A stretch of DNA of 64,000 nt from a virus (Duplodnaviria > Caudoviricetes). The stretch covers positions 352,001 through 416,000 of IMG/VR virus record IMGVR_UViG_3300021431_000075. The stretch is one strand, 5' to 3'. Positions within the stretch are counted from its first letter, which is position 1, and each line of letters opens with the position of its first letter. The notes beneath the pieces were generated by a model. It ran no database searches. It worked only from the letters and a program-made list of their open reading frames with translations, and was not told the DNA's origin. Positions 1 to 64,000 of the stretch are shown in pieces. Position numbers and translations under genes: made by a program.

Positions 1-1
1 T

Positions 2-1012
2 CTCGGTTATTATCAGGACGGTCGCGAGTTCCTGTTCAGCGAACTTGGATGCACAGGTTCTATTGTTGCATTGTTGAAGGATGCAATGATGCCTAACCTT
101 GTTCAGACGACAGAGAACACTCCTGCCATTGTTCATGGCGGACCGTTTGCCAATATTGCACATGGATGCAATACGGTTGTTGCTACGAAGATGGGTCTGA
201 GTTTGTCTGATTATGTAGTGACAGAGGCTGGCTTCGGCGCGGATTTGGGTGCAGAGAAGTTCTATGACATCAAGTGTCGTGAACTTGGAAGGTTCCCTGA
301 CTTGACTGTTCTTGTCGTTACTTGCCAGGGACTAAAGATGCACGGCGGATGTCCGGAAAGCGAAATCAAGAATCCGAATATTGATATGCTTAAGAAAGGT
401 TTTGCAAATCTGGATGCGCATATTATGAATATCCGTGGATTTGGACAGAAGTCTGTCGTGTCTTTCAACAGGTTTGCTGACGATACTGATGATGAAATCA
501 AGGCATTGGTTGAGCATTGTAATCAACTTGGTGTGGAGTGTATCGTGAATGATGCTTTCTTGAATGGCGGAGAAGGTGCTGTTGAACTTGCAAATGCTGT
601 TGTCAATACGATTGCGGATGATTCTTATACTCTTGCTGGACGTTATTTGTACAATCTTGATGTTGATGTGCGTACAAAGATAGAGTCTGTCGTGAAGAAT
701 GTTTACGGTGCAGATAATGTTGTCTATTCTGATAAGGCTTCGAAGATGCTTGATAAGGTTGATTCAGAACCGTATTACAAGAACTTCCCGGTTTGTATAG
801 CAAAAACACAGTATTCGTTCACGGACAATCCGAAGGATTATGTTACGATTACCGGATTCGACTTTACGATACGCGATGTCGTGATAAACCGCGGTTCCGG
901 ATTCATTGTCGCTATTGCAGGAGAGATGATGAGAATGCCGGGACTTCCTAAACATCCATGTGCAGAGAAGATAGATGTGGATGAGAACGGAGACATAATA
1001 GGTCTCAGTTAA
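2..1012 (+). CDS. fhs: Formate-tetrahydrofolate ligase, 5' truncated by window edge
   Basis: Frame open from base 2. Motifs PNLVQT, HGGPFANIAHGCN, TEAGFGADLGAEKF, CIAKTQYSF, MMRMPGLP. Confidence 0.97.
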   Translation, partial: LGYYQDGREFLFSELGCTGSIVALLKDAMMPNLVQTTENTPAIVHGGPFANIAHGCNTVVATKMGLSLSDYVVTEAGFGADLGAEKFYDIKCRELGRFPDLTVLVVTCQGLKMHGGCPESEIKNPNIDMLKKGFANLDAHIMNIRGFGQKSVVSFNRFADDTDDEIKALVEHCNQLGVECIVNDAFLNGGEGAVELANAVVNTIADDSYTLAGRYLYNLDVDVRTKIESVVKNVYGADNVVYSDKASKMLDKVDSEPYYKNFPVCIAKTQYSFTDNPKDYVTITGFDFTIRDVVINRGSGFIVAIAGEMMRMPGLPKHPCAEKIDVDENGDIIGLS

Positions 1013-1036
1013 TTTTGTAGCATTTTGTGTATTTTG

Positions 1037-1071
1037 AAAGCAGTTTTTGAGAGATTCAAGAACTGCTTTTT
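1037..1071 (+). terminator. Intrinsic terminator
   Basis: aaagcagtttttga / tcaagaactgcttt stem followed by T run, after fhs. Confidence 0.75.
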
Positions 1072-1135
1072 GTTAATTTTTCTTAAAAAGATGAAGTTTT
1101 GTTGCTGAATTGTTTCTGCTTTTGAAAATTCTTAT

Positions 1136-1145
1136 TATATTTGCA
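1136..1145 (+). promoter_or_regulatory. Bacteroidetes primary-sigma -7 element (TAnnTTTG)
   Basis: TATATTTGCA about 35 nt upstream of the ATG at 1178. Confidence 0.7.
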
Positions 1146-1177
1146 TTATATTGTAGAACGTAAAAACAGATTGTCAA

Positions 1178-2389
1178 ATGTTAGATAGGCTTTTTGAAAG
1201 AATGTTTCCGAAGAGAGATGCAGGTTCCGATACTTGTTTCCTGATTAATAGCGACTTGACTGTCAATATGGACGAAGTTAAGAAAATCAAGGAGTTTCTT
1301 GTGCTTAAGGATACGATGCAGAACGAAGCGTATCATAGCGAAGGAAATGCATGGAATCATACGATGCTGGTATGCAAGGAAATGCGTGACATGCTCATGA
1401 GTTGCGCTTATGGTGATTTTAGCGAAACGAATCGGAAGATTCTTATGCTTGCTGCATTGTGTCATGACCTCGGAAAGGGAAATTCGACATACTGGTCGGA
1501 AGAAGAGAATACGTGGAAATGCAAGTCGCATGGTCTTGCCGGCGAGAAGATAACTCGTGATATTCTGTTCGACCTTCCTGTTGAAATGAGAGAAGAAGTC
1601 TGCTGGCTTGTCCGCTGGCATATGAACTTTCATCATATTCTTGACAAGGGTTTTGAAGGCGCGCAGAGCGGAATCAAGAAACTGATGAATGGAAATTCCT
1701 CATTGAACAAGCTCTTGCTGTTGAACTTGTGTGACTCGCTCGGTTCAATCGGCAAGGATTATTCAAGGGATATGTGCTTTAGAAAAGCTGGAAGGATAGA
1801 GCAGTTGCTCAAGCAGATGCATGTCTATGATACAGACTGGACTATCAAAGAAGAAAATCCGGATGAGGAAAAGTACAGGATGTATGTGCTGATAGGTCTT
1901 CCGGGTAGCGGTAAGGATACTTATATCAGAGAAGCATTGAATCCGGACTGGATTGGAGATTGTGCCATGACTAAAGAATGTATCAAGTATCCTGTTATTT
2001 GCCGTGATGATATTCGCGAAGAGTTGGAAGATGGAAAAGTTGTTGGAAGAAAACTGTGTCTTGACGCGTCAGGCGAAGCGACAGTTACGCAAATTGTCAA
2101 TGAGAGAATCGAAGAATGCTGTAAGAAGAAGCAGTCGTTCATCATTAATCAGACATCATTGAAGAAGAAATACAGAGACGAGTTTAGAAGAATCGCGTTC
2201 GGCGCATCGGACGAGCATCCGAAAATCGTCTATGTATATATAGAGGCTCCGTCTATTGACGAGTGTATCAGAAGACGTAATGAAACGTCTAATATCGATT
2301 GGACAAATATTGTTCGCAATATGTGGAGCAACTTTGAGTTTCCGACACCGGACGAGTATGATGTTTTGAAAATCATTAAGCAACAATAA
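1178..2389 (+). CDS. HD phosphohydrolase fused to P-loop (PNK/AAA_33-like) kinase
   Basis: YHSEGNAWNHT...LCHDLGKG HD domain; C-terminal GLPGSGKDT Walker A and ICRDDIR. Confidence 0.85.
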   Translation: MLDRLFERMFPKRDAGSDTCFLINSDLTVNMDEVKKIKEFLVLKDTMQNEAYHSEGNAWNHTMLVCKEMRDMLMSCAYGDFSETNRKILMLAALCHDLGKGNSTYWSEEENTWKCKSHGLAGEKITRDILFDLPVEMREEVCWLVRWHMNFHHILDKGFEGAQSGIKKLMNGNSSLNKLLLLNLCDSLGSIGKDYSRDMCFRKAGRIEQLLKQMHVYDTDWTIKEENPDEEKYRMYVLIGLPGSGKDTYIREALNPDWIGDCAMTKECIKYPVICRDDIREELEDGKVVGRKLCLDASGEATVTQIVNERIEECCKKKQSFIINQTSLKKKYRDEFRRIAFGASDEHPKIVYVYIEAPSIDECIRRRNETSNIDWTNIVRNMWSNFEFPTPDEYDVLKIIKQQ

Positions 2390-2394
2390 GATAT

Positions 2395-3336
2395 ATGGAG
2401 AAAGAAAGTTATCTGGTTTTTGCCGGAACCAGCACGAAATATCTGGCAAATGATATTTGTAGAGAACTTGGCTGTCCGCTTGGCAATATGATTGTCACCA
2501 GATTTGCAGATGGCGAGTTTGCAGTTTCATATGAAGAGAGTATTCGCGGTCGTGATGTATTTCTCGTGCAGAGTACGTTTCCGAGTTCAGACAATCTGAT
2601 GGAACTGCTTTTGATGATTGATGCTGCAAAGCGTGCATCGGCAAAGACAATAAATGCAGTCATTCCGTATTTCGGATGGGCAAGACAGGACCGCAAAGAC
2701 AAGCCGAGAGTGAGTCTTGGATGCAAGCTTGTTGCCGATATGTTGTCTGTTGCCGGAATCACCCGATTGATAACGATGGACTTGCATGCTGATCAGGAGC
2801 AGGGGTTCTTCAATGTTCCGGTTGATCATCTCTATGCATCGTCGGTGTTGATTCCGTACATCGAGAGTTTGCATATTGACAACATGGTCATTGCCGCTCC
2901 GGATATGGGTGGTAGTAAGAGGGCGAACACGTATTCAAAGTATTTCGGTTGCCCGATGGTTCTATGCAACAAGACCCGTCAGGTGGCAAACAAGGTTGCC
3001 GGAATGCAGATTATCGGCGATGTCAAGGACAAGAACGTTATTCTTGTTGATGATATTGTAGATACGGCAGGAACTATTACGATGGCAGCTGACTTGATGA
3101 AAGAGAACGGCGCGAATACTGTCCGTGCTATTGTTTCGCACGGTATTATGAGTCATCCGGCTTCAGAACGAATAATGAATAGCAGTTTGGAAGAGATGGT
3201 TTTTACAGACAGCATTCCGTTGACTGACGAGAAGAGGATATCAAAGGTCAAGCAGGTTTCTATCGCCGGTCTGCTTGCAGAAACAATAAGGCGATGTGTG
3301 AACAATGAATCAATCAGTAGTCAATATCTTATTTGA
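2395..3336 (+). CDS. prs: Ribose-phosphate pyrophosphokinase
   Basis: FADGE, PYFGWARQDRK, MDLHA, ILVDDIVDTAGT. Confidence 0.97.
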   Translation: MEKESYLVFAGTSTKYLANDICRELGCPLGNMIVTRFADGEFAVSYEESIRGRDVFLVQSTFPSSDNLMELLLMIDAAKRASAKTINAVIPYFGWARQDRKDKPRVSLGCKLVADMLSVAGITRLITMDLHADQEQGFFNVPVDHLYASSVLIPYIESLHIDNMVIAAPDMGGSKRANTYSKYFGCPMVLCNKTRQVANKVAGMQIIGDVKDKNVILVDDIVDTAGTITMAADLMKENGANTVRAIVSHGIMSHPASERIMNSSLEEMVFTDSIPLTDEKRISKVKQVSIAGLLAETIRRCVNNESISSQYLI

Positions 3337-3346
3337 TTTTTAGTTT

Positions 3347-4705
3347 ATGGGAAAGAAATTAACATTTGATTATATAAGAGAACACGGAATGCTTTTGTAT
3401 GAGTATATCCGTGGTTCCAAGTGTCAGGGGCTTGATTTGCCTACATCAGATACGGATTATGGTGGGGTGTATATTTGCAATCCTGACGAGTTGCTCGGTC
3501 TTGGGATTAATTATGAACCGCAGGTCGAGAATGATAGTCATGATATTGTATGGTATGAACTCAACAGGTTTGTCGAACTGCTTACAAAGTCAAATCCTAC
3601 TGTTCTTGAAGCATTGTTCGTAGATGACGAGTTTGTCGTGTATGAGCATCCGATTATTACGGAACTTAAGAAGAACAAGAATATGTTCTTGACGCAGGCG
3701 GCATTTCCAAGTTTCTATGGATATTCGGTTCAGCAAATCAAGAAAGCGCAGGGTCTCAACAAGAAGATTGTGAATCCCGTCTATGAGCGACTTGGACTTC
3801 TTGACTTTTGCTATACGTTCTATCGTCAGGGAAGCAGCAAAATCAAGAACTGGCTTGATTATAGGAATCTGAACCAGAGGTATTGCGGTTTGATCAATAT
3901 TCCGAATATGAAAGGTGTTTTCGGAGTCTATTATGACTGGAAAGCATTCTTTGAAGATAATGGTATTTCTGCAAATGACTTGGTGAATGTTGTTAAGGAT
4001 TTTAACAAGGGCAATTATATATTGCAAGATATCGTTTCCTTGTTAAAAGATGCAAGAGAATCTAATAGCGACAATCTTGATGAACTTGAAGAGTTGTATA
4101 AGAAGGCAACGATGCATAACATGGTCAAGTTCATTCTTGACAATCTGTGTTTTGGTGCAAATTCTGATACTGCTCAGGAAGACATTAAGAACTGGTACTT
4201 CGCGCAACCTGTTAAGGGTTATCGAGGAATCGTTAAGGAAGGTTGTGATTCTCAAGAAGTTAGGCTTTCTTCTATTTTAAAGGGTGATGTTGCAATCTGC
4301 AATATATGCTATAACCGGGACGGGTACGGCGTTCATTGCAAGGAATACAATGAGTACAAGAAATGGGAGGCTGAAAGGAACCCGGAGCGTTTCCGTATCA
4401 ATGTGGAGAACGGCAGACGCTATGACAGCAAGAACATGTGCGCTTCATGCAGGTTGCTCAATACCGCAGTTGAACTTGCAAGAGACGGAGTTTATAATGT
4501 GAACAGAAGAAACATCGACAGGGATTTCCTTCTTGATGTAAAACTCGGAAAGATGTCTTACGAGTACCTGATTGAGTATCTTATGAAGAAGAAAGAGGAA
4601 ATGGAAGAAGCGATTAAGACCACGAAGCTTCCAGAGAAAGTTGATGTGGATGCTGTCAATAATCTTCTTATCAAGATACGCCATGAGCAATTAAGCAAGG
4701 CGTAG
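3347..4705 (+). CDS. Pol-beta superfamily nucleotidyltransferase (RlaP/YcgL-like)
   Basis: RGS-x8-SDTDYGGVY motif; KSNPTVLEALF; YDSKNM helical C-terminus. Confidence 0.8.
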   Translation: MGKKLTFDYIREHGMLLYEYIRGSKCQGLDLPTSDTDYGGVYICNPDELLGLGINYEPQVENDSHDIVWYELNRFVELLTKSNPTVLEALFVDDEFVVYEHPIITELKKNKNMFLTQAAFPSFYGYSVQQIKKAQGLNKKIVNPVYERLGLLDFCYTFYRQGSSKIKNWLDYRNLNQRYCGLINIPNMKGVFGVYYDWKAFFEDNGISANDLVNVVKDFNKGNYILQDIVSLLKDARESNSDNLDELEELYKKATMHNMVKFILDNLCFGANSDTAQEDIKNWYFAQPVKGYRGIVKEGCDSQEVRLSSILKGDVAICNICYNRDGYGVHCKEYNEYKKWEAERNPERFRINVENGRRYDSKNMCASCRLLNTAVELARDGVYNVNRRNIDRDFLLDVKLGKMSYEYLIEYLMKKKEEMEEAIKTTKLPEKVDVDAVNNLLIKIRHEQLSKA

Positions 4706-4742
4706 ATTGCTTTTGTTTCAGTTTTTGTATTTTTGTTGTGTT

Positions 4743-4775
4743 CCGGATGGCTATTCTTAGTCATCCGGTTTTTTT
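4743..4775. terminator. Terminator between convergent genes
   Basis: ccggatggcta / tagtcatccgg stem plus T7. Confidence 0.8.
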
Positions 4776-6135
4776 AAATGAAGTGGTTATATTCGACGGT
4801 TTTTCCATATTTGTAAGCAATGTCATTGTCTGAATACATAACCCTGATAGGAAGCGATGGATGTTTTTGCGGTCTGTTTTGTTGCTGGTTCTGTGCAAGT
4901 TTCGGTTGTTGAACTGGGGATTGTTGGACTTTTTTCAGTTCTTCTTTCTTTTCTATTACAGGCTTCTGCTCTTCTATTTCTTCAATCTTATGGATGACGA
5001 CTTCCGGCTTTCCTTCTTCTTTTGTTTCTTTATGTTCGGTTTGCATGACAGGTTCGTCTTTCTTTTCTGTCTTTGTGAATTCGCCGGTTCTGATTGACTC
5101 TATGATGTTCAGCATTCCTTCGTTCTCCGCAGTTATCAGTTTGTACTTCAGTTCGTCTTCTTCCTTGCAGAGCTTGTCATAGAGACCATGCGACATGACA
5201 AGCTTGAAGAAAGACGGGATGATTTCAATGGTGATGAACAGCATCGTAATCATGAGTGATATTAGACTGGATGAACTGTTTTCGGATTTGAGGTTGCAGA
5301 ACGCTTCATATCTGGCAATGAAACCGTCGTCGAAAGTGTTGTCAACTTGCTTTTCTGTTATGATGACTGTGCTTGAAATGTTGTCTATTCTTGTCTTTAG
5401 AATCTCAAGCGTGTGATTGTTGATTCTGTTCCAGTTGTCAAGTTCTTCTTGGCACTTCTCCACATATCTTTTCTTGTCCTCGTATATGGGACCGTGACCG
5501 GCGACACCGGATTTTGCATGTCCTTCCGCTTCTGTCCGCAGGTCTTTTTCTGCTTGAAGAAGTTCGTTTGATAGTTTGCTTCTCTCTGCAATCAGTTTGT
5601 TTTGCTTTGCTTCAAGTCTTGATAGTTCTGTTAGGTCTGACGAGCTTGTCTTGGTTTCTGTCTTTCTGTTGATGTTGTCCGCTATGATTTGCGAGTCTAT
5701 CTTGTCGGAGAATATCTTCATCTCAAGCGGGGTCGAGATGACGACGCCGAGAAAGAAAGCAAGGATGAATCTTGGAAGCGCCGCCTTTATCTTCATCCAG
5801 TTCAGGAAAGGAGAGTCGTCAACATACATCGAGTTGACGATATATCGGTCAAGATTGAATATCATGCATCCCCAGACGAGTCCGAATAAGACTGATGCAA
5901 TAACAGAGTTGAATATGAAGAACAAGGCATAAGCGCCTGATATTGCAGCCATGATTCCGGTGAACAGGATGGTTCCGCCGACTCCTGCATATTTCGACTG
6001 CTCGTTGTCGCATCTTCTTATTATCTTCTTGTTGATGCCCGCGCAAGACCAGAGGAATTCATTGATGAAACCGAATTTCTTTTCATTTGCTTGTTTTTTG
6101 TCTTCATCTTCTAAATTTTTAAGAATGTCAAACAT
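4774..6135 (-). CDS. DUF4407-like membrane protein with coiled coil
   Basis: KYAGVGGTILFTG, WGCMIFNLDRYIV, PRFILAFFLGVVISTPLEMKIF, GVAGHGP; several hydrophobic helices. Confidence 0.75.
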   Translation of the reverse strand: MFDILKNLEDEDKKQANEKKFGFINEFLWSCAGINKKIIRRCDNEQSKYAGVGGTILFTGIMAAISGAYALFFIFNSVIASVLFGLVWGCMIFNLDRYIVNSMYVDDSPFLNWMKIKAALPRFILAFFLGVVISTPLEMKIFSDKIDSQIIADNINRKTETKTSSSDLTELSRLEAKQNKLIAERSKLSNELLQAEKDLRTEAEGHAKSGVAGHGPIYEDKKRYVEKCQEELDNWNRINNHTLEILKTRIDNISSTVIITEKQVDNTFDDGFIARYEAFCNLKSENSSSSLISLMITMLFITIEIIPSFFKLVMSHGLYDKLCKEEDELKYKLITAENEGMLNIIESIRTGEFTKTEKKDEPVMQTEHKETKEEGKPEVVIHKIEEIEEQKPVIEKKEELKKVQQSPVQQPKLAQNQQQNRPQKHPSLPIRVMYSDNDIAYKYGKTVEYNHFI

Positions 6136-6180
6136 AATTTATATAAATAGCGGTCTGTCGGTTTTGGATAGACGCTTTTC

Positions 6181-6188
6181 TATTTATT
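6181..6188 (-). promoter_or_regulatory. Late-type promoter (AATAAATA)
   Basis: TATTTATT on + strand, about 45 nt upstream of the 6135 start. Confidence 0.5.
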
Positions 6189-6210
6189 GAAAAAGAAAGA
6201 ACTTGCCGTT

Positions 6211-6612
6211 TTAAGCAAGTTCTTTCTTTCTGTATATCTTCATTGTTCTGAAGTCTTCTTCAAGAGGATCGTTGAGATGTGTCGCCTTTATTATCTTTTC
6301 ATGGAAGTCTTTGTAGTTTCGGAGCCATAAGCAGACTTCATGTTCAGTTACTGGCTGAACTGACAGCAGGTCTTCCTCTGTTACTCCGCATTCGCCGCAA
6401 TCCGTTTTATGTTTTCCCAAGTCATATGGATGACCAAAAAAGTAGTAGTGATTGTATTCAGAGCAGTTGTACTTCTTTTCATATTTGTATGTGGCAATGG
6501 CAGTTTTCACTGTGTTGTCATTTCTGTACGATTGTGTATATCGTATCTTTACGATTGTGTTCTTTGGGACTCTGAGTGTGCAGATTTCTTGTGGTTTTTT
6601 CTTGTTTTCCAT
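6211..6612 (-). CDS. Hypothetical protein
   Basis: 133-aa ORF preceded by a TAtcTTTG element. Confidence 0.75.
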   Translation of the reverse strand: MENKKKPQEICTLRVPKNTIVKIRYTQSYRNDNTVKTAIATYKYEKKYNCSEYNHYYFFGHPYDLGKHKTDCGECGVTEEDLLSVQPVTEHEVCLWLRNYKDFHEKIIKATHLNDPLEEDFRTMKIYRKKELA

Positions 6613-6636
6613 AAAATGACGCTTTTGAGTTTATGC

Positions 6637-6646
6637 TGCAAAGATA
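6637..6646 (-). promoter_or_regulatory. Bacteroidetes -7 element
   Basis: Reverse complement TATCTTTGCA upstream of 6612. Confidence 0.65.
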
Positions 6647-6695
6647 TAAATTTTTTTTGATTTGTGAAAAGATTTTGGCTATTATTTTAAAATAG

Positions 6696-6734
6696 AAAGA
6701 GTCTGCGGTTCCGGATATTCGCAGACTCTTTTTT
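6696..6734. terminator. Intrinsic terminator
   Basis: aaagagtctgcg / cgcagactcttt stem flanked by A and T runs. Confidence 0.75.
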
Positions 6735-6750
6735 GTAGAAGTTTGAAATC

Positions 6751-6954
6751 TTATAGACTGAACAAGATGATTGCGATGATTATCACGCCGATGCTGCAGC
6801 CGATGTAGATGTTCTTCTTTGAAGTGTTCGGTTCTTGCTTGTAGTTTTCAAGAAAGTTTGTTTCGGCGTCTTCATTGTTTTGTTCGATGTCGCTTTCGTC
6901 TATGAACTCGTCATTGTCGTTGATAAGTTCCTCGTTGAATTCTTCTGTCTTCAT
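6751..6954 (-). CDS. Small acidic protein with C-terminal membrane anchor
   Basis: Acidic N-terminus; IYIGCSIGVIIIAIILFSL tail; 4-nt overlap with upstream gene. Confidence 0.7.
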   Translation of the reverse strand: MKTEEFNEELINDNDEFIDESDIEQNNEDAETNFLENYKQEPNTSKKNIYIGCSIGVIIIAIILFSL

Positions 6955-7424
6955 TTTGCTACGAATTTGAGTTTTCTTATGATTTTGTTGAATGATTCGG
7001 TTTTGTTCGGACGTTTGTAGTTCATCTCTTTTGAAATGTTGAACATATAACCGTTAGCCCATCTATGCCTGTTTTCTCGTACATTCCATAAGCAGTCTCT
7101 TAAAACGACAGCAGATAAGTATGAGTCTTTTGGTTGTTTGACCTTGTTCTTGTCAAGAATTGTGTAGTACCAGCCGTTCTTCTGGTCTTGTGAGAAGAAC
7201 AGGCTTTCCTGCATGAGTATCATCTTGTTTGTCTTGTTCTCTGAGAACACGAACGCGATGTGCTTGAACTTCTTGTCTGTGAACAAGGTGTCTCCGTTGA
7301 CATAGTACTTGACTGTGCATACTTTGTCGGTGTGACGCCATACAGACACTGTGTCGATTTTTGCGGCTGATGCCGATAATGTTGCCAGCATGAATACTAA
7401 TGCTGCGATTGCTAAATGTTTCAT
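6951..7424 (-). CDS. Secreted hypothetical protein
   Basis: Signal peptide MKHLAIAALVFMLATLSASA. Start moved to 7424 because a promoter lies at 7468-7477. Confidence 0.75.
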   Translation of the reverse strand: MKHLAIAALVFMLATLSASAAKIDTVSVWRHTDKVCTVKYYVNGDTLFTDKKFKHIAFVFSENKTNKMILMQESLFFSQDQKNGWYYTILDKNKVKQPKDSYLSAVVLRDCLWNVRENRHRWANGYMFNISKEMNYKRPNKTESFNKIIRKLKFVAK

Positions 7425-7467
7425 TGCTTCTTTGTATTTTAGTTGTTTGACAAAATGTTTTTGATAG

Positions 7468-7477
7468 TGCAAATATA
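7468..7477 (-). promoter_or_regulatory. Bacteroidetes -7 element
   Basis: Reverse complement TATATTTGCA. Confidence 0.65.
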
Positions 7478-7576
7478 ATGAATGTTTTTCATTAGACATA
7501 GCATTATTGATTAAAATGTTGTATTTTTAATATTTTTTAGGAAATGATTATTAGATAGGCAGATCTTTGGAAAATA

Positions 7577-7591
7577 GATAAATACAATACA
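7577..7591 (+). promoter_or_regulatory. Late-type promoter GATAAATA
   Basis: GATAAATACAATACA, identical to the 15-mer at 20063. Confidence 0.65.
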
Positions 7592-7632
7592 TGCAATGAT
7601 GCTGTTTTTATATAAAACGATTTTATGTTGTA

Positions 7633-10600
7633 ATGAATATTCTTTTGGAAAAAAACCATGTTCTTGATGAAGGAGTCTTGTTCGAGCAGAATATGAATAA
7701 TTATGCCACTTTGTTCAACAAGGTTAACATCTATTCAAAGCGTGGATATATGGCTTCTCTTAACGAGAGCAATAGCAGGCATTTCAGGTCGAAGTTCGGG
7801 TACAATCCCGATATTCTTTTCAGTGTTGAAGAACGTGAGTCGGTACGTGACTTGTTCTGTCAGATAAGAGCGCATCTTGTCGAGCAGATGAATCGTGAAC
7901 TTGCAGACGCTCAGGCGCAGATGATTTACGAGGGAGTCTGGGACAATATCAAGAGCGGTGTCAAGAAAGGCGTTGATGCTGTCAAGAACAAGCTTGATGC
8001 GATTTCGGAGAAGTACAAGAAAGGAATAGAACTCATCAACAAGATTATCAAAGACGGCGTCAGTTCGGTTAAGGATTTCTTATCGAAGATTGGAAAACTG
8101 TTCTCGACTCTCGGTGATAATTTCGCAGAGGTTGTCGAGAAACTTGGTGGGGGTTCTAAGGATGAAACCGCTGAGGATGATTCTGTTTCCCTGAACATAA
8201 ACAAGGCATATCTTGAAGTTGTTCCTGAAAACCAGAGAACTGTGTTCGGACATGTTATCGAATACATTGTCGAGATGTTCAAGAATGACAAGGACAAGGC
8301 AAAGCAGCTTGTGAACGAGGGCTTTGTTGACGCTGTGGCAAAGAACAAGGTTCTTCAGTTCATTATCGGTCATAGGGAAGGAAAGCAGTGGGGATGGTGG
8401 CATACCATTCTTGTTTCCATTATCGGTTCGTTCATCGTTTCTGTCATTCTTCCGATGTCTTTGTGCCTGTTCGGAATTGGCGGTTCGGCTGCGGCTGTTA
8501 TCTGCACGACTGTTGCCTGTGTGTGGTGCGGGCGCGGTTTGTTCAAGGTTCTTCTCAACAGATATCTGAACAAGGATCCGAAAGAGCGTTTCTTGGACAA
8601 GTGGACTGTTCTTGGCATATTCTTGTCTGTGGTTCCTGTCGTCGTGTTCAGGATTCCGGCGGTTCAGGATTTTATGCATGACTGTATCAAGGGGCTTTTC
8701 GAGTCGCTTGGTCTTGATAAGGCGATTGACAAGATTGAGGATTTTCTTACTTCCATTTATAAGCATTTTGCAGGGAAGAGTGTCGAGGAAGTCGATACTG
8801 TGAAGACCGGCGAATGGATTAAGGAGAGAGTCGAGTCGATTGCGAATGCCGGCGACACACATACTTCATTGATGGGAAGCGGTGGAGCGCATGCGTATAT
8901 TGACAGCCTGTTCAACGGAAAGAGTGATTTGAACTCTTTTACTGGAAAGGTCAGCGAGTTGAAGTCTTGGCTTGAGACTATCGCCGATGCAAAATGGACA
9001 AGTTCTACACAGATGCTGAATCATCTCCCTGAATTGTCAGGAAATGCTCCATTGACTACGGTTCTTGACGGAAACACATTCCAGCATGTTCCGAGAGAGG
9101 CATTGAGCAATGCGATTAAGGAGTTGTCCGGTCAGATGGGAATTCACTGCGAGCTTATCAACGCGTCGAACGATGCATTGAGAGACGCCACTCATAATAT
9201 GGCTGGAACTTCATTCGTTCTGGTTGCTGATGCGAATCCGACTTCGGAGAATGCGGCAATGCTCAATGATTTGATTAGAAAGACTGCGGAAAAGCTGGGT
9301 ATTCATAATGTAACGACATTCGGAAAGATTATGAATAACATTACAGATTTCGAGGAAGTTTTCCATGAGACGATTATCAACAATAAGACCATCCATACGC
9401 TGGTGGATACGATTGCAAGTTGCTTTACTCCGGTGTTCTGTCCGTTCTTTGACGAGAAGAAGTGGGGCGACTACAAGTTGAGTCTCGGTTCCAACGCGTC
9501 AGGTTATTCTGCTTATACGGTTACGAAGGTCGAGCATATGAAGTTCGACAAGGTTGTCGAGCTTGATTCTACGAACATGGCGATTCCTCTGCTTGTGAAG
9601 CATAGCGATGATGTTCTCAAGCAGCAGAGGGATATGCTTGTGAACAGCTATAAGGATGAAGCGAAGAAGACAGACGGCAAGCTTTCCACTGCTGTCAAGA
9701 AGTTCTTCAAGATTGAGACCAAGAAGTACAACGAGAGCACGAATATCGAGAAGCATGACATGGTTGTCATCTATGTTTCCGGGACTGTGAAGTACAGGAC
9801 GAAGGACGGAGAGAGAAAAGAAAAGGAATTGAAGAACGTTCCGGCTGTTGCTCTTGATATGAACACGATGATGTGTGTGGATATTGCGCCGTGGTTCAAA
9901 AAGCGCAGGAAAGTTCCATATTTTATGAAAGGCTTGTTCAGCAGGCTTGATTTCATGCCTGTTAAGAAAGATGACAACGACACGAAGGAGTTCATCCATA
10001 ATATGCTTGAAAAGACGATGGAGACCGCTTGTAAGTTCTGTGTTACATACGGTGTCGGTGGCTATTATGTCGAGTATTCGAAAGAGGAAAAGAAGTATGT
10101 TCCTGTTGATAAGAAGAACGCGGATGTCAATTATTTCGACATTGGCAATCTCACGGTGAACGAGCTGTGCGATGTCATTAACGAGGTTGATAATGCAGCA
10201 TACCAGTTGCTTGATGGAAAGTACGGCAAGAGAGTGATAATGAAGACCGGCAAGGACGGAAAGATGACGAAGAAAACTGGAGAGAACAATAACCTTATCG
10301 AGAAGAAGAGATATTCGAAGAAAGACGGAAAGTTCGTCGAGGATAAGAACGGCAAGTATGACTATATAGACGCGGTTGTGATTCCGTATATCTCAAGAAA
10401 GAAGTCGGCTGTTTATAAGGAACTTGCTGCTGACGAGGATGTTGCTGAAATCATCTTGACGAAAGACGGAGACATCGACACTTCTATCATAAATGATAAG
10501 GAGTTGAATCTGAAGCAGTTCCTATATAGACCGGGAAAGACCTTCGGAAAAGAAGACAAGGTCAATCTTGTGAACTCCATCAACAAGTATCTCAAGGGAA

Positions 10601-10719
10601 GAAGTCGCAAGGAGAAGCTTGATGCATACAATGTTGTTAAGAGGATGATTGAGATTATCTGGCGCAATATGTCCGAGACGATTAGAAAGAACCGGGCAAA
10701 GAGAGTCAAGGAGTCTTGA
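7633..10719 (+). CDS. Large putative virion/internal protein with central hydrophobic helices
   Basis: 1028-aa ORF after a late promoter; LDEG, LNES, IYEG, VNEG motifs; three hydrophobic segments. Confidence 0.55.
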   Translation: MNILLEKNHVLDEGVLFEQNMNNYATLFNKVNIYSKRGYMASLNESNSRHFRSKFGYNPDILFSVEERESVRDLFCQIRAHLVEQMNRELADAQAQMIYEGVWDNIKSGVKKGVDAVKNKLDAISEKYKKGIELINKIIKDGVSSVKDFLSKIGKLFSTLGDNFAEVVEKLGGGSKDETAEDDSVSLNINKAYLEVVPENQRTVFGHVIEYIVEMFKNDKDKAKQLVNEGFVDAVAKNKVLQFIIGHREGKQWGWWHTILVSIIGSFIVSVILPMSLCLFGIGGSAAAVICTTVACVWCGRGLFKVLLNRYLNKDPKERFLDKWTVLGIFLSVVPVVVFRIPAVQDFMHDCIKGLFESLGLDKAIDKIEDFLTSIYKHFAGKSVEEVDTVKTGEWIKERVESIANAGDTHTSLMGSGGAHAYIDSLFNGKSDLNSFTGKVSELKSWLETIADAKWTSSTQMLNHLPELSGNAPLTTVLDGNTFQHVPREALSNAIKELSGQMGIHCELINASNDALRDATHNMAGTSFVLVADANPTSENAAMLNDLIRKTAEKLGIHNVTTFGKIMNNITDFEEVFHETIINNKTIHTLVDTIASCFTPVFCPFFDEKKWGDYKLSLGSNASGYSAYTVTKVEHMKFDKVVELDSTNMAIPLLVKHSDDVLKQQRDMLVNSYKDEAKKTDGKLSTAVKKFFKIETKKYNESTNIEKHDMVVIYVSGTVKYRTKDGERKEKELKNVPAVALDMNTMMCVDIAPWFKKRRKVPYFMKGLFSRLDFMPVKKDDNDTKEFIHNMLEKTMETACKFCVTYGVGGYYVEYSKEEKKYVPVDKKNADVNYFDIGNLTVNELCDVINEVDNAAYQLLDGKYGKRVIMKTGKDGKMTKKTGENNNLIEKKRYSKKDGKFVEDKNGKYDYIDAVVIPYISRKKSAVYKELAADEDVAEIILTKDGDIDTSIINDKELNLKQFLYRPGKTFGKEDKVNLVNSINKYLKGRSRKEKLDAYNVVKRMIEIIWRNMSETIRKNRAKRVKES

Positions 10720-10746
10720 TTTTCAAATAGTTGTGTTTTTGCATAG

Positions 10747-10781
10747 CAGGATTCGGTTGATGAAACCGAATCCTGTTTTTT
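10747..10781 (+). terminator. Intrinsic terminator
   Basis: caggattcggtt / aaccgaatcctg plus T6. Confidence 0.85.
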
Positions 10782-10793
10782 GTTGTCGATGAA

Positions 10794-10801
10794 AATAAAT
10801 A
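10794..10801 (+). promoter_or_regulatory. Late-type promoter AATAAATA
   Basis: TGAAAATAAATATC upstream of WG-repeat gene. Confidence 0.6.
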
Positions 10802-10825
10802 TCTTATGAAATGTTTGGTTGCACA

Positions 10826-12523
10826 ATGATGGAATTTCCATATAGAAAGAACTTATATTTGAATGAAGGTTTGATGGATGATGTTGAAGTAGACGAAGTT
10901 GTTGATGACATTGAAGATGCTGATTGTGACGGTAATCGTGTCATTATATATGTAAATTATACGAAATGTACAAAAGACTTGGAATATTTCACAAGATGCT
11001 TAAACAAGTGGAGCGTGTGTGGAAATGTTAGAGTGGAGAATATTTCGGATGGCAAGTTCTCTGTTGATTTCATCTTGGGTGACAACGTGTCTCTTGAAGA
11101 TTTTTGTATATTGATCTGCATGTTGATTATGCCAAGTTTGCCTGCTTCGAGCGTAGAGATTGAAAATGATTCGGTATCTCCATTTCAATGCAAGTTTAAC
11201 CCATGTTTATATGACTCAATGGAGTTGTCTCTGATTTATGTAGATAGATTTTGTAAGTTTTTCAAGTGTTATTATCCAGATGCTTCAGATAAGGAAATAA
11301 TAGATACTTTTGTTAGAAAATATGTAAGGCTGAAACCAAATAGAGAAAAATATACGAACGTTGTCAAGTTTTTTGATGATGACAATATAACGAATGAAGA
11401 TGACAATGGAAGAGCCGTAATCGTAGACGAAAACGGAAAATTTATTTCTAACGAACCGCTTAATGATTGTACGGGGTTTTGTGAGGGGTTTTCAGTAGTT
11501 AAACGTAACAAGAAGTACAATTATATGGATAAGCATGGTAATCTGTTGTCAGAAATATGGTTTGATTGCTGTTATGGTTTTAAAAATGGATTTGGTGTCG
11601 TTAAAATAGGGAATACTGAAAATTACATAGATAAAGATGGAAACTATTTATTGTCTAAATGGTATGATAGTTGTTCCAACTTCTATAAAGAGGGTTTTGC
11701 TACCATAGAATTAAAAAACAAATATAACTTTGTGGATACAAGCGGAAAGGTTATTTCATCTATGTGGTTTGATGAAGTATCTGGTGATAATGGAGAAGGA
11801 TTTGTTGCTGTAAGAAAGAAAAACAAATGGAACTATGTTGATGTAACAGGGAATATTCTGTCAAAAGATTTGTGGTTTACTCAATGCTTAAAATTTGTTG
11901 GAAGGTTTGCTAAAGTTAAAATCGGAAGATATTGGAATTTTATAGACAAGGACGGTAAACTTCTGTTAGACGAAACAAAGTTTCAATCGATTGGCAACTT
12001 TAGTGACGGTTTTGCAAAAGTTGAACTGAAAAACAAATGTAATTATATAAATGAAAGTGGTGAAATCGTATTCGATACATGGTATTATGGATGTTTTGAC
12101 TTTATGGAAGGATTTGCTGCTGTTATTAAATCGCCGAATGTACGAAATTTCATAGACAAGAACGGACGGATAATTTCTCCTGATTTGTGGTTTGGTTATT
12201 GTGACTATTTCAAGAATGGTTTTGCGATAGTAATTAACGAAGTTGACGGCAATGTAAGTAAAAGAAATTTTATAGACACGAATGGAAAACTGATTTCTAA
12301 TAAATGGTTTGATTATGCAGATAATTTTGATGGGGGTTTTGCACTGGTGTATAATAAAACAGGAAATGATTATATATACAATTTCATAAACACGAAAGGA
12401 GAATTGATGTTGGATACATGGTCAACTGTGTATGGTGAATATGTCGTAAAAGACGGGATGGTTGTAATGTCCGATGGAAATTTATGCATTGACTCTGAAC
12501 ATAATCTTGTATTTGTCGTTTGA
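10826..12523 (+). CDS. WG/KWG-repeat protein, paralogue 1
   Basis: About 9 repeats of F-x-(E/N)GFAxV...(Y/W)NFIDxxG...WF. Start could be 10811, 10826 or 10829. Confidence 0.85.
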   Translation: MMEFPYRKNLYLNEGLMDDVEVDEVVDDIEDADCDGNRVIIYVNYTKCTKDLEYFTRCLNKWSVCGNVRVENISDGKFSVDFILGDNVSLEDFCILICMLIMPSLPASSVEIENDSVSPFQCKFNPCLYDSMELSLIYVDRFCKFFKCYYPDASDKEIIDTFVRKYVRLKPNREKYTNVVKFFDDDNITNEDDNGRAVIVDENGKFISNEPLNDCTGFCEGFSVVKRNKKYNYMDKHGNLLSEIWFDCCYGFKNGFGVVKIGNTENYIDKDGNYLLSKWYDSCSNFYKEGFATIELKNKYNFVDTSGKVISSMWFDEVSGDNGEGFVAVRKKNKWNYVDVTGNILSKDLWFTQCLKFVGRFAKVKIGRYWNFIDKDGKLLLDETKFQSIGNFSDGFAKVELKNKCNYINESGEIVFDTWYYGCFDFMEGFAAVIKSPNVRNFIDKNGRIISPDLWFGYCDYFKNGFAIVINEVDGNVSKRNFIDTNGKLISNKWFDYADNFDGGFALVYNKTGNDYIYNFINTKGELMLDTWSTVYGEYVVKDGMVVMSDGNLCIDSEHNLVFVV

Positions 12524-12570
12524 TATACTTGAAAATAAAGAAAAACTGTTAAAACGTTTAATCAGGTGCA

Positions 12571-14271
12571 ATGAAATCTATATATTTGAATGAGGATTTG
12601 TTAAGAGGCATAGAAGCAGATAATGTTGAAGATAGTGATGTCTATGAAGCATGTGATGAAACACAGATATGCTTATGCTATAAGTCTAAATGCTTTTCAA
12701 CAGATTTCATGGAGAGTTACATTTCAAAGTTGTTGAATAAGTTATACGGATTCGATGAACCTAATATAGAAGTAGAAAGAAGAAACGGAATTTTGGCAGA
12801 TGTTGTTTATGTCAAATTTTGTTTGAATAAGCATATGCAACTTTCTTATTTTTGCGATGCGTTATGTCAGCTGATTGTGCCAAGAAATGCTGGCGTAGAA
12901 ATTATGATTGGTTATGATAGAGATAGTTGTTTTGGTTGTTGTCTTCATAATTCGTCTCATTCGGATTACATGATGTTGACTATTAGTCATTTTGATAGAT
13001 TTGTTGATTTTTTTAGAAATTATTTTCCTGATGTGACGGAAAAAGAAAGTTTTAATTGTTTCGTACGCTCGTTTGTGAAACATCAGAATGATGAATCTGA
13101 TTTTTGTTTGATAAGAATTCGGGATGATAAAGCATCGACTATTATTAACGAGGTCGGAGAGACGTTTATTGTAGACAAGAAAGGAAATTTTGTTTCTGAT
13201 TTGTGGTTTAATGAGATTCATGGTTTCAAAGACGGTTTTGCATTGGTCGAAAAAGATAACTTAGAGAATTTTATAGATATGAATGGAAAACTTTTATCAG
13301 ATAAATGGTTTTTAAAATGTTTTGATTTTAACGAAGGCTTTGCTCCTGTTAGGTGTTGTAGTGGTGAGTATAATTTCATAGACGAGAGTGGAGAATTTTT
13401 AATAAAGAACAATAAGTTGTTTGATAGTTGTTCTAATTTTAAATATGGTTTTGCTTGCGTTATGTCACATGATAGATATAATTTTGTTGACATGAAAGGA
13501 AACCTTCTTTCGGATATATGGTATAACGACGTGTCGAATGAGACGAAAGATGGTTTTGTGAGAGTGAAAAAGAAAAATAAGTGGAATTTTGTTGATAATA
13601 GAGGAAACGTTCTTTCTAAGGATTTGTGGTTTTCACAATGTTTGGAATTTGAGGATGGTTTTGCAGAAGTTAAGTTAAATAACAAGTGGAACTTTATTGA
13701 TAATACTGGCACGATTATTTCAAAAGATCGATGGTTTTCCGAGGTAAAGCATTTTAGTGAAGGTCTTGCTCCTGTTAAAATAAACAAGAAATGGAATTTT
13801 ATCGACACAAGCGGAAATATCGTTTTTGATGAATGGCATGATAATTGTTCATATTTTCGAGAAGGTTTTGCTGTTGTTTGCAGATATAATAGAAGAAATC
13901 AACAGACTGAACGCAATTTCATAAACAAACAAGGAGAACTTGTATCGCCGCATTTGTGGTTTGAAGGAGCAACACATTTTAAGAATGGTTTTGCGGTTGT
14001 TTCACGACGGGGCGACATGAAAAAAAATTTAATAGATACTACAGGAAAAGTCATTTCTGATAAATGGTTTGACTATGTGTATGATTTCAAAGACGGTTTC
14101 TCGTTAGTTCAAGACAGCGAACTTATTAATTATATAAACACGAAGGGAGAATTGATGTTTAACGAGTGGTTGAAAACGCCTTTATATTTTAAGCCGAAAG
14201 ATGAGATGCTTGTTTCAGTTGATGGAACTATTCGCATCAGTCCAGACCATAATTTTATAGCAACTGTTTAA
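12571..14271 (+). CDS. WG/KWG-repeat protein, paralogue 2
   Basis: Same repeat architecture; collinear with 10826-12523. Confidence 0.85.
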   Translation: MKSIYLNEDLLRGIEADNVEDSDVYEACDETQICLCYKSKCFSTDFMESYISKLLNKLYGFDEPNIEVERRNGILADVVYVKFCLNKHMQLSYFCDALCQLIVPRNAGVEIMIGYDRDSCFGCCLHNSSHSDYMMLTISHFDRFVDFFRNYFPDVTEKESFNCFVRSFVKHQNDESDFCLIRIRDDKASTIINEVGETFIVDKKGNFVSDLWFNEIHGFKDGFALVEKDNLENFIDMNGKLLSDKWFLKCFDFNEGFAPVRCCSGEYNFIDESGEFLIKNNKLFDSCSNFKYGFACVMSHDRYNFVDMKGNLLSDIWYNDVSNETKDGFVRVKKKNKWNFVDNRGNVLSKDLWFSQCLEFEDGFAEVKLNNKWNFIDNTGTIISKDRWFSEVKHFSEGLAPVKINKKWNFIDTSGNIVFDEWHDNCSYFREGFAVVCRYNRRNQQTERNFINKQGELVSPHLWFEGATHFKNGFAVVSRRGDMKKNLIDTTGKVISDKWFDYVYDFKDGFSLVQDSELINYINTKGELMFNEWLKTPLYFKPKDEMLVSVDGTIRISPDHNFIATV

Positions 14272-14274
14272 TTA

Positions 14275-14305
14275 TTTAAACTATTTTCCTGTTTTGATGT
14301 AGACT
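14275..14305 (+). promoter_or_regulatory. Phage promoter TTTAAAC-N17-GTAGACT
   Basis: Variant of recurrent intergenic bipartite motif. Confidence 0.65.
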
Positions 14306-14337
14306 TTCAAAGAAATGTTTTTAATGAAAGTCGTATT

Positions 14338-14742
14338 ATGAAAATGCTGAACTTAGGAACATTTAGTAAGATGAATATCGCACCAACCGATGCAAGCATA
14401 ATGGCGGCCGACGAAGAAGACAAGAAGCGTCTGGAGTTTGAAAAGACTGTCAGCAAGGATGTTGTCAATGAAATGTTCAGCAAGTTGATGAAGCATGACT
14501 TTGGTTCCAATGAAATATCAAGGTTCAATAAGGAGAACTTGACAGACATCAATGAGGCGATGAAGTCGAAAGTCATAGACGACTATACGAAGATACCTTA
14601 TTCTGAGTTTTGTGACTGGAACATTCTTCTTGACATGAATAACAGTTCCAGCAATTTCAGGAATATGCTTTCATATAAGAAAGTATGTGAGTTGAGAGAA
14701 CATATTCAGAAGTGGGTTGAAGCAAACATGAAAACAAATTAA
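14338..14742 (+). CDS. Hypothetical protein
   Basis: 134-aa ORF after promoter motif. Confidence 0.7.
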   Translation: MKMLNLGTFSKMNIAPTDASIMAADEEDKKRLEFEKTVSKDVVNEMFSKLMKHDFGSNEISRFNKENLTDINEAMKSKVIDDYTKIPYSEFCDWNILLDMNNSSSNFRNMLSYKKVCELREHIQKWVEANMKTN

Positions 14743-14763
14743 CCACCATTAAAATAGGTTTAG

Positions 14764-15990
14764 ATGAGAACAACAGAAGATTTAAAGTTGATGTTCGAAT
14801 GTGCGATGACAAAGGCAAAGAACTTGTACTACACTACATCCGGACATGGTTCGTCAAGAGATTGCTATATTTCCGGACTATATTCTTTGTATATGAATAT
14901 GTTCGGAAGTTATCCTTATGAGTTTGAGATTTCCCAGTTTGTGTCTGTTCATTCTATTTCATATGAAGAGTTTACGAATGAAGATTACCGATTTGCAAAG
15001 AAGTATCTGTACAAGTACTCGAAGTATGTTGATGTCGATTATATAGCCACGCTTGTCAATATTAAGAATGCAAACAAGGATAACTGCTATTTGATTTCAA
15101 TGTCTGGCATTCATATGATTATCCTTGATGAATATATCGTGTACTGGACAGATGAGAGTTCATTCTCTGTGTTATGTCCGCAATACATGTCAATCGAAGA
15201 TAATATAAAGATAAAATGCAAAGAGATTCATTTTACGAACATACTGTTTACTGGTGATGTATGGAACGGTTGGTTCAAGATAAATGACTATATTGCATAT
15301 AGGAATCTTAAGAGACAGAAGGAGACGCCGTTCTATTATTATATTATTCGTACTGCCAACGGATTCGATACTACGAATATGCATATCAAGGATTATGTGA
15401 ACATAGACATTGACCAGAACTATAATGATGATTTGCCATATGACAAAATAGTGTCGTTCTTGACAAGCAAGGATGAAAGCGGTCTGGTTATTTTGCGCGG
15501 AGTTCCGGGTTCAGGAAAGACATATTTGATACGGCATTTCATCACAAACATCAAGAAAGACTTTATCATTATCAATGAGAGTTGTCTCGAATATATGAAC
15601 GATCCGTCTTTTTTGAAGATATTGATGGACCATCCGGATTCCATTATAATTCTCGAGGATTGTGAGAAGGTTTTGACAGACAGGAACAACGGAAACTATT
15701 TGATTGGGACTTTGCTGAACTTGTCAGACGGCATTATATCTGACACGTTCAATATGAAGTTTATCTGTACGTTCAATGCAGAGATGACGGATATTGACGA
15801 AGCATTGCTTAGGAAAGGAAGGCTTAAGGTCAAGTATGAGTTTGGAAAATTGTCAAAGGAGAAGACGCAGAAACTTGCAGAAAAACTCGGAAAGAATATA
15901 ACGCCGGGAGTTGAGTTGACGCTTGCTGATATATACAACTATGATGACGAGGTTGATTTCGCGACAAAGAAGAAGAAAATCGGTTTCTGA
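14764..15990 (+). CDS. AAA+ ATPase
   Basis: GVPGSGKT Walker A, IIILEDCE Walker B, LLNLSDG, IDEALLRKGR SRH, C-terminal KIGF. Confidence 0.9.
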   Translation: MRTTEDLKLMFECAMTKAKNLYYTTSGHGSSRDCYISGLYSLYMNMFGSYPYEFEISQFVSVHSISYEEFTNEDYRFAKKYLYKYSKYVDVDYIATLVNIKNANKDNCYLISMSGIHMIILDEYIVYWTDESSFSVLCPQYMSIEDNIKIKCKEIHFTNILFTGDVWNGWFKINDYIAYRNLKRQKETPFYYYIIRTANGFDTTNMHIKDYVNIDIDQNYNDDLPYDKIVSFLTSKDESGLVILRGVPGSGKTYLIRHFITNIKKDFIIINESCLEYMNDPSFLKILMDHPDSIIILEDCEKVLTDRNNGNYLIGTLLNLSDGIISDTFNMKFICTFNAEMTDIDEALLRKGRLKVKYEFGKLSKEKTQKLAEKLGKNITPGVELTLADIYNYDDEVDFATKKKKIGF

Positions 15991-16017
15991 TTTTTGATGT
16001 TTTTTTGTCTACGAAAA

Positions 16018-16035
16018 GATAAATATCTTATAATA
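16018..16035 (+). promoter_or_regulatory. Late-type promoter, extended form
   Basis: GATAAATATCTTATAATA, identical at 19875 and 48636. Confidence 0.7.
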
Positions 16036-16070
16036 GGTATGAGAAAGATTTTTCATTTGCGAGGCAATAT

Positions 16071-16253
16071 ATGGATGTAGTTAGAGATTATGATTATATA
16101 TTTTCAGACGTTTATCCAGATAGCGATATAATATACGAGATGACATTTGTTCTTAGCGATTATGGCGATAACAAGGAACAAAACATACTTGATGCTGCAA
16201 TATATGAAGAACTTTCGGTAGATGCAGCATGTCAGACTATGGACATGAGATAA
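16071..16253 (+). CDS. Small acidic hypothetical protein
   Basis: 60-aa ORF after late promoter. Confidence 0.5.
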   Translation: MDVVRDYDYIFSDVYPDSDIIYEMTFVLSDYGDNKEQNILDAAIYEELSVDAACQTMDMR

Positions 16254-16266
16254 TACAAATACGACG

Positions 16267-16533
16267 ATGGAAGATAGAATAGAAAAATTGATTCTAACGG
16301 TAACTGACAAGGAAACTGCAACCGTTTTGAAGAACGACATGGCTCTTGCTGGTGTTGACCGCAAGTTGATGAAGATTAGAGCAAACAAGAAAGAAGGAAA
16401 CTTTGTTCTTACAATCAACGAGGCACAAGAGAATATGCCGGCGATTATCAGGATGTTTAACGGTCCGGAGTACAATCTTTCACTGCAGGAGATTCAAGAT
16501 CTTCTTCATATACAGATTGTAATTAACCAATAA
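16267..16533 (+). CDS. Hypothetical protein
   Basis: 88-aa ORF. Confidence 0.7.
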   Translation: MEDRIEKLILTVTDKETATVLKNDMALAGVDRKLMKIRANKKEGNFVLTINEAQENMPAIIRMFNGPEYNLSLQEIQDLLHIQIVINQ

Positions 16534-16629
16534 TGCAAACAAAAGTTAATTTTCATTGTCTAACAGTTAAACAATGTTAAAAATAGAACAAAAACTTATC
16601 AAATATTTTTGTTGTATACATTAATTTAT

Positions 16630-16639
16630 TATATTTGCA
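16630..16639 (+). promoter_or_regulatory. Bacteroidetes -7 element
   Basis: TATATTTGCA with upstream TTTG, before 16681. Confidence 0.7.
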
Positions 16640-16680
16640 TCGGTTAAGTTAATAATCATTTATAAAAAAATTAAGAAATT

Positions 16681-17229
16681 ATGTTTCTCGTTAAGTTTAA
16701 AGTTTCAAAGAACAATTCGGGTGACTACAGACCAGCAATCTGGCCGGTTGCATATCCGTACTGGCTCGTTAATGAGGATGAACATGATTTCATTATGCGA
16801 GCTTATGTTGAAGATTTTGTCGTATATAATCTTATGTGGCCGTTTTCATATGTCATAGAAACCAAGGAGGTTGACAAGATTGAGTATACTGATGAATTTC
16901 CTCAGCCTGCTTGGTATGAACCTAACAATAATATCGGAGATATTATCGATAACAAGAATTCTGACAACAAGTTGAAAAATTTGGTAAATGACGATTTGGT
17001 CGACTTATTAAAGTTGGTGAATGAGAAAGTCGGAATCACTGTTGATGATGAAGGTTTGGTTAGAATCGGTGTTGGAGGATGTGATGAGACAGCGGAGATT
17101 GAGAAGTGCTTGCAGTATCTTGACTATAAGAACAAGTATAAGGAATACGATGCGAAAGAAATCAAGATGTTGCTTAAGGAGCGTGAATCTGCACAGTATT
17201 TGATGATTGTCAAAAAATTCTACTCTTGA
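16681..17229 (+). CDS. Hypothetical protein
   Basis: 182-aa ORF; N-terminal DYRPAIWPVAYPYW...FPQPAWY domain. Confidence 0.75.
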   Translation: MFLVKFKVSKNNSGDYRPAIWPVAYPYWLVNEDEHDFIMRAYVEDFVVYNLMWPFSYVIETKEVDKIEYTDEFPQPAWYEPNNNIGDIIDNKNSDNKLKNLVNDDLVDLLKLVNEKVGITVDDEGLVRIGVGGCDETAEIEKCLQYLDYKNKYKEYDAKEIKMLLKERESAQYLMIVKKFYS

Positions 17230-17245
17230 TACAAAATCAAAATAA

Positions 17246-17280
17246 GAAGGTCCGGCAATTGAGTTTGCTGGACTTTTTCT
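17246..17280 (+). terminator. Intrinsic terminator
   Basis: aaggtccggcaa / ttgctggacttt plus T run. Confidence 0.7.
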
Positions 17281-17282
17281 TT

Positions 17283-17313
17283 TTTAAACTATTTGGTAAG
17301 TTTGTTGTATAAT
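17283..17313 (+). promoter_or_regulatory. Phage promoter TTTAAAC-N17-GTATAAT
   Basis: Recurrent motif directly after terminator. Confidence 0.7.
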
Positions 17314-17335
17314 TACTAAATTGTGGTTCTTCATT

Positions 17336-17848
17336 ATGACTATCAACAACATAAGCATTACAATAACAAATACAGATGTGAAAGATTTGTTCGATTGTGA
17401 CGAGTTTGAAAATGCGTTCGGTTTTGACGTGGACCCGTTAAACCAGAAGTTCAATGTCGGAGCAGATGGAGCAAGTTCATTGGTAAATGTCTTGACGAGC
17501 GGCGGATACGTTATAGTAACAGACATGACACATACTTATTCTGAAGCCAACTGGCAGAACGAGGTCAAGTCCAATCTGGTTCCATATATGTTTGAGCCGA
17601 ATATTTCGAGCGAGGATGAATATATGCAAGTCGGAAACAGGAGCGGTTTCGTTTCTTTCAGGTTATCTCTTGAAGACATAAAGAAAGCCGCGCAGACAGA
17701 AATTGGACTGTTGTTGCTTCTCAAGATGAAATATGAGGAGGATGGAAATGAATCCCTGTATTCGTTGGGTGATTCTATTGCGGCATATGCAATTCCGGAA
17801 ACTGGAAATCATCGTGCATTCATTAACTATTTAATTTACGGGAACTGA
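17336..17848 (+). CDS. Hypothetical protein
   Basis: ORF after promoter; ATG at 17336. Confidence 0.7.
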   Translation: MTINNISITITNTDVKDLFDCDEFENAFGFDVDPLNQKFNVGADGASSLVNVLTSGGYVIVTDMTHTYSEANWQNEVKSNLVPYMFEPNISSEDEYMQVGNRSGFVSFRLSLEDIKKAAQTEIGLLLLLKMKYEEDGNESLYSLGDSIAAYAIPETGNHRAFINYLIYGN

Positions 17849-18600
17849 TGTTTTGGAGCAGTGTCGGATTGGATGTAGACAGAAGTGTCATATTGTATCT
17901 GGATTCATCAAACAAGTCCAGTAGAGAGATTCATTCTGTCGTGAAGTCGAACGAGAATCATAAGACTACATATTCGGAAGTTGTCAGGCATTTGTTTTCA
18001 TTTGACAAGAAACTGATGTCGTCTGTCCGTGAAATATACATAGAGTCCGTTTCTGGCGATTCTATTGAGAGTCACTATTCATTCTGTCGGGATGTTGCAA
18101 ATCATTATGACATTATATGTTCTTTCATAGTTAAGAATTTCAAGATATGCATTAGCAAGAATACGCCGGATGACTGGTATGACATTTGCATAGACGATTG
18201 TTATGCTGATGCAGCAAAGAAGCCGGATGAGTTTCTGACATTCGGTCCGGACTATGTTGAGATTTCAGACGAGGATTTGAAAGAGCGCGCTTGGTCATGC
18301 AGGCAACTGATTGATTATACGGAAAGTCTGATAACTATTGAAATCACTACAGTTGATGATAAGAGGGACGAGTATGTCTGGCGCAGTCATTTCAAGAAGT
18401 ATGATGATTTTTACAAGTGGTCTCTTTTCCGGTATGGTCTTATATTCAAGTACACGAGACGGTTGACTCATTATGTCAAGCTGATGACAGAACGGGGATT
18501 GAGTCTATCAAAGGAAGATATTGAGAGATATATGGAGTTTGACGCAGACTATATCAAGAACATGGAAGATGAATTGAGACTTTCTTTGACACAGGATTGA
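17848..18600 (+). CDS. Hypothetical protein
   Basis: 250-aa ORF coupled by TGATG overlap. Confidence 0.75.
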   Translation: MFWSSVGLDVDRSVILYLDSSNKSSREIHSVVKSNENHKTTYSEVVRHLFSFDKKLMSSVREIYIESVSGDSIESHYSFCRDVANHYDIICSFIVKNFKICISKNTPDDWYDICIDDCYADAAKKPDEFLTFGPDYVEISDEDLKERAWSCRQLIDYTESLITIEITTVDDKRDEYVWRSHFKKYDDFYKWSLFRYGLIFKYTRRLTHYVKLMTERGLSLSKEDIERYMEFDADYIKNMEDELRLSLTQD

Positions 18601-18645
18601 GATTGCGATTTTTTTCGGAACGAATTTTTTCGTAGTTTTCAAATT

Positions 18646-18692
18646 AAAAGAGAGAAACGCTGGTTTATAATGACTTGCGTTCCTCTCTTTTT
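18646..18692. terminator. Bidirectional terminator
   Basis: aaaagagag-aaacgc / gcgtt-cctctctttt between convergent genes. Confidence 0.65.
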
Positions 18693-18693
18693 C

Positions 18694-18969
18694 TTATTTC
18701 TTGCTGTTCCAAGGGACTATCAGAGGTCTTGGTGACATGTCGTATCCTGAATTGTCCTGTGTCTTTCTGATCTTTTTTGCCGTTTTTGAACCGGCTTGTT
18801 TCTTTGAAGCCATGTTTAACGGAAAGTTGTCATATCTGTCAGGTCCGCCGAGATTTCCAAGGTCTCCGCCAAAACCGCCAATTGTTGGGTCGCCCATTCC
18901 GCAAATGTTGCAAGGGTTGCTATAGCATGGTCCGCCAGCGCCGCCCATTGATCCTGCACAGTCGCACAT
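18694..18969 (-). CDS. Small Gly/Cys-rich protein
   Basis: 91-aa ORF downstream of the tail-tube-like gene. Confidence 0.55.
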   Translation of the reverse strand: MCDCAGSMGGAGGPCYSNPCNICGMGDPTIGGFGGDLGNLGGPDRYDNFPLNMASKKQAGSKTAKKIRKTQDNSGYDMSPRPLIVPWNSKK

Positions 18970-18988
18970 ATTTGTCTGTTTTGTATTT

Positions 18989-19807
18989 TTATTTTTTCTT
19001 GATTGTTGTTGTAAGAATGTCCGGGTTGATATGCATCCGTTTGTTTAGAACGTTTGTGTTCTTGTCATAAGGATCATAGTTCGTTCCGATGTATGCCGGT
19101 TGCTCTTTCTGTTCCTGTTCCGCTTTCATTTGCTGGATTCTTGAAGACAACGGCTTGTGTCTCATATTCTTGTACTTTTCTGACGCGCCGTCAAGATGCT
19201 CTTGCGGAAAGTCCATCTGTGGCTGGAAGTCCGAAGCGATGAGTTCCCGCTTTCCGTTTGCATTCACAAGATACACGTCATAGTAGTTGTATGTGAATGA
19301 CATCGAGAACGTGTTGAAATTTCCGACAGTCTGGTTGTACTGGAGATTCAGGTCGCTGATTGACGACGGTGTGAGTTCCTTGTACACATACTCCATCATG
19401 GCAAATCCGCCGTCGTTCAGAAGGCATATTTTTATCGGGTTCATATACAGGTACTTCGCCGTTTCTCCGAGTGCAAGGAATCTCCTGTACTGGTCCCTCA
19501 TGACGAAGTATGATATGTATGATTCTGTTGTTTTGATTGTCAGGTTCAATTGCTTTGAAACAATCTGGTCGAATGCCTTCCCTATTCTTTTCTGCACGTT
19601 ATATAGCTGGATGTCTTGTGCCGGGTTTGACGCGCTGAGACCCGGAAAGTTCACGGAAGAAATCTGCGAGTTGATGAAGTCTTCGACCGTGTTGTATGGA
19701 AGAAACATCCTGTGTAGCACGCTGAGCCATGTGTCCACCACTTCCGGATAGAACCAGTTCAGGTCTGTTGTTATGACAAAGTTTTGTTGCAGGTTGTTAA
19801 GAAGCAT
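18989..19807 (-). CDS. Tail tube-like / baseplate tube-initiator protein (T4 gp19/gp48/gp54 fold)
   Basis: SSVNFPG, LNLTIK, PSSISDLNLQY...FSMSFTYNYY resembles the tube fold; late promoter upstream. Confidence 0.6.
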   Translation of the reverse strand: MLLNNLQQNFVITTDLNWFYPEVVDTWLSVLHRMFLPYNTVEDFINSQISSVNFPGLSASNPAQDIQLYNVQKRIGKAFDQIVSKQLNLTIKTTESYISYFVMRDQYRRFLALGETAKYLYMNPIKICLLNDGGFAMMEYVYKELTPSSISDLNLQYNQTVGNFNTFSMSFTYNYYDVYLVNANGKRELIASDFQPQMDFPQEHLDGASEKYKNMRHKPLSSRIQQMKAEQEQKEQPAYIGTNYDPYDKNTNVLNKRMHINPDILTTTIKKK

Positions 19808-19843
19808 AATGTTGTTTTCCGGTACCGGACTTCGGCTTTTTTA

Positions 19844-19851
19844 TATTTATT
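19844..19851 (-). promoter_or_regulatory. Late-type promoter AATAAATA
   Basis: TATTTATT on + strand upstream of 19807. Confidence 0.6.
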
Positions 19852-19874
19852 TTTTGCTGAATCTATTTTGGAAA

Positions 19875-19892
19875 GATAAATATCTTATAATA
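19875..19892 (+). promoter_or_regulatory. Late-type promoter, extended form
   Basis: GATAAATATCTTATAATA. Confidence 0.65.
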
Positions 19893-20062
19893 TAAAAAGC
19901 AAATCGTATGGATGAAATAATCATCTTCATTTGCTGGTAAATGATGAAATTGGCTTGGGTTGATAGAAGAAAATTGAAATTAAATTCAGTTGTCGTTCTT
20001 ATGAAGCCGTTTAGGTAACAAACGAAAACAATTTGTTGAAATGATTCGACAAGCCATTTTAA

Positions 20063-20077
20063 GATAAATACAATACA
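20063..20077 (+). promoter_or_regulatory. Late-type promoter
   Basis: GATAAATACAATACA before 20102. Confidence 0.65.
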
Positions 20078-20101
20078 CAAACGGTTAATTCGATTTTAAT
20101 C

Positions 20102-21133
20102 ATGATAAGTTTCTGCTATACTGAAGATGGTAATTATTCGGTTCAAAATATACCTGATGTCTCTCAAAGTATAATTTTCGACAAGTCTAAGCAATTAGTT
20201 CGGTTATTTAATTCAGAAAACTTCTATTTTTCCGTTTTATCGGATGTATTCCAAAGCAATTTGAACGCTCCGCATACAGGTTTCTCGCAGACCGGTGCGT
20301 ACAATATGTTCACTTTTCTGAATTCGTCAATCGATGCAAGAAGACAAGCGCTGGAATCTTCAATCGGAAGCATCAACAGCAGTATAGCAGTAATCAATTC
20401 ATCGGTTAACCATATAGAGGAGACGTATGTCGAGGTTGCTCAACATGACAGCGATTCTTATGATTTGGCTTTTTCTGACGAGGTTGGCTATGTTCTTGTC
20501 AAGTTCTACGGTGGTCATGTTGCTACGAAGAATTTTGATAGTTCTGTGATTGTTGACTATGTCGATCAACTTCAGGTTGATGTGCAGGCTCTGGATAGCA
20601 GCGTGCAGTATCTGGACGGCAGTGTTCAAGAGATAGCAGACACGATAAGCGATTATGTTGATTTGCGTCAACAAGTTTATACGAACCGTGACAATATAGA
20701 AGTTCTGCATCAGCAGGTTTATGACATTAGTGCTTGGCTTGTTGAAGACGAGCTTATATGGAGTAATGTTTACATACACTTCAATAGTAGTATTCTTATG
20801 GCAAACGCGTCAATCAACAGGCTTGAGACGATGATGGGCGACGGTCTGAGGACTCCGATTGTGAACCAGACTTCAAATACGGTAGAGATTGCGCCTAACG
20901 TGCTGAACTTGTGGTCAACGTCCACGAACGCGCTTACCGTTACGTTTGCTGCTCCGGATGATCCTACGGTTGTTAATGAGTATATGATTGAGTTTACGAG
21001 CAATACAAGCGCATTCTCTTTGAGTTTGCCGAATGGAATCAAGTGGGCTAATTATCCGCCGCAAATTGATTCTCTTGCTACTTATCAGATAAGCGTAATC
21101 AACAATCTGGGTGTCTGTGTCAAGTATTCTTGA
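20102..21133 (+). CDS. Putative fibre/structural protein with coiled-coil shaft
   Basis: Heptad-like (D/N)SS(V/I) repeats; beta-rich C-terminal domain; late promoter. Confidence 0.55.
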   Translation: MISFCYTEDGNYSVQNIPDVSQSIIFDKSKQLVRLFNSENFYFSVLSDVFQSNLNAPHTGFSQTGAYNMFTFLNSSIDARRQALESSIGSINSSIAVINSSVNHIEETYVEVAQHDSDSYDLAFSDEVGYVLVKFYGGHVATKNFDSSVIVDYVDQLQVDVQALDSSVQYLDGSVQEIADTISDYVDLRQQVYTNRDNIEVLHQQVYDISAWLVEDELIWSNVYIHFNSSILMANASINRLETMMGDGLRTPIVNQTSNTVEIAPNVLNLWSTSTNALTVTFAAPDDPTVVNEYMIEFTSNTSAFSLSLPNGIKWANYPPQIDSLATYQISVINNLGVCVKYS

Positions 21134-21158
21134 TTGCATCAAAATATGGAAATCTAAC

Positions 21159-21193
21159 AAGAGAGAAACTTTTTTAAGTTTTTCTCTTTGTTT
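21159..21193 (+). terminator. Probable terminator
   Basis: aagagagaaactt / aagtttttctctt plus T run. Confidence 0.55.
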
Positions 21194-21223
21194 TTTAAAC
21201 TTTTTGTCTTTTTCTTGTATACT
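21194..21223 (+). promoter_or_regulatory. Phage promoter TTTAAAC-N16-GTATACT
   Basis: Recurrent motif heading the nuclease-MTase operon. Confidence 0.7.
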
Positions 21224-21239
21224 ATTCGGAAACTATTTC

Positions 21240-21998
21240 ATGATTCATAAAAATGACTGCAAAATGATAAATGAGAACATTCGGATAGATGAAGGTTACA
21301 ATCAGCGTGAAGTTGTTGCATACCGCTTTTCCAAGATATTCGATGAGCCGTTTACAAACGAGGCATTGAACGAGTACAGCAAGGGAGAGTGGACGTCCAG
21401 TCTTGCAAGTGGCGCAGATGATATGAACCATACAGACTTGATTATCAAGAATAAGAATGGCATATACAGGTGTGACTGCAAGACAAGGTCAGATGGCTAT
21501 TGTCCAAACAATAAGATAACCGAGCCTTCTGTTCTGACTATCGGTGAATATGCTTATAACTCCAGAATAACAGATTTCATATCGTTCTTCGGTTTGGATG
21601 GAAACCTTTATATGTGCAGTCTGAGCAACATCAGAAGTATGGAGCCATATGAAGTTAAGCAATCAAAGGGCTTTAATAACCATATGCAGAATCTGTACAT
21701 ATTCAGGGTGTTCGATATAATGAATGATTCAAGTGTAATCAAGATAGAAGTTTCCGAAGAATTCAAGAAGTATTATAACAATGGATATGAACTATATAAC
21801 AAGTATAGGAGAGAGATTCGCAGAATGACAAGACTCAATGACTATTATATGATTCCGGGTATTGTTGAGACGTTCGAGAGAGAACTTCGTGAAATTATAC
21901 ATTCGTATAATTCTTCTTTAGAAAAAGATAAAGGTTCAAGTGTTGTTATGGATGACAACTTGAACGAGGTTTGTAATATTCTTAGTTCTTTAGTCTAA
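21240..21998 (+). CDS. Putative PD-(D/E)xK nuclease
   Basis: DDMNHTDLII...RCDCK resembles a D...DxK active site. Start placed after the promoter (21240 or 21264). Confidence 0.5.
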   Translation: MIHKNDCKMINENIRIDEGYNQREVVAYRFSKIFDEPFTNEALNEYSKGEWTSSLASGADDMNHTDLIIKNKNGIYRCDCKTRSDGYCPNNKITEPSVLTIGEYAYNSRITDFISFFGLDGNLYMCSLSNIRSMEPYEVKQSKGFNNHMQNLYIFRVFDIMNDSSVIKIEVSEEFKKYYNNGYELYNKYRREIRRMTRLNDYYMIPGIVETFERELREIIHSYNSSLEKDKGSSVVMDDNLNEVCNILSSLV

Positions 21999-22005
21999 TA
22001 GTTTG

Positions 22006-23559
22006 ATGTTTAGGGTTTTTACAGCATTCAGTGGATATGATTCCCAGTGTCTTGCGCTTAAGAGATTGCAGGAACGGTTTCCGGACTTCAAGTTTGAGCT
22101 TGTCGGGTGGTCTGAAATTGAGAAGTCTGCGATAGAGGCGCATAACATCTTGTTTCCGGAATACAAGGATAAGAACTATGGAGACATTTCAAAGATAGAC
22201 TGGAATGACGTTCCGAACTTTGACATGTTGACCTATAGTTCTCCGTGCTTTGTTGCAGGGACTAAGGTGGTGACAAGCGCAGGTCTTAAGAACATAGAAG
22301 ATGTGATAGAAGATGACTATGTTGCTACTCATACCGGTCAGTATAGAAAAGTGCTGAAATGTATGGAGCATGAGCATATCGGTTCATTGTATAGGGTTGA
22401 ACTGGAAAGTGGCAACAGTGTCATTTGTACTCCGAATCATCCATTCTATTGTGTTTCAAAGAATGACAAGAAGAATGCTATTTGGGTTGAGGCACAGAAT
22501 CTTTCCGTTGATGAGCATCTATGTAAGCTTGTTGTTGATTTTAATACAGATGGGATGACTCCTGTATTTGACAACAAGATTATAAAAGATATAGAAGTGT
22601 ATGATAATCAGAGAGATATAGTTTACAATTTGCAAGTTGATGAATATGAGTCATACATTGCAAACGGAATCTGTGTTCATAATTGCACAGACTTTTCAAT
22701 AGCAGGTCATCAGGCTGGCGGAGAAGAAGGTTCTGGGACACGTTCATCCCTGTTGTGGGAGTGCGAGAATGCAATATCTATAAAGAGACCGAAGTATTTG
22801 ATTCTTGAGAATGTGACAGCTCTTGTGAACAGGAAGAACAAGGATGTGTTCTTTAAGTGGATTTCACGAATCTCGAAGTATGGTTATGTGTCATTCTGGA
22901 AGATATTGAATGCAAGTTGGTACGGGATACCTCAGAATAGGGATCGCTTGTTTCTGGTTTCCGTGCTGAAAGAGAATCCGGAAGATATTGTGAGTTATAA
23001 TTTCCCCAATCCGTTCATTAGAGGATGTTCGATAAGTGATTTTTTGAGCAAGGAAGTTGATAAGTCATACTATATTGATTCAGAAGCGGTTAATAAGTGG
23101 ATTGTTGAGAATGAAAATAAAATAAAGGCTTGTATTTCAGAAAAGAATCATATAGATATAAATAGTATTGTCATGGATGATTCTTGCATATATGAGTTTG
23201 ATACAGATACAGAAGAAAAACGCGATAACGATATATCAATGGAAGATAAAGATAACTGCTTGTTTGGCGAGCAGGAACAAGATTGTTGTCTTGTGAAAGA
23301 TCCCAAGCAGGCGACTAAGGACAAGAAGCAGAAGCGTGAACGGAAGAAGAAGATTCGGAATGATGTTAGTAAGTATGAGGGATGCCATATCGTAGATAGA
23401 ATTCCGACTCCGACATGTACAGGAAATGTGGCTCCTACTTTGATGGCGTCAAGTTATGAAGCCGCTGATTATAAGAATTTTTATAGTGTTGGTCATTTTC
23501 CGAAGCTCGGCATTCTTGAGGTTTGGGAACGAGACGGTGTCGAAAAGAAAAATAATTAA
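22006..23559 (+). CDS. C5 DNA cytosine methyltransferase, N-terminal subunit (motifs I-VIII plus TRD), intein-containing
   Basis: FTAFSGYDSQ (I), SSP-[intein]-CTDFS (IV), ILENV (VI), PQNRDR (VIII); motifs IX-X absent. Confidence 0.9.
   Translation: MFRVFTAFSGYDSQCLALKRLQERFPDFKFELVGWSEIEKSAIEAHNILFPEYKDKNYGDISKIDWNDVPNFDMLTYSSPCFVAGTKVVTSAGLKNIEDVIEDDYVATHTGQYRKVLKCMEHEHIGSLYRVELESGNSVICTPNHPFYCVSKNDKKNAIWVEAQNLSVDEHLCKLVVDFNTDGMTPVFDNKIIKDIEVYDNQRDIVYNLQVDEYESYIANGICVHNCTDFSIAGHQAGGEEGSGTRSSLLWECENAISIKRPKYLILENVTALVNRKNKDVFFKWISRISKYGYVSFWKILNASWYGIPQNRDRLFLVSVLKENPEDIVSYNFPNPFIRGCSISDFLSKEVDKSYYIDSEAVNKWIVENENKIKACISEKNHIDINSIVMDDSCIYEFDTDTEEKRDNDISMEDKDNCLFGEQEQDCCLVKDPKQATKDKKQKRERKKKIRNDVSKYEGCHIVDRIPTPTCTGNVAPTLMASSYEAADYKNFYSVGHFPKLGILEVWERDGVEKKNN
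22246..22683 (+). mobile_element. Mini-intein (146 aa, no homing endonuclease)
   Basis: Starts CFVAGTKV; block B CTPNHPF; block F VYNLQV; ends CVHN followed by Cys+1. Confidence 0.93.
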
Positions 23560-23573
23560 TCAAGATATTAAAT

Positions 23574-23927
23574 ATGCAGACAGAAAGACAAGCATATAAC
23601 AAGAATAAGAACAAGATTATAGAGACTGTTACGAATTTGAAAGAAAACCAGTTTCTTAGGATTCGCAAGTGTTGTCCGAGAGAGTCGTTGCGCTTGATGG
23701 GTATATCTGAAAGTCATATTGACAGGATGCTCAATCCGAGAGGTTATCTGGAATCGCAGGGTTATTCGGAAGAAGAAATCGACAAGATGCTGATTAAGGA
23801 AACCGGCGAAGAGAATATATATAAACAGGCCGGCAACTCTATAGTCGTTGATGTGTTATATCATTTGTTCAGAAAGATGTTCATAGAACCGGGTGTGGAA
23901 GTTGGTCAAGATGAGCAGTTGTTTTGA
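23574..23927 (+). CDS. C5 DNA MTase C-terminal subunit (motifs IX-X)
   Basis: IRKCCPRESLRLMG (IX) and YKQAGNSIVVDVL (X); different frame from the upstream ORF. Confidence 0.85.
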   Translation: MQTERQAYNKNKNKIIETVTNLKENQFLRIRKCCPRESLRLMGISESHIDRMLNPRGYLESQGYSEEEIDKMLIKETGEENIYKQAGNSIVVDVLYHLFRKMFIEPGVEVGQDEQLF

Positions 23928-23930
23928 AAA

Positions 23931-24992
23931 ATGAAGATAAGAGTTTTTACAGCATTCAGCGGATATGATTCCCAGTGTTTGGGTTTGAACAGACTTAAGG
24001 ATTACTCATCGGATTTCGACTATGAACTTGTCGGATGGAGCGAGATAGACAAAGGAGCCATTGGCGCTCACAATGCTTTGTTCCCTGAAGCGTCCGACAA
24101 GAACTATGGAGACATATCGAAAGTGGACTGGTCGAATGTACCTGATTTTGATTTGTTTACATATTCAAGTCCATGTACAGATTTTTCAGCAGCCGGACTT
24201 CAGAAAGGCGGCGAGGAAGGTTCCGGGACACGATCTTCATTGTTGTGGGAATGCAGGAGAACTATCGAGAGCAAGAAACCAAAGTTTCTTCTTTTTGAGA
24301 ATGTCATCGCGTTGCTCAGCAACAAGTTTATCAAGTTGTTTGAGAAGTGGATTTCTCTTGTTAATTCCATGGGTTATAAGAGTTATTACTCTGTTTTGAA
24401 TTCAAGGGACTACGGTGTTCCTCAGAACAGACCGAGACTTTTTCTTGTTTCAATAAGGAATGATGTCGGAATCAACTATTCGTTTCCGAGTCCGATAAAT
24501 GACAGACCGCATCTTTATGACATTCTGGAACATGATGATGAGGTGGATCCGAAGTTGTTTCGGAGCGAGCAGAGAATAGATAAGATGATGACGTTGCATC
24601 CGGTTCAGATGGCTGCCCTGGTTAACGAGAAGAACATTGTTCCCGGAAAATATGAAGTGTTGCCATGTGGTCTATATTGTCATTCTTCAGATGCTTTTTC
24701 AAGTCCGCCGATTCGTGACATGTCAAGATGTCTTAAGGCGATGAGTCACGAGTCCGGTATCATATATAAGAAAGACGGAAAGTGGTACGAGCGTCTGTTC
24801 AGTCATAGGGAGTGTTTCCGCTTGATGGGTTTGACTGATGAAGAGTTTGATAAGATAAGTTCTTGTGTCAAGAGTACCGATTTGTACCAGTGTGCTGGAA
24901 ATTCTATTGTCGTCGATGTCCTTTTCCACATTTTCAGGAAGATGTTTGTCGATATAGAACCGGATATAAACACTCAATATGTTTTATTTTAA
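23931..24992 (+). CDS. C5 DNA cytosine methyltransferase, intact paralogue
   Basis: FSGYDSQ, SSPCTDFS, FENV, PQNRPR, RECFRLMG, AGNSIVV. Confidence 0.95.
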   Translation: MKIRVFTAFSGYDSQCLGLNRLKDYSSDFDYELVGWSEIDKGAIGAHNALFPEASDKNYGDISKVDWSNVPDFDLFTYSSPCTDFSAAGLQKGGEEGSGTRSSLLWECRRTIESKKPKFLLFENVIALLSNKFIKLFEKWISLVNSMGYKSYYSVLNSRDYGVPQNRPRLFLVSIRNDVGINYSFPSPINDRPHLYDILEHDDEVDPKLFRSEQRIDKMMTLHPVQMAALVNEKNIVPGKYEVLPCGLYCHSSDAFSSPPIRDMSRCLKAMSHESGIIYKKDGKWYERLFSHRECFRLMGLTDEEFDKISSCVKSTDLYQCAGNSIVVDVLFHIFRKMFVDIEPDINTQYVLF

Positions 24993-25018
24993 ACTAATTG
25001 AACATTTTGTTGTATACT
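24988..25018 (+). promoter_or_regulatory. Phage promoter TTTAAAC-N17-GTATACT
   Basis: Recurrent motif. Confidence 0.75.
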
Positions 25019-25073
25019 TTTTCGAGATAAGATAAAGAATTTTTTTATTCACCTATTTTAATAAAGTTTTCTA

Positions 25074-25916
25074 ATGAAAATCGTTTTTAAGAGTACCGGA
25101 GACAATGCCGGTTTAGAGAATTGGCTTAAGACTTTCAAGGAAATTGACGAGTCTTTGTTGATTGAAGTCGATGCTGAGAACAAGTGCTTTGTTACCAAGG
25201 CATATACTTCCGAGAGGACTATCGTTAAGTATGGTTCTTTGGCGTTTGAGAATGCTAATTATGAAGTTGAGTCTTCTGATGAGTTCAATGGACGTGTTTA
25301 TGTTGGCATATTCCGCTATCTTGACAAATTCATCAAGGTTGTGAATCTTTTTACAAAAGACGAACATACATTGACTATTGAATTCGATGACAACGGCAAG
25401 GGGCAGTTGGTTGCAAGCAGCATTACATTCAAGAGCGATACGCTTCAGATGGTTCTTCCGGGTTCCATTATGGACGAGTTCGTTATTTTTACCGACGAAC
25501 AGTTCAAGAACAAAATCGCTACAATCGACGATCCTATGGTGTTCAATGTTAGTAACGAGAATGTCAAGAAACTTCTTGACTCGTCCTCTATTATGTCTTC
25601 TGATGCAAAAAAGGATGTTCTTGCATTTGATGTTGTTCTTGAGAATGATGAGTTTGTTCTTGTTGCAAGTGACAATAATAACAAGTCATTCTTCTTTAAA
25701 CTTGGAACTTTGTCGGAAGATGCGAATGTTAGCAAGGACATTGACATAAAGAATGCATATAGCGCGGTTATTCGTAACAATTTCATTTTAGCGACAAAGA
25801 ACGACACAGACGACTTGAAGTTGTATATCTCAAGAACAGGCGTTTCCAACAAGATTAGAATCGACGCCGGTGAATCTTTCAGTACAATCATTTCCAAAGT
25901 TCGTATCAATCGCTGA
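25074..25916 (+). CDS. Probable DNA sliding clamp (T4 gp45-like)
   Basis: Acidic 280-aa alpha/beta protein; LKTFKEIDESLLI resembles the gp45 N-terminus; clamp loader present in window. Confidence 0.55.
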   Translation: MKIVFKSTGDNAGLENWLKTFKEIDESLLIEVDAENKCFVTKAYTSERTIVKYGSLAFENANYEVESSDEFNGRVYVGIFRYLDKFIKVVNLFTKDEHTLTIEFDDNGKGQLVASSITFKSDTLQMVLPGSIMDEFVIFTDEQFKNKIATIDDPMVFNVSNENVKKLLDSSSIMSSDAKKDVLAFDVVLENDEFVLVASDNNNKSFFFKLGTLSEDANVSKDIDIKNAYSAVIRNNFILATKNDTDDLKLYISRTGVSNKIRIDAGESFSTIISKVRINR

Positions 25917-26039
25917 TATGATGACTGTAGTAGGTTGTTAGGTTCAGCCGATTTTATGCTTGATAGACTTGCTATCGAGAAAACATGTTCGGTTCGCCGA
26001 ATCTGTTAGACTTAAATCTAAAATCAGATTTTTCTATAG

Positions 26040-27191
26040 ATGATTAGATGTGAGAAATACGCTCATTTGGGCGATGTTGGAAGTTCGGATTTCAATTGGG
26101 ATGAATACGAATCTGGTTGGAACGGAATTTCATTGAAGAAAAATAAGAAGATCAAGACTTCTGGTGGCGACAAGTGTTACAGCCATGCTGTATATGCTCA
26201 GTCATTGTATGACAAGTACACAGGAAGCCATACGGAGGTTGTCAAGGATTTGAAGCGCGGTTCTACTGTTGCTATCCAAGACTTCCGAGTTGTTGATGAC
26301 AATACGATTATGGCTACTGTTTGCGGCGGTGCGACGAATGTTATCATTGACTTGAACAAAGAAGGCAAGTTCTTCAATCAGTTGACTTATAATAACCAGC
26401 CGTTAACAAAGAGTATTTTCGTTGAAGGTACAAGGACAAGTCCTGAATTCAAGGATAGTTTGCTTTCTATGAACCTTTATGTCAAAGTCGGTTCCGACAC
26501 GGAAAAGGGTTCTATTTGGGACGGTTCTGTAGAGAGGCTTGCACAAGAGCTTAAAGAGCAAATCAAGTTGAACGAGAAGGCGTACTATGCTACGATTCTT
26601 TCTACGAATGGTGGCGGTTTCAATGTCGAGATTATGGGTATGATTAACGCGTTCATGCTTGGTTCCCAGGCTGCATCGAACAGGATTACAGACTATGAAT
26701 CGATGGTCGGAAAGACTCTTGAGGTCATGGTTGATTCTTGGAATCCTAAGAACGGTTTTACAGTAAGCCGCAAGAAGTATCTCAACAAGATACGTCCGCA
26801 TATGCTGAAGCCGTTTGAGCAGACTCTTGCTGATGCTCCTGAAACTACTTATGTTGGAAAGATAACCGGCGCGAGCCAATACGGTGTGTTCGTCGAACTC
26901 AACGAGTTCATTACTGGTATGTTGCACAAGACTCTTGTCAGTGACGAGTTGCGTGACATGATGAGAAAGAATGAAGTTGTTGCAGGCGAGGAAATCACAG
27001 TTTATGTTCACAAGATTGAGAACGGACGTGTCATTCTGTCTGATGTTCCTCTTGCTGAACGCGAGGTTGTCATCAAGAAGCGTGAAGCGGAAGACGAGGC
27101 AGAGAAGAGCGAGCATATCGCGCAGATGAAGAGTGCGAATGCGGATTATCGCGGCGGCAATAATAAGTTCAACAAACGTTCTGGAAATTAG
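26040..27191 (+). CDS. Ribosomal protein S1-like RNA-binding protein
   Basis: S1/OB repeats: NGGGFNVEI...AFMLGSQ, VSRKKYL, GKITGASQYGVFVEL...GMLH; N-terminal DFNWDEYE. Confidence 0.8.
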   Translation: MIRCEKYAHLGDVGSSDFNWDEYESGWNGISLKKNKKIKTSGGDKCYSHAVYAQSLYDKYTGSHTEVVKDLKRGSTVAIQDFRVVDDNTIMATVCGGATNVIIDLNKEGKFFNQLTYNNQPLTKSIFVEGTRTSPEFKDSLLSMNLYVKVGSDTEKGSIWDGSVERLAQELKEQIKLNEKAYYATILSTNGGGFNVEIMGMINAFMLGSQAASNRITDYESMVGKTLEVMVDSWNPKNGFTVSRKKYLNKIRPHMLKPFEQTLADAPETTYVGKITGASQYGVFVELNEFITGMLHKTLVSDELRDMMRKNEVVAGEEITVYVHKIENGRVILSDVPLAEREVVIKKREAEDEAEKSEHIAQMKSANADYRGGNNKFNKRSGN

Positions 27192-27195
27192 GCAT

Positions 27196-27486
27196 ATGGA
27201 TGGATTTGGTTTTAACGATCAAGATTTGAACTTCACCATGCCGAATGTCTATGGATATGATACCATGAAGTGCGAGTGCGGTTGTGAGACTTTCACACGC
27301 GGGTACATATTCAAGAAGGTTCCCGGAATCTTGTTTGGCGGTGGTGTTGATGAAGTTCCTGTCCCGCTGGAAGTGTTTTTCTGCAGCAAATGCGGAACAA
27401 TTCCGGAATTTATTAAGAAGAAGCTGAAAAGCGAGGAAGAAAAGGCAAAGAAGGCAGAAGAAGCCAAGAAAACTCTCATTGTCTGA
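27196..27486 (+). CDS. Small zinc-ribbon protein
   Basis: CECGC...CSKCG. Confidence 0.75.
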   Translation: MDGFGFNDQDLNFTMPNVYGYDTMKCECGCETFTRGYIFKKVPGILFGGGVDEVPVPLEVFFCSKCGTIPEFIKKKLKSEEEKAKKAEEAKKTLIV

Positions 27487-28241
27487 TGGAAGTTGATAAC
27501 ATATACAATATGGACTGTCTTGAAGGGATGAAACTTCTGGACGACAAGTCGGTTGATTGTGTTATTTGTGATTTGCCTTATGGAATGACGAGCAACAAGT
27601 GGGATTCAATCATCCCGCTTGATGCTCTCTGGAAACAATACGACAGGGTTTGCAAGGATAATGCTGCCATTGTCTTGACTGCAAGTCAGCCGTTTTCAAG
27701 CATGCTTGTCATGTCTAATGTCCAGATGTTCAGACATGAGTGGATTTGGATAAAGAACCGCGGAAGCAATTTTGCAAATACAGTCAGAGAGCCGTTCAAG
27801 GAACATGAGCATGTTCTTGTGTTCAGCAAGGGCAAATGGACATATAACAAGCAGATGCAGGAAAGGACAGGAGGTGGCGCGGAAAGAGTCAAATATGACT
27901 TGACGTCTACATCGACAAGTTCCAATTACAGGAATTTTGACAAGCCGCAGACCAAGAACGCATCCGAGTTGAGAGTTCCGTCATCTTGGCAGAAGTTCAA
28001 CACTGAAACCGGTTTGCACCCGACACAGAAGCCGGTTGATTTGTTTAGATACTTGATACGGACATACACGAATGAAGGAGAACTTGTTCTTGACAATTGT
28101 ATTGGAAGTGGCACAACGGCTATTGCAGCATTGAGAGAAAAGCGTCATTTTGTCGGTTTTGAGTTGAATAAAGACTATTATGAGATTGCCACCAAAAGAA
28201 TAAAGGATGAGCAAGATTATATGTCTGAAAGTTTATTTTAA
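27486..28241 (+). CDS. Beta-class N6-adenine/N4-cytosine DNA methyltransferase
   Basis: DLPYG motif IV before HPTQKP and LDNCIGSGTT motif I. Confidence 0.93.
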   Translation: MEVDNIYNMDCLEGMKLLDDKSVDCVICDLPYGMTSNKWDSIIPLDALWKQYDRVCKDNAAIVLTASQPFSSMLVMSNVQMFRHEWIWIKNRGSNFANTVREPFKEHEHVLVFSKGKWTYNKQMQERTGGGAERVKYDLTSTSTSSNYRNFDKPQTKNASELRVPSSWQKFNTETGLHPTQKPVDLFRYLIRTYTNEGELVLDNCIGSGTTAIAALREKRHFVGFELNKDYYEIATKRIKDEQDYMSESLF

Positions 28242-28278
28242 CCATTTAATTATTAACATTTTAATTATTTTGACAGTT

Positions 28279-28530
28279 ATGAGCAATTTATCAGAAAATA
28301 CAGTTGATACAATCACTTTGACACCACAATACGGTTTTTTTGCAGTTACGGTTGAAATTGAAGAAGAAGATTCAGAAACCGGAAAAACCAAGAAGACAAA
28401 GGAAGAACATCTTGTAGACGGAAAAAATGTTACAGATGTTGAGTCAAAGGTTGCAAAGGAGATGGACGGTGTCATGTCACCATGGAAGATAGTGAAATGT
28501 CAGACGTCTAAGATTATCGCAGTTTATTAA
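28279..28530 (+). CDS. DUF4494-like small protein
   Basis: GKTKKTKEEHLVDGKNVTDVE resembles this Bacteroidetes family. Confidence 0.55.
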   Translation: MSNLSENTVDTITLTPQYGFFAVTVEIEEEDSETGKTKKTKEEHLVDGKNVTDVESKVAKEMDGVMSPWKIVKCQTSKIIAVY

Positions 28531-28539
28531 ATTTCAGAA

Positions 28540-28597
28540 CAAAAGTGGACTTTTTGAGATTGATTTGAATCAATGTATTCTTAATGAGTCCACTTTG
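28540..28597. repeat. Long interrupted inverted repeat
   Basis: caaaagtggact ... ttgatt-tg-aatcaa ... agtccactttg. Confidence 0.65.
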
Positions 28598-28851
28598 TGT
28601 TTTTGAAAGAATAAATCTGTGCATTTTCAACATTTATTGTATAATTTTCATGGTTTTGTGACAGTTTAATAAAAGACGGTTTTTGAATTCAATGAAAAAA
28701 ACTTTTCAAGTATTTTGAGTTTTTAATATTTTTTGGGATTGTATGAAAATTATTCAGCATGGATGTAAAGATTACATGTTTATGTTCTTGAAAATTGAGT
28801 TTTCAAACATCTTCAAAAGAGAGTATTTTGAAAAATTTAGCGCTTGGAACA

Positions 28852-28859
28852 AATAAATA
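28852..28859 (+). promoter_or_regulatory. Late-type promoter AATAAATA
   Basis: About 60 nt upstream of the Hint gene. Confidence 0.45.
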
Positions 28860-28917
28860 AATTACCCTTCTTTTAAAAACTGTCAATGCCTATAAATTTT
28901 CAAAAGACTGAAGAAAA

Positions 28918-29550
28918 ATGAAAGAAACTAATTTCTGTTTAGACAGTGCAACTCCGATTATTTACAAAGAGAATATTGACGGAGAAGTCATTATAGAACC
29001 GATAAGCAATGCATATGAAAAGCATCAGGATGATGTTATTTACGTATGCGTGCATAAGTTCAATGAAACAGAGCATACTACCAGCATCGTTACTTGGGAA
29101 GAAGCGAAATTATGTCATACAGAGAGTATAAAGGAAGTTGTCATCTATCTACAGCCGGATGACTTTATGAACACGACGCTTGAAAGTGACAATGTGATTC
29201 GTGTTACTCCCAACCATGTGTTTCCGGTGTTGAAGCCAACGGGTCTGAAGAACATTGAGAGTTATCTTATTCAGACAGGAGATTTGATTCCGTTCGACAA
29301 GGGAAGAGAACTTGAAGAAGGTGTTGATGCAGAAGGATTGACAAACGAGTATATGCTTGAGAACAATTCCGTCCAGCGTCTTTATTATAGACATGTTATG
29401 AAAGTTTCGATTGACGAGTATGATGAGACCAAGGAAAACGGTTTTTCAAAAGATTTCTATGGTATCAAAATTACTGCAAAGGATGCGCCAAGCAAATACT
29501 TTATGATTTGTAATGGTGCTATCAGCCATGATTCTTCAGTAGAATACTAA
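28918..29550 (+). CDS. Free-standing intein-like (Hint domain) protein
   Basis: MKETNF-CLDSATPII (block A), IRVTPNHVFP (block B), YFMICNGAISHD-SSVEY (block G). Confidence 0.8.
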   Translation: MKETNFCLDSATPIIYKENIDGEVIIEPISNAYEKHQDDVIYVCVHKFNETEHTTSIVTWEEAKLCHTESIKEVVIYLQPDDFMNTTLESDNVIRVTPNHVFPVLKPTGLKNIESYLIQTGDLIPFDKGRELEEGVDAEGLTNEYMLENNSVQRLYYRHVMKVSIDEYDETKENGFSKDFYGIKITAKDAPSKYFMICNGAISHDSSVEY

Positions 29551-29635
29551 TTTTTGTTAATAATATATCGGCAATATGCTTGTTGCATGGAGTATGCTGT
29601 GTATTTGCCGGTATTCTAAATTTATACTTATAACA

Positions 29636-32200
29636 ATGAATGTAGAGAAAATGGACGGCACTATACAGCCGTTTAAATTTGACAAGATTGTGCGTGTTGT
29701 TCAGCGTGTTTTTGAGAGCAAGCCTGTGTGTGGTAAGGTTCCCGATAAGCTGATTGATGGTCTCAGGAAGTATTTTGAGAACTTTGTTTCCAAGAGTGAC
29801 AAGAAGGATTTGAACTATGCTTTACCTGTCGAGGACATACAGAACACGATTCGCGACTTTCTTATCATGAATAACCAGCCTATTGCTGTTGATAGTTTTA
29901 TTACATACAGGAATAAGAAGAACGAGATTCGTGAAAAGAAGTCATGGTTGACAAAAGATGTTGCAAGCAAGTTGAACGGAAAGAACCCTGAGAATCAGAA
30001 CGCCAATGTTGACGAGTCTTCTTTTGGCGGAAGAATGGGCGAAGCGACAAGAGTTGTGACGAAGGATTATGCTCTTAAGTTTTGTATGTCCAAGAAGTCA
30101 AGACACAATCATGAGAAGAATTTCATCTATATTCATGACCTTGATAGTTATGCTGTTGGAGAGCATAACTGCCTGAGTTGTCCGCTTGACAATCTTCTGA
30201 CCAAGGGTTTCAATACTCGTCAGACAGATGTTCGAAGCGCGAAGAGCGTGAACACTGCAAGTCAGTTAACGGCAGTCATATTCCAGATTCAGTCATTGCA
30301 GCAGTTTGGCGGCGTGTCGGCAACACATATTGACTGGACGATGGTTCCGTTCATCAGACGTTCGTTCGAAAAGCATTATATCTCGAACTGGATTGAAGAT
30401 TTGCAAGAGTTTGCCGAACTTGATATAGAGGACATGTCTTATGAGGATTTCAACAATTGGGTTGAGAAGAAAACAACTGAATTCTTTATAGAGACTGGTT
30501 ATGAAGATTCTGATTTCAAGTTTTCAAATAAGGAAAAGTTTGATAAGAAATTGTATCAGAAGGCTTTGAAGGAGACAAGAGATGAGACGTATCAGGCTGT
30601 CGAGGGTATGTATCATAATCTGAATACGCTTCAGAGTCGTAGCGGAAACCAGTTGCCGTTCTCATCCCTGAACTACGGAACTTGTACAGAGCGCGAGGGA
30701 CGTATGTTCACGAAGGCTTTGCTTGAAGTTTCATATCGCGGTCTTGGAAAGTTCGGCAAGACTTCCATTTTTCCTTGCGGCATTTTCCAGTACAAGAAAG
30801 GCATCAATGACAAGCCGGGCACAATCAACTATGATTTGAAGCTGCTTGCGTTAAAGTCAACATCAAAGAGACTTTATCCTAACTATGCGAACTGCGACTG
30901 GAGCAATCAGGTTGCATGGAAGAAACTTGACAACAAGGTCAAGCAGGGTGTTATAGATGAACTTACTGATGACGAGAGAAAGATTCTTGTTGAGCGTGTT
31001 AAAGACAATGGTGAACTTGCATATCATTTGAGTTTGAATGTTGTCAATGACGAACTTGTTCTTGACGAGCGAGAGAAACCGGAAGAGATGTTCTCTACGA
31101 TGGGTTGCCGCACAGTGAACGGTTTTGATGTCAATTTTGAGAACTCGTATAGGAACAATGTGATGCAGGTTATCAAGGACGGTACCTTGTATGATGATAT
31201 GACTTCGGGAGTCCAGAAGGACGGTCGTGGAAACATTTGTCCAGCCACGATTATTCTTCCGAAGATTGCCATGCTTGCAAAGAAACAAGAGGAAGAGTGT
31301 TGCACAGACGGAGAGAATCCATCAAGTGAAGATATTATCAACAGGTTCTTCTGCATATTGAAGAAGAAGATTAACGAGTCTAAAGATTCATTGATTGAGC
31401 GATTCAGATATGTGACTTCACAGCCTGCTGCATCAGCGAAGTTTATGTATGAGAACCATACGATGAGCGGTTATGTCGAGAGTGAGGGAATCGTGTCCGC
31501 ATTGAGGCATGGAACTTTGACAATCGGTCAGATAGGTATTGCAGAGACTGTTTATATTCTTACTGGTGATTATCATACAACACCTGCGGGAATGGAAGTT
31601 GCAAAAAAGATTGAGCAGTTGTTCTTGGATAAGTGCAATCAGTTCAAGAAAGAGACCAATCTTAATTTCGGTGTTTACTACACGCCGGCAGAAAGTCTTT
31701 GCTATACTGCTTTTAAGAAGTTCAAGGCAGAGTATGGTGATATGGAAGGTGTTACTTACTTTATCAATGACAAAGGCGAGCGCGAAGACAAGATGTACTT
31801 CACGAACAGTATCCATGTGCCGGTATATCTGCATATGACACCGTTTGAGAAAATTGACATCGAGAAGCAGCTGACGGGTTATAGCAATGCAGGATGCATC
31901 ACTTATATTGAAGTCGATCATGATGTTGTTCATAATATCAAGGCGCTTGAGGACTATGTTGATTATGCAATGGATAGTGATATTCCGTATTTTGCAATTA
32001 ACTGTCCGTCAGATACTTGTACGAATTGTGGTTATCAGGGAAACATTGCAGACAAGTGTCCGGTTTGCGGAAGCGATGAAATCGAAAGATTGCGTCGAGT
32101 TACCGGCTATTTGACTGGTGACTATCACACCGCATTCAATGAGGGAAAGCAGTGTGAGACTGATGACAGAGTAAAACATAAGAAGGAAGTTAATCTTTGA
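29636..32200 (+). CDS. nrdD: Anaerobic (class III) ribonucleotide reductase
   Basis: ATP cone, IYIHDLD, HNCL, MGCRT, GRGNI, TPAESL, CTNCG/CPVCG, RRVTGYL. Confidence 0.97.
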   Translation: MNVEKMDGTIQPFKFDKIVRVVQRVFESKPVCGKVPDKLIDGLRKYFENFVSKSDKKDLNYALPVEDIQNTIRDFLIMNNQPIAVDSFITYRNKKNEIREKKSWLTKDVASKLNGKNPENQNANVDESSFGGRMGEATRVVTKDYALKFCMSKKSRHNHEKNFIYIHDLDSYAVGEHNCLSCPLDNLLTKGFNTRQTDVRSAKSVNTASQLTAVIFQIQSLQQFGGVSATHIDWTMVPFIRRSFEKHYISNWIEDLQEFAELDIEDMSYEDFNNWVEKKTTEFFIETGYEDSDFKFSNKEKFDKKLYQKALKETRDETYQAVEGMYHNLNTLQSRSGNQLPFSSLNYGTCTEREGRMFTKALLEVSYRGLGKFGKTSIFPCGIFQYKKGINDKPGTINYDLKLLALKSTSKRLYPNYANCDWSNQVAWKKLDNKVKQGVIDELTDDERKILVERVKDNGELAYHLSLNVVNDELVLDEREKPEEMFSTMGCRTVNGFDVNFENSYRNNVMQVIKDGTLYDDMTSGVQKDGRGNICPATIILPKIAMLAKKQEEECCTDGENPSSEDIINRFFCILKKKINESKDSLIERFRYVTSQPAASAKFMYENHTMSGYVESEGIVSALRHGTLTIGQIGIAETVYILTGDYHTTPAGMEVAKKIEQLFLDKCNQFKKETNLNFGVYYTPAESLCYTAFKKFKAEYGDMEGVTYFINDKGEREDKMYFTNSIHVPVYLHMTPFEKIDIEKQLTGYSNAGCITYIEVDHDVVHNIKALEDYVDYAMDSDIPYFAINCPSDTCTNCGYQGNIADKCPVCGSDEIERLRRVTGYLTGDYHTAFNEGKQCETDDRVKHKKEVNL

Positions 32201-32208
32201 TTTTTATT

Positions 32209-32721
32209 ATGAACGTGTTGACATTGACCACTCCGGATGTAGAGAACGGTTACGGAAACCGAGTCACTCTATGGGTTGCTGGTTGCACCCACAAGTGTCC
32301 AGAATGCCATAACAAGCACACATGGGCATATAATCAGGGTGTTCCTATTGACAATCCGGAAGTTTATGATAAGATATATGAAGAGTCGAACCATGATTAT
32401 ATTCAGGGCTTGACGCTGTCTGGTGGAGATCCTCTGGACCAGAGTGATGAGTCTATCAACAAGCTGATTGATTTCATCATAAAGTACAAGTATGATTTTC
32501 CAGATAAGGACATCTGGGTATATACAGGATGTATATATGAAGACTTGCTGAAGCGGGATTGTGTTGTTCAGTTGCTTTCATTATGCGATGTTCTTGTTGA
32601 TGGAACGTTTGATAAGCGCTGTTTCAAACTTGACTTGGCATTCCGCGGAAGCACGAATCAGAGAATCATAGATTTGAACAAGACATCCGGAACAAACATA
32701 GTTGAAATTGAAGTTGATTGA
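32209..32721 (+). CDS. nrdG: NrdD activating radical-SAM enzyme
   Basis: GCTHKCPECHN, LSGGDP, FRGSTNQR. Confidence 0.96.
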   Translation: MNVLTLTTPDVENGYGNRVTLWVAGCTHKCPECHNKHTWAYNQGVPIDNPEVYDKIYEESNHDYIQGLTLSGGDPLDQSDESINKLIDFIIKYKYDFPDKDIWVYTGCIYEDLLKRDCVVQLLSLCDVLVDGTFDKRCFKLDLAFRGSTNQRIIDLNKTSGTNIVEIEVD

Positions 32722-32730
32722 ATAGTTGTT

Positions 32731-32769
32731 GCAGCGCGGTTTTTGATTTTTTCAAGCCGCGCTGCTTTT
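32731..32769 (+). terminator. Intrinsic terminator
   Basis: gcagcgcggtt / agccgcgctgc plus T4. Confidence 0.75.
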
Positions 32770-32789
32770 AATAATAAATTGGAAAAGAA

Positions 32790-33080
32790 ATGGACAAGTT
32801 AGAAGAAGTTAAGAAAATAACAGAAATGCATGACAGGAACATTGGTTTGGAAGAAATGCAGATGAATCCGAGAATCAAATTTTCTCTGGAGCAATTCGAG
32901 TTTAATTGTGAGTACCCTGATGAATGTTTTCTTGCAACGATGGAAATGTTCGGAAAGAAGTTCAAAGACAATCCGAACATTGCTGTTAGATATGCAAAAG
33001 AATTTGATGAAGATAAGAAAGTTTGCTATTGCTTTTATCTTGAGAACAAAACTTTGCTGGAAAATAAAGAAAAAAGTTAA
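32790..33080 (+). CDS. Hypothetical protein
   Basis: 96-aa ORF. Confidence 0.7.
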   Translation: MDKLEEVKKITEMHDRNIGLEEMQMNPRIKFSLEQFEFNCEYPDECFLATMEMFGKKFKDNPNIAVRYAKEFDEDKKVCYCFYLENKTLLENKEKS

Positions 33081-33139
33081 AAGTAATTAAAATTTTATAA
33101 TTTGTTCAAGATATTGTTTGTCGTGTTGGAGATCTTTTA

Positions 33140-33149
33140 TATATTTGCA
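33140..33149 (+). promoter_or_regulatory. Bacteroidetes -7 element
   Basis: TATATTTGCA with TTTG about 20 nt upstream. Confidence 0.7.
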
Positions 33150-33172
33150 AAATAAAATTCAAAGCAAGACAA

Positions 33173-33382
33173 ATGAACTTTACGGTAAGGAAATCAAACA
33201 AGGCTAAAGACAGTTCAGTTGAAATATCGAATGAACTTGCACAAAGAGTTATTGAACTTCTTTCGAATGTTGATTGTACATGCATCTGGTCACAACAAGA
33301 TAACCAGTACATCAAAGTCAATGATATTCCGACAGATGTTGTTCGAGAACTTGAACTGGCAATTAAATTGAAGAAATTATGA
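33173..33382 (+). CDS. Hypothetical protein
   Basis: 69-aa ORF after promoter. Confidence 0.7.
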   Translation: MNFTVRKSNKAKDSSVEISNELAQRVIELLSNVDCTCIWSQQDNQYIKVNDIPTDVVRELELAIKLKKL

Positions 33383-33771
33383 GTTTGAATCTAAAGGTAA
33401 TATCTTATAAACATCCGGATTTTGACAAGGTGGTCAAAGAGAATAACTTGTCTGGTAAAGATGAATGTATTTCATCCGGAATGTATTTTCATGGAGAACT
33501 TGAAGAAGAAACAGGATTTGATATGTTCATGATTCTGAATCTTTCAGAACTTCCGTTGTGTGTTAATGAATATGAACAGGACTTTCGCTATTTGGATTAT
33601 GAAGGAGAAGTTGACGTTGAAGTTTATGGAAATCCTAAAAAATGCATCGGCTATATATGGAAACCTGTCCAGAGATCAAATATCAGAAAAGGTTTGCTTT
33701 GTTATGCGGATGATAAATCTGCGAAAGATCATGTTTTGAAGTGCTATCAAGAAAAAAGATTCATCATATGA
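33379..33771 (+). CDS. Hypothetical protein
   Basis: ATGA overlap with upstream gene. Confidence 0.7.
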   Translation: MSLNLKVISYKHPDFDKVVKENNLSGKDECISSGMYFHGELEEETGFDMFMILNLSELPLCVNEYEQDFRYLDYEGEVDVEVYGNPKKCIGYIWKPVQRSNIRKGLLCYADDKSAKDHVLKCYQEKRFII

Positions 33772-34274
33772 TTGAGTTAAGAACATCTACTAATAACGTG
33801 AAGTATGGCGTTCGTTACGCATGCGGTACATATGACACGAAGATTGAAGGTATTCTTTGTATCTGTGACACAAAGGAACAGGCGGAAACCATCAAAGAGA
33901 AACTGGTCAGCCATAGAAACAGAATCATTGAAATTGCTGTGAAAGATGTTGATATGGACTATTCGTATACTACTCTGCATGACGATTTCATAGAAGGATT
34001 TTTTGTGAAACTTGGAAAAGACGGTCGTTCTGATGAATTGACACATGAAGAGTGGGATCAGTTTGATGAATATCAAACTGATGAAAACTTCAAAAAATAT
34101 TTGGTCAGCAAGGGTTATAGTGAAGAAGTTGCAGATGCTACGATAATTTATAACTCTTATGATGACTGGTCGGAAGTACAGACGCATTATAACGTGGTTG
34201 ATATTCCGTATCTTGGACCAGATGAAACATTTGAAATTAAAGGAGAAAATGACGTATGGGTGAAAGTTCAATAA
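33768..34274 (+). CDS. Hypothetical protein
   Basis: ATGA overlap; acidic 168-aa product. Confidence 0.7.
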   Translation: MIELRTSTNNVKYGVRYACGTYDTKIEGILCICDTKEQAETIKEKLVSHRNRIIEIAVKDVDMDYSYTTLHDDFIEGFFVKLGKDGRSDELTHEEWDQFDEYQTDENFKKYLVSKGYSEEVADATIIYNSYDDWSEVQTHYNVVDIPYLGPDETFEIKGENDVWVKVQ

Positions 34275-34408
34275 AGACTGTTGTCGTAGAGGAAGACGGA
34301 ACCGAGCGAGTTGAGGAGATTCCGTTGATGCGGCTTGACAAAGTCAAGTTCGGCAATGAGAGTGGTTCAGAGAAGAAAAGAAAGGTTGTTCGCAAAAAGA
34401 AGAATTGA
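34256..34408 (+). CDS. Small protein with basic tail (below ORF-track cutoff)
   Basis: MGESSIKTVVVEEDG...KKRKVVRKKKN fills the gap before thg1. Confidence 0.5.
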   Translation: MGESSIKTVVVEEDGTERVEEIPLMRLDKVKFGNESGSEKKRKVVRKKKN

Positions 34409-34414
34409 AAAAAG

Positions 34415-35269
34415 ATGGAGACTATTGCAGACAAGATGAAAGGCATCCAGAAGAAGTTTGATTATACTCTTCCAAAGAAGGCGTATACGATGATTATGCT
34501 TGATGGAAAGAACTTCTCCCGGAAAGTCAAGAAGCGTTTTAAAAGACCGTTCGACCCAGTATTCGTCAAGTTGATGGATGATACTGCGGCATTCTTGTGC
34601 AAGGAATTGCAGGGGGCGAAGTTCGCGTTTGTCCAGAGCGATGAGATTTCAATAGTCATTACGGATTTTGAAGCAGAGGAGTGTTCGTCATTCTTTGATA
34701 ATAGAATTTGCAAGTTGCAGTCTATTAGCGCGTCTCTTGCAACATCTTTCTTCAATAGGGAAGTTGTAAATAATATCATAGCAGATTGTTCAGACATGGC
34801 TGAGATTGCAAAGCGTGTTTCAACAGAGCCGCTGTACCAGTTTGATGCAAAGGCTTGGTCTATCCCTGCTGATGACTTCAATGATATGTTTTGTTGGTTC
34901 CTTTTTAGACAGAATGACTGCATCCGGAATTCAAAGCAGCAGGTCGCACAGACATATCTTTCTCACAAGAGTCTTGTGAGAAAGAATACGGATGAGCAGA
35001 TACAGTTATTGAAAGATGAACGCGATATTGACTGGAACAATGACTTTGAGGACAATGTCAAGTATGGTCGGTTCATATACAAGGAAAGCGTATTTCAGAC
35101 AACAGTCGTAAACGGTCAAGAAATTGATTTTAATCGTTCAGTTTGGGTATCGCATCCGGCATTCAAGTTGAACAGCTATGAAGGAAGGAGAAAGTTCATA
35201 TCACTTGGAATCGTTCCGATGACAGAAACAGCATTAGAACTTGAAAATAGTAGAAATGTAGAAAATTAG
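34415..35269 (+). CDS. thg1: tRNA(His) guanylyltransferase-like (Thg1/TLP) 3'-5' polymerase
   Basis: LDGKNFS, FVQSDEIS, RICKLQS, FDAK, RQNDCIRNS. Confidence 0.92.
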   Translation: METIADKMKGIQKKFDYTLPKKAYTMIMLDGKNFSRKVKKRFKRPFDPVFVKLMDDTAAFLCKELQGAKFAFVQSDEISIVITDFEAEECSSFFDNRICKLQSISASLATSFFNREVVNNIIADCSDMAEIAKRVSTEPLYQFDAKAWSIPADDFNDMFCWFLFRQNDCIRNSKQQVAQTYLSHKSLVRKNTDEQIQLLKDERDIDWNNDFEDNVKYGRFIYKESVFQTTVVNGQEIDFNRSVWVSHPAFKLNSYEGRRKFISLGIVPMTETALELENSRNVEN

Positions 35270-35279
35270 TTGTCACAAT

Positions 35280-35310
35280 TTTAAACTAAATTATCTTTTT
35301 GATGTATACT
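35280..35310 (+). promoter_or_regulatory. Phage promoter TTTAAAC-N17-GTATACT
   Basis: Recurrent motif. Confidence 0.75.
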
Positions 35311-35428
35311 ATATGCTAATTATTTGAATTGCTTGATGATAATATATATCAATCTGGTTATCAAATGATTATATATAAAACAATGTTTTTTGCATATGAG
35401 ATATACAATAAAAAAGAAGGGTCTCAGG

Positions 35429-35698
35429 ATGAGCAAAGAGCTTCAAGAGAATCCTGATAAGTTCAAGCATCGAGTTTGTATAGCTTATGATTCTACGAAT
35501 CAGAGGAATCCTTATATGTATGTATTGATCGGAAACCATGACCACAAGAACGATCATGACATTCGTAAGATATATGCAAAAACAACAGGCACTCCTTATT
35601 ATGCGACTCGACTCGTTCTTTATTCTACTTATATCAAGAGAGTGAACAAAAAGAAAGTTGAAAACACAGAAACATTGTTTTTAATTAATGAAGTTTGA
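35429..35698 (+). CDS. Hypothetical basic protein
   Basis: ORF coupled to the next gene; start uncertain (35390-35429). Confidence 0.6.
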   Translation: MSKELQENPDKFKHRVCIAYDSTNQRNPYMYVLIGNHDHKNDHDIRKIYAKTTGTPYYATRLVLYSTYIKRVNKKKVENTETLFLINEV

Positions 35699-36951
35699 TG
35701 AACAATACAAACATTATCAGAGAACTAAAATATGACTATGACGATTTGAGCATTGTTCCTGCTGAAAAGACCAGTATTGAATCAGAAAGCGATGTTGATG
35801 TTCATATCAAGAATAGTGCAGTGCGTGAAGAAGATGGAATGCTTCCCATTTTCACATCTCCAAAAGATTTTGTTGTAGATGAGTACAATTATAAGATATT
35901 CAAGAACAACGGAATCATTCCGATTATTAACAAGAATGTTAGGATTGAAAAGAGACTTGAACTTACAAAACAAGGTGAGTGGTGTGCTTATTCTCTTGGT
36001 GAATTTGATTCCATATTCAATAACGACAATGATGTCTCTATATATGAAGGATTGTCTGAAGTAAAGGCTCTTATAGAGCCGGCATTTGGAAACATGAGAC
36101 ATATCTTAAACTCTGCTATTCAGGCAAAAACCCTGGTTTGTAAGAGGTTTGATGGAAAGTGTCATCTTGTTCTGATGGCTGGTAGTGTAGTGAATCCAAA
36201 AACAAGTTTGAATTACGGATGGGCTGAAATTGATTATATAAGGTGTTCTGGCGGTTTCAAAAATGACAGTCCGGATAATACAAGCATACCGGTGCATTAT
36301 CCAGCAGCATCCTTGATAATGGAAGTTCGTAACATAAAGAAGAAAAGTCCGGAAGTAAGTTCGAAGATTGTAGCAGATGGTGGTTTTAAGAATATATCAG
36401 AGGCTATTGTTGCTCTTGCTTGTGGAGCGGATTATGTGATGATTGACAATATGCTCGGTTCTTTGTTTGAATCAAGTGCGGCGTTTGACAATATGTACAA
36501 GTTTGTAAATACATCTAATGGCTATTTTGACGGTATGAAAGACAATAGAGAGTTTGTCTTTGTTGTCAAGATAAAAGATAATAATATTTGCAAAGAGTAT
36601 GACAATCTTGCTATAAGATACAGTCTCCCCGACTATAAGATTGTCAATACAATCGATGTTCGCATTATGTACATATCATTGACGTTAGAGCAGATGCAGA
36701 TTGATGAAATCGGAAGATGGGTTATTAAACATACGACATTGTGGAAGATAATGAAAGATAGCGAGCAAGAAGTTACAAGTGAAGTAAAACAGACATTGAA
36801 GCAATGGACCGAACGATTCAAAGATATGCTTTCCTCAGTAATGTTCTGTTGTAATAAGAGACAACTTGCTGATTTTGTGGGACATGTGGTACTTGTTCCG
36901 AATATTCATGTGCGAAATTCTATATTTGTCTATAAAGATGTCAATGCGTAA
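35698..36951 (+). CDS. IMPDH/GMP reductase-fold protein, catalytic loop degenerate
   Basis: YDYDDLSIVP, LPIFTSP, LMAGSV, IVADGGF...ALACGADYVM; no GIGxGSxC motif. Confidence 0.75.
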   Translation: MNNTNIIRELKYDYDDLSIVPAEKTSIESESDVDVHIKNSAVREEDGMLPIFTSPKDFVVDEYNYKIFKNNGIIPIINKNVRIEKRLELTKQGEWCAYSLGEFDSIFNNDNDVSIYEGLSEVKALIEPAFGNMRHILNSAIQAKTLVCKRFDGKCHLVLMAGSVVNPKTSLNYGWAEIDYIRCSGGFKNDSPDNTSIPVHYPAASLIMEVRNIKKKSPEVSSKIVADGGFKNISEAIVALACGADYVMIDNMLGSLFESSAAFDNMYKFVNTSNGYFDGMKDNREFVFVVKIKDNNICKEYDNLAIRYSLPDYKIVNTIDVRIMYISLTLEQMQIDEIGRWVIKHTTLWKIMKDSEQEVTSEVKQTLKQWTERFKDMLSSVMFCCNKRQLADFVGHVVLVPNIHVRNSIFVYKDVNA

Positions 36952-36977
36952 AACATAAATGTCTGAAAAAAATAGTT

Positions 36978-36985
36978 GATAAATA
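36978..36985 (+). promoter_or_regulatory. Late-type promoter GATAAATA
   Basis: Upstream of the lipoprotein-ompA pair. Confidence 0.55.
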
Positions 36986-37042
36986 TTTTCGTGTCAGTGT
37001 AATGATGACACTTTTATAAAATTAATTAAATTTTTCTAAAAA

Positions 37043-37276
37043 ATGAAGAAGATTTTATTTTGTATTGTAGCTCTTGTGGCTATGAGTATGAGTTTTGCAA
37101 GCTGTGACGGTTGTTCTTCTGAACCTGTTGCTGCTGATTCAACTGCTGTCGATACACTTGCTACCGATACAACTGTTACCGATACACTTGCTACCGATAC
37201 AGCCGTTATTGACACAGTCGAGGTTGAGAATCTTGCTGAAATTGAAGCAGACTCTCTTGCATTCGTGGCTGAATAA
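37043..37276 (+). CDS. Small lipoprotein with Asp-Thr repeats
   Basis: MKK plus hydrophobic stretch and FASC lipobox; 5-aa D(S/T)xxx repeats. Confidence 0.85.
   Translation: MKKILFCIVALVAMSMSFASCDGCSSEPVAADSTAVDTLATDTTVTDTLATDTAVIDTVEVENLAEIEADSLAFVAE
37136..37217 (+). repeat. 15-nt tandem repeat (about 5.5 units)
   Basis: gatacacttgctacc / gatacaactgttacc / gatacacttgctacc / gatacagccgttatt. Confidence 0.85.
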
Positions 37277-37429
37277 GCAATTCGTTTTCTATGTTACAAT
37301 TCATATCAATCCGGTTTGCTCCTGATAGAGCATCCGGTTTGAGATATGGAAGAATTGAACTGATTTTTATTATTTTAGACAGAGTGAGTTTTTAACATTA
37401 TCAATAATTTTTAAAAGAAAAATTAAACA

Positions 37430-38479
37430 ATGAGAAAAAGCAAAGTATTTTTTATGATTGCGGCTCTTATGCTCGCAATTACAGCAACCGCACAGAATTT
37501 CAATGGTAAGGCTAACTTCTTGGACAACTGGTCCGTTGGTCTCAATGGCGGCGTACAGACGAATCTTCATGACTGGAACAAGCCTCAGGGTGCAATCGTT
37601 GGTCTTAACATCGACAATGAGTTCACTCCTGTATATGGCATTACCCTTGAAGCAGTTGCAGGTTTTAACAACAATGCTAACATGTTCGGTAGGAACTTGA
37701 AAAAGATGACTCGCCATCAGGCGTTTTCACATGGTGGAACATTTGTTGAAGACCTGAGCATATTCGTTGATGGTAGAATGAATCTTACAAATGCATTCCT
37801 GGGTTACAATGGAACTCCACGACCATTTGAAGTAGGTGCTCTTGTCGGTGTTGGTTACGAGCGTGTGTTCAACAATGCGCAGTATAGTAAGAGAAATGCA
37901 ATCCTTGCAAAGACTGGTCTTAATTTTAACTTTAATCTCGGCGAATCCAAGGCTTGGACTTTCAATGTGCAGCCGTCTGTTGTTTGGAACGTATCAAAGC
38001 CAAAGGAATTTAATGCAAATTTCGGCGTATTCCAGTTGACAGCAGGTATTGTATATCATTTCAAGACATCCAACGGCACACACCATTTCACAAATGCAAA
38101 ACTTTGGGATGGTGCTCAGATTGCACGTTTGAACAGAAAGATCAAGGAACTTGAAGACAGAAAGCCTCAGGTGATTGAGAAAGTCAAGTATGTCAATGCA
38201 CAGGAGAAGTATGTTGTTACATTCTTCTTCGATAGCGATGAAATCTCTGAAACCGGCAAGGCTGAACTTAACAAGATTGGCAACAATGCAGTAGTGGTTG
38301 TTGATGGTTATGCAAGTGTTGAACCTACTTCCAATGAAGACTATCAGGTAGAGCTTTCACAGCGCCGTGCGGATGCAGTTAAGGAGTATCTTAAGAAGCG
38401 CGGTGTTCGAGTTGATAGCGCGATTGGTCATGGTTCGAATGATGAGTTCGGTCGTGTTGTTGTCGTGAGATACAAGTGA
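37430..38479 (+). CDS. OmpA-family outer membrane protein (Bacteroidetes type)
   Basis: Signal peptide; beta-barrel (DNWSVGLNGG...YHFKTSNGTHHF); PG-binding domain LSQRRADAVKEYL. Confidence 0.92.
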   Translation: MRKSKVFFMIAALMLAITATAQNFNGKANFLDNWSVGLNGGVQTNLHDWNKPQGAIVGLNIDNEFTPVYGITLEAVAGFNNNANMFGRNLKKMTRHQAFSHGGTFVEDLSIFVDGRMNLTNAFLGYNGTPRPFEVGALVGVGYERVFNNAQYSKRNAILAKTGLNFNFNLGESKAWTFNVQPSVVWNVSKPKEFNANFGVFQLTAGIVYHFKTSNGTHHFTNAKLWDGAQIARLNRKIKELEDRKPQVIEKVKYVNAQEKYVVTFFFDSDEISETGKAELNKIGNNAVVVVDGYASVEPTSNEDYQVELSQRRADAVKEYLKKRGVRVDSAIGHGSNDEFGRVVVVRYK

Positions 38480-38503
38480 TTGCTGCAACACAAACACAAA
38501 AAT

Positions 38504-38538
38504 GAAACCGGTAAGCATTGCTTATCGGTTTCTTCTTT
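38504..38538. terminator. Terminator between convergent genes
   Basis: gaaaccggtaagc / gcttatcggtttc. Confidence 0.75.
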
Positions 38539-38553
38539 ATATATGTTTTTGAT

Positions 38554-41500
38554 TTAAGCGTCTTCTGTAGTGATGAATCCGTCGAAATGCGTATTTGCAA
38601 ACTGCATAGTGATTCTTTGTGTCTTTCGCTTCTGTGGAATTTGTGGATAGAACACTTGCGAAGAACCGGATGCTCTTTGCTGTTGCGTTTGACCATTTGT
38701 AAGTCTGTATGTAGATGGTGTTGATTGTGCAAAGTTTGCGTTTGGCATCTGTTGTGACTGTGGTGCTTGTGCAGCAGAACCATTGACGCTGTTTGTGAGT
38801 TCGAGCAGTTCCTTGATTCCCTGGAAGTTCTCGATAATCTTGTTCTTGTCAAGCGTTTCGATTTTTTCAGATAGTTTTTCGATGCTTGCAGCCATTCCGT
38901 CAACCATCTTTGCAAAATCTTCAAGTGCCTTGTTTCTCTTTCTCTCGTTATCGACAAGTGTTTTGTCGAATTTCTTAAGCGCACTTTCTGCTTTGTTCAT
39001 CTTGCTTGTGAATGTTACGAACTTCTTCTCGCTATGAACCACTACTTTGGTGAACTTTGTCAGGTCTGTTCCGAACATGTTCAACGCACGTCTGCTTGCA
39101 TTTGCTCTGTCTGCAAGTTGCGGTTGTGTCAATACTTCAATGTCCTTGATGAACTGCATGCATGCATTTGTCATGTCTGCATTCTTCATGGCTTTTGTCA
39201 AGTCATTCAGATTTGCAGCAATCTTGATGAGGCTTGATGTGTACGGAATGACGGACTCAATCTCTTTCGGATCAATATCCTTGATTCTTGCAAGGTTGTC
39301 TTTTGAAATCGTGTACTCGATGACGCTGAACAGTTTCTCTGTATTGTCTATTGACAGAGCGGCAAAGTTCTTGTCCGAGAATATTGAAGTCATTTCATTG
39401 TATGGACTCTTGAATGAATGGATGAGCTTCTTAATCTTGTCAAGGTTCTTTGTTGTGTTCTCCAGAGTCTTTTCAACAGAATCGTTTCCGAGTTTTCCGC
39501 AGATGATGGATATGAAATCTGTGAACGACGATGACATGATGTTGGCAGTAGATGCAACCTTATTGAAGTTCTTCTTTTCAATGGTTTCAAGAACCAAGTT
39601 TGTCAAGTCACCTACAGCGTTGACAAGAAGTCCGATGTCTGCGAGATTGTTAAGCAAGATTCCGACTTTATTCTTCTTTACAGTTTTTTCTTTGAATTTT
39701 GTAGTTTCTGTTGATGAGAACAAACTCTTTTTCTTTTCTGTATATGCTTCATATTCAGTAACATCTATCTCGTATTTGCTCAATGAATTATAGAGCGTCT
39801 CGACAAAACTGGTAAATCCCTTTGAAACAGCATTCGAAGTTTTCAGGAATTTTTGAGGATCGAATTTAATCATTTTCCTGACTTCCTGACCGTTTTCCAT
39901 GAATGTGAATTCTTTTCCATCCATGATTCCGTATATGGTGTTCGTGAACTCAACGATGCTATCAACTACTGGCTTGATTCCGTTCTTAAGACTATTGAAT
40001 ATATCGCCTGCTTTCTTGGAGAACGGAGCGATTGCTTCTCCGAATGTGATGATGAAGTTTGCGAACCCAGATGCAATGACAGTTGCAGCCTGCTTGAATT
40101 CCACAGGAGTGAATTTTCTGAACTTGGTCGGATTTCCGTTCTTGTCCCATTCTGTTTCTATCTTTGAATTCAAAGCACTTAACACTGTATTCGTGAACGT
40201 GTTGACAGCCATGACAATCGGTTTGATTCCGACTGCGAGTTTTGCAATAGTACCGAGTGATATGCTCTTCAAAGAGTCCATTCCCTTTGAGAGTTCAACC
40301 ATGAATACTCTGAATGTTACAGATACGGTTACTGCGGCATCTCTGAACTTGGACATCGAGAGTGTTTCATAAGCCTTAGGTGTTCCGTCCGTATTCCATT
40401 CGGTTACATACTTCATTGATGAGAGTTTTCCGACAACATCGACGAATGTTGAAATCGTGTTGAATATTGGCTGGATGTTCTTAAGAATGATTCTTGCCTT
40501 TGATGAACTTATCAGACCTATGTTGTTCAGCGAGTCGCAGATGTTCTTTACAGCGTCGAAAATGTTGTTTCCGTTTGATGTTCTTCCGCTTGGCTTAAAC
40601 AGTCTCTCAAGTTTTCCGACTTCTTCCGGAGTTAAATTATATGCATTGATTTTCTTGATGATTCTTGCAAGAGGCTCTATGACGTTCGAGAGTTTGGATA
40701 TGACAGAACCGATTGAACCAATAGTCATCTTTCCTTTTAGCATCGCGATTGATGTTGCTGGACTCAACGTCATCTTTCCGATAGCGGAAATGAGTTTCGT
40801 CATTTCAGAAAGCATCATCTTGATTGCTTCAGAACCGGATTTCATAACTGAACGGTTCCTTGTCGCTATGTTAGCCATGGAAACATATTTAGGAATAACT
40901 CCATTAAGACCGCGCATGACTGCAGCGATTCCTGTGACCGCTCCGGCTCCTAACGCAAGGACTATTGCTTGTGGACCGAATATGAGCGCGCCGACTGCTC
41001 CGATGATAAGTCCCCAAGACATGATGATTTCCTTGATTGCTGCTGAACCTGACTTGATGTTCTGCTTGTTCCTGTTAATCATCAATGCCGTCTTTGTATA
41101 TGAAGGAAGCATCTTTCCGATAGCCCAGAGAACAGCAGATATTCCGGTAACGGCTCCTGCACCCAATGCAAGTATTGCGGCTTGCGGTCCGCTAATCAGC
41201 GCGCCGATAGCACCCATGATGATCCCCCATACACCGATGGTCCCCGCTATTTCAAGACCGCCGTCTGTTATTCTCTTTGCATCTTTCTCCATCATCAATG
41301 CGGTCTTTATATATGATGGAAGCATCTTTCCGATAGCCCAGAGAAGAGCGGTTACGCCGCCTATTGTAGCGATTCCCTTGACAATAGACATTCCATTGAT
41401 TTTTCCTGTTGCTGCAACAATCAAGCCGAATGCTCCGATTGTGGCAACAACAACTTTCGAGCCTTCTGCTGCTTTTTCCGCATCTGCTCCGATTGGAATG

Positions 41501-44500
41501 ATGAGTTCTTTTATAATATATGAAACGCCTGCAAGAAGAACAGCGCTCAAACCTATTGCAACGGCACCTTTGATGACTTCGTTCTTCTTAAGAACTTTTC
41601 CTGTCAGAGCGACAATCGCTCCCATTCCGGCAATGAGTGCTGCAACCACTATGCTTCCGTTCTTTGCCGGTTCCCATTGCTCGCCAATAGGGATAATCAG
41701 ATGCGTTATGATGGCGCTTGTCGCGACAAGCATGATGCCTATTGCTGCAAGCGTGAGCGTTCCTGAACGGAGATCGGAGTTCTTGATGAGAGACAGTCCC
41801 CAGACGATAGCAGTCATTACGCTGATGATGCCGAGAACGATTACGGAACCGGCAATGACTTCCTTGCTTGATTGAGCGATAGCAGGGAACAGCACTGCAG
41901 CAATTATAGAGACTGCGGCAAGCATCGTTGTCAGGACGGCAAGAGTCTTATGTGCTTCTTTTAGATTGCGTCTCGGAATGAACTTTGTCATAAAGAGCAC
42001 TATTGAAGAAAGACCGAACACGACTGCCGATACGACAGCAAGTCCTACTGCAACATTTCCCATATTGTCTCCAATCTTAGGAAGGATGAATGCAGCAACA
42101 AGTGATATTGATGCAAACATCGTAGTTAAAGTCAATAGAGTCGAGTTTGCTTCATGTAAGTCTTTTCTTTCTATCTTTTTTGCAAGATGGTACACTATCA
42201 ACCCCATTGTTGCAATGACTAACAATACTACAGTTGACCCTATGATAGCAGTATCTATGTTGTCTGCTATTTTCGGAAGAACTAATGCTGCGATGAGAGA
42301 TATTGACGCGAACATCGTTGTAAGAGTCAATAGTGTCGAGTTTGCTTCTCTCAAGTCTTTCCTTTCTATCTTTTTAGAGAGTCCGTACACCATCAAGCCC
42401 ATTGTGGAGATGACAGACATGACTACTATTTCGCCTAATGCAACATTTCCGAAGTTCTCCCCAATCTTCGGCAGGATGTACGCGCTTAACAGAGAAATCG
42501 CTGCGAACGAAGTCATCAGGATAGCAAGAGTCTTGTTTGCTTCATCAAGTTTCTTGTTATCGAGTTTTGATAGAGATGTGACAATCTTTCCCATTATCAG
42601 CATGACAGCGGAAACGACGGCTCCACCGGCAAGCGCCGGACCGAAGTTCTCTCCAATCTTTGGAAGAATGAACATGCTGATGAGCGAGACTGCTCCGAGA
42701 ATCGCAGTCATCTTTGTCAGGTTGTCAACTGCGTTTGAATAGTCTTTGTTCGACTTTTCAAGAATCTTATTGACTGCAAGCATGGTTCCGCCAACAACAA
42801 GACCGATGACAGTTACTCCAAGAGCAATGTCTGCCAGTTCGTTGTTTTTGGCTATATATGTCATTATGCCGATGGAGATTGACGCAGAGAGAAGAATCGT
42901 TGACATACCCTGCATCGTATTCTTCATTGCTTCGCCGTTTGCTTTGTAGTCTTTGGACATCCAGATGCTTAAAGTCATTACGGAAGCAATCATCGTGAAT
43001 GCTACTGCAATCTTTCCAATAGAGTCCCAGTTGACAAAGTCCATCAGGTTTGCTGCTACTGTCAATAGGACGACATTGCCGGTTAGTAACGTGATGACTT
43101 TTGCAACATCATTCAAACTGCTTGCTCCAGCCTTGATGTCTTTGTCTGATGATGAGACTTTCTTGACAATCGACAGCATTGCTGCAGTGAACAAAGTGAC
43201 CAGACCCATCGAGGCGATGATGTTGTGCGCTCCAAGCAAGGCGATTGATGCACCGATGAGCATGATTGAAGATGTTAAGAGCAAGATTCCCTGACCGAGC
43301 GGCTTCATTGAAGCGGTGAAGATGTCAATCTGCTTGACTCTGTCAGTGTTCATTCCCTTCAGCAGGTTCGTGACAAACGCGTTGATTGATTTTCCGAACT
43401 TCTCGTTTAGAACAGGCTTGAGCATCATCAGTCCAACCGCGCTGGTCGCGCCGAGTGATGACAATGCGCGAACCATCTTGACCACGGATTCCATATTAGA
43501 TTTCGAATCTGGAATCTCGTCTGTCAATGCCTTGAAGAATGCGCCGATTTCGATGCCGTTCTTATATGACAGCATCTTCTTGATTTTCCTGAAGTCTTTT
43601 GCTGTAAATTTAGAAAGGAGACTAATCAGGGATGTCACGGATGCGATGACAGGCGAAGCGATGCTGCCATCCTCGTTGTACATAAGAGGAATCTTGTCAA
43701 GGATACCCTTGAAGAACAATCCGATTTCCTTTCCGTTCTCATATGACATTATCTTCTTTAGTTGCTTGAATGACAGCGGGCTGTTCGGATCCGTGAACCT
43801 TGACATTATATAAATCAGGTTCGACAAACCGTCTATCTGGATTGTTATCTCTTCGTTTGGTATGCTTTCTGCAATCGCGTTGATGAAGTTTCCGATTGCT
43901 CTTCCTATGAGCCTTCCCTTTGCCGGCATGAACAGCGTCCTTATGGACAGTTGCTGTTTTTCTATGATGTCGTTGATTGAAGAGAATGTCTTGATGATTG
44001 AAGAAATCGATGCATTTACAGTTTCTTCGTTAACTGAACGTGCAACGGACTTGCTGAACTTGTCTATGAAACCGGCGATTGAATCAGCAACCTTGACATC
44101 TATGTTCTCAAGATTGTTTATGCTGTCTATTACGTCATTGTTTATTGCTTTGAATGCGGAAAGCAGCATAACAAGCTTGTTTATGTTGTTGATGTCAGAT
44201 TTCTTTATGTCGAATGATTTTGCAAATTCGGTTATCGTTCTTCCAAGTTCCGGATTGAATGCATAACTGAATGCATCAATCGACCAAAGTTTGTCTAAGT
44301 TGACTGATAGTGCATCAATAAGATTTGACATATTAAACAAAGCATCCGGATTCAGTTTCGCGAACTTGTTTATGGAATCTATTATTTTGGTGTCAATCTT
44401 GCCGAGGCTGTTTATCTTGTCAATGACATTGTCATCCAGTGTGTTGAATGATGATAAAGCCGCAATGACCTTGTTGATGTTAGATATGTCTGAGGAGTTG

Positions 44501-45063
44501 ACATTGAAAGATTCTGTGAAAGATGATAATGTTTTTCCTAAATCGGGATTCAAGATGCTCTTGAATTGGTCGAATGTGTGGATTTTGTCTATATCAATAG
44601 ACAGAGTATTGATTAGTTCAGTGATGTTCTTCAACGCGCTCGGTTCTATATTCGTGAAGTAGTTGATTGAATCAACGATTCTTGAATCTATTTTTCCGAG
44701 AGTTGAGAGAGCGTTTGCGATGGACAATACGGAATCTCCGTTATATGAGTTCAAGTCTATGTTGTTGAGAGAGGAACCTATAGTCGATATGATTGATGCT
44801 ACATTTTGACCGTCGGTTTTTGTGATTCCGGATTCTTTGAACATTTTCATTCCGCGGGCAAGTGCCTCTACTTGTTCGCCTACTGACTGTGTCTTTTCAG
44901 AAGACACAGTTGCACCGCCAAGCAATTCAGAAATCAAGTCTGCAGTTTCATTGTTGCTGGATTGCTTGTTTTGGTTAATGCGGTTCTCGTAGAAGTCATT
45001 GACAACCGATGATATGATGTTTAGTATGCCGTTTAGTGCTTCCTCGCTTGTGTATTGAGCCAT
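38554..45063 (-). CDS. Tape-measure-like protein (2169 aa)
   Basis: Very long helical Ala/Gly/Ile/Ser-rich ORF with a central block of about 65-71-aa hydrophobic repeats. Confidence 0.65.
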   Translation of the reverse strand: MAQYTSEEALNGILNIISSVVNDFYENRINQNKQSSNNETADLISELLGGATVSSEKTQSVGEQVEALARGMKMFKESGITKTDGQNVASIISTIGSSLNNIDLNSYNGDSVLSIANALSTLGKIDSRIVDSINYFTNIEPSALKNITELINTLSIDIDKIHTFDQFKSILNPDLGKTLSSFTESFNVNSSDISNINKVIAALSSFNTLDDNVIDKINSLGKIDTKIIDSINKFAKLNPDALFNMSNLIDALSVNLDKLWSIDAFSYAFNPELGRTITEFAKSFDIKKSDINNINKLVMLLSAFKAINNDVIDSINNLENIDVKVADSIAGFIDKFSKSVARSVNEETVNASISSIIKTFSSINDIIEKQQLSIRTLFMPAKGRLIGRAIGNFINAIAESIPNEEITIQIDGLSNLIYIMSRFTDPNSPLSFKQLKKIMSYENGKEIGLFFKGILDKIPLMYNEDGSIASPVIASVTSLISLLSKFTAKDFRKIKKMLSYKNGIEIGAFFKALTDEIPDSKSNMESVVKMVRALSSLGATSAVGLMMLKPVLNEKFGKSINAFVTNLLKGMNTDRVKQIDIFTASMKPLGQGILLLTSSIMLIGASIALLGAHNIIASMGLVTLFTAAMLSIVKKVSSSDKDIKAGASSLNDVAKVITLLTGNVVLLTVAANLMDFVNWDSIGKIAVAFTMIASVMTLSIWMSKDYKANGEAMKNTMQGMSTILLSASISIGIMTYIAKNNELADIALGVTVIGLVVGGTMLAVNKILEKSNKDYSNAVDNLTKMTAILGAVSLISMFILPKIGENFGPALAGGAVVSAVMLIMGKIVTSLSKLDNKKLDEANKTLAILMTSFAAISLLSAYILPKIGENFGNVALGEIVVMSVISTMGLMVYGLSKKIERKDLREANSTLLTLTTMFASISLIAALVLPKIADNIDTAIIGSTVVLLVIATMGLIVYHLAKKIERKDLHEANSTLLTLTTMFASISLVAAFILPKIGDNMGNVAVGLAVVSAVVFGLSSIVLFMTKFIPRRNLKEAHKTLAVLTTMLAAVSIIAAVLFPAIAQSSKEVIAGSVIVLGIISVMTAIVWGLSLIKNSDLRSGTLTLAAIGIMLVATSAIITHLIIPIGEQWEPAKNGSIVVAALIAGMGAIVALTGKVLKKNEVIKGAVAIGLSAVLLAGVSYIIKELIIPIGADAEKAAEGSKVVVATIGAFGLIVAATGKINGMSIVKGIATIGGVTALLWAIGKMLPSYIKTALMMEKDAKRITDGGLEIAGTIGVWGIIMGAIGALISGPQAAILALGAGAVTGISAVLWAIGKMLPSYTKTALMINRNKQNIKSGSAAIKEIIMSWGLIIGAVGALIFGPQAIVLALGAGAVTGIAAVMRGLNGVIPKYVSMANIATRNRSVMKSGSEAIKMMLSEMTKLISAIGKMTLSPATSIAMLKGKMTIGSIGSVISKLSNVIEPLARIIKKINAYNLTPEEVGKLERLFKPSGRTSNGNNIFDAVKNICDSLNNIGLISSSKARIILKNIQPIFNTISTFVDVVGKLSSMKYVTEWNTDGTPKAYETLSMSKFRDAAVTVSVTFRVFMVELSKGMDSLKSISLGTIAKLAVGIKPIVMAVNTFTNTVLSALNSKIETEWDKNGNPTKFRKFTPVEFKQAATVIASGFANFIITFGEAIAPFSKKAGDIFNSLKNGIKPVVDSIVEFTNTIYGIMDGKEFTFMENGQEVRKMIKFDPQKFLKTSNAVSKGFTSFVETLYNSLSKYEIDVTEYEAYTEKKKSLFSSTETTKFKEKTVKKNKVGILLNNLADIGLLVNAVGDLTNLVLETIEKKNFNKVASTANIMSSSFTDFISIICGKLGNDSVEKTLENTTKNLDKIKKLIHSFKSPYNEMTSIFSDKNFAALSIDNTEKLFSVIEYTISKDNLARIKDIDPKEIESVIPYTSSLIKIAANLNDLTKAMKNADMTNACMQFIKDIEVLTQPQLADRANASRRALNMFGTDLTKFTKVVVHSEKKFVTFTSKMNKAESALKKFDKTLVDNERKRNKALEDFAKMVDGMAASIEKLSEKIETLDKNKIIENFQGIKELLELTNSVNGSAAQAPQSQQMPNANFAQSTPSTYRLTNGQTQQQRASGSSQVFYPQIPQKRKTQRITMQFANTHFDGFITTEDA

Positions 45064-45119
45064 CAGAGTTTGTTCCCGATTTGTAGTTTTGTGTTAAAGC
45101 AAAATAAATAAGAAGATGT

Positions 45120-45464
45120 CTATTTTGTTGCAAGTCTTCTTTTAGAGACTACGAACAATGAAGGATTCAGCGACTTTACGGTATAGACGATATTTGAGCG
45201 GCTGTCGAACAATGTTCGGAAATAGTATGTTGTTTGTGTTTCATCATCAATGAAAGCAGCTGCAACCCACTTGGAGAATGCGGGGAGTTTGTCGGCTTTG
45301 ACCAGAGAGTCGAGACCGGCAGCGTTCAGAGTATCAGGCTTCAATGTCTTTGCGGAAGATATGGAAACTCCGTATATGTTCTCGGAAGAAGATATATCTT
45401 TCGTCTTACATGCTGTCATGCAAACGATGCATATCATGCTAATTATAAAGATAATGCGTTTCAT
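45120..45464 (-). CDS. Lipoprotein
   Basis: MKR plus hydrophobic stretch and MTAC lipobox; late promoter upstream. Confidence 0.75.
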   Translation of the reverse strand: MKRIIFIISMICIVCMTACKTKDISSSENIYGVSISSAKTLKPDTLNAAGLDSLVKADKLPAFSKWVAAAFIDDETQTTYYFRTLFDSRSNIVYTVKSLNPSLFVVSKRRLATK

Positions 45465-45484
45465 TACTGGATAGTTTGTTTAGA

Positions 45485-45492
45485 TATTTATT
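45485..45492 (-). promoter_or_regulatory. Late-type promoter AATAAATA
   Basis: Heads the lipoprotein/tape-measure unit. Confidence 0.6.
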
Positions 45493-45498
45493 TGTATA

Positions 45499-45529
45499 TT
45501 TAAACTTTTCCGCTTATTGAGAGTATACT
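45499..45529 (+). promoter_or_regulatory. Phage promoter TTTAAAC-N17-GTATACT
   Basis: Recurrent motif, divergent from the late promoter. Confidence 0.75.
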
Positions 45530-45593
45530 TTGTACAAATCTAATTCACCTGACAATGCGAAAATAATTAACAACATAATAAAAACGATAGATA

Positions 45594-46274
45594 ATGATGA
45601 AAAAGAGAACCAATCTTCTACGATTCAGCAACCGGTTCAAGATGATGCTACCTTTTGCATTCATTGCTATCTGTTCTGCTCTTATTGCAAGAACTTTTGC
45701 ACACACGGATGTGCGAACAATCAATGACAAGTCGTTTTTGAACAGCGACACATTATTAATAGAACCGGCTGCTGACAGACTTAAATTGATGAAGGATTCG
45801 GCTAATCAGATTAAAGAGAATCTTATCAAAGAAGTCTTTGACTACATCAAGAAAGCGGCTCCCAAAAGCAGAATGAGCGCACAAAACATTGTAAATCAAT
45901 GTATTGATAAAGAATACGACATTACTTTGCTGCTTGCACAAGGACATCAGGAGACGCATTTTGCAACTTGCGGAAGCAACAACTGCTTTGGAGTTGTCGG
46001 AAAAAGATACAGTCACCCGGATGAGTCTGTTTCAGGATACATCAATTTGATGCAGCGCAGATACATCGGAAACAAGACGACAGAGCAGGTCCTTGCATCG
46101 AATATACAATACATAGGAAGCAAGAACACGCATTATTCGACAAGTTCGAATTATGGTTCGATAATCTCTGCAATCCGCAACAAGATTCTTGTAGATACGA
46201 ACATACACAAGTTGTTCACTGATGTAGTGGAAATCAACAGGCGCATTGACATGCTTGATGTTGTTTTGGATTAA
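45594..46274 (+). CDS. Membrane-anchored/secreted lysozyme-fold peptidoglycan hydrolase (GH73 glucosaminidase-like)
   Basis: N-terminal hydrophobic helix; LLAQGHQETHF...NNCFGV...YSTSSNY resembles AQxxxESxxG/NNxFGI/YATDxxY. Confidence 0.65.
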   Translation: MMKKRTNLLRFSNRFKMMLPFAFIAICSALIARTFAHTDVRTINDKSFLNSDTLLIEPAADRLKLMKDSANQIKENLIKEVFDYIKKAAPKSRMSAQNIVNQCIDKEYDITLLLAQGHQETHFATCGSNNCFGVVGKRYSHPDESVSGYINLMQRRYIGNKTTEQVLASNIQYIGSKNTHYSTSSNYGSIISAIRNKILVDTNIHKLFTDVVEINRRIDMLDVVLD

Positions 46275-46292
46275 GTTATAAATTTATTTCAT

Positions 46293-46862
46293 ATGGCTAA
46301 GAAAACAAAGGCTACCGCGAAGAAGAATAGCGGTGAAATAGAACAGTTCGACTTGTTTAGCGGTTCGGTGGTTACACAAGAGCCTGCTGACAAGGATGAT
46401 GATTTTGCTGTCGAGAAACTATCTCCGTTTTCGATTATAAACATGATGTTTTATAATGCTGCCGGATTCTATGCAATCGACAGGAAAGAACTTGCAAAGC
46501 ATTTCTTCATGATCAATAGGACTATGTCTGTGAAGTATCCTTTGCAGGCACAGTTCTTTAATGTGAACGGAGTCAATCAGGGAGATGTCGTGCAGTTCTG
46601 GCAGAAGTTTATCAGGAGCGCGGAACCCGGAAACAGAGTTCCTGCTTTCGTGCGTGATGTCGGAGTCAAGAAAGAGAAGATGCTGGATACGATAGACCAG
46701 TCTGTTATTATTGACTATTGCAAGTTTTATTCTTTGTCAAAGAAGGATTTCAGCGATATGTTGACATTCAAGTATGATGAGACTGTTGATGATGTGAAGA
46801 ATTTCATATCTATTCATTACAAGGCTGAAATTCTGAAGAAAATCAAGAGCAAAAAGTTATAA
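46293..46862 (+). CDS. Probable clamp loader small subunit (T4 gp62-like)
   Basis: LSPFSIIN...FFMINRTMS resembles gp62 PF...FMINRxLS. Confidence 0.5.
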   Translation: MAKKTKATAKKNSGEIEQFDLFSGSVVTQEPADKDDDFAVEKLSPFSIINMMFYNAAGFYAIDRKELAKHFFMINRTMSVKYPLQAQFFNVNGVNQGDVVQFWQKFIRSAEPGNRVPAFVRDVGVKKEKMLDTIDQSVIIDYCKFYSLSKKDFSDMLTFKYDETVDDVKNFISIHYKAEILKKIKSKKL

Positions 46863-46871
46863 GTTTTATAT

Positions 46872-47510
46872 ATGGTTTATGAAAAGAAGATTATCGATGT
46901 TCTTACGAACTCGATAAAGATTGGCTTTTCCGAACTGGAGAATGTTGATTATCCGTCAAAGAAGTTCTTTATCAATATCGCGAATATTAAGATTGAACTC
47001 GATGAGCAAAACGGAAAGCGGGATGGAATCATTCATTTGATGAATCAGTCCATCGATGTCAGTTACATCAAGGCTTGGAAGTCATATGCGCCCGGACATT
47101 TCTTGTGCATGGACTATAAGAAGGACAACCGTGACAAGGATGGAAAGAGTCCGTATTATATTATCAAGTACAAGCACGGAAACCTTACGATGAAGGCTCT
47201 TGTGCGCTATCTGTTCGAGGTTGACGAGAACATAGGTTCTGCTATGGATATCCAGAAGATGCTTGATGACTATGACGACTTCGAGGTTGATGGACGCCAT
47301 TATGCAGTCATCAAGATTTGCAATATGGACAAGTGGGGTGATGGATGGTTGACGCCAGAGACCAATAGGATAGACATCATTCATTCTAATGCCATCGAAT
47401 ATGGAGATTATTTCGATGAAGAAGATGAAGAAGATGATGAAGAGAATGAAGATGAAATCTTTGAGAATGGTGAAGAAGAAGGAGAAGAATATGAAGAGCC
47501 TTTGATATGA
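46872..47510 (+). CDS. Hypothetical protein with acidic C-terminal tail
   Basis: 212-aa ORF ending in a D/E tract. Confidence 0.8.
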   Translation: MVYEKKIIDVLTNSIKIGFSELENVDYPSKKFFINIANIKIELDEQNGKRDGIIHLMNQSIDVSYIKAWKSYAPGHFLCMDYKKDNRDKDGKSPYYIIKYKHGNLTMKALVRYLFEVDENIGSAMDIQKMLDDYDDFEVDGRHYAVIKICNMDKWGDGWLTPETNRIDIIHSNAIEYGDYFDEEDEEDDEENEDEIFENGEEEGEEYEEPLI

Positions 47511-48556
47511 TTAAGAATATTGAATTGTTAAGAAAGAAGTCTCCGGATTTTATTCGGAAGTTTTTCTCAGGCTGTACGGTTGAGGAGAAGATTGACACAT
47601 ATTATGTATGTGTTGAAATCGCATCAAAGAACAATGTATTTTTTAAGAAGTCGTCAGGCAAGGTTATAGACCGTAGTGACTTGATTGTCAATGAGATGTG
47701 GCAACGGTTTGTTAATGACTGGAAGCATCTGCAGCTTGTGAATGATGACTGGTTTGAAGAGCATATCGGCTATAAGTTCCATATGTTCTATTTTCCTTGT
47801 TCGAAACCTATTCTGACACAGTACCCTGACAATATATCGTATATTATAGACAGAGTTGAGTTCAACAACGTTATTGTTGAAGATGCGGAGAGCGTGTTTA
47901 GCGGAATGAACATGGTTGACAAGTTCAACATCGCGTTTAAGCATCTTCTTGTTAAGAAGGATGATATATCAGAACCGGTAGATGGCTTCATAAGCGGAAG
48001 CGGCGAATTGTCGGAATATGCAAAGGGTATCATCGATTTCGACAAGTCTGTTATATTTGCTACAGAGAAACCGGAAGGTTTCATTTTCAAGTACGGAAAG
48101 AAGCACATATACCAGACGTGTTCGAATGATGATGCTCGTGTGGCAAGCGCGGAAAAAACTCAGTATGAGTATCTTCTTGTAAATTTCACCAAGTTCTGGA
48201 ATTCTGACGAGAGCGTTGTTGATTGCTTGAACCAAAGTTATACGAAAAGTGTCTGCAATTTGTTTAACAAGTTCATTGCGAAAGAAAAAGAGACAAAAGA
48301 GATTGAGAACAACATAGATGCATCAAGTCTTGAGAGTCCGTGTGTTGGGAAGCGCTTTGATATTTGCTATGTGAATATTCCGGATGAGCAGAGTGTTGCT
48401 TTGTGCAAGGAGTCTGAACTGTACAAGAACATCTTCAAGATACTGCTCATCAATCTTAAGAGAACGAAGGATATGGAGCATAGCATAATGTTTACAAAGA
48501 AGAATATAGAAGACTGGAATATGATTGTCAGGACTATACAGAATGTTTGTGTCTGA
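47507..48556 (+). CDS. Hypothetical protein, possible ligase/nucleotidyltransferase-like fold
   Basis: VEEKIDT and PEGFIFK resemble ligase motifs I (KxDG) and IV (EGxxxK), degenerate. Confidence 0.45.
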   Translation: MIKNIELLRKKSPDFIRKFFSGCTVEEKIDTYYVCVEIASKNNVFFKKSSGKVIDRSDLIVNEMWQRFVNDWKHLQLVNDDWFEEHIGYKFHMFYFPCSKPILTQYPDNISYIIDRVEFNNVIVEDAESVFSGMNMVDKFNIAFKHLLVKKDDISEPVDGFISGSGELSEYAKGIIDFDKSVIFATEKPEGFIFKYGKKHIYQTCSNDDARVASAEKTQYEYLLVNFTKFWNSDESVVDCLNQSYTKSVCNLFNKFIAKEKETKEIENNIDASSLESPCVGKRFDICYVNIPDEQSVALCKESELYKNIFKILLINLKRTKDMEHSIMFTKKNIEDWNMIVRTIQNVCV

Positions 48557-48584
48557 AAGACAGAACTTTTTATTTTTGGCTTGG

Positions 48585-48624
48585 AACTGTCGGAGTTGCC
48601 ATTTGGTTGACTCCGGCGGTTTTT
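48585..48624 (+). terminator. Intrinsic terminator
   Basis: ctgtcggagt / actccggcgg plus T run. Confidence 0.7.
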
Positions 48625-48635
48625 GTTTTTAGATA

Positions 48636-48653
48636 GATAAATATCTTATAATA
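48636..48653 (+). promoter_or_regulatory. Late-type promoter, extended form
   Basis: GATAAATATCTTATAATA. Confidence 0.7.
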
Positions 48654-48693
48654 CAAAAAGCTATGAAATGTATTTTTCATTTTATTCAATCTA

Positions 48694-49230
48694 ATGGAAG
48701 CAAGATACTATAACGAAACGACTGCGATAATCGATCCGTCATATGGCGGCTATCCTATATATGTTCAGGATTCTTCTACTCCGGAACCAGAAGAAGGAAC
48801 AAAGGAACTTGATGTCTGGAAGCATTATGGTCCATGTTCCGCACAGATTGATATCAAGTCTGTTGCTTGGCAGTTGTCAAACAATCCTCAGTTCCCGCAG
48901 TCTCCGACAGTTTCTGTTGAAGAACTTAAGAAAGGAGAGCCTTATACTTATAGAGAACTTAAGGATGCAAGAGAGTCCGGTGGTGATAGTGGCGGCGGTG
49001 GTGACAAGCCGTCCGGAGGTGGCGATTCGTCAGAAGGTGGCGGTGGAAGCGTTGACCCGTCCGGTGGCGGAGATATTCCTCTTGGAAATGGTTCGAAGAT
49101 AGTATACGACAAGGATAAGGGTTATTACTATGATGTTTTGAACGGAACTTCAAACGATCCGAGCAACATGGGATATGACGAGAACAATAACGGCATCCCT
49201 GACTTGAACGAGTGGAGTGTTATACATTAA
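48694..49230 (+). CDS. Late protein with Gly/Ser linker
   Basis: SGGG repeats; C-terminal DENNNGIPD Ca-binding-like loop. Confidence 0.7.
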   Translation: MEARYYNETTAIIDPSYGGYPIYVQDSSTPEPEEGTKELDVWKHYGPCSAQIDIKSVAWQLSNNPQFPQSPTVSVEELKKGEPYTYRELKDARESGGDSGGGGDKPSGGGDSSEGGGGSVDPSGGGDIPLGNGSKIVYDKDKGYYYDVLNGTSNDPSNMGYDENNNGIPDLNEWSVIH

Positions 49231-49238
49231 TTAAAAAA

Positions 49239-49271
49239 AAGAAAGTTCTCATTAGAGATGAGAACTTTCTT
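49239..49271. terminator. Bidirectional terminator
   Basis: Perfect 14-bp stem aagaaagttctcat / atgagaactttctt. Confidence 0.75.
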
Positions 49272-49321
49272 CCACAAACAATCGAAACAATGAATGCATG
49301 GAAAAACAATTCCATGATTTT

Positions 49322-49756
49322 CTATTTATATAGTTCGTCAAGCATTTCAACCAAGCTTTCGAAGTAACTGTCGCTTAAGTCTTCCAGATCGAAAGCATAG
49401 CCAAATGCCATAAATTCTTCGATATTTCTCAAAGCGGATTCTTTGTCCATGTCAAGGCATTTCATATATATCGGAAGAAGTCTTTTTGTGAACTCGAACC
49501 TTTGTTCTTTTGACCAAGTGTTCTTTTGGAACCATTTGTCGTCATTCTGCATGATGTTGACAAGTTCATCATATGGCTGTTCGTTCCCTATGAATCTCCA
49601 CATAGCAAATATTGTCGAGTATAGCAGGCTTTCTGTGTCATAGAAACATTCCAAGAGTTCAGGAGTCATTTCAAGAGCTTCCAGTTCTTCCAGTGTGTAA
49701 ATGTCAATATCAAACGTATATTTTGTATTGGGATTTGTTATCGAGATGGTTGTCAT
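49322..49756 (-). CDS. Hypothetical protein
   Basis: 144-aa ORF with own promoter motif. Confidence 0.75.
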   Translation of the reverse strand: MTTISITNPNTKYTFDIDIYTLEELEALEMTPELLECFYDTESLLYSTIFAMWRFIGNEQPYDELVNIMQNDDKWFQKNTWSKEQRFEFTKRLLPIYMKCLDMDKESALRNIEEFMAFGYAFDLEDLSDSYFESLVEMLDELYK

Positions 49757-49784
49757 GTGCTTGATGTGACAGATTTTCTACCGA

Positions 49785-49815
49785 AGTATACTGTTAAAAA
49801 TATAGAAAGTTTAAA
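49785..49815 (-). promoter_or_regulatory. Phage promoter TTTAAAC-N17-GTATACT
   Basis: AGTATAC-N17-GTTTAAA on + strand, oriented toward 49756. Confidence 0.75.
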
Positions 49816-49829
49816 AAAGTTGCATATTA

Positions 49830-49860
49830 TTTAAACTTTCTCTGCATTTTCTTGTAAAAC
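49830..49860 (+). promoter_or_regulatory. Phage promoter variant TTTAAAC-N17-GTAAAAC
   Basis: Divergent partner upstream of 49880. Confidence 0.55.
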
Positions 49861-49879
49861 ATAATGTACTTATTGTCTT

Positions 49880-50692
49880 ATGCTAATGAATTTAGATGAA
49901 AATGAAAGTTTGAATGCTGTTGTTGCTAAATTCTTTTATGTATATCAGTCGATACCAATAGAGAGTTTCAGAAACAGCATTACATATGAGTCGCTTGTTG
50001 ATGAGAGTTTCATTGGCAAAGTGCATAGTGAAGAGTTTCCGCTTGCCGCAAAGATGTCGTTTGTAAGAAAGTCGGATGCTGATAATGAATTTGTCGGTTT
50101 TTATCCGGTATTTTTTTATGATGCACAGACGATTGGTTTGTCTGGTCGGTACTACAATACACAAAAGGGCATATATAAGAACATCGGTCCCGCGCATGAT
50201 TCAGACGAGTTTGTCAAGTGTCTGGAAATGCTAAATAATGATAAGGAAAAAGACATATATGACTATGTCACGTACTCGATGAGAATTGATTCCGGTTTTT
50301 TGATGACTTATCAGGATGCAGTGTCTAATTTCAACGAGATGTTAAAAACATATCCGAAACTTCCGTTGATAAGATGCATGGATGATGCGGAGCATCTTGG
50401 AACCAAGCTTGAAATCGCGGTTGAGTATGTTATAAACCCTTATGTTTTCAGCGGAATCGCGGTCAAGATGTACTCGCTTTCAGAAGAAAGCGGTTCCGTG
50501 AAGAAGCATTACTTTCAGTTAAGTCCTGAAATGCTTTCGCTTTCGTTGTTTGGCGGATGGGAACCTATTAATAAGGTTCGTGTTGGCAAGGCACTGGATG
50601 ACATTAGGAAATCCATTGCAAAGAAACGTGGAAACGAGGATGAGATTTTGGAAACGATTAAGACATTGACAGATGAGGATAGAGATAAGTGA
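49880..50692 (+). CDS. Hypothetical protein
   Basis: 270-aa ORF. Confidence 0.75.
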   Translation: MLMNLDENESLNAVVAKFFYVYQSIPIESFRNSITYESLVDESFIGKVHSEEFPLAAKMSFVRKSDADNEFVGFYPVFFYDAQTIGLSGRYYNTQKGIYKNIGPAHDSDEFVKCLEMLNNDKEKDIYDYVTYSMRIDSGFLMTYQDAVSNFNEMLKTYPKLPLIRCMDDAEHLGTKLEIAVEYVINPYVFSGIAVKMYSLSEESGSVKKHYFQLSPEMLSLSLFGGWEPINKVRVGKALDDIRKSIAKKRGNEDEILETIKTLTDEDRDK

Positions 50693-52280
50693 TGATTATT
50701 CTTCATTCTTGCGCTTGAGTTCGGATTTTCCGAAAGAGATTTCTGTTGTCAGGACCGCTTTGACTACAGAGATTCCAGATGCTTGGCTCTTGAAGAAGAT
50801 GGGCAGCGTAAAGAATACGGAACGGTGCTTTATGAGTGTATATAACACCGTTTCTGTTGGCTTGTGGCTTTATATACTGAAGATGTGCAAGAGATATGAC
50901 ATTCCGGTTGAGCTTTCGGAAGGAATGAAGACATATATCAACTCTTTCCAGTTTGATTTTGACAAGTTCAACAAGTATGTTGATGACTTGTTTGAGGGTG
51001 CTGTAAACGAAAAGGGAAATCCGTTCAAGCCATATGACTACCAGATTGATGCCGCATATAAGCTTCTTAAGTACAAGAGATGTTGTGGAGAGCTTTCTAC
51101 TTCATCCGGTAAGACGCTTATATCGTTTGTCATTTTCAAGTATTTGCTTGATGTTGTCAAGGTTAAGAAGATTCTGTATATAGTTCCGAGTGTTGATTTG
51201 GCGGAGCAGTCTGCATCGCAGTACCAGAACTATGAGAGTTTTTTGAAAAAGCACACTTCTGTTTGGGAAGCCGGAATATTGCGTTCCGGTCTCAGGAAGA
51301 AGGAGAGAGCGAAAGTTGATTCTTGTAACATATTGTTCGGAACGTATCAGAGCCTGTGTAAGAAGCCTGTCGAGTTTTTTACGGACTTTAATGCCCTGAT
51401 TATAGACGAGTGCCATCACACGTCTGCTACAAGCATGATACACATCATCAATAAGATGTACAATCTCAAGTATTCTATCGGAGTGACTGGAACTTTTCCG
51501 AAAGACGGCTTGTATGAGAATCTTGTCATTCAGTCATATGTAGGTCCGGTTGTTCATACCTTGTCTGCCGACGAATTGATTAACAAGGAGAAGCGCGGAA
51601 CGCCTATATATGTAATTATGCAGTATCTGGATTGGGCGTCTCTGGAAGACAAGAAAGCGATGTGGTTGATTCGCTCGAATAAGGATCCTGAAGATATAAA
51701 TGCCGGAGCGAAGGTGTTGAAGATGGAACAGAAGTTCGTGAATAGTTCATATACTCGTCTGAAGTACATTTGTGATTGCGCGATAAAGACAAAGAAGAAC
51801 ACGCTGGTTCTGTTCGGTGACATCAAGGGTGGATATGGCAGAAAACTCTATGACTATATCAAGGAGAACTCGGAAAAGAACGTGTTTTATGTCGATGGCG
51901 GCACGAAGCCGGAGAATAGAGAGTGGATGAAGGAACAGATGGAGCAGGATGTTGACGGAAACACTGTGATGGTTGCATCTATCGGAACTATGGGAGAGGG
52001 AATCGACATGAAGAACCTGTGGTGCATATTTCTTGTCAATACTGCAAAGTCAGAAAGAATCATCAGGCAGATTTGCGGTCGTGGATTGAGACTTTACGAG
52101 GGGAAGACAAAAGTCGTGCTGTTTGACTTTGTTGATGATATGAAGTATTCAGAGAACAAGTCGCAATATGAGAATTATATGATTAAGCATGGCAGAGAAC
52201 GGAAGCAAATATATGTGGAGCAGAACTTTCCTGTATATGAGCAGAAAGTTAGTTTCAATGTCGGTGAAGCGCTATTTTAA
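50673..52280 (+). CDS. uvsW: SF2 DNA helicase, T4 UvsW-like
   Basis: PYDYQ, LSTSSGKT, IIDECH, GVTGT, GEGID, QICGRGLR, FDFVDD. Confidence 0.9.
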   Translation: MRIEISDDYSSFLRLSSDFPKEISVVRTALTTEIPDAWLLKKMGSVKNTERCFMSVYNTVSVGLWLYILKMCKRYDIPVELSEGMKTYINSFQFDFDKFNKYVDDLFEGAVNEKGNPFKPYDYQIDAAYKLLKYKRCCGELSTSSGKTLISFVIFKYLLDVVKVKKILYIVPSVDLAEQSASQYQNYESFLKKHTSVWEAGILRSGLRKKERAKVDSCNILFGTYQSLCKKPVEFFTDFNALIIDECHHTSATSMIHIINKMYNLKYSIGVTGTFPKDGLYENLVIQSYVGPVVHTLSADELINKEKRGTPIYVIMQYLDWASLEDKKAMWLIRSNKDPEDINAGAKVLKMEQKFVNSSYTRLKYICDCAIKTKKNTLVLFGDIKGGYGRKLYDYIKENSEKNVFYVDGGTKPENREWMKEQMEQDVDGNTVMVASIGTMGEGIDMKNLWCIFLVNTAKSERIIRQICGRGLRLYEGKTKVVLFDFVDDMKYSENKSQYENYMIKHGRERKQIYVEQNFPVYEQKVSFNVGEALF

Positions 52281-52298
52281 GATATCTTTATCAAAAAA

Positions 52299-52306
52299 AA
52301 TAAATA
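52299..52306 (+). promoter_or_regulatory. Late-type promoter AATAAATA
   Basis: Precedes small virion-like gene and baseplate hub. Confidence 0.6.
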
Positions 52307-52323
52307 TCAAAAGAGTCATTTTG

Positions 52324-52650
52324 ATGATGGGTAAATATGAAAATTTGTACGAGGGCATAGACCTGAGCAACTATAATCCGCAGCAGATTATGAACGGCAA
52401 GAAGATTTATGATTATATTGTCGAGTCTGCCAATTTGGCCAAGGAGACGAATACTTCGATTGATGACAACATAGACGAGGGAATCTTGGGCGCGCTGATT
52501 GGAGCCGCTGCTGGTGCAACTGTAGCCCCGTCTATCATGAAGAGTATATGCAAGGTTCTTGGAATAACAGAGAATGGTGTTCTTGGAAGTTTATTGACAA
52601 GCCGTACTGTTTTGATGGCTATGTGTGCCGAGCTCGGTCTCCGTATGTAG
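52324..52650 (+). CDS. Small putative virion protein with glycine-zipper-like segment
   Basis: LYEG, IVES, IDE-GILGALIGAAAGA. Confidence 0.6.
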   Translation: MMGKYENLYEGIDLSNYNPQQIMNGKKIYDYIVESANLAKETNTSIDDNIDEGILGALIGAAAGATVAPSIMKSICKVLGITENGVLGSLLTSRTVLMAMCAELGLRM

Positions 52651-52676
52651 TTTTATGTTTTTAATTTTGTTTCATA

Positions 52677-53441
52677 ATGGCTAATAAGAATTTGCAAGGT
52701 ATATTGACCGGAGAAGTTGTGAGTGTAGACGATCCTACGTTTTCCGGGAGAATAAAGGTTCGTATAAAGGGCGTCAATGATGCAATCGAAGTCGAGAATC
52801 TGCCGTGGTGTACATTCGGCGGAAGCAGTGTGTTTTCTGGCGACGGTGGCGGCAGCATATCCATTCCGAGAGTCGGGACAAAGGTTCGTGTCAAGTTCAA
52901 GAAAGACGATCCGAACTCGATGGAGTGGGTTGGTACGAACAGAATAGACAGAGACCTTGCAGCTGAGCTTGCGCAGGATTATGAGGGAAGCCATGCTCTT
53001 TTGTATGATTCTGCAAGCGATTTGTCCATATTGTATATGAACAGCACTGGGTTGAGAATCTATTACAAGGGTTCTTTTATTCAGATAAGTCCCGATAATA
53101 ACATTACTTTGCATTACGGTGAAGGAAACCAGGGCGTGCAGATTCAGTTGAGCGAGGGAAAGATTGACATTCAGGCAAATTCGCAAATCAACATAACAAG
53201 CGACAATACAGTCAAGGTTGAGTCGAACACGATTGTGCTGGATGCTCAGCAGCAGGTCCAGATTAAGGGAGATGATGCGAACCGGGGAGATTGTGCGGTG
53301 AACGGGCGTGAGTTGATGAAGTGTTTGATGACGCTTGCAAGGCAGATTGACTTGAAGATTCCGGCAAGCGCGGGAGTAGCAAGCAATATAGTTACAGCCG
53401 CAAGAGCAAGTATTTTGAACGAACAGATTCAATATATTTAA
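52677..53441 (+). CDS. Baseplate hub/spike protein (gp5/gpV N-terminal OB plus beta-helix)
   Basis: GEVVSVDDPTFSGRIKVRI...LPW...SIPRVGTKVRVKF. Confidence 0.88.
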   Translation: MANKNLQGILTGEVVSVDDPTFSGRIKVRIKGVNDAIEVENLPWCTFGGSSVFSGDGGGSISIPRVGTKVRVKFKKDDPNSMEWVGTNRIDRDLAAELAQDYEGSHALLYDSASDLSILYMNSTGLRIYYKGSFIQISPDNNITLHYGEGNQGVQIQLSEGKIDIQANSQINITSDNTVKVESNTIVLDAQQQVQIKGDDANRGDCAVNGRELMKCLMTLARQIDLKIPASAGVASNIVTAARASILNEQIQYI

Positions 53442-53467
53442 ACTTTTTGCACAATATGTAGTATACT
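53437..53467 (+). promoter_or_regulatory. Phage promoter TTTAAAC-N17-GTATACT
   Basis: Recurrent motif upstream of metK. Confidence 0.75.
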
Positions 53468-53513
53468 TGTTTTGAAGGTTATTTGTTTTTCATTTTTAAG
53501 ATAAGAAAGAATC

Positions 53514-54803
53514 ATGAGTTATTTGTTCACATCCGAGAGTGTCTCGCAGGGACATCCGGATAAAGTTGCGGACCAGATTAGCGATGCTATCGTCGATCAG
53601 TTCTTGGCTTTTGACCCGAAAAGCCATTGTGCGATAGAGAGTGTTAATACGACCGGGCAGGTTTATGTGTTTGGCGAGGCAAAGTCAGATGCATACATCG
53701 ACATTCCTACCGTAGTCAGAGATACAGTCAAGAAAATCGGATACACGAAGTCATATGACTCGTTTGACTACAATTGCGGTGTCATTTGTGGTGTCCATGA
53801 GCAGAGTCCGGATATTGATATGGGAGTCAGTCGTGACGACGTAGAAAATCAAGGCGCTGGCGACCAGGGAATCATGTTTGGCTATGCAACAAATGAGACT
53901 GAGAACTACATGCCTGTTACTTTGTATCTTGCGCACAAGATTGTAAAGGAACTTGCTGTTATTAGAGAAGAAAACGAGTTGTATTGCAATGATGTTGATG
54001 TAGAGAAGCCGGTTATGTGGTACATCAGACCGGATGCGAAGTCTCAGGTTACTGTCGAGTTTGATGATGACACGAACAAGCCGATTCGTGTCAAGACCAT
54101 TGTTGTCAGTACGTCCCATGTCGAGTTTGACGAAGACGAAGCGATGCTGAATAAGATTCGCGAGGATGTTATCAATGTTCTGATGCCGCGTGTTATCGGC
54201 AAGTGTTCAAAGGGTGTCCAGAAGCTGTTTACGGACGACATCGAGTATTTTGTGAATCCGACCGGGAAGTTCACGATTTATGGACCGAACTCTGATGGTG
54301 GATTGACTGGAAGAAAAATCATTGTTGATACATATGGCGGTGTTGCTCCGCATGGAGGCGGCGCGTTCTCTTCAAAGAGCGCGGACAAGGTTGACAGGTC
54401 TGCCGCTTATATGACGCGTTATATTGCAAAGAATGCGGTGGCTGCTGGTGTTGCTGACAAGATGCTCATTCAGATTTCATATGCAATCGGCGTTGCGAAA
54501 CCTATCAACTTCTATGTGAATACATACGGAACTTCGCATGTTGATATGAGTGATTCAGAGATAGCAAGCAAGTTGAATGCTATGTTTGACTGCAGACCGT
54601 ATCATATTATCAAGGACTTAAGGCTTGACAAGCCTATCTATTTCGAGACAGCCGCTTATGGTCATTTCGGTCGTAATTATGAGGTTGTTCATAAGAAGTT
54701 CGAGAGCAAGTATATGGAACCGGTTGAAATGGATGTCGAACTGTTCACTTGGGAGAAACTTGACCAAGTCGATAGGATAAAGAAAGAATTTGCCTTGCGA
54801 TAA
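53514..54803 (+). CDS. metK: S-adenosylmethionine synthetase
   Basis: FTSESVSQGHPDK, GAGDQG, GLTGRKIIVDTYGG, HGGGAFS, TAAYGHFG. Confidence 0.98.
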   Translation: MSYLFTSESVSQGHPDKVADQISDAIVDQFLAFDPKSHCAIESVNTTGQVYVFGEAKSDAYIDIPTVVRDTVKKIGYTKSYDSFDYNCGVICGVHEQSPDIDMGVSRDDVENQGAGDQGIMFGYATNETENYMPVTLYLAHKIVKELAVIREENELYCNDVDVEKPVMWYIRPDAKSQVTVEFDDDTNKPIRVKTIVVSTSHVEFDEDEAMLNKIREDVINVLMPRVIGKCSKGVQKLFTDDIEYFVNPTGKFTIYGPNSDGGLTGRKIIVDTYGGVAPHGGGAFSSKSADKVDRSAAYMTRYIAKNAVAAGVADKMLIQISYAIGVAKPINFYVNTYGTSHVDMSDSEIASKLNAMFDCRPYHIIKDLRLDKPIYFETAAYGHFGRNYEVVHKKFESKYMEPVEMDVELFTWEKLDQVDRIKKEFALR

Positions 54804-54835
54804 GGCTATTCATTGCTTTTTATATTTTGGTTGGA

Positions 54836-54869
54836 GAGCCGCTGGACATTATTGATTCAGCGGCTTTTT
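54836..54869 (+). terminator. Intrinsic terminator
   Basis: gagccgctgga / ttcagcggctt plus T run. Confidence 0.75.
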
Positions 54870-54882
54870 CTGTAGTCTTGAA

Positions 54883-54890
54883 AATAAATA
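54883..54890 (+). promoter_or_regulatory. Late-type promoter AATAAATA
   Basis: TGAAAATAAATAT, same context as 10790. Confidence 0.6.
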
Positions 54891-54915
54891 TAGAAAAGCC
54901 TTTTTATTCTCTTTT

Positions 54916-56187
54916 ATGAGTGATTTTTTGTTTCCGGTTGTGAATGAAAGTCTATTGGATAGTGTTGGAGAAGATGAAGTTGATGATTCTGATTATGTCA
55001 ATGATGTCAATTTGATAAATCCTGACGATTATACATATGTTTTCACGTTTAAAGTCAGTGGCATAAATCCATCACAGGCTCATGATGGATATGAGAAGAA
55101 TATGAAAAGATATGTCAAGTTTGTTAATTTGTTGAAAAGAGAACTGGACAATTTCACTGATATTTATGAATTTAGTAATATTGTGTTTTATTCTTATAAT
55201 GGTGATAGTTTGGACGATGAGAAATCAAGAACAATTCATACATATGACAATATTGTGAATGTTTATTCTTCTGATGTTTATTATTCGGGCTATCGTATAG
55301 GAGATTATTATAAAAATTATAAAAATCCAGATCTAAGAGGCGGTTTTGCTTATGAGAGAGTTATCGGTTTCAAGTTTGGTGTAATTAAAGATTATCAATT
55401 TACAAATATTCCGCAGTTTTTCAGATTCTTTACAAGATTGTTCGATATAGTAGACTTTGTACTAATAAATGTGTGGCCGAAAGCAGTTTTGTCAGTTTTT
55501 CGTGAAGAAAATTTGAAGATGTATTTTTCATATGAAGATATTGAAAATTTCAAAAAAAGAGATGTGAAGATTCTGAACAAATTGATAAAGCCGTTTCATG
55601 TGTTTAGTGGAAAGAATCTGAAGAATCAATTGATTATGTATATGAATTATTATGCCGGCAATAACATAAGCGATAATATGATAACTTTGTTAAAGAGGTT
55701 GAAACTTGACAATAAGAAAATCAAGTATAATATTGATTATGAAAACAAATTGTTCGTAGTAGATTATGGTTCCGATAACAGAAGTAATGATTATATATGT
55801 AATTTGAATAAGTTAAAAACATATGTAGAAGAAGCGATGTTCAAAGAGACCGGCATACATGGATTCGGTGTAAAGATGAACAATTTTCCAAATGTGAAGT
55901 CGAAAGATATGAATAGACTTGATGATATAAAAGAATTTTGCAACATATTTGGAACAGAATTTAGAAATGTATATTTTTATTTTAATGAATGTGCGTTTAA
56001 TGGGTTTACAAAAATATCAATACTAAAAAATATAGATACTCACATTAGTGCATATTATGTTTCATTAATTGTTTATTGTACGCCTGATAGCATTGTTAGA
56101 AGACTTAATTTGCCTTCATTTACATATAAAAACAAAACTGATAATGCAATAGCGAGCAAAGGCATATATGTGAGAATTTATAAATGA
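54916..56187 (+). CDS. AT-rich hypothetical protein with shared N-terminal leader
   Basis: 423-aa ORF starting FPVVNESLLDSVGEDEVDD. Confidence 0.75.
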   Translation: MSDFLFPVVNESLLDSVGEDEVDDSDYVNDVNLINPDDYTYVFTFKVSGINPSQAHDGYEKNMKRYVKFVNLLKRELDNFTDIYEFSNIVFYSYNGDSLDDEKSRTIHTYDNIVNVYSSDVYYSGYRIGDYYKNYKNPDLRGGFAYERVIGFKFGVIKDYQFTNIPQFFRFFTRLFDIVDFVLINVWPKAVLSVFREENLKMYFSYEDIENFKKRDVKILNKLIKPFHVFSGKNLKNQLIMYMNYYAGNNISDNMITLLKRLKLDNKKIKYNIDYENKLFVVDYGSDNRSNDYICNLNKLKTYVEEAMFKETGIHGFGVKMNNFPNVKSKDMNRLDDIKEFCNIFGTEFRNVYFYFNECAFNGFTKISILKNIDTHISAYYVSLIVYCTPDSIVRRLNLPSFTYKNKTDNAIASKGIYVRIYK

Positions 56188-56266
56188 AAAGTCATAAATG
56201 CATTTTTTGTATAATAGTTTTTTTAAATCATAAATTTCATTTTGTTTTATTTTTTTAGGATTTGAA

Positions 56267-56297
56267 TTTAAACCGGACTGCATTTTTGTAGTATACT
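56267..56297 (+). promoter_or_regulatory. Phage promoter TTTAAAC-N17-GTATACT
   Basis: Recurrent motif upstream of clamp loader. Confidence 0.75.
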
Positions 56298-56326
56298 AAA
56301 ATGAGAATTTTTTATAGACTATTAAA

Positions 56327-57289
56327 ATGGCAGAAAATAAGGTATCAGGTCAGTTGTTTACTGAAATGTTCAGACCAAGGACGATTGCGGAATGCATTCT
56401 TTGTCCGAGAGTTAGACAAGAACTTGAAAAGGGAGTGCATAACTCAATCCTCATGTATGGAACAGCAGGAATCGGAAAAACTTCATTGACTCGCTTGCTG
56501 GTTCAGGGACATGATGTTCTTGAGATAAACGCGTCGCTGGAGCGCGGTATTGATACGATTCGTGATGAAGTTGTTGCATTTGCATCAACAGCTTCGATTA
56601 TAACAGGAGAAGATACGTTCAAGATCATTCAGCTCGAGGAGTGTGATAACTTGACGCTTGATGCATGGAAATCATTGCGTTCTGTGATGGAGAAGTATTA
56701 CAAGAACGTGCGATTCGTTGCCAACTGCAATTATGTGGAGAAGATTCCGGAACCTATTCAATCAAGGTTCAACATGATATGCTTGAACCCAATAAATCAG
56801 GAAGAGAGTGAATATCTTTTCAAAGAGTATGTTTCCAGGGTTGGATATATTCTTTCAAAGATGAACATCAAGTTCACGGAAGATACTCTTAAAGAGTTTG
56901 TCAGGAAGTCATTCCCTGACATGCGCTACATTGTCAAGAATATACAGCAGATGCATGTTCGTAAGGTCACTGAACTTTCTTCTGATATGCTGAAGGCTTC
57001 TTATGACTGCTCGCCGCTTTTCCAGATGATATTGTCCGCTCCGAATCCGTGGGAGAACTATAAGAATCTTTCAAACGAGTGGGGAAATAACCCGGAAAGT
57101 GCAATCATTAACATCGCGGAAAATTTTGTTTCGTTTGTGCATGATTCGAACATTGGCTTTGATTCGAAGATTCCGGAACTTATTATTACGATTGCAGAGC
57201 ATCAGAATATGCTATCTACCGCGATAGACAAGTTTATTGTTCTTGCTTCTCTTGTTTTTAAGCTTCAGTTGATAATAAATCGCAGTTAA
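56327..57289 (+). CDS. Clamp loader ATPase subunit (T4 gp44/RFC-like)
   Basis: EMFRPRTIAECIL, GTAGIGKTS, INASLERGID, IQSR, FPDMR. Confidence 0.92.
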   Translation: MAENKVSGQLFTEMFRPRTIAECILCPRVRQELEKGVHNSILMYGTAGIGKTSLTRLLVQGHDVLEINASLERGIDTIRDEVVAFASTASIITGEDTFKIIQLEECDNLTLDAWKSLRSVMEKYYKNVRFVANCNYVEKIPEPIQSRFNMICLNPINQEESEYLFKEYVSRVGYILSKMNIKFTEDTLKEFVRKSFPDMRYIVKNIQQMHVRKVTELSSDMLKASYDCSPLFQMILSAPNPWENYKNLSNEWGNNPESAIINIAENFVSFVHDSNIGFDSKIPELIITIAEHQNMLSTAIDKFIVLASLVFKLQLIINRS

Positions 57290-57302
57290 ACATCATAATT
57301 AC

Positions 57303-58211
57303 ATGAGTGTATATACAACAAGAATAATAGAGGTTAATGTTTCAGAAAGCAAGGGCTATCTGAATGATATTGATGTGTTTCCGGAAGGCATACAGAACGG
57401 AGACATATACACTCTTCCTTATGATAAGATAAAAGACGGTAACAAATATTGCAAGTATGTTGATGGAAAGTGGGAGTTTTTGAAAACCTGTCCACACCAT
57501 TGGACTTTGTTGAAAGCATACATTCCGCGAGGTCCAAGAAAGAAGCAGCAGACTGTTCTTGTTGATGAGTATGATGAAAATCTCAAGCCGACTGGTCGGA
57601 AGATAGAGCAAGCGGTCGGTAGTCCAGACAAAAATGCTTATCTTTTTAAAGATGATGTCGGAAAAGATATATGGTTCAAGATTGAACGTGACTGGTCTAA
57701 CAACGGAGGATATGTTCGTGATAATTATATATCAAAGATGAATAATACTCCAATAACTGGTCGAGGACTTCCATCTGATATTTCTAAAGAGACGAATGCG
57801 TGGCTTGAGGAAGATAAAGCATTAGAATATGGTTATTCATTCACTTGGTGTACTTTGCAAGAATGGTATGATGAGTATGAAAAGGTTCAAGAGCGGATAT
57901 TGAAGAAAATTCAAAATTTGTACACAAAGAAAGAATTTGAATCGTCACAAAAGAAACTTGATTTCATCATAAAGAATCTCGGAAAGGTTCCATCAGACAA
58001 AGATGTAAAGAATATTCTTAAGAATAATAAAAGAAAGTCGGATGATGAGGATTTGTTCGATTTTGATTTCGAGATGGACTGTCTCATTGAAGATGAACTT
58101 CCGGAATTGTGGTCTATTGCTTATGAAATCGGAAGAATTGAAGCATTTGCTGATATGTATGACGAATTAGGAAATAGTGATTATGTTCGTATAATTTATT
58201 ATCTGTCTTAA
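57303..58211 (+). CDS. Hypothetical protein
   Basis: 302-aa ORF; RGLPSDIS and C-terminal VRIIYY. Confidence 0.75.
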   Translation: MSVYTTRIIEVNVSESKGYLNDIDVFPEGIQNGDIYTLPYDKIKDGNKYCKYVDGKWEFLKTCPHHWTLLKAYIPRGPRKKQQTVLVDEYDENLKPTGRKIEQAVGSPDKNAYLFKDDVGKDIWFKIERDWSNNGGYVRDNYISKMNNTPITGRGLPSDISKETNAWLEEDKALEYGYSFTWCTLQEWYDEYEKVQERILKKIQNLYTKKEFESSQKKLDFIIKNLGKVPSDKDVKNILKNNKRKSDDEDLFDFDFEMDCLIEDELPELWSIAYEIGRIEAFADMYDELGNSDYVRIIYYLS

Positions 58212-58223
58212 AAAATAAAAAAG

Positions 58224-59756
58224 ATGGCTTGGAGCAAATATCAAAATGACATATTTGATTATGCATTAAACAATAGCGGTTCATTTTCTATAAAGGCGGT
58301 TGCCGGAAGCGGCAAGACGACGACTCTTGTCGAATGTGCCAAGAGAATCAGTAGTTCGAATCAGAAGTTGAAGATTCTTTTTCTTGCATTCAACAAGATG
58401 ATTGTTGATAAGTTGAAAGAAGAGACAGCCGGAATGAACATCAATTGTAAGACTCTGCATGGTTTCGGGATGGCTGCATTGTGCAAGTCCGGGTTGAAGT
58501 TCAAGTTGAATGAGAAGAAGTGGGGCGCGTATATGAACAAGAAGGTTTTCAACCTGCTCGGTTCTGATTGTCAGATTGATAAGAAAGACATTTTGCCGTA
58601 CAAGTTGAACTGTCTGAAGTTGTTCGATATGTGCAGAATCAATCTTGTCAAGTCCGGAGACTTTGAACACATTCAGGAGATTGCCGGAACATATGGGATT
58701 ATCGGCATAGCAAATGAAGTTCAGGCTGTTTCGAAGATGCTGAAGATATCGACAAACTTGGTCATGTTCAAATCAAAGGAAGGTTTTGAGATTGACTATA
58801 TCGACATGATTACGCTTCCGCTGACTGATACATATAGACAGTTCGTATATAAGTATGACGTTGTCTTTATTGACGAAGCGCAGGACTTGAGTCTTGCACA
58901 GCAGGAGTTGATGCGGCTTGCGGTAGCCCCGAACGGGAAGTTCATATCAGCAGGAGATCCTGCACAGTCGATAACCGCATTTGCAGGAACCTTGATGAAC
59001 TCTTATGACAGGCTTGCAAAACTTGCAGGGAAGGAGCTTCCGCTTTCTGTCAATTATAGATGTGGAAGAACGATTGTTGAGTTGGCGCAGAATATTGTTC
59101 CTGAGATAACTCCATGTGATTTTGCAGAAGAGGGGCAGATTGTTCATCAGACGGACTTGAAGAATGCTCAATACGGAGATATGGTCATATGTAGGAAGAC
59201 GGCTCCGCTTATCGAGCTTGTTCTTAAGTACATGATAGACGGAAACAAGACTGCATTTGTCAAGGGAAACGATATTGCCGAAGATATAAGGAATCTGATT
59301 AACAAGGTTGGTGGCGATGATAACAGTTTTGGACTTCAGTCTTTGTATGATAGACTTGACGATTATAAAGTTAAGATGTATGACAAGTTGATGAAAGGAG
59401 ATGTTACTTCTATTCAGTCTTTTCATAATATAGTCGATAAGATTCATTGTATTCATTTGATAGGAGATCGCTGCTTTTCTGTGTCAGATATATTTGCAAT
59501 GATTGACAAGATTTTTGCAGACAGAGAGAACGGCGATGCAATAGTCATGAGCACGATACACAAGGCGAAAGGTCTTGAAGCAGACAATGTTTTTATTGTG
59601 TGTCCGGAACTTCTTCCGTTTGTGTATGATAAGCAACAGCAGTGGGAATTCGAACAGGAGATGAATCTGAAGTATGTTGCGATTACTCGTGCAAAGAAGA
59701 ATCTTTACTTTGTGGATGTTGAAGAGTCGAAAGTTTCAGAGATTGAGATAAACTAA
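58224..59756 (+). CDS. SF1 UvrD/Rep-like helicase
   Basis: AVAGSGKTT, IDEAQD, GDPAQSI, NYRC, STIHKAKGLE, YVAITRAK. Confidence 0.93.
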   Translation: MAWSKYQNDIFDYALNNSGSFSIKAVAGSGKTTTLVECAKRISSSNQKLKILFLAFNKMIVDKLKEETAGMNINCKTLHGFGMAALCKSGLKFKLNEKKWGAYMNKKVFNLLGSDCQIDKKDILPYKLNCLKLFDMCRINLVKSGDFEHIQEIAGTYGIIGIANEVQAVSKMLKISTNLVMFKSKEGFEIDYIDMITLPLTDTYRQFVYKYDVVFIDEAQDLSLAQQELMRLAVAPNGKFISAGDPAQSITAFAGTLMNSYDRLAKLAGKELPLSVNYRCGRTIVELAQNIVPEITPCDFAEEGQIVHQTDLKNAQYGDMVICRKTAPLIELVLKYMIDGNKTAFVKGNDIAEDIRNLINKVGGDDNSFGLQSLYDRLDDYKVKMYDKLMKGDVTSIQSFHNIVDKIHCIHLIGDRCFSVSDIFAMIDKIFADRENGDAIVMSTIHKAKGLEADNVFIVCPELLPFVYDKQQQWEFEQEMNLKYVAITRAKKNLYFVDVEESKVSEIEIN

Positions 59757-59761
59757 ACAAT

Positions 59762-59971
59762 ATGGATGATTCAATAGTTGTAACTTTAGATACAGAAATG
59801 GCAGACTTGATTGTTCATGCTTTGAGTGAGTTTCGCGAGAATTTCTATGAGCAGAGTAGAATGTATAATGAAGAAAACACTGAAAGAGTTTGTCGTACAC
59901 TTTGTATGATTGATAGACTTTGTTATCATTTGAAAATTGAAATTGCGAATAAAAATAAATTAATACAATAA
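59762..59971 (+). CDS. Hypothetical protein
   Basis: 69-aa ORF in operon. Confidence 0.6.
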   Translation: MDDSIVVTLDTEMADLIVHALSEFRENFYEQSRMYNEENTERVCRTLCMIDRLCYHLKIEIANKNKLIQ

Positions 59972-60399
59972 TGGATAAGATACAAGTTAATCAGTTTGAA
60001 TGTTTCATCGGAAATGAATACATTTCATTTTATATTGATGATGAACAAATAGGAGAGCTTCTTTATACAGTTGGATATTCAAGAGATATTGCTTCCGAAT
60101 ATGGAGACTCGGTTGATGATTTCGATATTTCAATATTGAGAAAGTTTGATTTCACAAAAGAAATTGTCAACATAGAGGATATATTTGTAAATCGAAAGCA
60201 GCAAGGAAAGAAATTGTTCAGGGGTATGCTTGAAGCCGGTATGGAAATTCTTACACAGAAATACACGCAGTTTATTTTAAGAGCATGTAGCGATAATGGT
60301 TTTCCGAACGATAAGTTGTGTGAGATTTATAAGGATGCCGGTTTCATCCCATATCAGGAAACAGAAGAAGACGGAATCATCATGTACAAGATTAATTAA
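59971..60399 (+). CDS. GNAT-family acetyltransferase
   Basis: IEDIFVNRKQQGKK (motif A) and LCEIYKDAGF (motif B). Confidence 0.75.
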   Translation: MDKIQVNQFECFIGNEYISFYIDDEQIGELLYTVGYSRDIASEYGDSVDDFDISILRKFDFTKEIVNIEDIFVNRKQQGKKLFRGMLEAGMEILTQKYTQFILRACSDNGFPNDKLCEIYKDAGFIPYQETEEDGIIMYKIN

Positions 60400-60434
60400 G
60401 CAAATTAAAGATAAACACGACAAAACAAATCATT

Positions 60435-61397
60435 ATGAACAGCGTTGATGAGAAGTATTTTGGCATTGTAAACAAAGTCAGAAACGAAGGGGTCAAGAAG
60501 ATGACTCGTTCTGGCGAAGTCATCTCAACATTCGGAATCATGGAACACTTTAACTTGAAGGAAGGTCTTCCGATTCTTACGACAAAGAAGGTATTTTCAC
60601 GCGGATGTATTGAAGAGCTTCTCTGGTTTTTGTCCGGAGACACGAACATCAAGTATCTTGTTGACAGGAATGTGCATATCTGGGATGATGATGCATTCCG
60701 TCATTATAACACGATGAGGAATTATTTCAGAAATGCAATGTTCCCGGAGATAACGAAAGAGCAGTTCATAGAAGATGTCAAGAACAAGAAGCGTCATTTC
60801 ATCAGAAGCTACTTTCACGGCTTGCCTGTTCCGACAACATATACGTCCGGAGACTTGGGACCGGTCTATGGCGCGTCATGGCGCAGATTCGGTAGAACTC
60901 ATGTTGACCAGATACAAAATATCATTGATACGTTAAGAACGAACCCTGACGACCGCAGAATGCTGTGTGTTGCTTTCAATCCGGAAGTGCTGGATGAAGT
61001 TGCATTGCCGCCATGTCATGTAGGGTTCCAGTTCTATACGAAACCGACAGAAGACGGAAAGAGAGAACTTAGTTGCTTATGGACACAAAGAAGTGTAGAT
61101 GTTGCACTCGGTTTTCCGTATAACTTATTGTCATATAGTGTGTTGACTCACATGGTTGCACAATGCTGCGATATGGAAGTCGGTGAAGTCATCTGCTCAC
61201 TTGGAGATACTCACATATATATGAACCAGATGGACGGTATCGAAGAGCAGCTTAAGAACGACCCGCATAAGTATGATTTGCCCGTTCTGAAGTTGAATCC
61301 GGAAATCAAGGATATTGACAAGTTCAGAATCGAAGACATTGTTATTGAGAATTATAACTCTTATGGAAAGATTTCATTCCCGTTGAGCGTTGGATGA
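60435..61397 (+). CDS. thyA: Thymidylate synthase
   Basis: PILTTKK, ELLWF, GPVYG, DDRR, ALPPCH, QRSVDVALGFPYN, DTHIY. Confidence 0.97.
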   Translation: MNSVDEKYFGIVNKVRNEGVKKMTRSGEVISTFGIMEHFNLKEGLPILTTKKVFSRGCIEELLWFLSGDTNIKYLVDRNVHIWDDDAFRHYNTMRNYFRNAMFPEITKEQFIEDVKNKKRHFIRSYFHGLPVPTTYTSGDLGPVYGASWRRFGRTHVDQIQNIIDTLRTNPDDRRMLCVAFNPEVLDEVALPPCHVGFQFYTKPTEDGKRELSCLWTQRSVDVALGFPYNLLSYSVLTHMVAQCCDMEVGEVICSLGDTHIYMNQMDGIEEQLKNDPHKYDLPVLKLNPEIKDIDKFRIEDIVIENYNSYGKISFPLSVG

Positions 61398-61462
61398 TGT
61401 AACTGATTTTAATTTCCGCTGCAATAGACAAGTTGCAATCAAATTCAAATAAGTAGAGAACG

Positions 61463-61615
61463 ATGTGGATAAGTTTTGACAAGCCGAGATGGAAGAACCA
61501 TGAGTGGTCATGTAGCATCTTTCCATATGTTACAATTACGAAGATTTCAAATTTGGTGATTGCTGTACACATCGGATGGCTGTTCTGGTGTTTTACAATT
61601 TCAAATGATTTTTAA
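61463..61615 (+). CDS. Small hypothetical protein (below ORF-track cutoff)
   Basis: 50-aa ORF MWISFDKPRW...IGWLFWCF filling the thyA-dut gap. Confidence 0.5.
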   Translation: MWISFDKPRWKNHEWSCSIFPYVTITKISNLVIAVHIGWLFWCFTISNDF

Positions 61616-61621
61616 TTATAT

Positions 61622-62062
61622 ATGGAAATAAAGATTATCAATAAAAGCAACAATCCGCTGCCGTGTTATCAGACTCCGGGAAGTGCTGGCGCTGATTTGA
61701 GAGCATGGATTGAAGACGGTTCGACTATAGTTTTGGAACCGTTGAAAACCGTACTGGTTCATACAGGTCTTTATATTGAATTGCCGGTCGGTTACGAGGC
61801 AAGAGTTCAGCCACGTTCCGGTCTTGCATTGAAGCATCAGATTACGGTTCTGAACAGTCCGGGTTGTATTGATGCAGATTACCGCGGAGAGATTGGAATC
61901 ATTCTAATCAACTTGTCAGACAAGCCGTTCGAAATCAATAATGGAGACAGAGTTGCGCAGATGATTATTTCAAAAGTCGAGACTGTTCGGTTCAATCTTG
62001 TTGAAGAACTTGATAAGACAGAACGTGTTGATGGCGGTTTTGGTCATACAGGTATCAAATAA
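61622..62062 (+). CDS. dut: dUTPase
   Basis: [35 protein letters not shown]. Confidence 0.97.
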
Positions 62063-62072
62063 GTCTATTAAA

Positions 62073-62516
62073 ATGAGAAAGATAAAAACAAATATCAAAT
62101 TTTTTGACATCAAGTTCGACATTCAAGACAAATTGACAAAATGCACGATGAGCATTTCTGCAGATTTGGTTAGAGTCGAGTTGATAGCAAACAGTTTGAC
62201 AAATCTGTTTGTCATGAAGCATCTTGATAAACTTGGAATTTCGGTTGAAGGAACGAAATTGCGGTTCTCTGTTTCCGCTTATTCTAAATGCTGCGAAGGA
62301 GACGAATATAACGAGATTAAAGGTAGACTTTTGGCACATGACAAAGCGCAGTTGAAGGCAATCACGAAAATAAACAATTTTTGTAAGTGGTGGTATAAAA
62401 ACTATTTGGTCAAGTTCGGTCTTGAAAATTACGATACGTATATGTCTAAGATTGCGCTAACGCATAACAGAGTTTATAGTTGCATTGTGACTGAAGAGTC
62501 TGGACATTTAAAATAA
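62073..62516 (+). CDS. Hypothetical phage protein
   Basis: ATG at 62073; SKCCEGDEYNEIKGRLLA motif. Confidence 0.7.
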   Translation: MRKIKTNIKFFDIKFDIQDKLTKCTMSISADLVRVELIANSLTNLFVMKHLDKLGISVEGTKLRFSVSAYSKCCEGDEYNEIKGRLLAHDKAQLKAITKINNFCKWWYKNYLVKFGLENYDTYMSKIALTHNRVYSCIVTEESGHLK

Positions 62517-62523
62517 CTAAGTG

Positions 62524-63180
62524 ATGAAATATCCAACATCATTCATAAGCATTGATTTCGAGACTGCATATGCATTAAGAAGTTCAGTTATATCAGTCGG
62601 TGCCGTCAAGTTTATCGACAACAAGGAAGTTGATTCGTATTATTCATTGGTTCAGCCGGACTGGAATTCTTTGATACAGTTTGAACATGCTATCAGTTTT
62701 GAGTATGTTCACGGAATCGCGGACCGTGAATTGACAGACAAGCCTACGTTTGTAGAGATTCTTCCAGAACTTGAGCAGTTTTGTGGCAATCTTCCATTGG
62801 TCGCGCATAATGCTGCATTCGAGATGAGTTGCTTTAAGGCATTGAAAGAACTATACAGGTTTGAAACAACGATACAGTGCGATTATATATATGACACGAT
62901 GAAGATTTCAAAGGAAGTCGAGCAGGTTCTTGGATTGAATATCAAAGGAAAGGGAACTCATACGTTGAATACTCTATGCAAGATGTACGGAATCCCGTCT
63001 GGAACCCATCATAACGCGCTGGATGATTCCGTTGATTGCGGAAACATGCTTGTTGAGATGAACAAGATTCTTGATATGAGTTATGACGAGCTTGCAAATG
63101 TGCATATCGTGGTTCCGGAACCAATTATCGAGAAACTTGCACCGGTTGGAAGCGTTGAACTTGAACAATTATTAGTTTAG
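62524..63180 (+). CDS. DEDDh 3'-5' exonuclease (DnaQ-like)
   Basis: IDFETA, VHGI, VAHNAAFE, HHNALDDS. Confidence 0.92.
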   Translation: MKYPTSFISIDFETAYALRSSVISVGAVKFIDNKEVDSYYSLVQPDWNSLIQFEHAISFEYVHGIADRELTDKPTFVEILPELEQFCGNLPLVAHNAAFEMSCFKALKELYRFETTIQCDYIYDTMKISKEVEQVLGLNIKGKGTHTLNTLCKMYGIPSGTHHNALDDSVDCGNMLVEMNKILDMSYDELANVHIVVPEPIIEKLAPVGSVELEQLLV

Positions 63181-63183
63181 AAA

Positions 63184-63396
63184 ATGAACAAGAGAATTGC
63201 AAAAAAGGTTTTGAACGAGAACGGACCGCATTACGACTGGTACTACAGAAATGGACTCATTTCATTGGCTCCTGTCCATCCGGAGTTATATTTCAGAGCA
63301 TGCAGACGCTTTCACCAGAAGCCGTACTATGATGCGAAATGGCTTTCTGATATCCAGAAATGGAGAAAAGAACACCCAGTTAAAACAAAAAGATAA
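63184..63396 (+). CDS. Small basic hypothetical protein
   Basis: MNKRIAKK start; in operon. Confidence 0.65.
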   Translation: MNKRIAKKVLNENGPHYDWYYRNGLISLAPVHPELYFRACRRFHQKPYYDAKWLSDIQKWRKEHPVKTKR

Positions 63397-63408
63397 CCAA
63401 CTTATCAA

Positions 63409-63630
63409 ATGAGCAAACAAGATTGTATTAAGATGACCGGAATGGTCGTTCAGGACAAGTCGAATTCGATATTCGATGTCGAACTTGATAACGGCATGAC
63501 TATCACGGCGACTTTGTCCGGAAAGATTAGAATGAATAATATAAGAATACTTGTCGGAGATAAGGTCGATGTCGAGCTGTCTATGTATGACTTGACAAGA
63601 GGACGAATCACATTCCGACACAAAAACTAA
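63409..63630 (+). CDS. infA: Translation initiation factor IF-1
   Basis: [36 protein letters not shown]. Confidence 0.95.
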
Positions 63631-63635
63631 TTGTT

Positions 63636-64000
63636 ATGAAAAATTGTACAGGATTGCTTTCATGCAGCAATGAAATCAAGCATGAGTATTGCGCGACAGT
63701 AGTCAGAATCGGAGAACTCGTTCCTGTCGAGACAAGCGACAATCTTGTAAAGACGTTGATTAACGGAAACTCGATTGTAATGTCTCGTGGTTCTATTCAA
63801 GAAGGAGAAATCGCATTCTATGTTAGCAACGAGTGTGAAATCAATGCGGATTTCCTTTCTGTTAACAACCAGTTCGAACTTTCTGAATATGAAAGGAATG
63901 CAAATCGAGACGAAGTCGGTGCCATATTGAAAGGCACAGAGGACCTCAAGAACAAGATTGAAGTACTTAAGAAGAAAATCAAGAACATCAACAAGGTTAT
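63636..64000 (+). CDS. Probable RNA ligase N-terminal OB domain, 3' truncated
   Basis: Open frame to the window end: YCATVVRIGELVPVETSDNL...GEIAFY...FLSVNN resembles the DRB0094-type RNA ligase N-terminus. Confidence 0.5.
   Translation, partial: MKNCTGLLSCSNEIKHEYCATVVRIGELVPVETSDNLVKTLINGNSIVMSRGSIQEGEIAFYVSNECEINADFLSVNNQFELSEYERNANRDEVGAILKGTEDLKNKIEVLKKKIKNINKV

Follow-up and report, generated by a model that had tools for sequence, protein, structure and literature searches.

Inteins are generally seen as selfish inserts. To our knowledge, well-documented inteins that have turned into working genes are few (HO, Hedgehog, BIL), and nucleases or large flanking domains are involved in them. 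The HO gene of S. cerevisiae is a free-standing, domesticated intein of the VMA1 type with an acquired role in the cell; its splicing domain is inactive (PMC5056185), and it acts through a LAGLIDADG nuclease and a zinc finger. In Hedgehog/Hog proteins (1AT0) a Cys-derived thioester of the Hint fold cleaves or transfers the N-terminal part, and the Hint module comes with a region that recruits sterol and, at the N-terminus, a large signalling domain. BIL domains of types A and B (C. thermocellum 2LWY) likewise have the Hint fold and favor cleavage at their ends over splicing; type B is without block G features, and BIL domains form part of larger proteins of bacteria, many of them secreted or variable. 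Among inteins proper, the position F:4 is normally Asp, Cys or Trp, and endings in Asp, Gln or Glu instead of Asn are documented and able to splice, including that of a Gln-ending RNR intein (PMC4031507).

The closest sequence relative of the gene described here is an intein in the NrdD protein of similar phages, the Lak megaphages (Lak-A1/A2, B1-B9 and C1; MK250015-MK250029), where it is unannotated. It is a mini-intein that lies in frame in an nrdD exon, ends in His-Asn, is followed by a +1 Cys and has Cys at F:4.

The gene under study was found in a stretch of 64,000 nucleotides (hereafter the window) of a gut megaphage, whose genome record measures 673,114 bp and has terminal repeats. The gene is located on the plus strand at 28918-29550 and encodes a Hint (intein-derived) protein of 210 amino acids, followed by TAA. 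The window protein and the Lak intein have in common the motifs CF[DE]xxTP, RVTP[DN]H.FP, EAYLLQTGD and NG.I[ST]H, and neither contains an endonuclease domain. In contrast to the Lak intein, the window protein is encoded with a separate start and stop, ends in His-Asp with a +1 Ser, has Gly at F:4 and contains about 11 extra residues.

Layout and predicted fold of the Hint protein

The original prediction had read this ORF as six residues (MKETNF), a block A starting with Cys1, a TPNH block B, the stretch YFMICNGAISH-D and a terminal SSVEY, and every detail matches the sequence. All features lie on the plus strand. The leader MKETNF, a micro N-extein with a conserved Met-Lys start, occupies 28918-28935, and is directly followed by Cys7 (28936-28938), at the position of the intein Cys1 nucleophile in block A (CLDSATP). 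Block B (RVTPNHVFP) contains Thr97-Pro-Asn-His100 (B:7 to B:10; 29206-29217). In the block F/G region (DFYGIKIT...KYFMICNGAISHD), Gly182 (29461-29463) is at block F position 4, which is Cys in the embedded relatives; this position was assigned from the alignment of motifs (FYG vs YYC), not by residue-level structural superposition. The region terminates in His204-Asp205, with KYFMICNGAISH204 preceding the Asp. The altered C-terminal splice junction, His204-Asp205/Ser206, spans 29527-29535 (His-Asp codons 29527-29532), and the five-residue tail SSVEY, a micro C-extein, 29533-29547. A TGA is present two codons 5' of the ATG and the TAA closes the 3' end. The limits of the ORF are identical under code 11 and under code 15 (TAG=Q), the latter being the code of related Lak phages, and long frames across the window are closed by both TGA and TAA.

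An AlphaFold model based on an alignment of 18 sequences, which replaced an earlier run with 4 sequences (pLDDT 52.6), reached a pLDDT of 89.0 and a pTM of 0.84. All matches of this model in a Foldseek comparison with the PDB at E<=1e-3 (44/44) were inteins, BIL or Hedgehog Hint domains, with the Pho RadA intein leading (TM 0.73-0.76 on target). At the sequence level, the family profile identified the Pab PolC intein (E 9e-5) and the Pho CDC21-1 intein (2.8e-4) among PDB sequences, and the single protein sequence had no match among PDB chains and PHROGs. The Pfam family PF14890 (Intein_splicing) matched the window protein with 17.2 bits (E 0.0047), below the gathering threshold of 35.8 bits, and gave weak matches in 10 of the 18 family members (best E 8e-5). 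The Hint fold of the 210-aa protein is established by the predicted structure together with these profiles, and the possibility raised with the original prediction, that there is no such fold, can be set aside.

Like the structurally characterized class 1 mini-inteins of Pho RadA (4E2T), Pab PolC/PolII (2LCJ) and Pho/Pab CDC21-1 (6RPQ/6RPP), the window protein combines the Hint fold (TM 0.73-0.76) with Cys1 (Cys7), a Thr-x-x-His (T97-P-N-H100) and a penultimate His (His204, G:6), and it has a +1 Ser (Ser206). In contrast to these inteins, which splice real hosts, it has no host, Asp205 takes the place of Asn at G:7, and F:4 is the non-standard Gly182. Insertion within a host protein is absent: the ORF has its own ATG and TAA, its flanks are limited to 6 + 5 residues and the downstream nrdD is complete. 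As host insertion, the C-terminal Asn and a standard F:4 are all missing, we class the window protein as intein-derived, and not as an intein. Inteins with atypical Asp, Gln or Glu endings (such as the Gln-ending CIV RNR intein and the Pab and Mma Pol II inteins) also have a cyclizable non-Asn residue at G:7, a penultimate His and a +1 nucleophile (PMC4031507), but these stay embedded and splice their hosts, whereas G:7 drifts on in the free-standing family (Glu, Gly, or lost).

The other Hint systems differ from the window protein mainly in what surrounds the domain. The flanks of the window protein are tiny and it is without the flanking domains of BILs, the BIL structures 2LWY and 6Y75 are mid-ranking fold matches (12-14% identity), no BIL sequences are among the 18 hits of the family profile, and no sequence-level relationship was detected. 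The N-terminal cargo and the sterol region of Hedgehog/Hog are both missing, with 6 + 5 residues around the Hint module. Unlike HO, the window protein is nuclease-free and keeps most of the splicing residues. By analogy, it is most like a Hint domain of the BIL/Hedgehog type, with cleavage or transfer at its ends, or a domesticated intein of the HO type. A second intein is present in the window, in a C5 methyltransferase, and its resemblance to the Hint protein is confined to block B.

Relationship to the NrdD inteins of Lak megaphages

Searches of phage records with tblastn matched the Hint protein to 15 genomes only, all of Prevotella Lak megaphages, with 33% identity over residues 7-209 (E 7e-23) and an alignment whose first residue is the Cys. 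Translated with code 15, the homologue in the Lak phages proves to be a true mini-intein of 188 aa within an nrdD exon (...MSDTVDSLSSC/CFDGDTP...PNGNITHN/CRLKNKIQ...). In NrdD, its insertion point directly precedes the CR(L/T) cysteine, which we take to be the thiyl-radical cysteine of class III RNRs. By motif, this residue aligns with Cys491 of the window NrdD (STMG-C491-RT; 31106-31108, plus strand), which thus matches the +1 Cys of the Lak intein. The C-terminal pattern of NrdD inteins that was put forward when the locus was first described is borne out by the Lak inteins, which end in YFL(M/L)PNGNITHN/C. From its ORF layout, Lak nrdD is also split by intervening sequences with HNH and GIY-YIG endonuclease ORFs.

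The Lak-type NrdD intein family, as defined by profile A2, gave 18 hits in an exhaustive search of 1.84 billion representative proteins. These include embedded forms with NrdD flanks (P0008, P0009, P0012, P0017, P0020) and free-standing forms (P0001-P0007, P0010, P0011, P0013, P0014, P0016, P0018) of 198-221 aa, with a leader of 5-9 and a tail of 0-6 residues. Among the 18 profile hits, the free-standing form is confined to Lak-like megaphages. Nothing was found with the family profile in prokaryote genome bins, and IMG/VR scans with A1, P0005, P0006 and P0011 as queries returned zero loci. BFVD and the ESM Atlas hold further small Hint-only viral ORFs, which are leads without alignments.

In a maximum-likelihood tree, a split with 100/100 support sets nine of the free-standing proteins apart from the embedded inteins of the Lak type. 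P0011, a free-standing form of 198 aa (MKTDIYG/C...IIHN-stop) with four cluster members of equal length, groups with the embedded forms; the AU test does not reject a tree in which the free forms all have a single origin (p 0.31). The comparison with NrdD inteins by profile and phylogeny that had been proposed at the outset has yielded homology to genuine NrdD inteins, in the alignment (E 7e-23) as well as in a common profile and tree. Judged by these sequence relationships, the Hint protein belongs by descent with the Lak NrdD inteins.

Full-text searches returned no account of a free-standing or domesticated intein adjoining nrdD. Stand-alone 'Intein_splicing' ORFs between nrdD fragments are present in the Jug phages, and are not analysed in the paper that describes these phages (PMC12880540).

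Conservation of the gene beside nrdD and nrdG

In the window the Hint gene is followed by nrdD (29636-32200, plus strand), which encodes an anaerobic ribonucleotide reductase of 854 aa (Pfam NRDD 1e-131, ATP-cone, Gly_radical). This nrdD is intein-free; in agreement with the original prediction, there is no insert at HNCL (residue 177) or at MGC491RT. The start of the gene for the radical SAM activase, nrdG (32197-32721, plus strand; Pfam Fer4_12 7.7e-41, PHROG 626), overlaps the nrdD stop. The Hint gene and nrdD are each single-copy in the genome of the window: a second copy of either was sought and none was found.

Lineages with Hint proteins that are 76% (L004), 47% (L005/L006) and 26% (L008) identical to that of the window were compared at the DNA level. 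In 4/4 lineages with DNA the gene order is clamp-like, S1-domain, Zn-ribbon, DUF4494-like, 0-2 small ORFs, Hint, nrdD and nrdG, so that the synteny named as a check in the initial reading, with Hint directly upstream of an intein-less nrdD-nrdG, is seen in the window, L004, L005/L006 and L008. An in-situ origin at the position of the Lak nrdD was considered and rejected: the DUF4494-like gene of Lak-A2 precedes a homologue of window 34415-35269, and nrdD is located ~17 kb further.

The gap between Hint and nrdD measures 85, 89, 122 and 22 nt in the window, L004, L005/L006 and L008, respectively; frames vary, and the window nrdD is in another frame than the Hint gene. Upstream of the Hint gene the gaps range from 100 to 387 nt across lineages, and the neighboring ORFs differ. 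In the window, L004, L005 and L008 the Hint ORF starts with Met-Lys after an A-rich leader, with in-frame stops 2-12 codons upstream. The varying gaps and frames, together with these Met-Lys starts and nearby stops, argue against read-through, frameshifting and exon joining.

Exon joining deserves separate mention, as Lak nrdD is split by introns with HNH and GIY-YIG ORFs: the Hint ORF could be an exon of a fragmented gene, whose flanks are joined to other exons by RNA splicing through group I introns. The 387-nt non-coding gap before the Hint ORF, which folds well, could be read in the same way. In addition to the starts and stops common to four lineages, the widely differing gap sizes (22-122 nt downstream, 100-387 nt upstream) speak against this, as do a complete nrdD, which starts at the Met of its ATP-cone and has no second copy in the genome, a complete DUF4494-like gene, in which the profile is matched through to its end, and an upstream gap without significant similarity to the Lak intron regions. 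Rfam found no intron match at the Hint locus; the Lak nrdD control, in which introns are implied, was equally silent, and Rfam is hence uninformative on this point. Taken together, we consider this explanation highly improbable.

The fold of the 387-nt gap is dominated (z -3.16) by a terminator-like hairpin (AAAGTGGACT ... AGTCCACTTT) with a T-run, located after the DUF4494-like gene at 28542-28605 (plus strand) and conserved in L004. Given its position, the Hint gene probably opens a new transcription unit. A scan of the locus for sigma-70 promoters and terminators did not exceed shuffled sequences. The spacer between Hint and nrdD (29551-29635, plus strand) also contains a hairpin, with stem arms at about 29567-29579 and 29601-29612. 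This spacer is 95% identical to that of L004, although 58-68% of synonymous sites are different in the genes on either side. The hairpin has a predicted energy of -19.1 kcal/mol, with a z of only -1.57, and is absent from L008, where the gap is 22 nt.

The history of the Hint gene differs from that of the reductase genes next to it. Between L005 and L008 the backbone genes are 42-56% identical and Hint 30%, whereas nrdD and nrdG reach 81 and 82%. Comparing the window with L005/L008, the backbone shows 46-56% and Hint 47%/26%, against 30% for nrdD and 41-42% for nrdG; the NrdD of the L005/L008 type is without the ATP-cone. Furthermore, the family HMM was run on 75 nrdD loci of viruses, all related to one or the other type of NrdD; only the L008 contig was positive and the other 74 were negative. 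From these identity contrasts and the 74 Hint-free nrdD loci it follows that nrdD-nrdG was swapped horizontally at least one time downstream of a resident Hint gene. On this pattern of identities, the Hint gene is part of the phage backbone, and not of the reductase cassette.

The clear exchange of nrdD-nrdG cassettes at this locus is also what one would expect if the Hint gene were the decaying remnant of an nrdD that carried an intein and has since been replaced, and L008 does contain a truncated piece of a Hint sequence (6483-6725). However, the cluster members occur on many contigs, with lengths of up to 674 kb and 507 kb among them, and complete ORFs of 209-221 aa are retained in every lineage; in more than 60 members, truncation is seen at contig ends only. 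Between the window and L004, pN for the Hint gene is 0.145 and pS 0.677, with a ratio of about 0.09 and dS near saturation; the ratio for neighboring genes including nrdD is 0.07-0.11. L005 and L006 differ in the Hint gene by 6 synonymous changes and 1 non-synonymous change. These substitution patterns clearly point to purifying selection on the free-standing Hint gene. Neutral decay, named beforehand as the outcome that would speak for a dead remnant, is not what we see, with pN far below pS and ORFs intact, and a decaying remnant is barely credible.

Active-site residues and the proposed function

The residues of the two splice junctions have had different fates in the family. Cys1 is invariant in all members in which the N-terminus is present, free-standing or embedded. 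The embedded forms combine it with Thr/His at B:7/B:10, Cys at F:4, His-Asn at G:6-G:7 and a +1 Cys. No other type has Cys at F:4. The P0011 type has Thr/His, Gly at F:4 and His-Asn without a +1 residue; the window type has Thr/His, Gly, His-Asp and a +1 Ser. P0010, whose N-terminus is missing, has Thr/His, Gly, His-Glu and Ser, and P0005 retains Cys1 and Thr/His with Gly, Arg-Gly and Ser. In P0016/L008 Cys1 is present, B:7/B:10 are Ser/Gln, F:4 is Gln or Arg, and the protein ends at Lys-Cys, so that there is no +1 residue. Thus, Thr/His of block B is retained in 5/6 deep lineages at 25-47% overall identity, with P0016/L008 as the exception. In the six HD-type members, H204, D205, S206, S207 and V208 are invariant down to 33% identity. 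An unimportant tail would not be expected to show the invariant SSV of these members.

A further feature common to the free clade is an acidic insertion (ESPLF.EDGEV..E..LE.G..H), which is shortened to GLTNEYMLENNS in the window. It is found at the site where other inteins have endonuclease domains or linkers, and is among the best-conserved segments across the deepest free-standing branches.

With Cys1, Thr-x-x-His, a penultimate His, a +1 Ser and an Asp that can cyclize, the window type could be a fully competent mini-intein, which would join its own micro-exteins into a peptide of 11 residues, MKETNF-SSVEY, and set the Hint domain free. The splicing of inteins ending in Asp, Gln or Glu (PMC4031507) and the conserved SSV tail are in line with this. 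Nevertheless, the N-exteins vary in length and sequence (MKETNF, MKKNF, MYKNSINNQ, MKQNEKK), the P0011 and P0016 types have no C-extein, the dyad is a dead RG elsewhere, and F:4 is Gly; the family as a whole therefore has no defined ligation product in common. Ligation of an 11-mer, one of the functions originally proposed, is for these reasons disfavored as a conserved function: His-Asp has changed to HE or RG or has been lost, some members are without C-extein, and F:4 is Gly. We regard a competent mini-intein as distinctly unlikely.

At the other end of the spectrum, the protein could be an inert Hint scaffold, a binding or structural module with for instance NrdD, NrdG or a host factor as partner, in which the active-site residues only pack the core. 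The P0016/L008 lineage, with 36 cluster members on contigs up to 507 kb, has kept the gene without the block B Thr/His and the C-terminal dyad, and a family-wide function can therefore not depend on standard autoprocessing. Gly at F:4 in the free forms (Q/R in P0016/L008) and the strong conservation of the clade-specific acidic insertion also favor a scaffold, and yeast HO, with its inactive splicing domain, provides a precedent (PMC5056185). Outside P0016/L008 the catalytic residues could persist for structural reasons, and Gly at F:4 may also cripple the N-terminal reaction. However, an invariant Cys1, block B Thr/His in 5/6 deep lineages and an invariant HDSSV exceed what would be expected from packing. 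A catalysis-independent role of the Hint domain is a serious rival to the explanation that we favor, if a somewhat unlikely one.

The explanation that we favor, with moderate confidence, is a domesticated mini-intein, in which the N-terminal chemistry is retained in the window lineage, splicing is at best a side reaction, and the selected function resides in the Hint domain. The proposal that the gene is a domesticated intein acting as its own protein has gained from the present analysis, through the Hint fold, the homology to NrdD inteins, the purifying selection, the conserved position in four lineages and the real translation starts. The Hint protein would descend from, or share an immediate common ancestor with, the intein located before the CR(L/T) Cys in NrdD of the Lak megaphages. 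In a sister group of Lak-like megaphages the Hint domain would then have turned into a separate gene with a short leader and tail, kept by purifying selection in the phage backbone just upstream of an intein-free nrdD-nrdG.

In the window lineage the chemistry of the N-terminal junction is probably retained, judging from its residues. Cys7, Thr97 and His100 would still perform the N-S acyl shift, such that a thioester forms at Phe6-Cys7 and the hexapeptide leader is shed or transferred, exposing an N-terminal Cys. The C-terminal junction would be slowed or uncoupled through the changes from Asn to Asp and, at F:4, from Cys to Gly, and complete splicing would therefore be a side reaction at best. 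In our own reading of the residue pattern, the C-terminal step is weakened, and dispensable in evolution. What is selected would be a function of the Hint domain itself and the clade-specific acidic insertion, rather than the joining of exteins. A role in anaerobic dNTP synthesis is suggested by the fixed position beside nrdD-nrdG only. The adjoining nrdD has been replaced by unrelated versions, which is a counterpoint to a link with NrdD.

A more active role can be envisaged, in which the Hint protein is a single-turnover acyl-transfer device, although we think this quite unlikely. Here the Cys7 thioester would pass the leader to its own Ser206, to a small molecule, or to a protein such as NrdD or NrdG; alternatively, an enzyme with an N-terminal Cys would be left behind. 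Hedgehog would be the model for such a thioester transfer. If this reading is true, the phage has co-opted the chemistry of an intein to act in trans, in a new function linked to the anaerobic synthesis of nucleotides.

For the annotation of phage genomes, our data imply that an 'Intein_splicing' ORF in the vicinity of fragmented RNR genes of a phage, as in the Jug phages (PMC12880540), need not belong to a broken gene. Protein engineers might also take an interest in a Hint domain that is minimal and by nature free of exteins, with a predicted Cys1 thioester. Within the family, the graded loss of catalytic residues across lineages offers a natural series on how intein chemistry is reused after domestication. 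As the embedded state, in Lak NrdD, and the free-standing state, in relatives, coexist in one phage group, the evolutionary case is unusually clean, and the Hint gene of the window would represent a rare case of a molecular parasite retained as a separate gene.

Exchange of the nrdD-nrdG cassette

Comparison of the loci indicates that the nrdD-nrdG cassette has been swapped horizontally, because the cassettes of two related phages that carry the Hint gene, L005 (3352-5873) and L008 (7671-10221), share 81-82% identity, whereas the backbone genes of the same two phages share 42-56%, and the window cassette (29636-32721) matches those of L005 and L008 at only 30% identity for nrdD and 41% for nrdG. 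Among these three loci an ATP-cone is present solely in the cassette of the window. When aligned with NrdD of the L005/L008 type, the window NrdD also carries two insertions of ~45 and ~28 residues, visible as alignment gaps, which flank the MGCRT loop (window 30940-31200, residues about 437-520).

Noncoding elements and TAG codons in the window

The spacer between the Hint gene and nrdD (window 29551-29635) is 95% identical to that of the related locus L004, while the synonymous sites of the flanking genes differ at 58-68%. Within this spacer lie a hairpin, whose arms span roughly 29567-29579 and 29601-29612, and, ~17 nt 5' of the nrdD ATG, the motif TAAATTT. The spacer may have a promoter or regulatory function; the element is absent from the spacer of L008. 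Directly 3' of the DUF4494-like gene, a long conserved hairpin (AAAGTGGACT...AGTCCACTTT; window 28542-28605) is followed by a T-run and is terminator-like. This hairpin accounts for a weak Rfam match to mir-2797 (E 0.37).

When only TAA and TGA are counted as stops, the window has 49 open frames of 200 codons or more, and 14 of these include TAG in frame (for example 14743-15990, 19071-19895, and 41876-43294), which is consistent with recoding of TAG, as in Lak phages, in at least part of the genome.

Inteins in other contexts

The window encodes a second intein, a canonical class 1 mini-intein of 147 aa (Cys1, TPNH, ...GICVHN/C; 22246-22686, within ORF 22006-23559). Its host protein is a C5 DNA methyltransferase, in which it separates the Pro and Cys of the SSPC motif. 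Block B is the sole part that it has in common with the free-standing Hint protein.

The nrdD of Lak phages is a mosaic in which exon-like ORFs alternate with intervening sequences (L002:3204-8760, Lak-A2, MK250019.1; also L001, Lak-B5). Both records are without annotation. In L002, intervening sequences hold an HNH ORF (4421-5440) and a GIY-YIG ORF (6784-7683); Rfam detected none of the presumed introns in Lak nrdD. In both phages a 188-aa mini-intein lies immediately N-terminal to the CRL cysteine.

Relatives of the Hint protein and a probable decaying copy

P0011, P0031, and P0033, known from protein sequences without DNA, represent a free-standing variant of 198 aa that starts with MKTDIYG/C and terminates exactly at His-Asn, without a C-extein. 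Its residue at F:4 (block F position 4) is Gly, yet it groups with the embedded inteins; this variant could represent either an intermediate form or a second liberation event. Separately, in the 2486-aa protein P0019, 10 separate stretches match residues 43-83 of the Hint profile, a pattern that reads as a repeated beta-hairpin-like unit.

Shortly upstream of the L008 Hint gene, an 80-aa ORF (L008:6483-6725) encodes a truncated paralogue of the family, which matches the P0004-type N-terminus at 40% identity (E 4e-8) and has Cys1, the N-terminal nucleophile, replaced by Pro. It looks like a second Hint copy in decay, and illustrates the appearance of a genuine Hint remnant.
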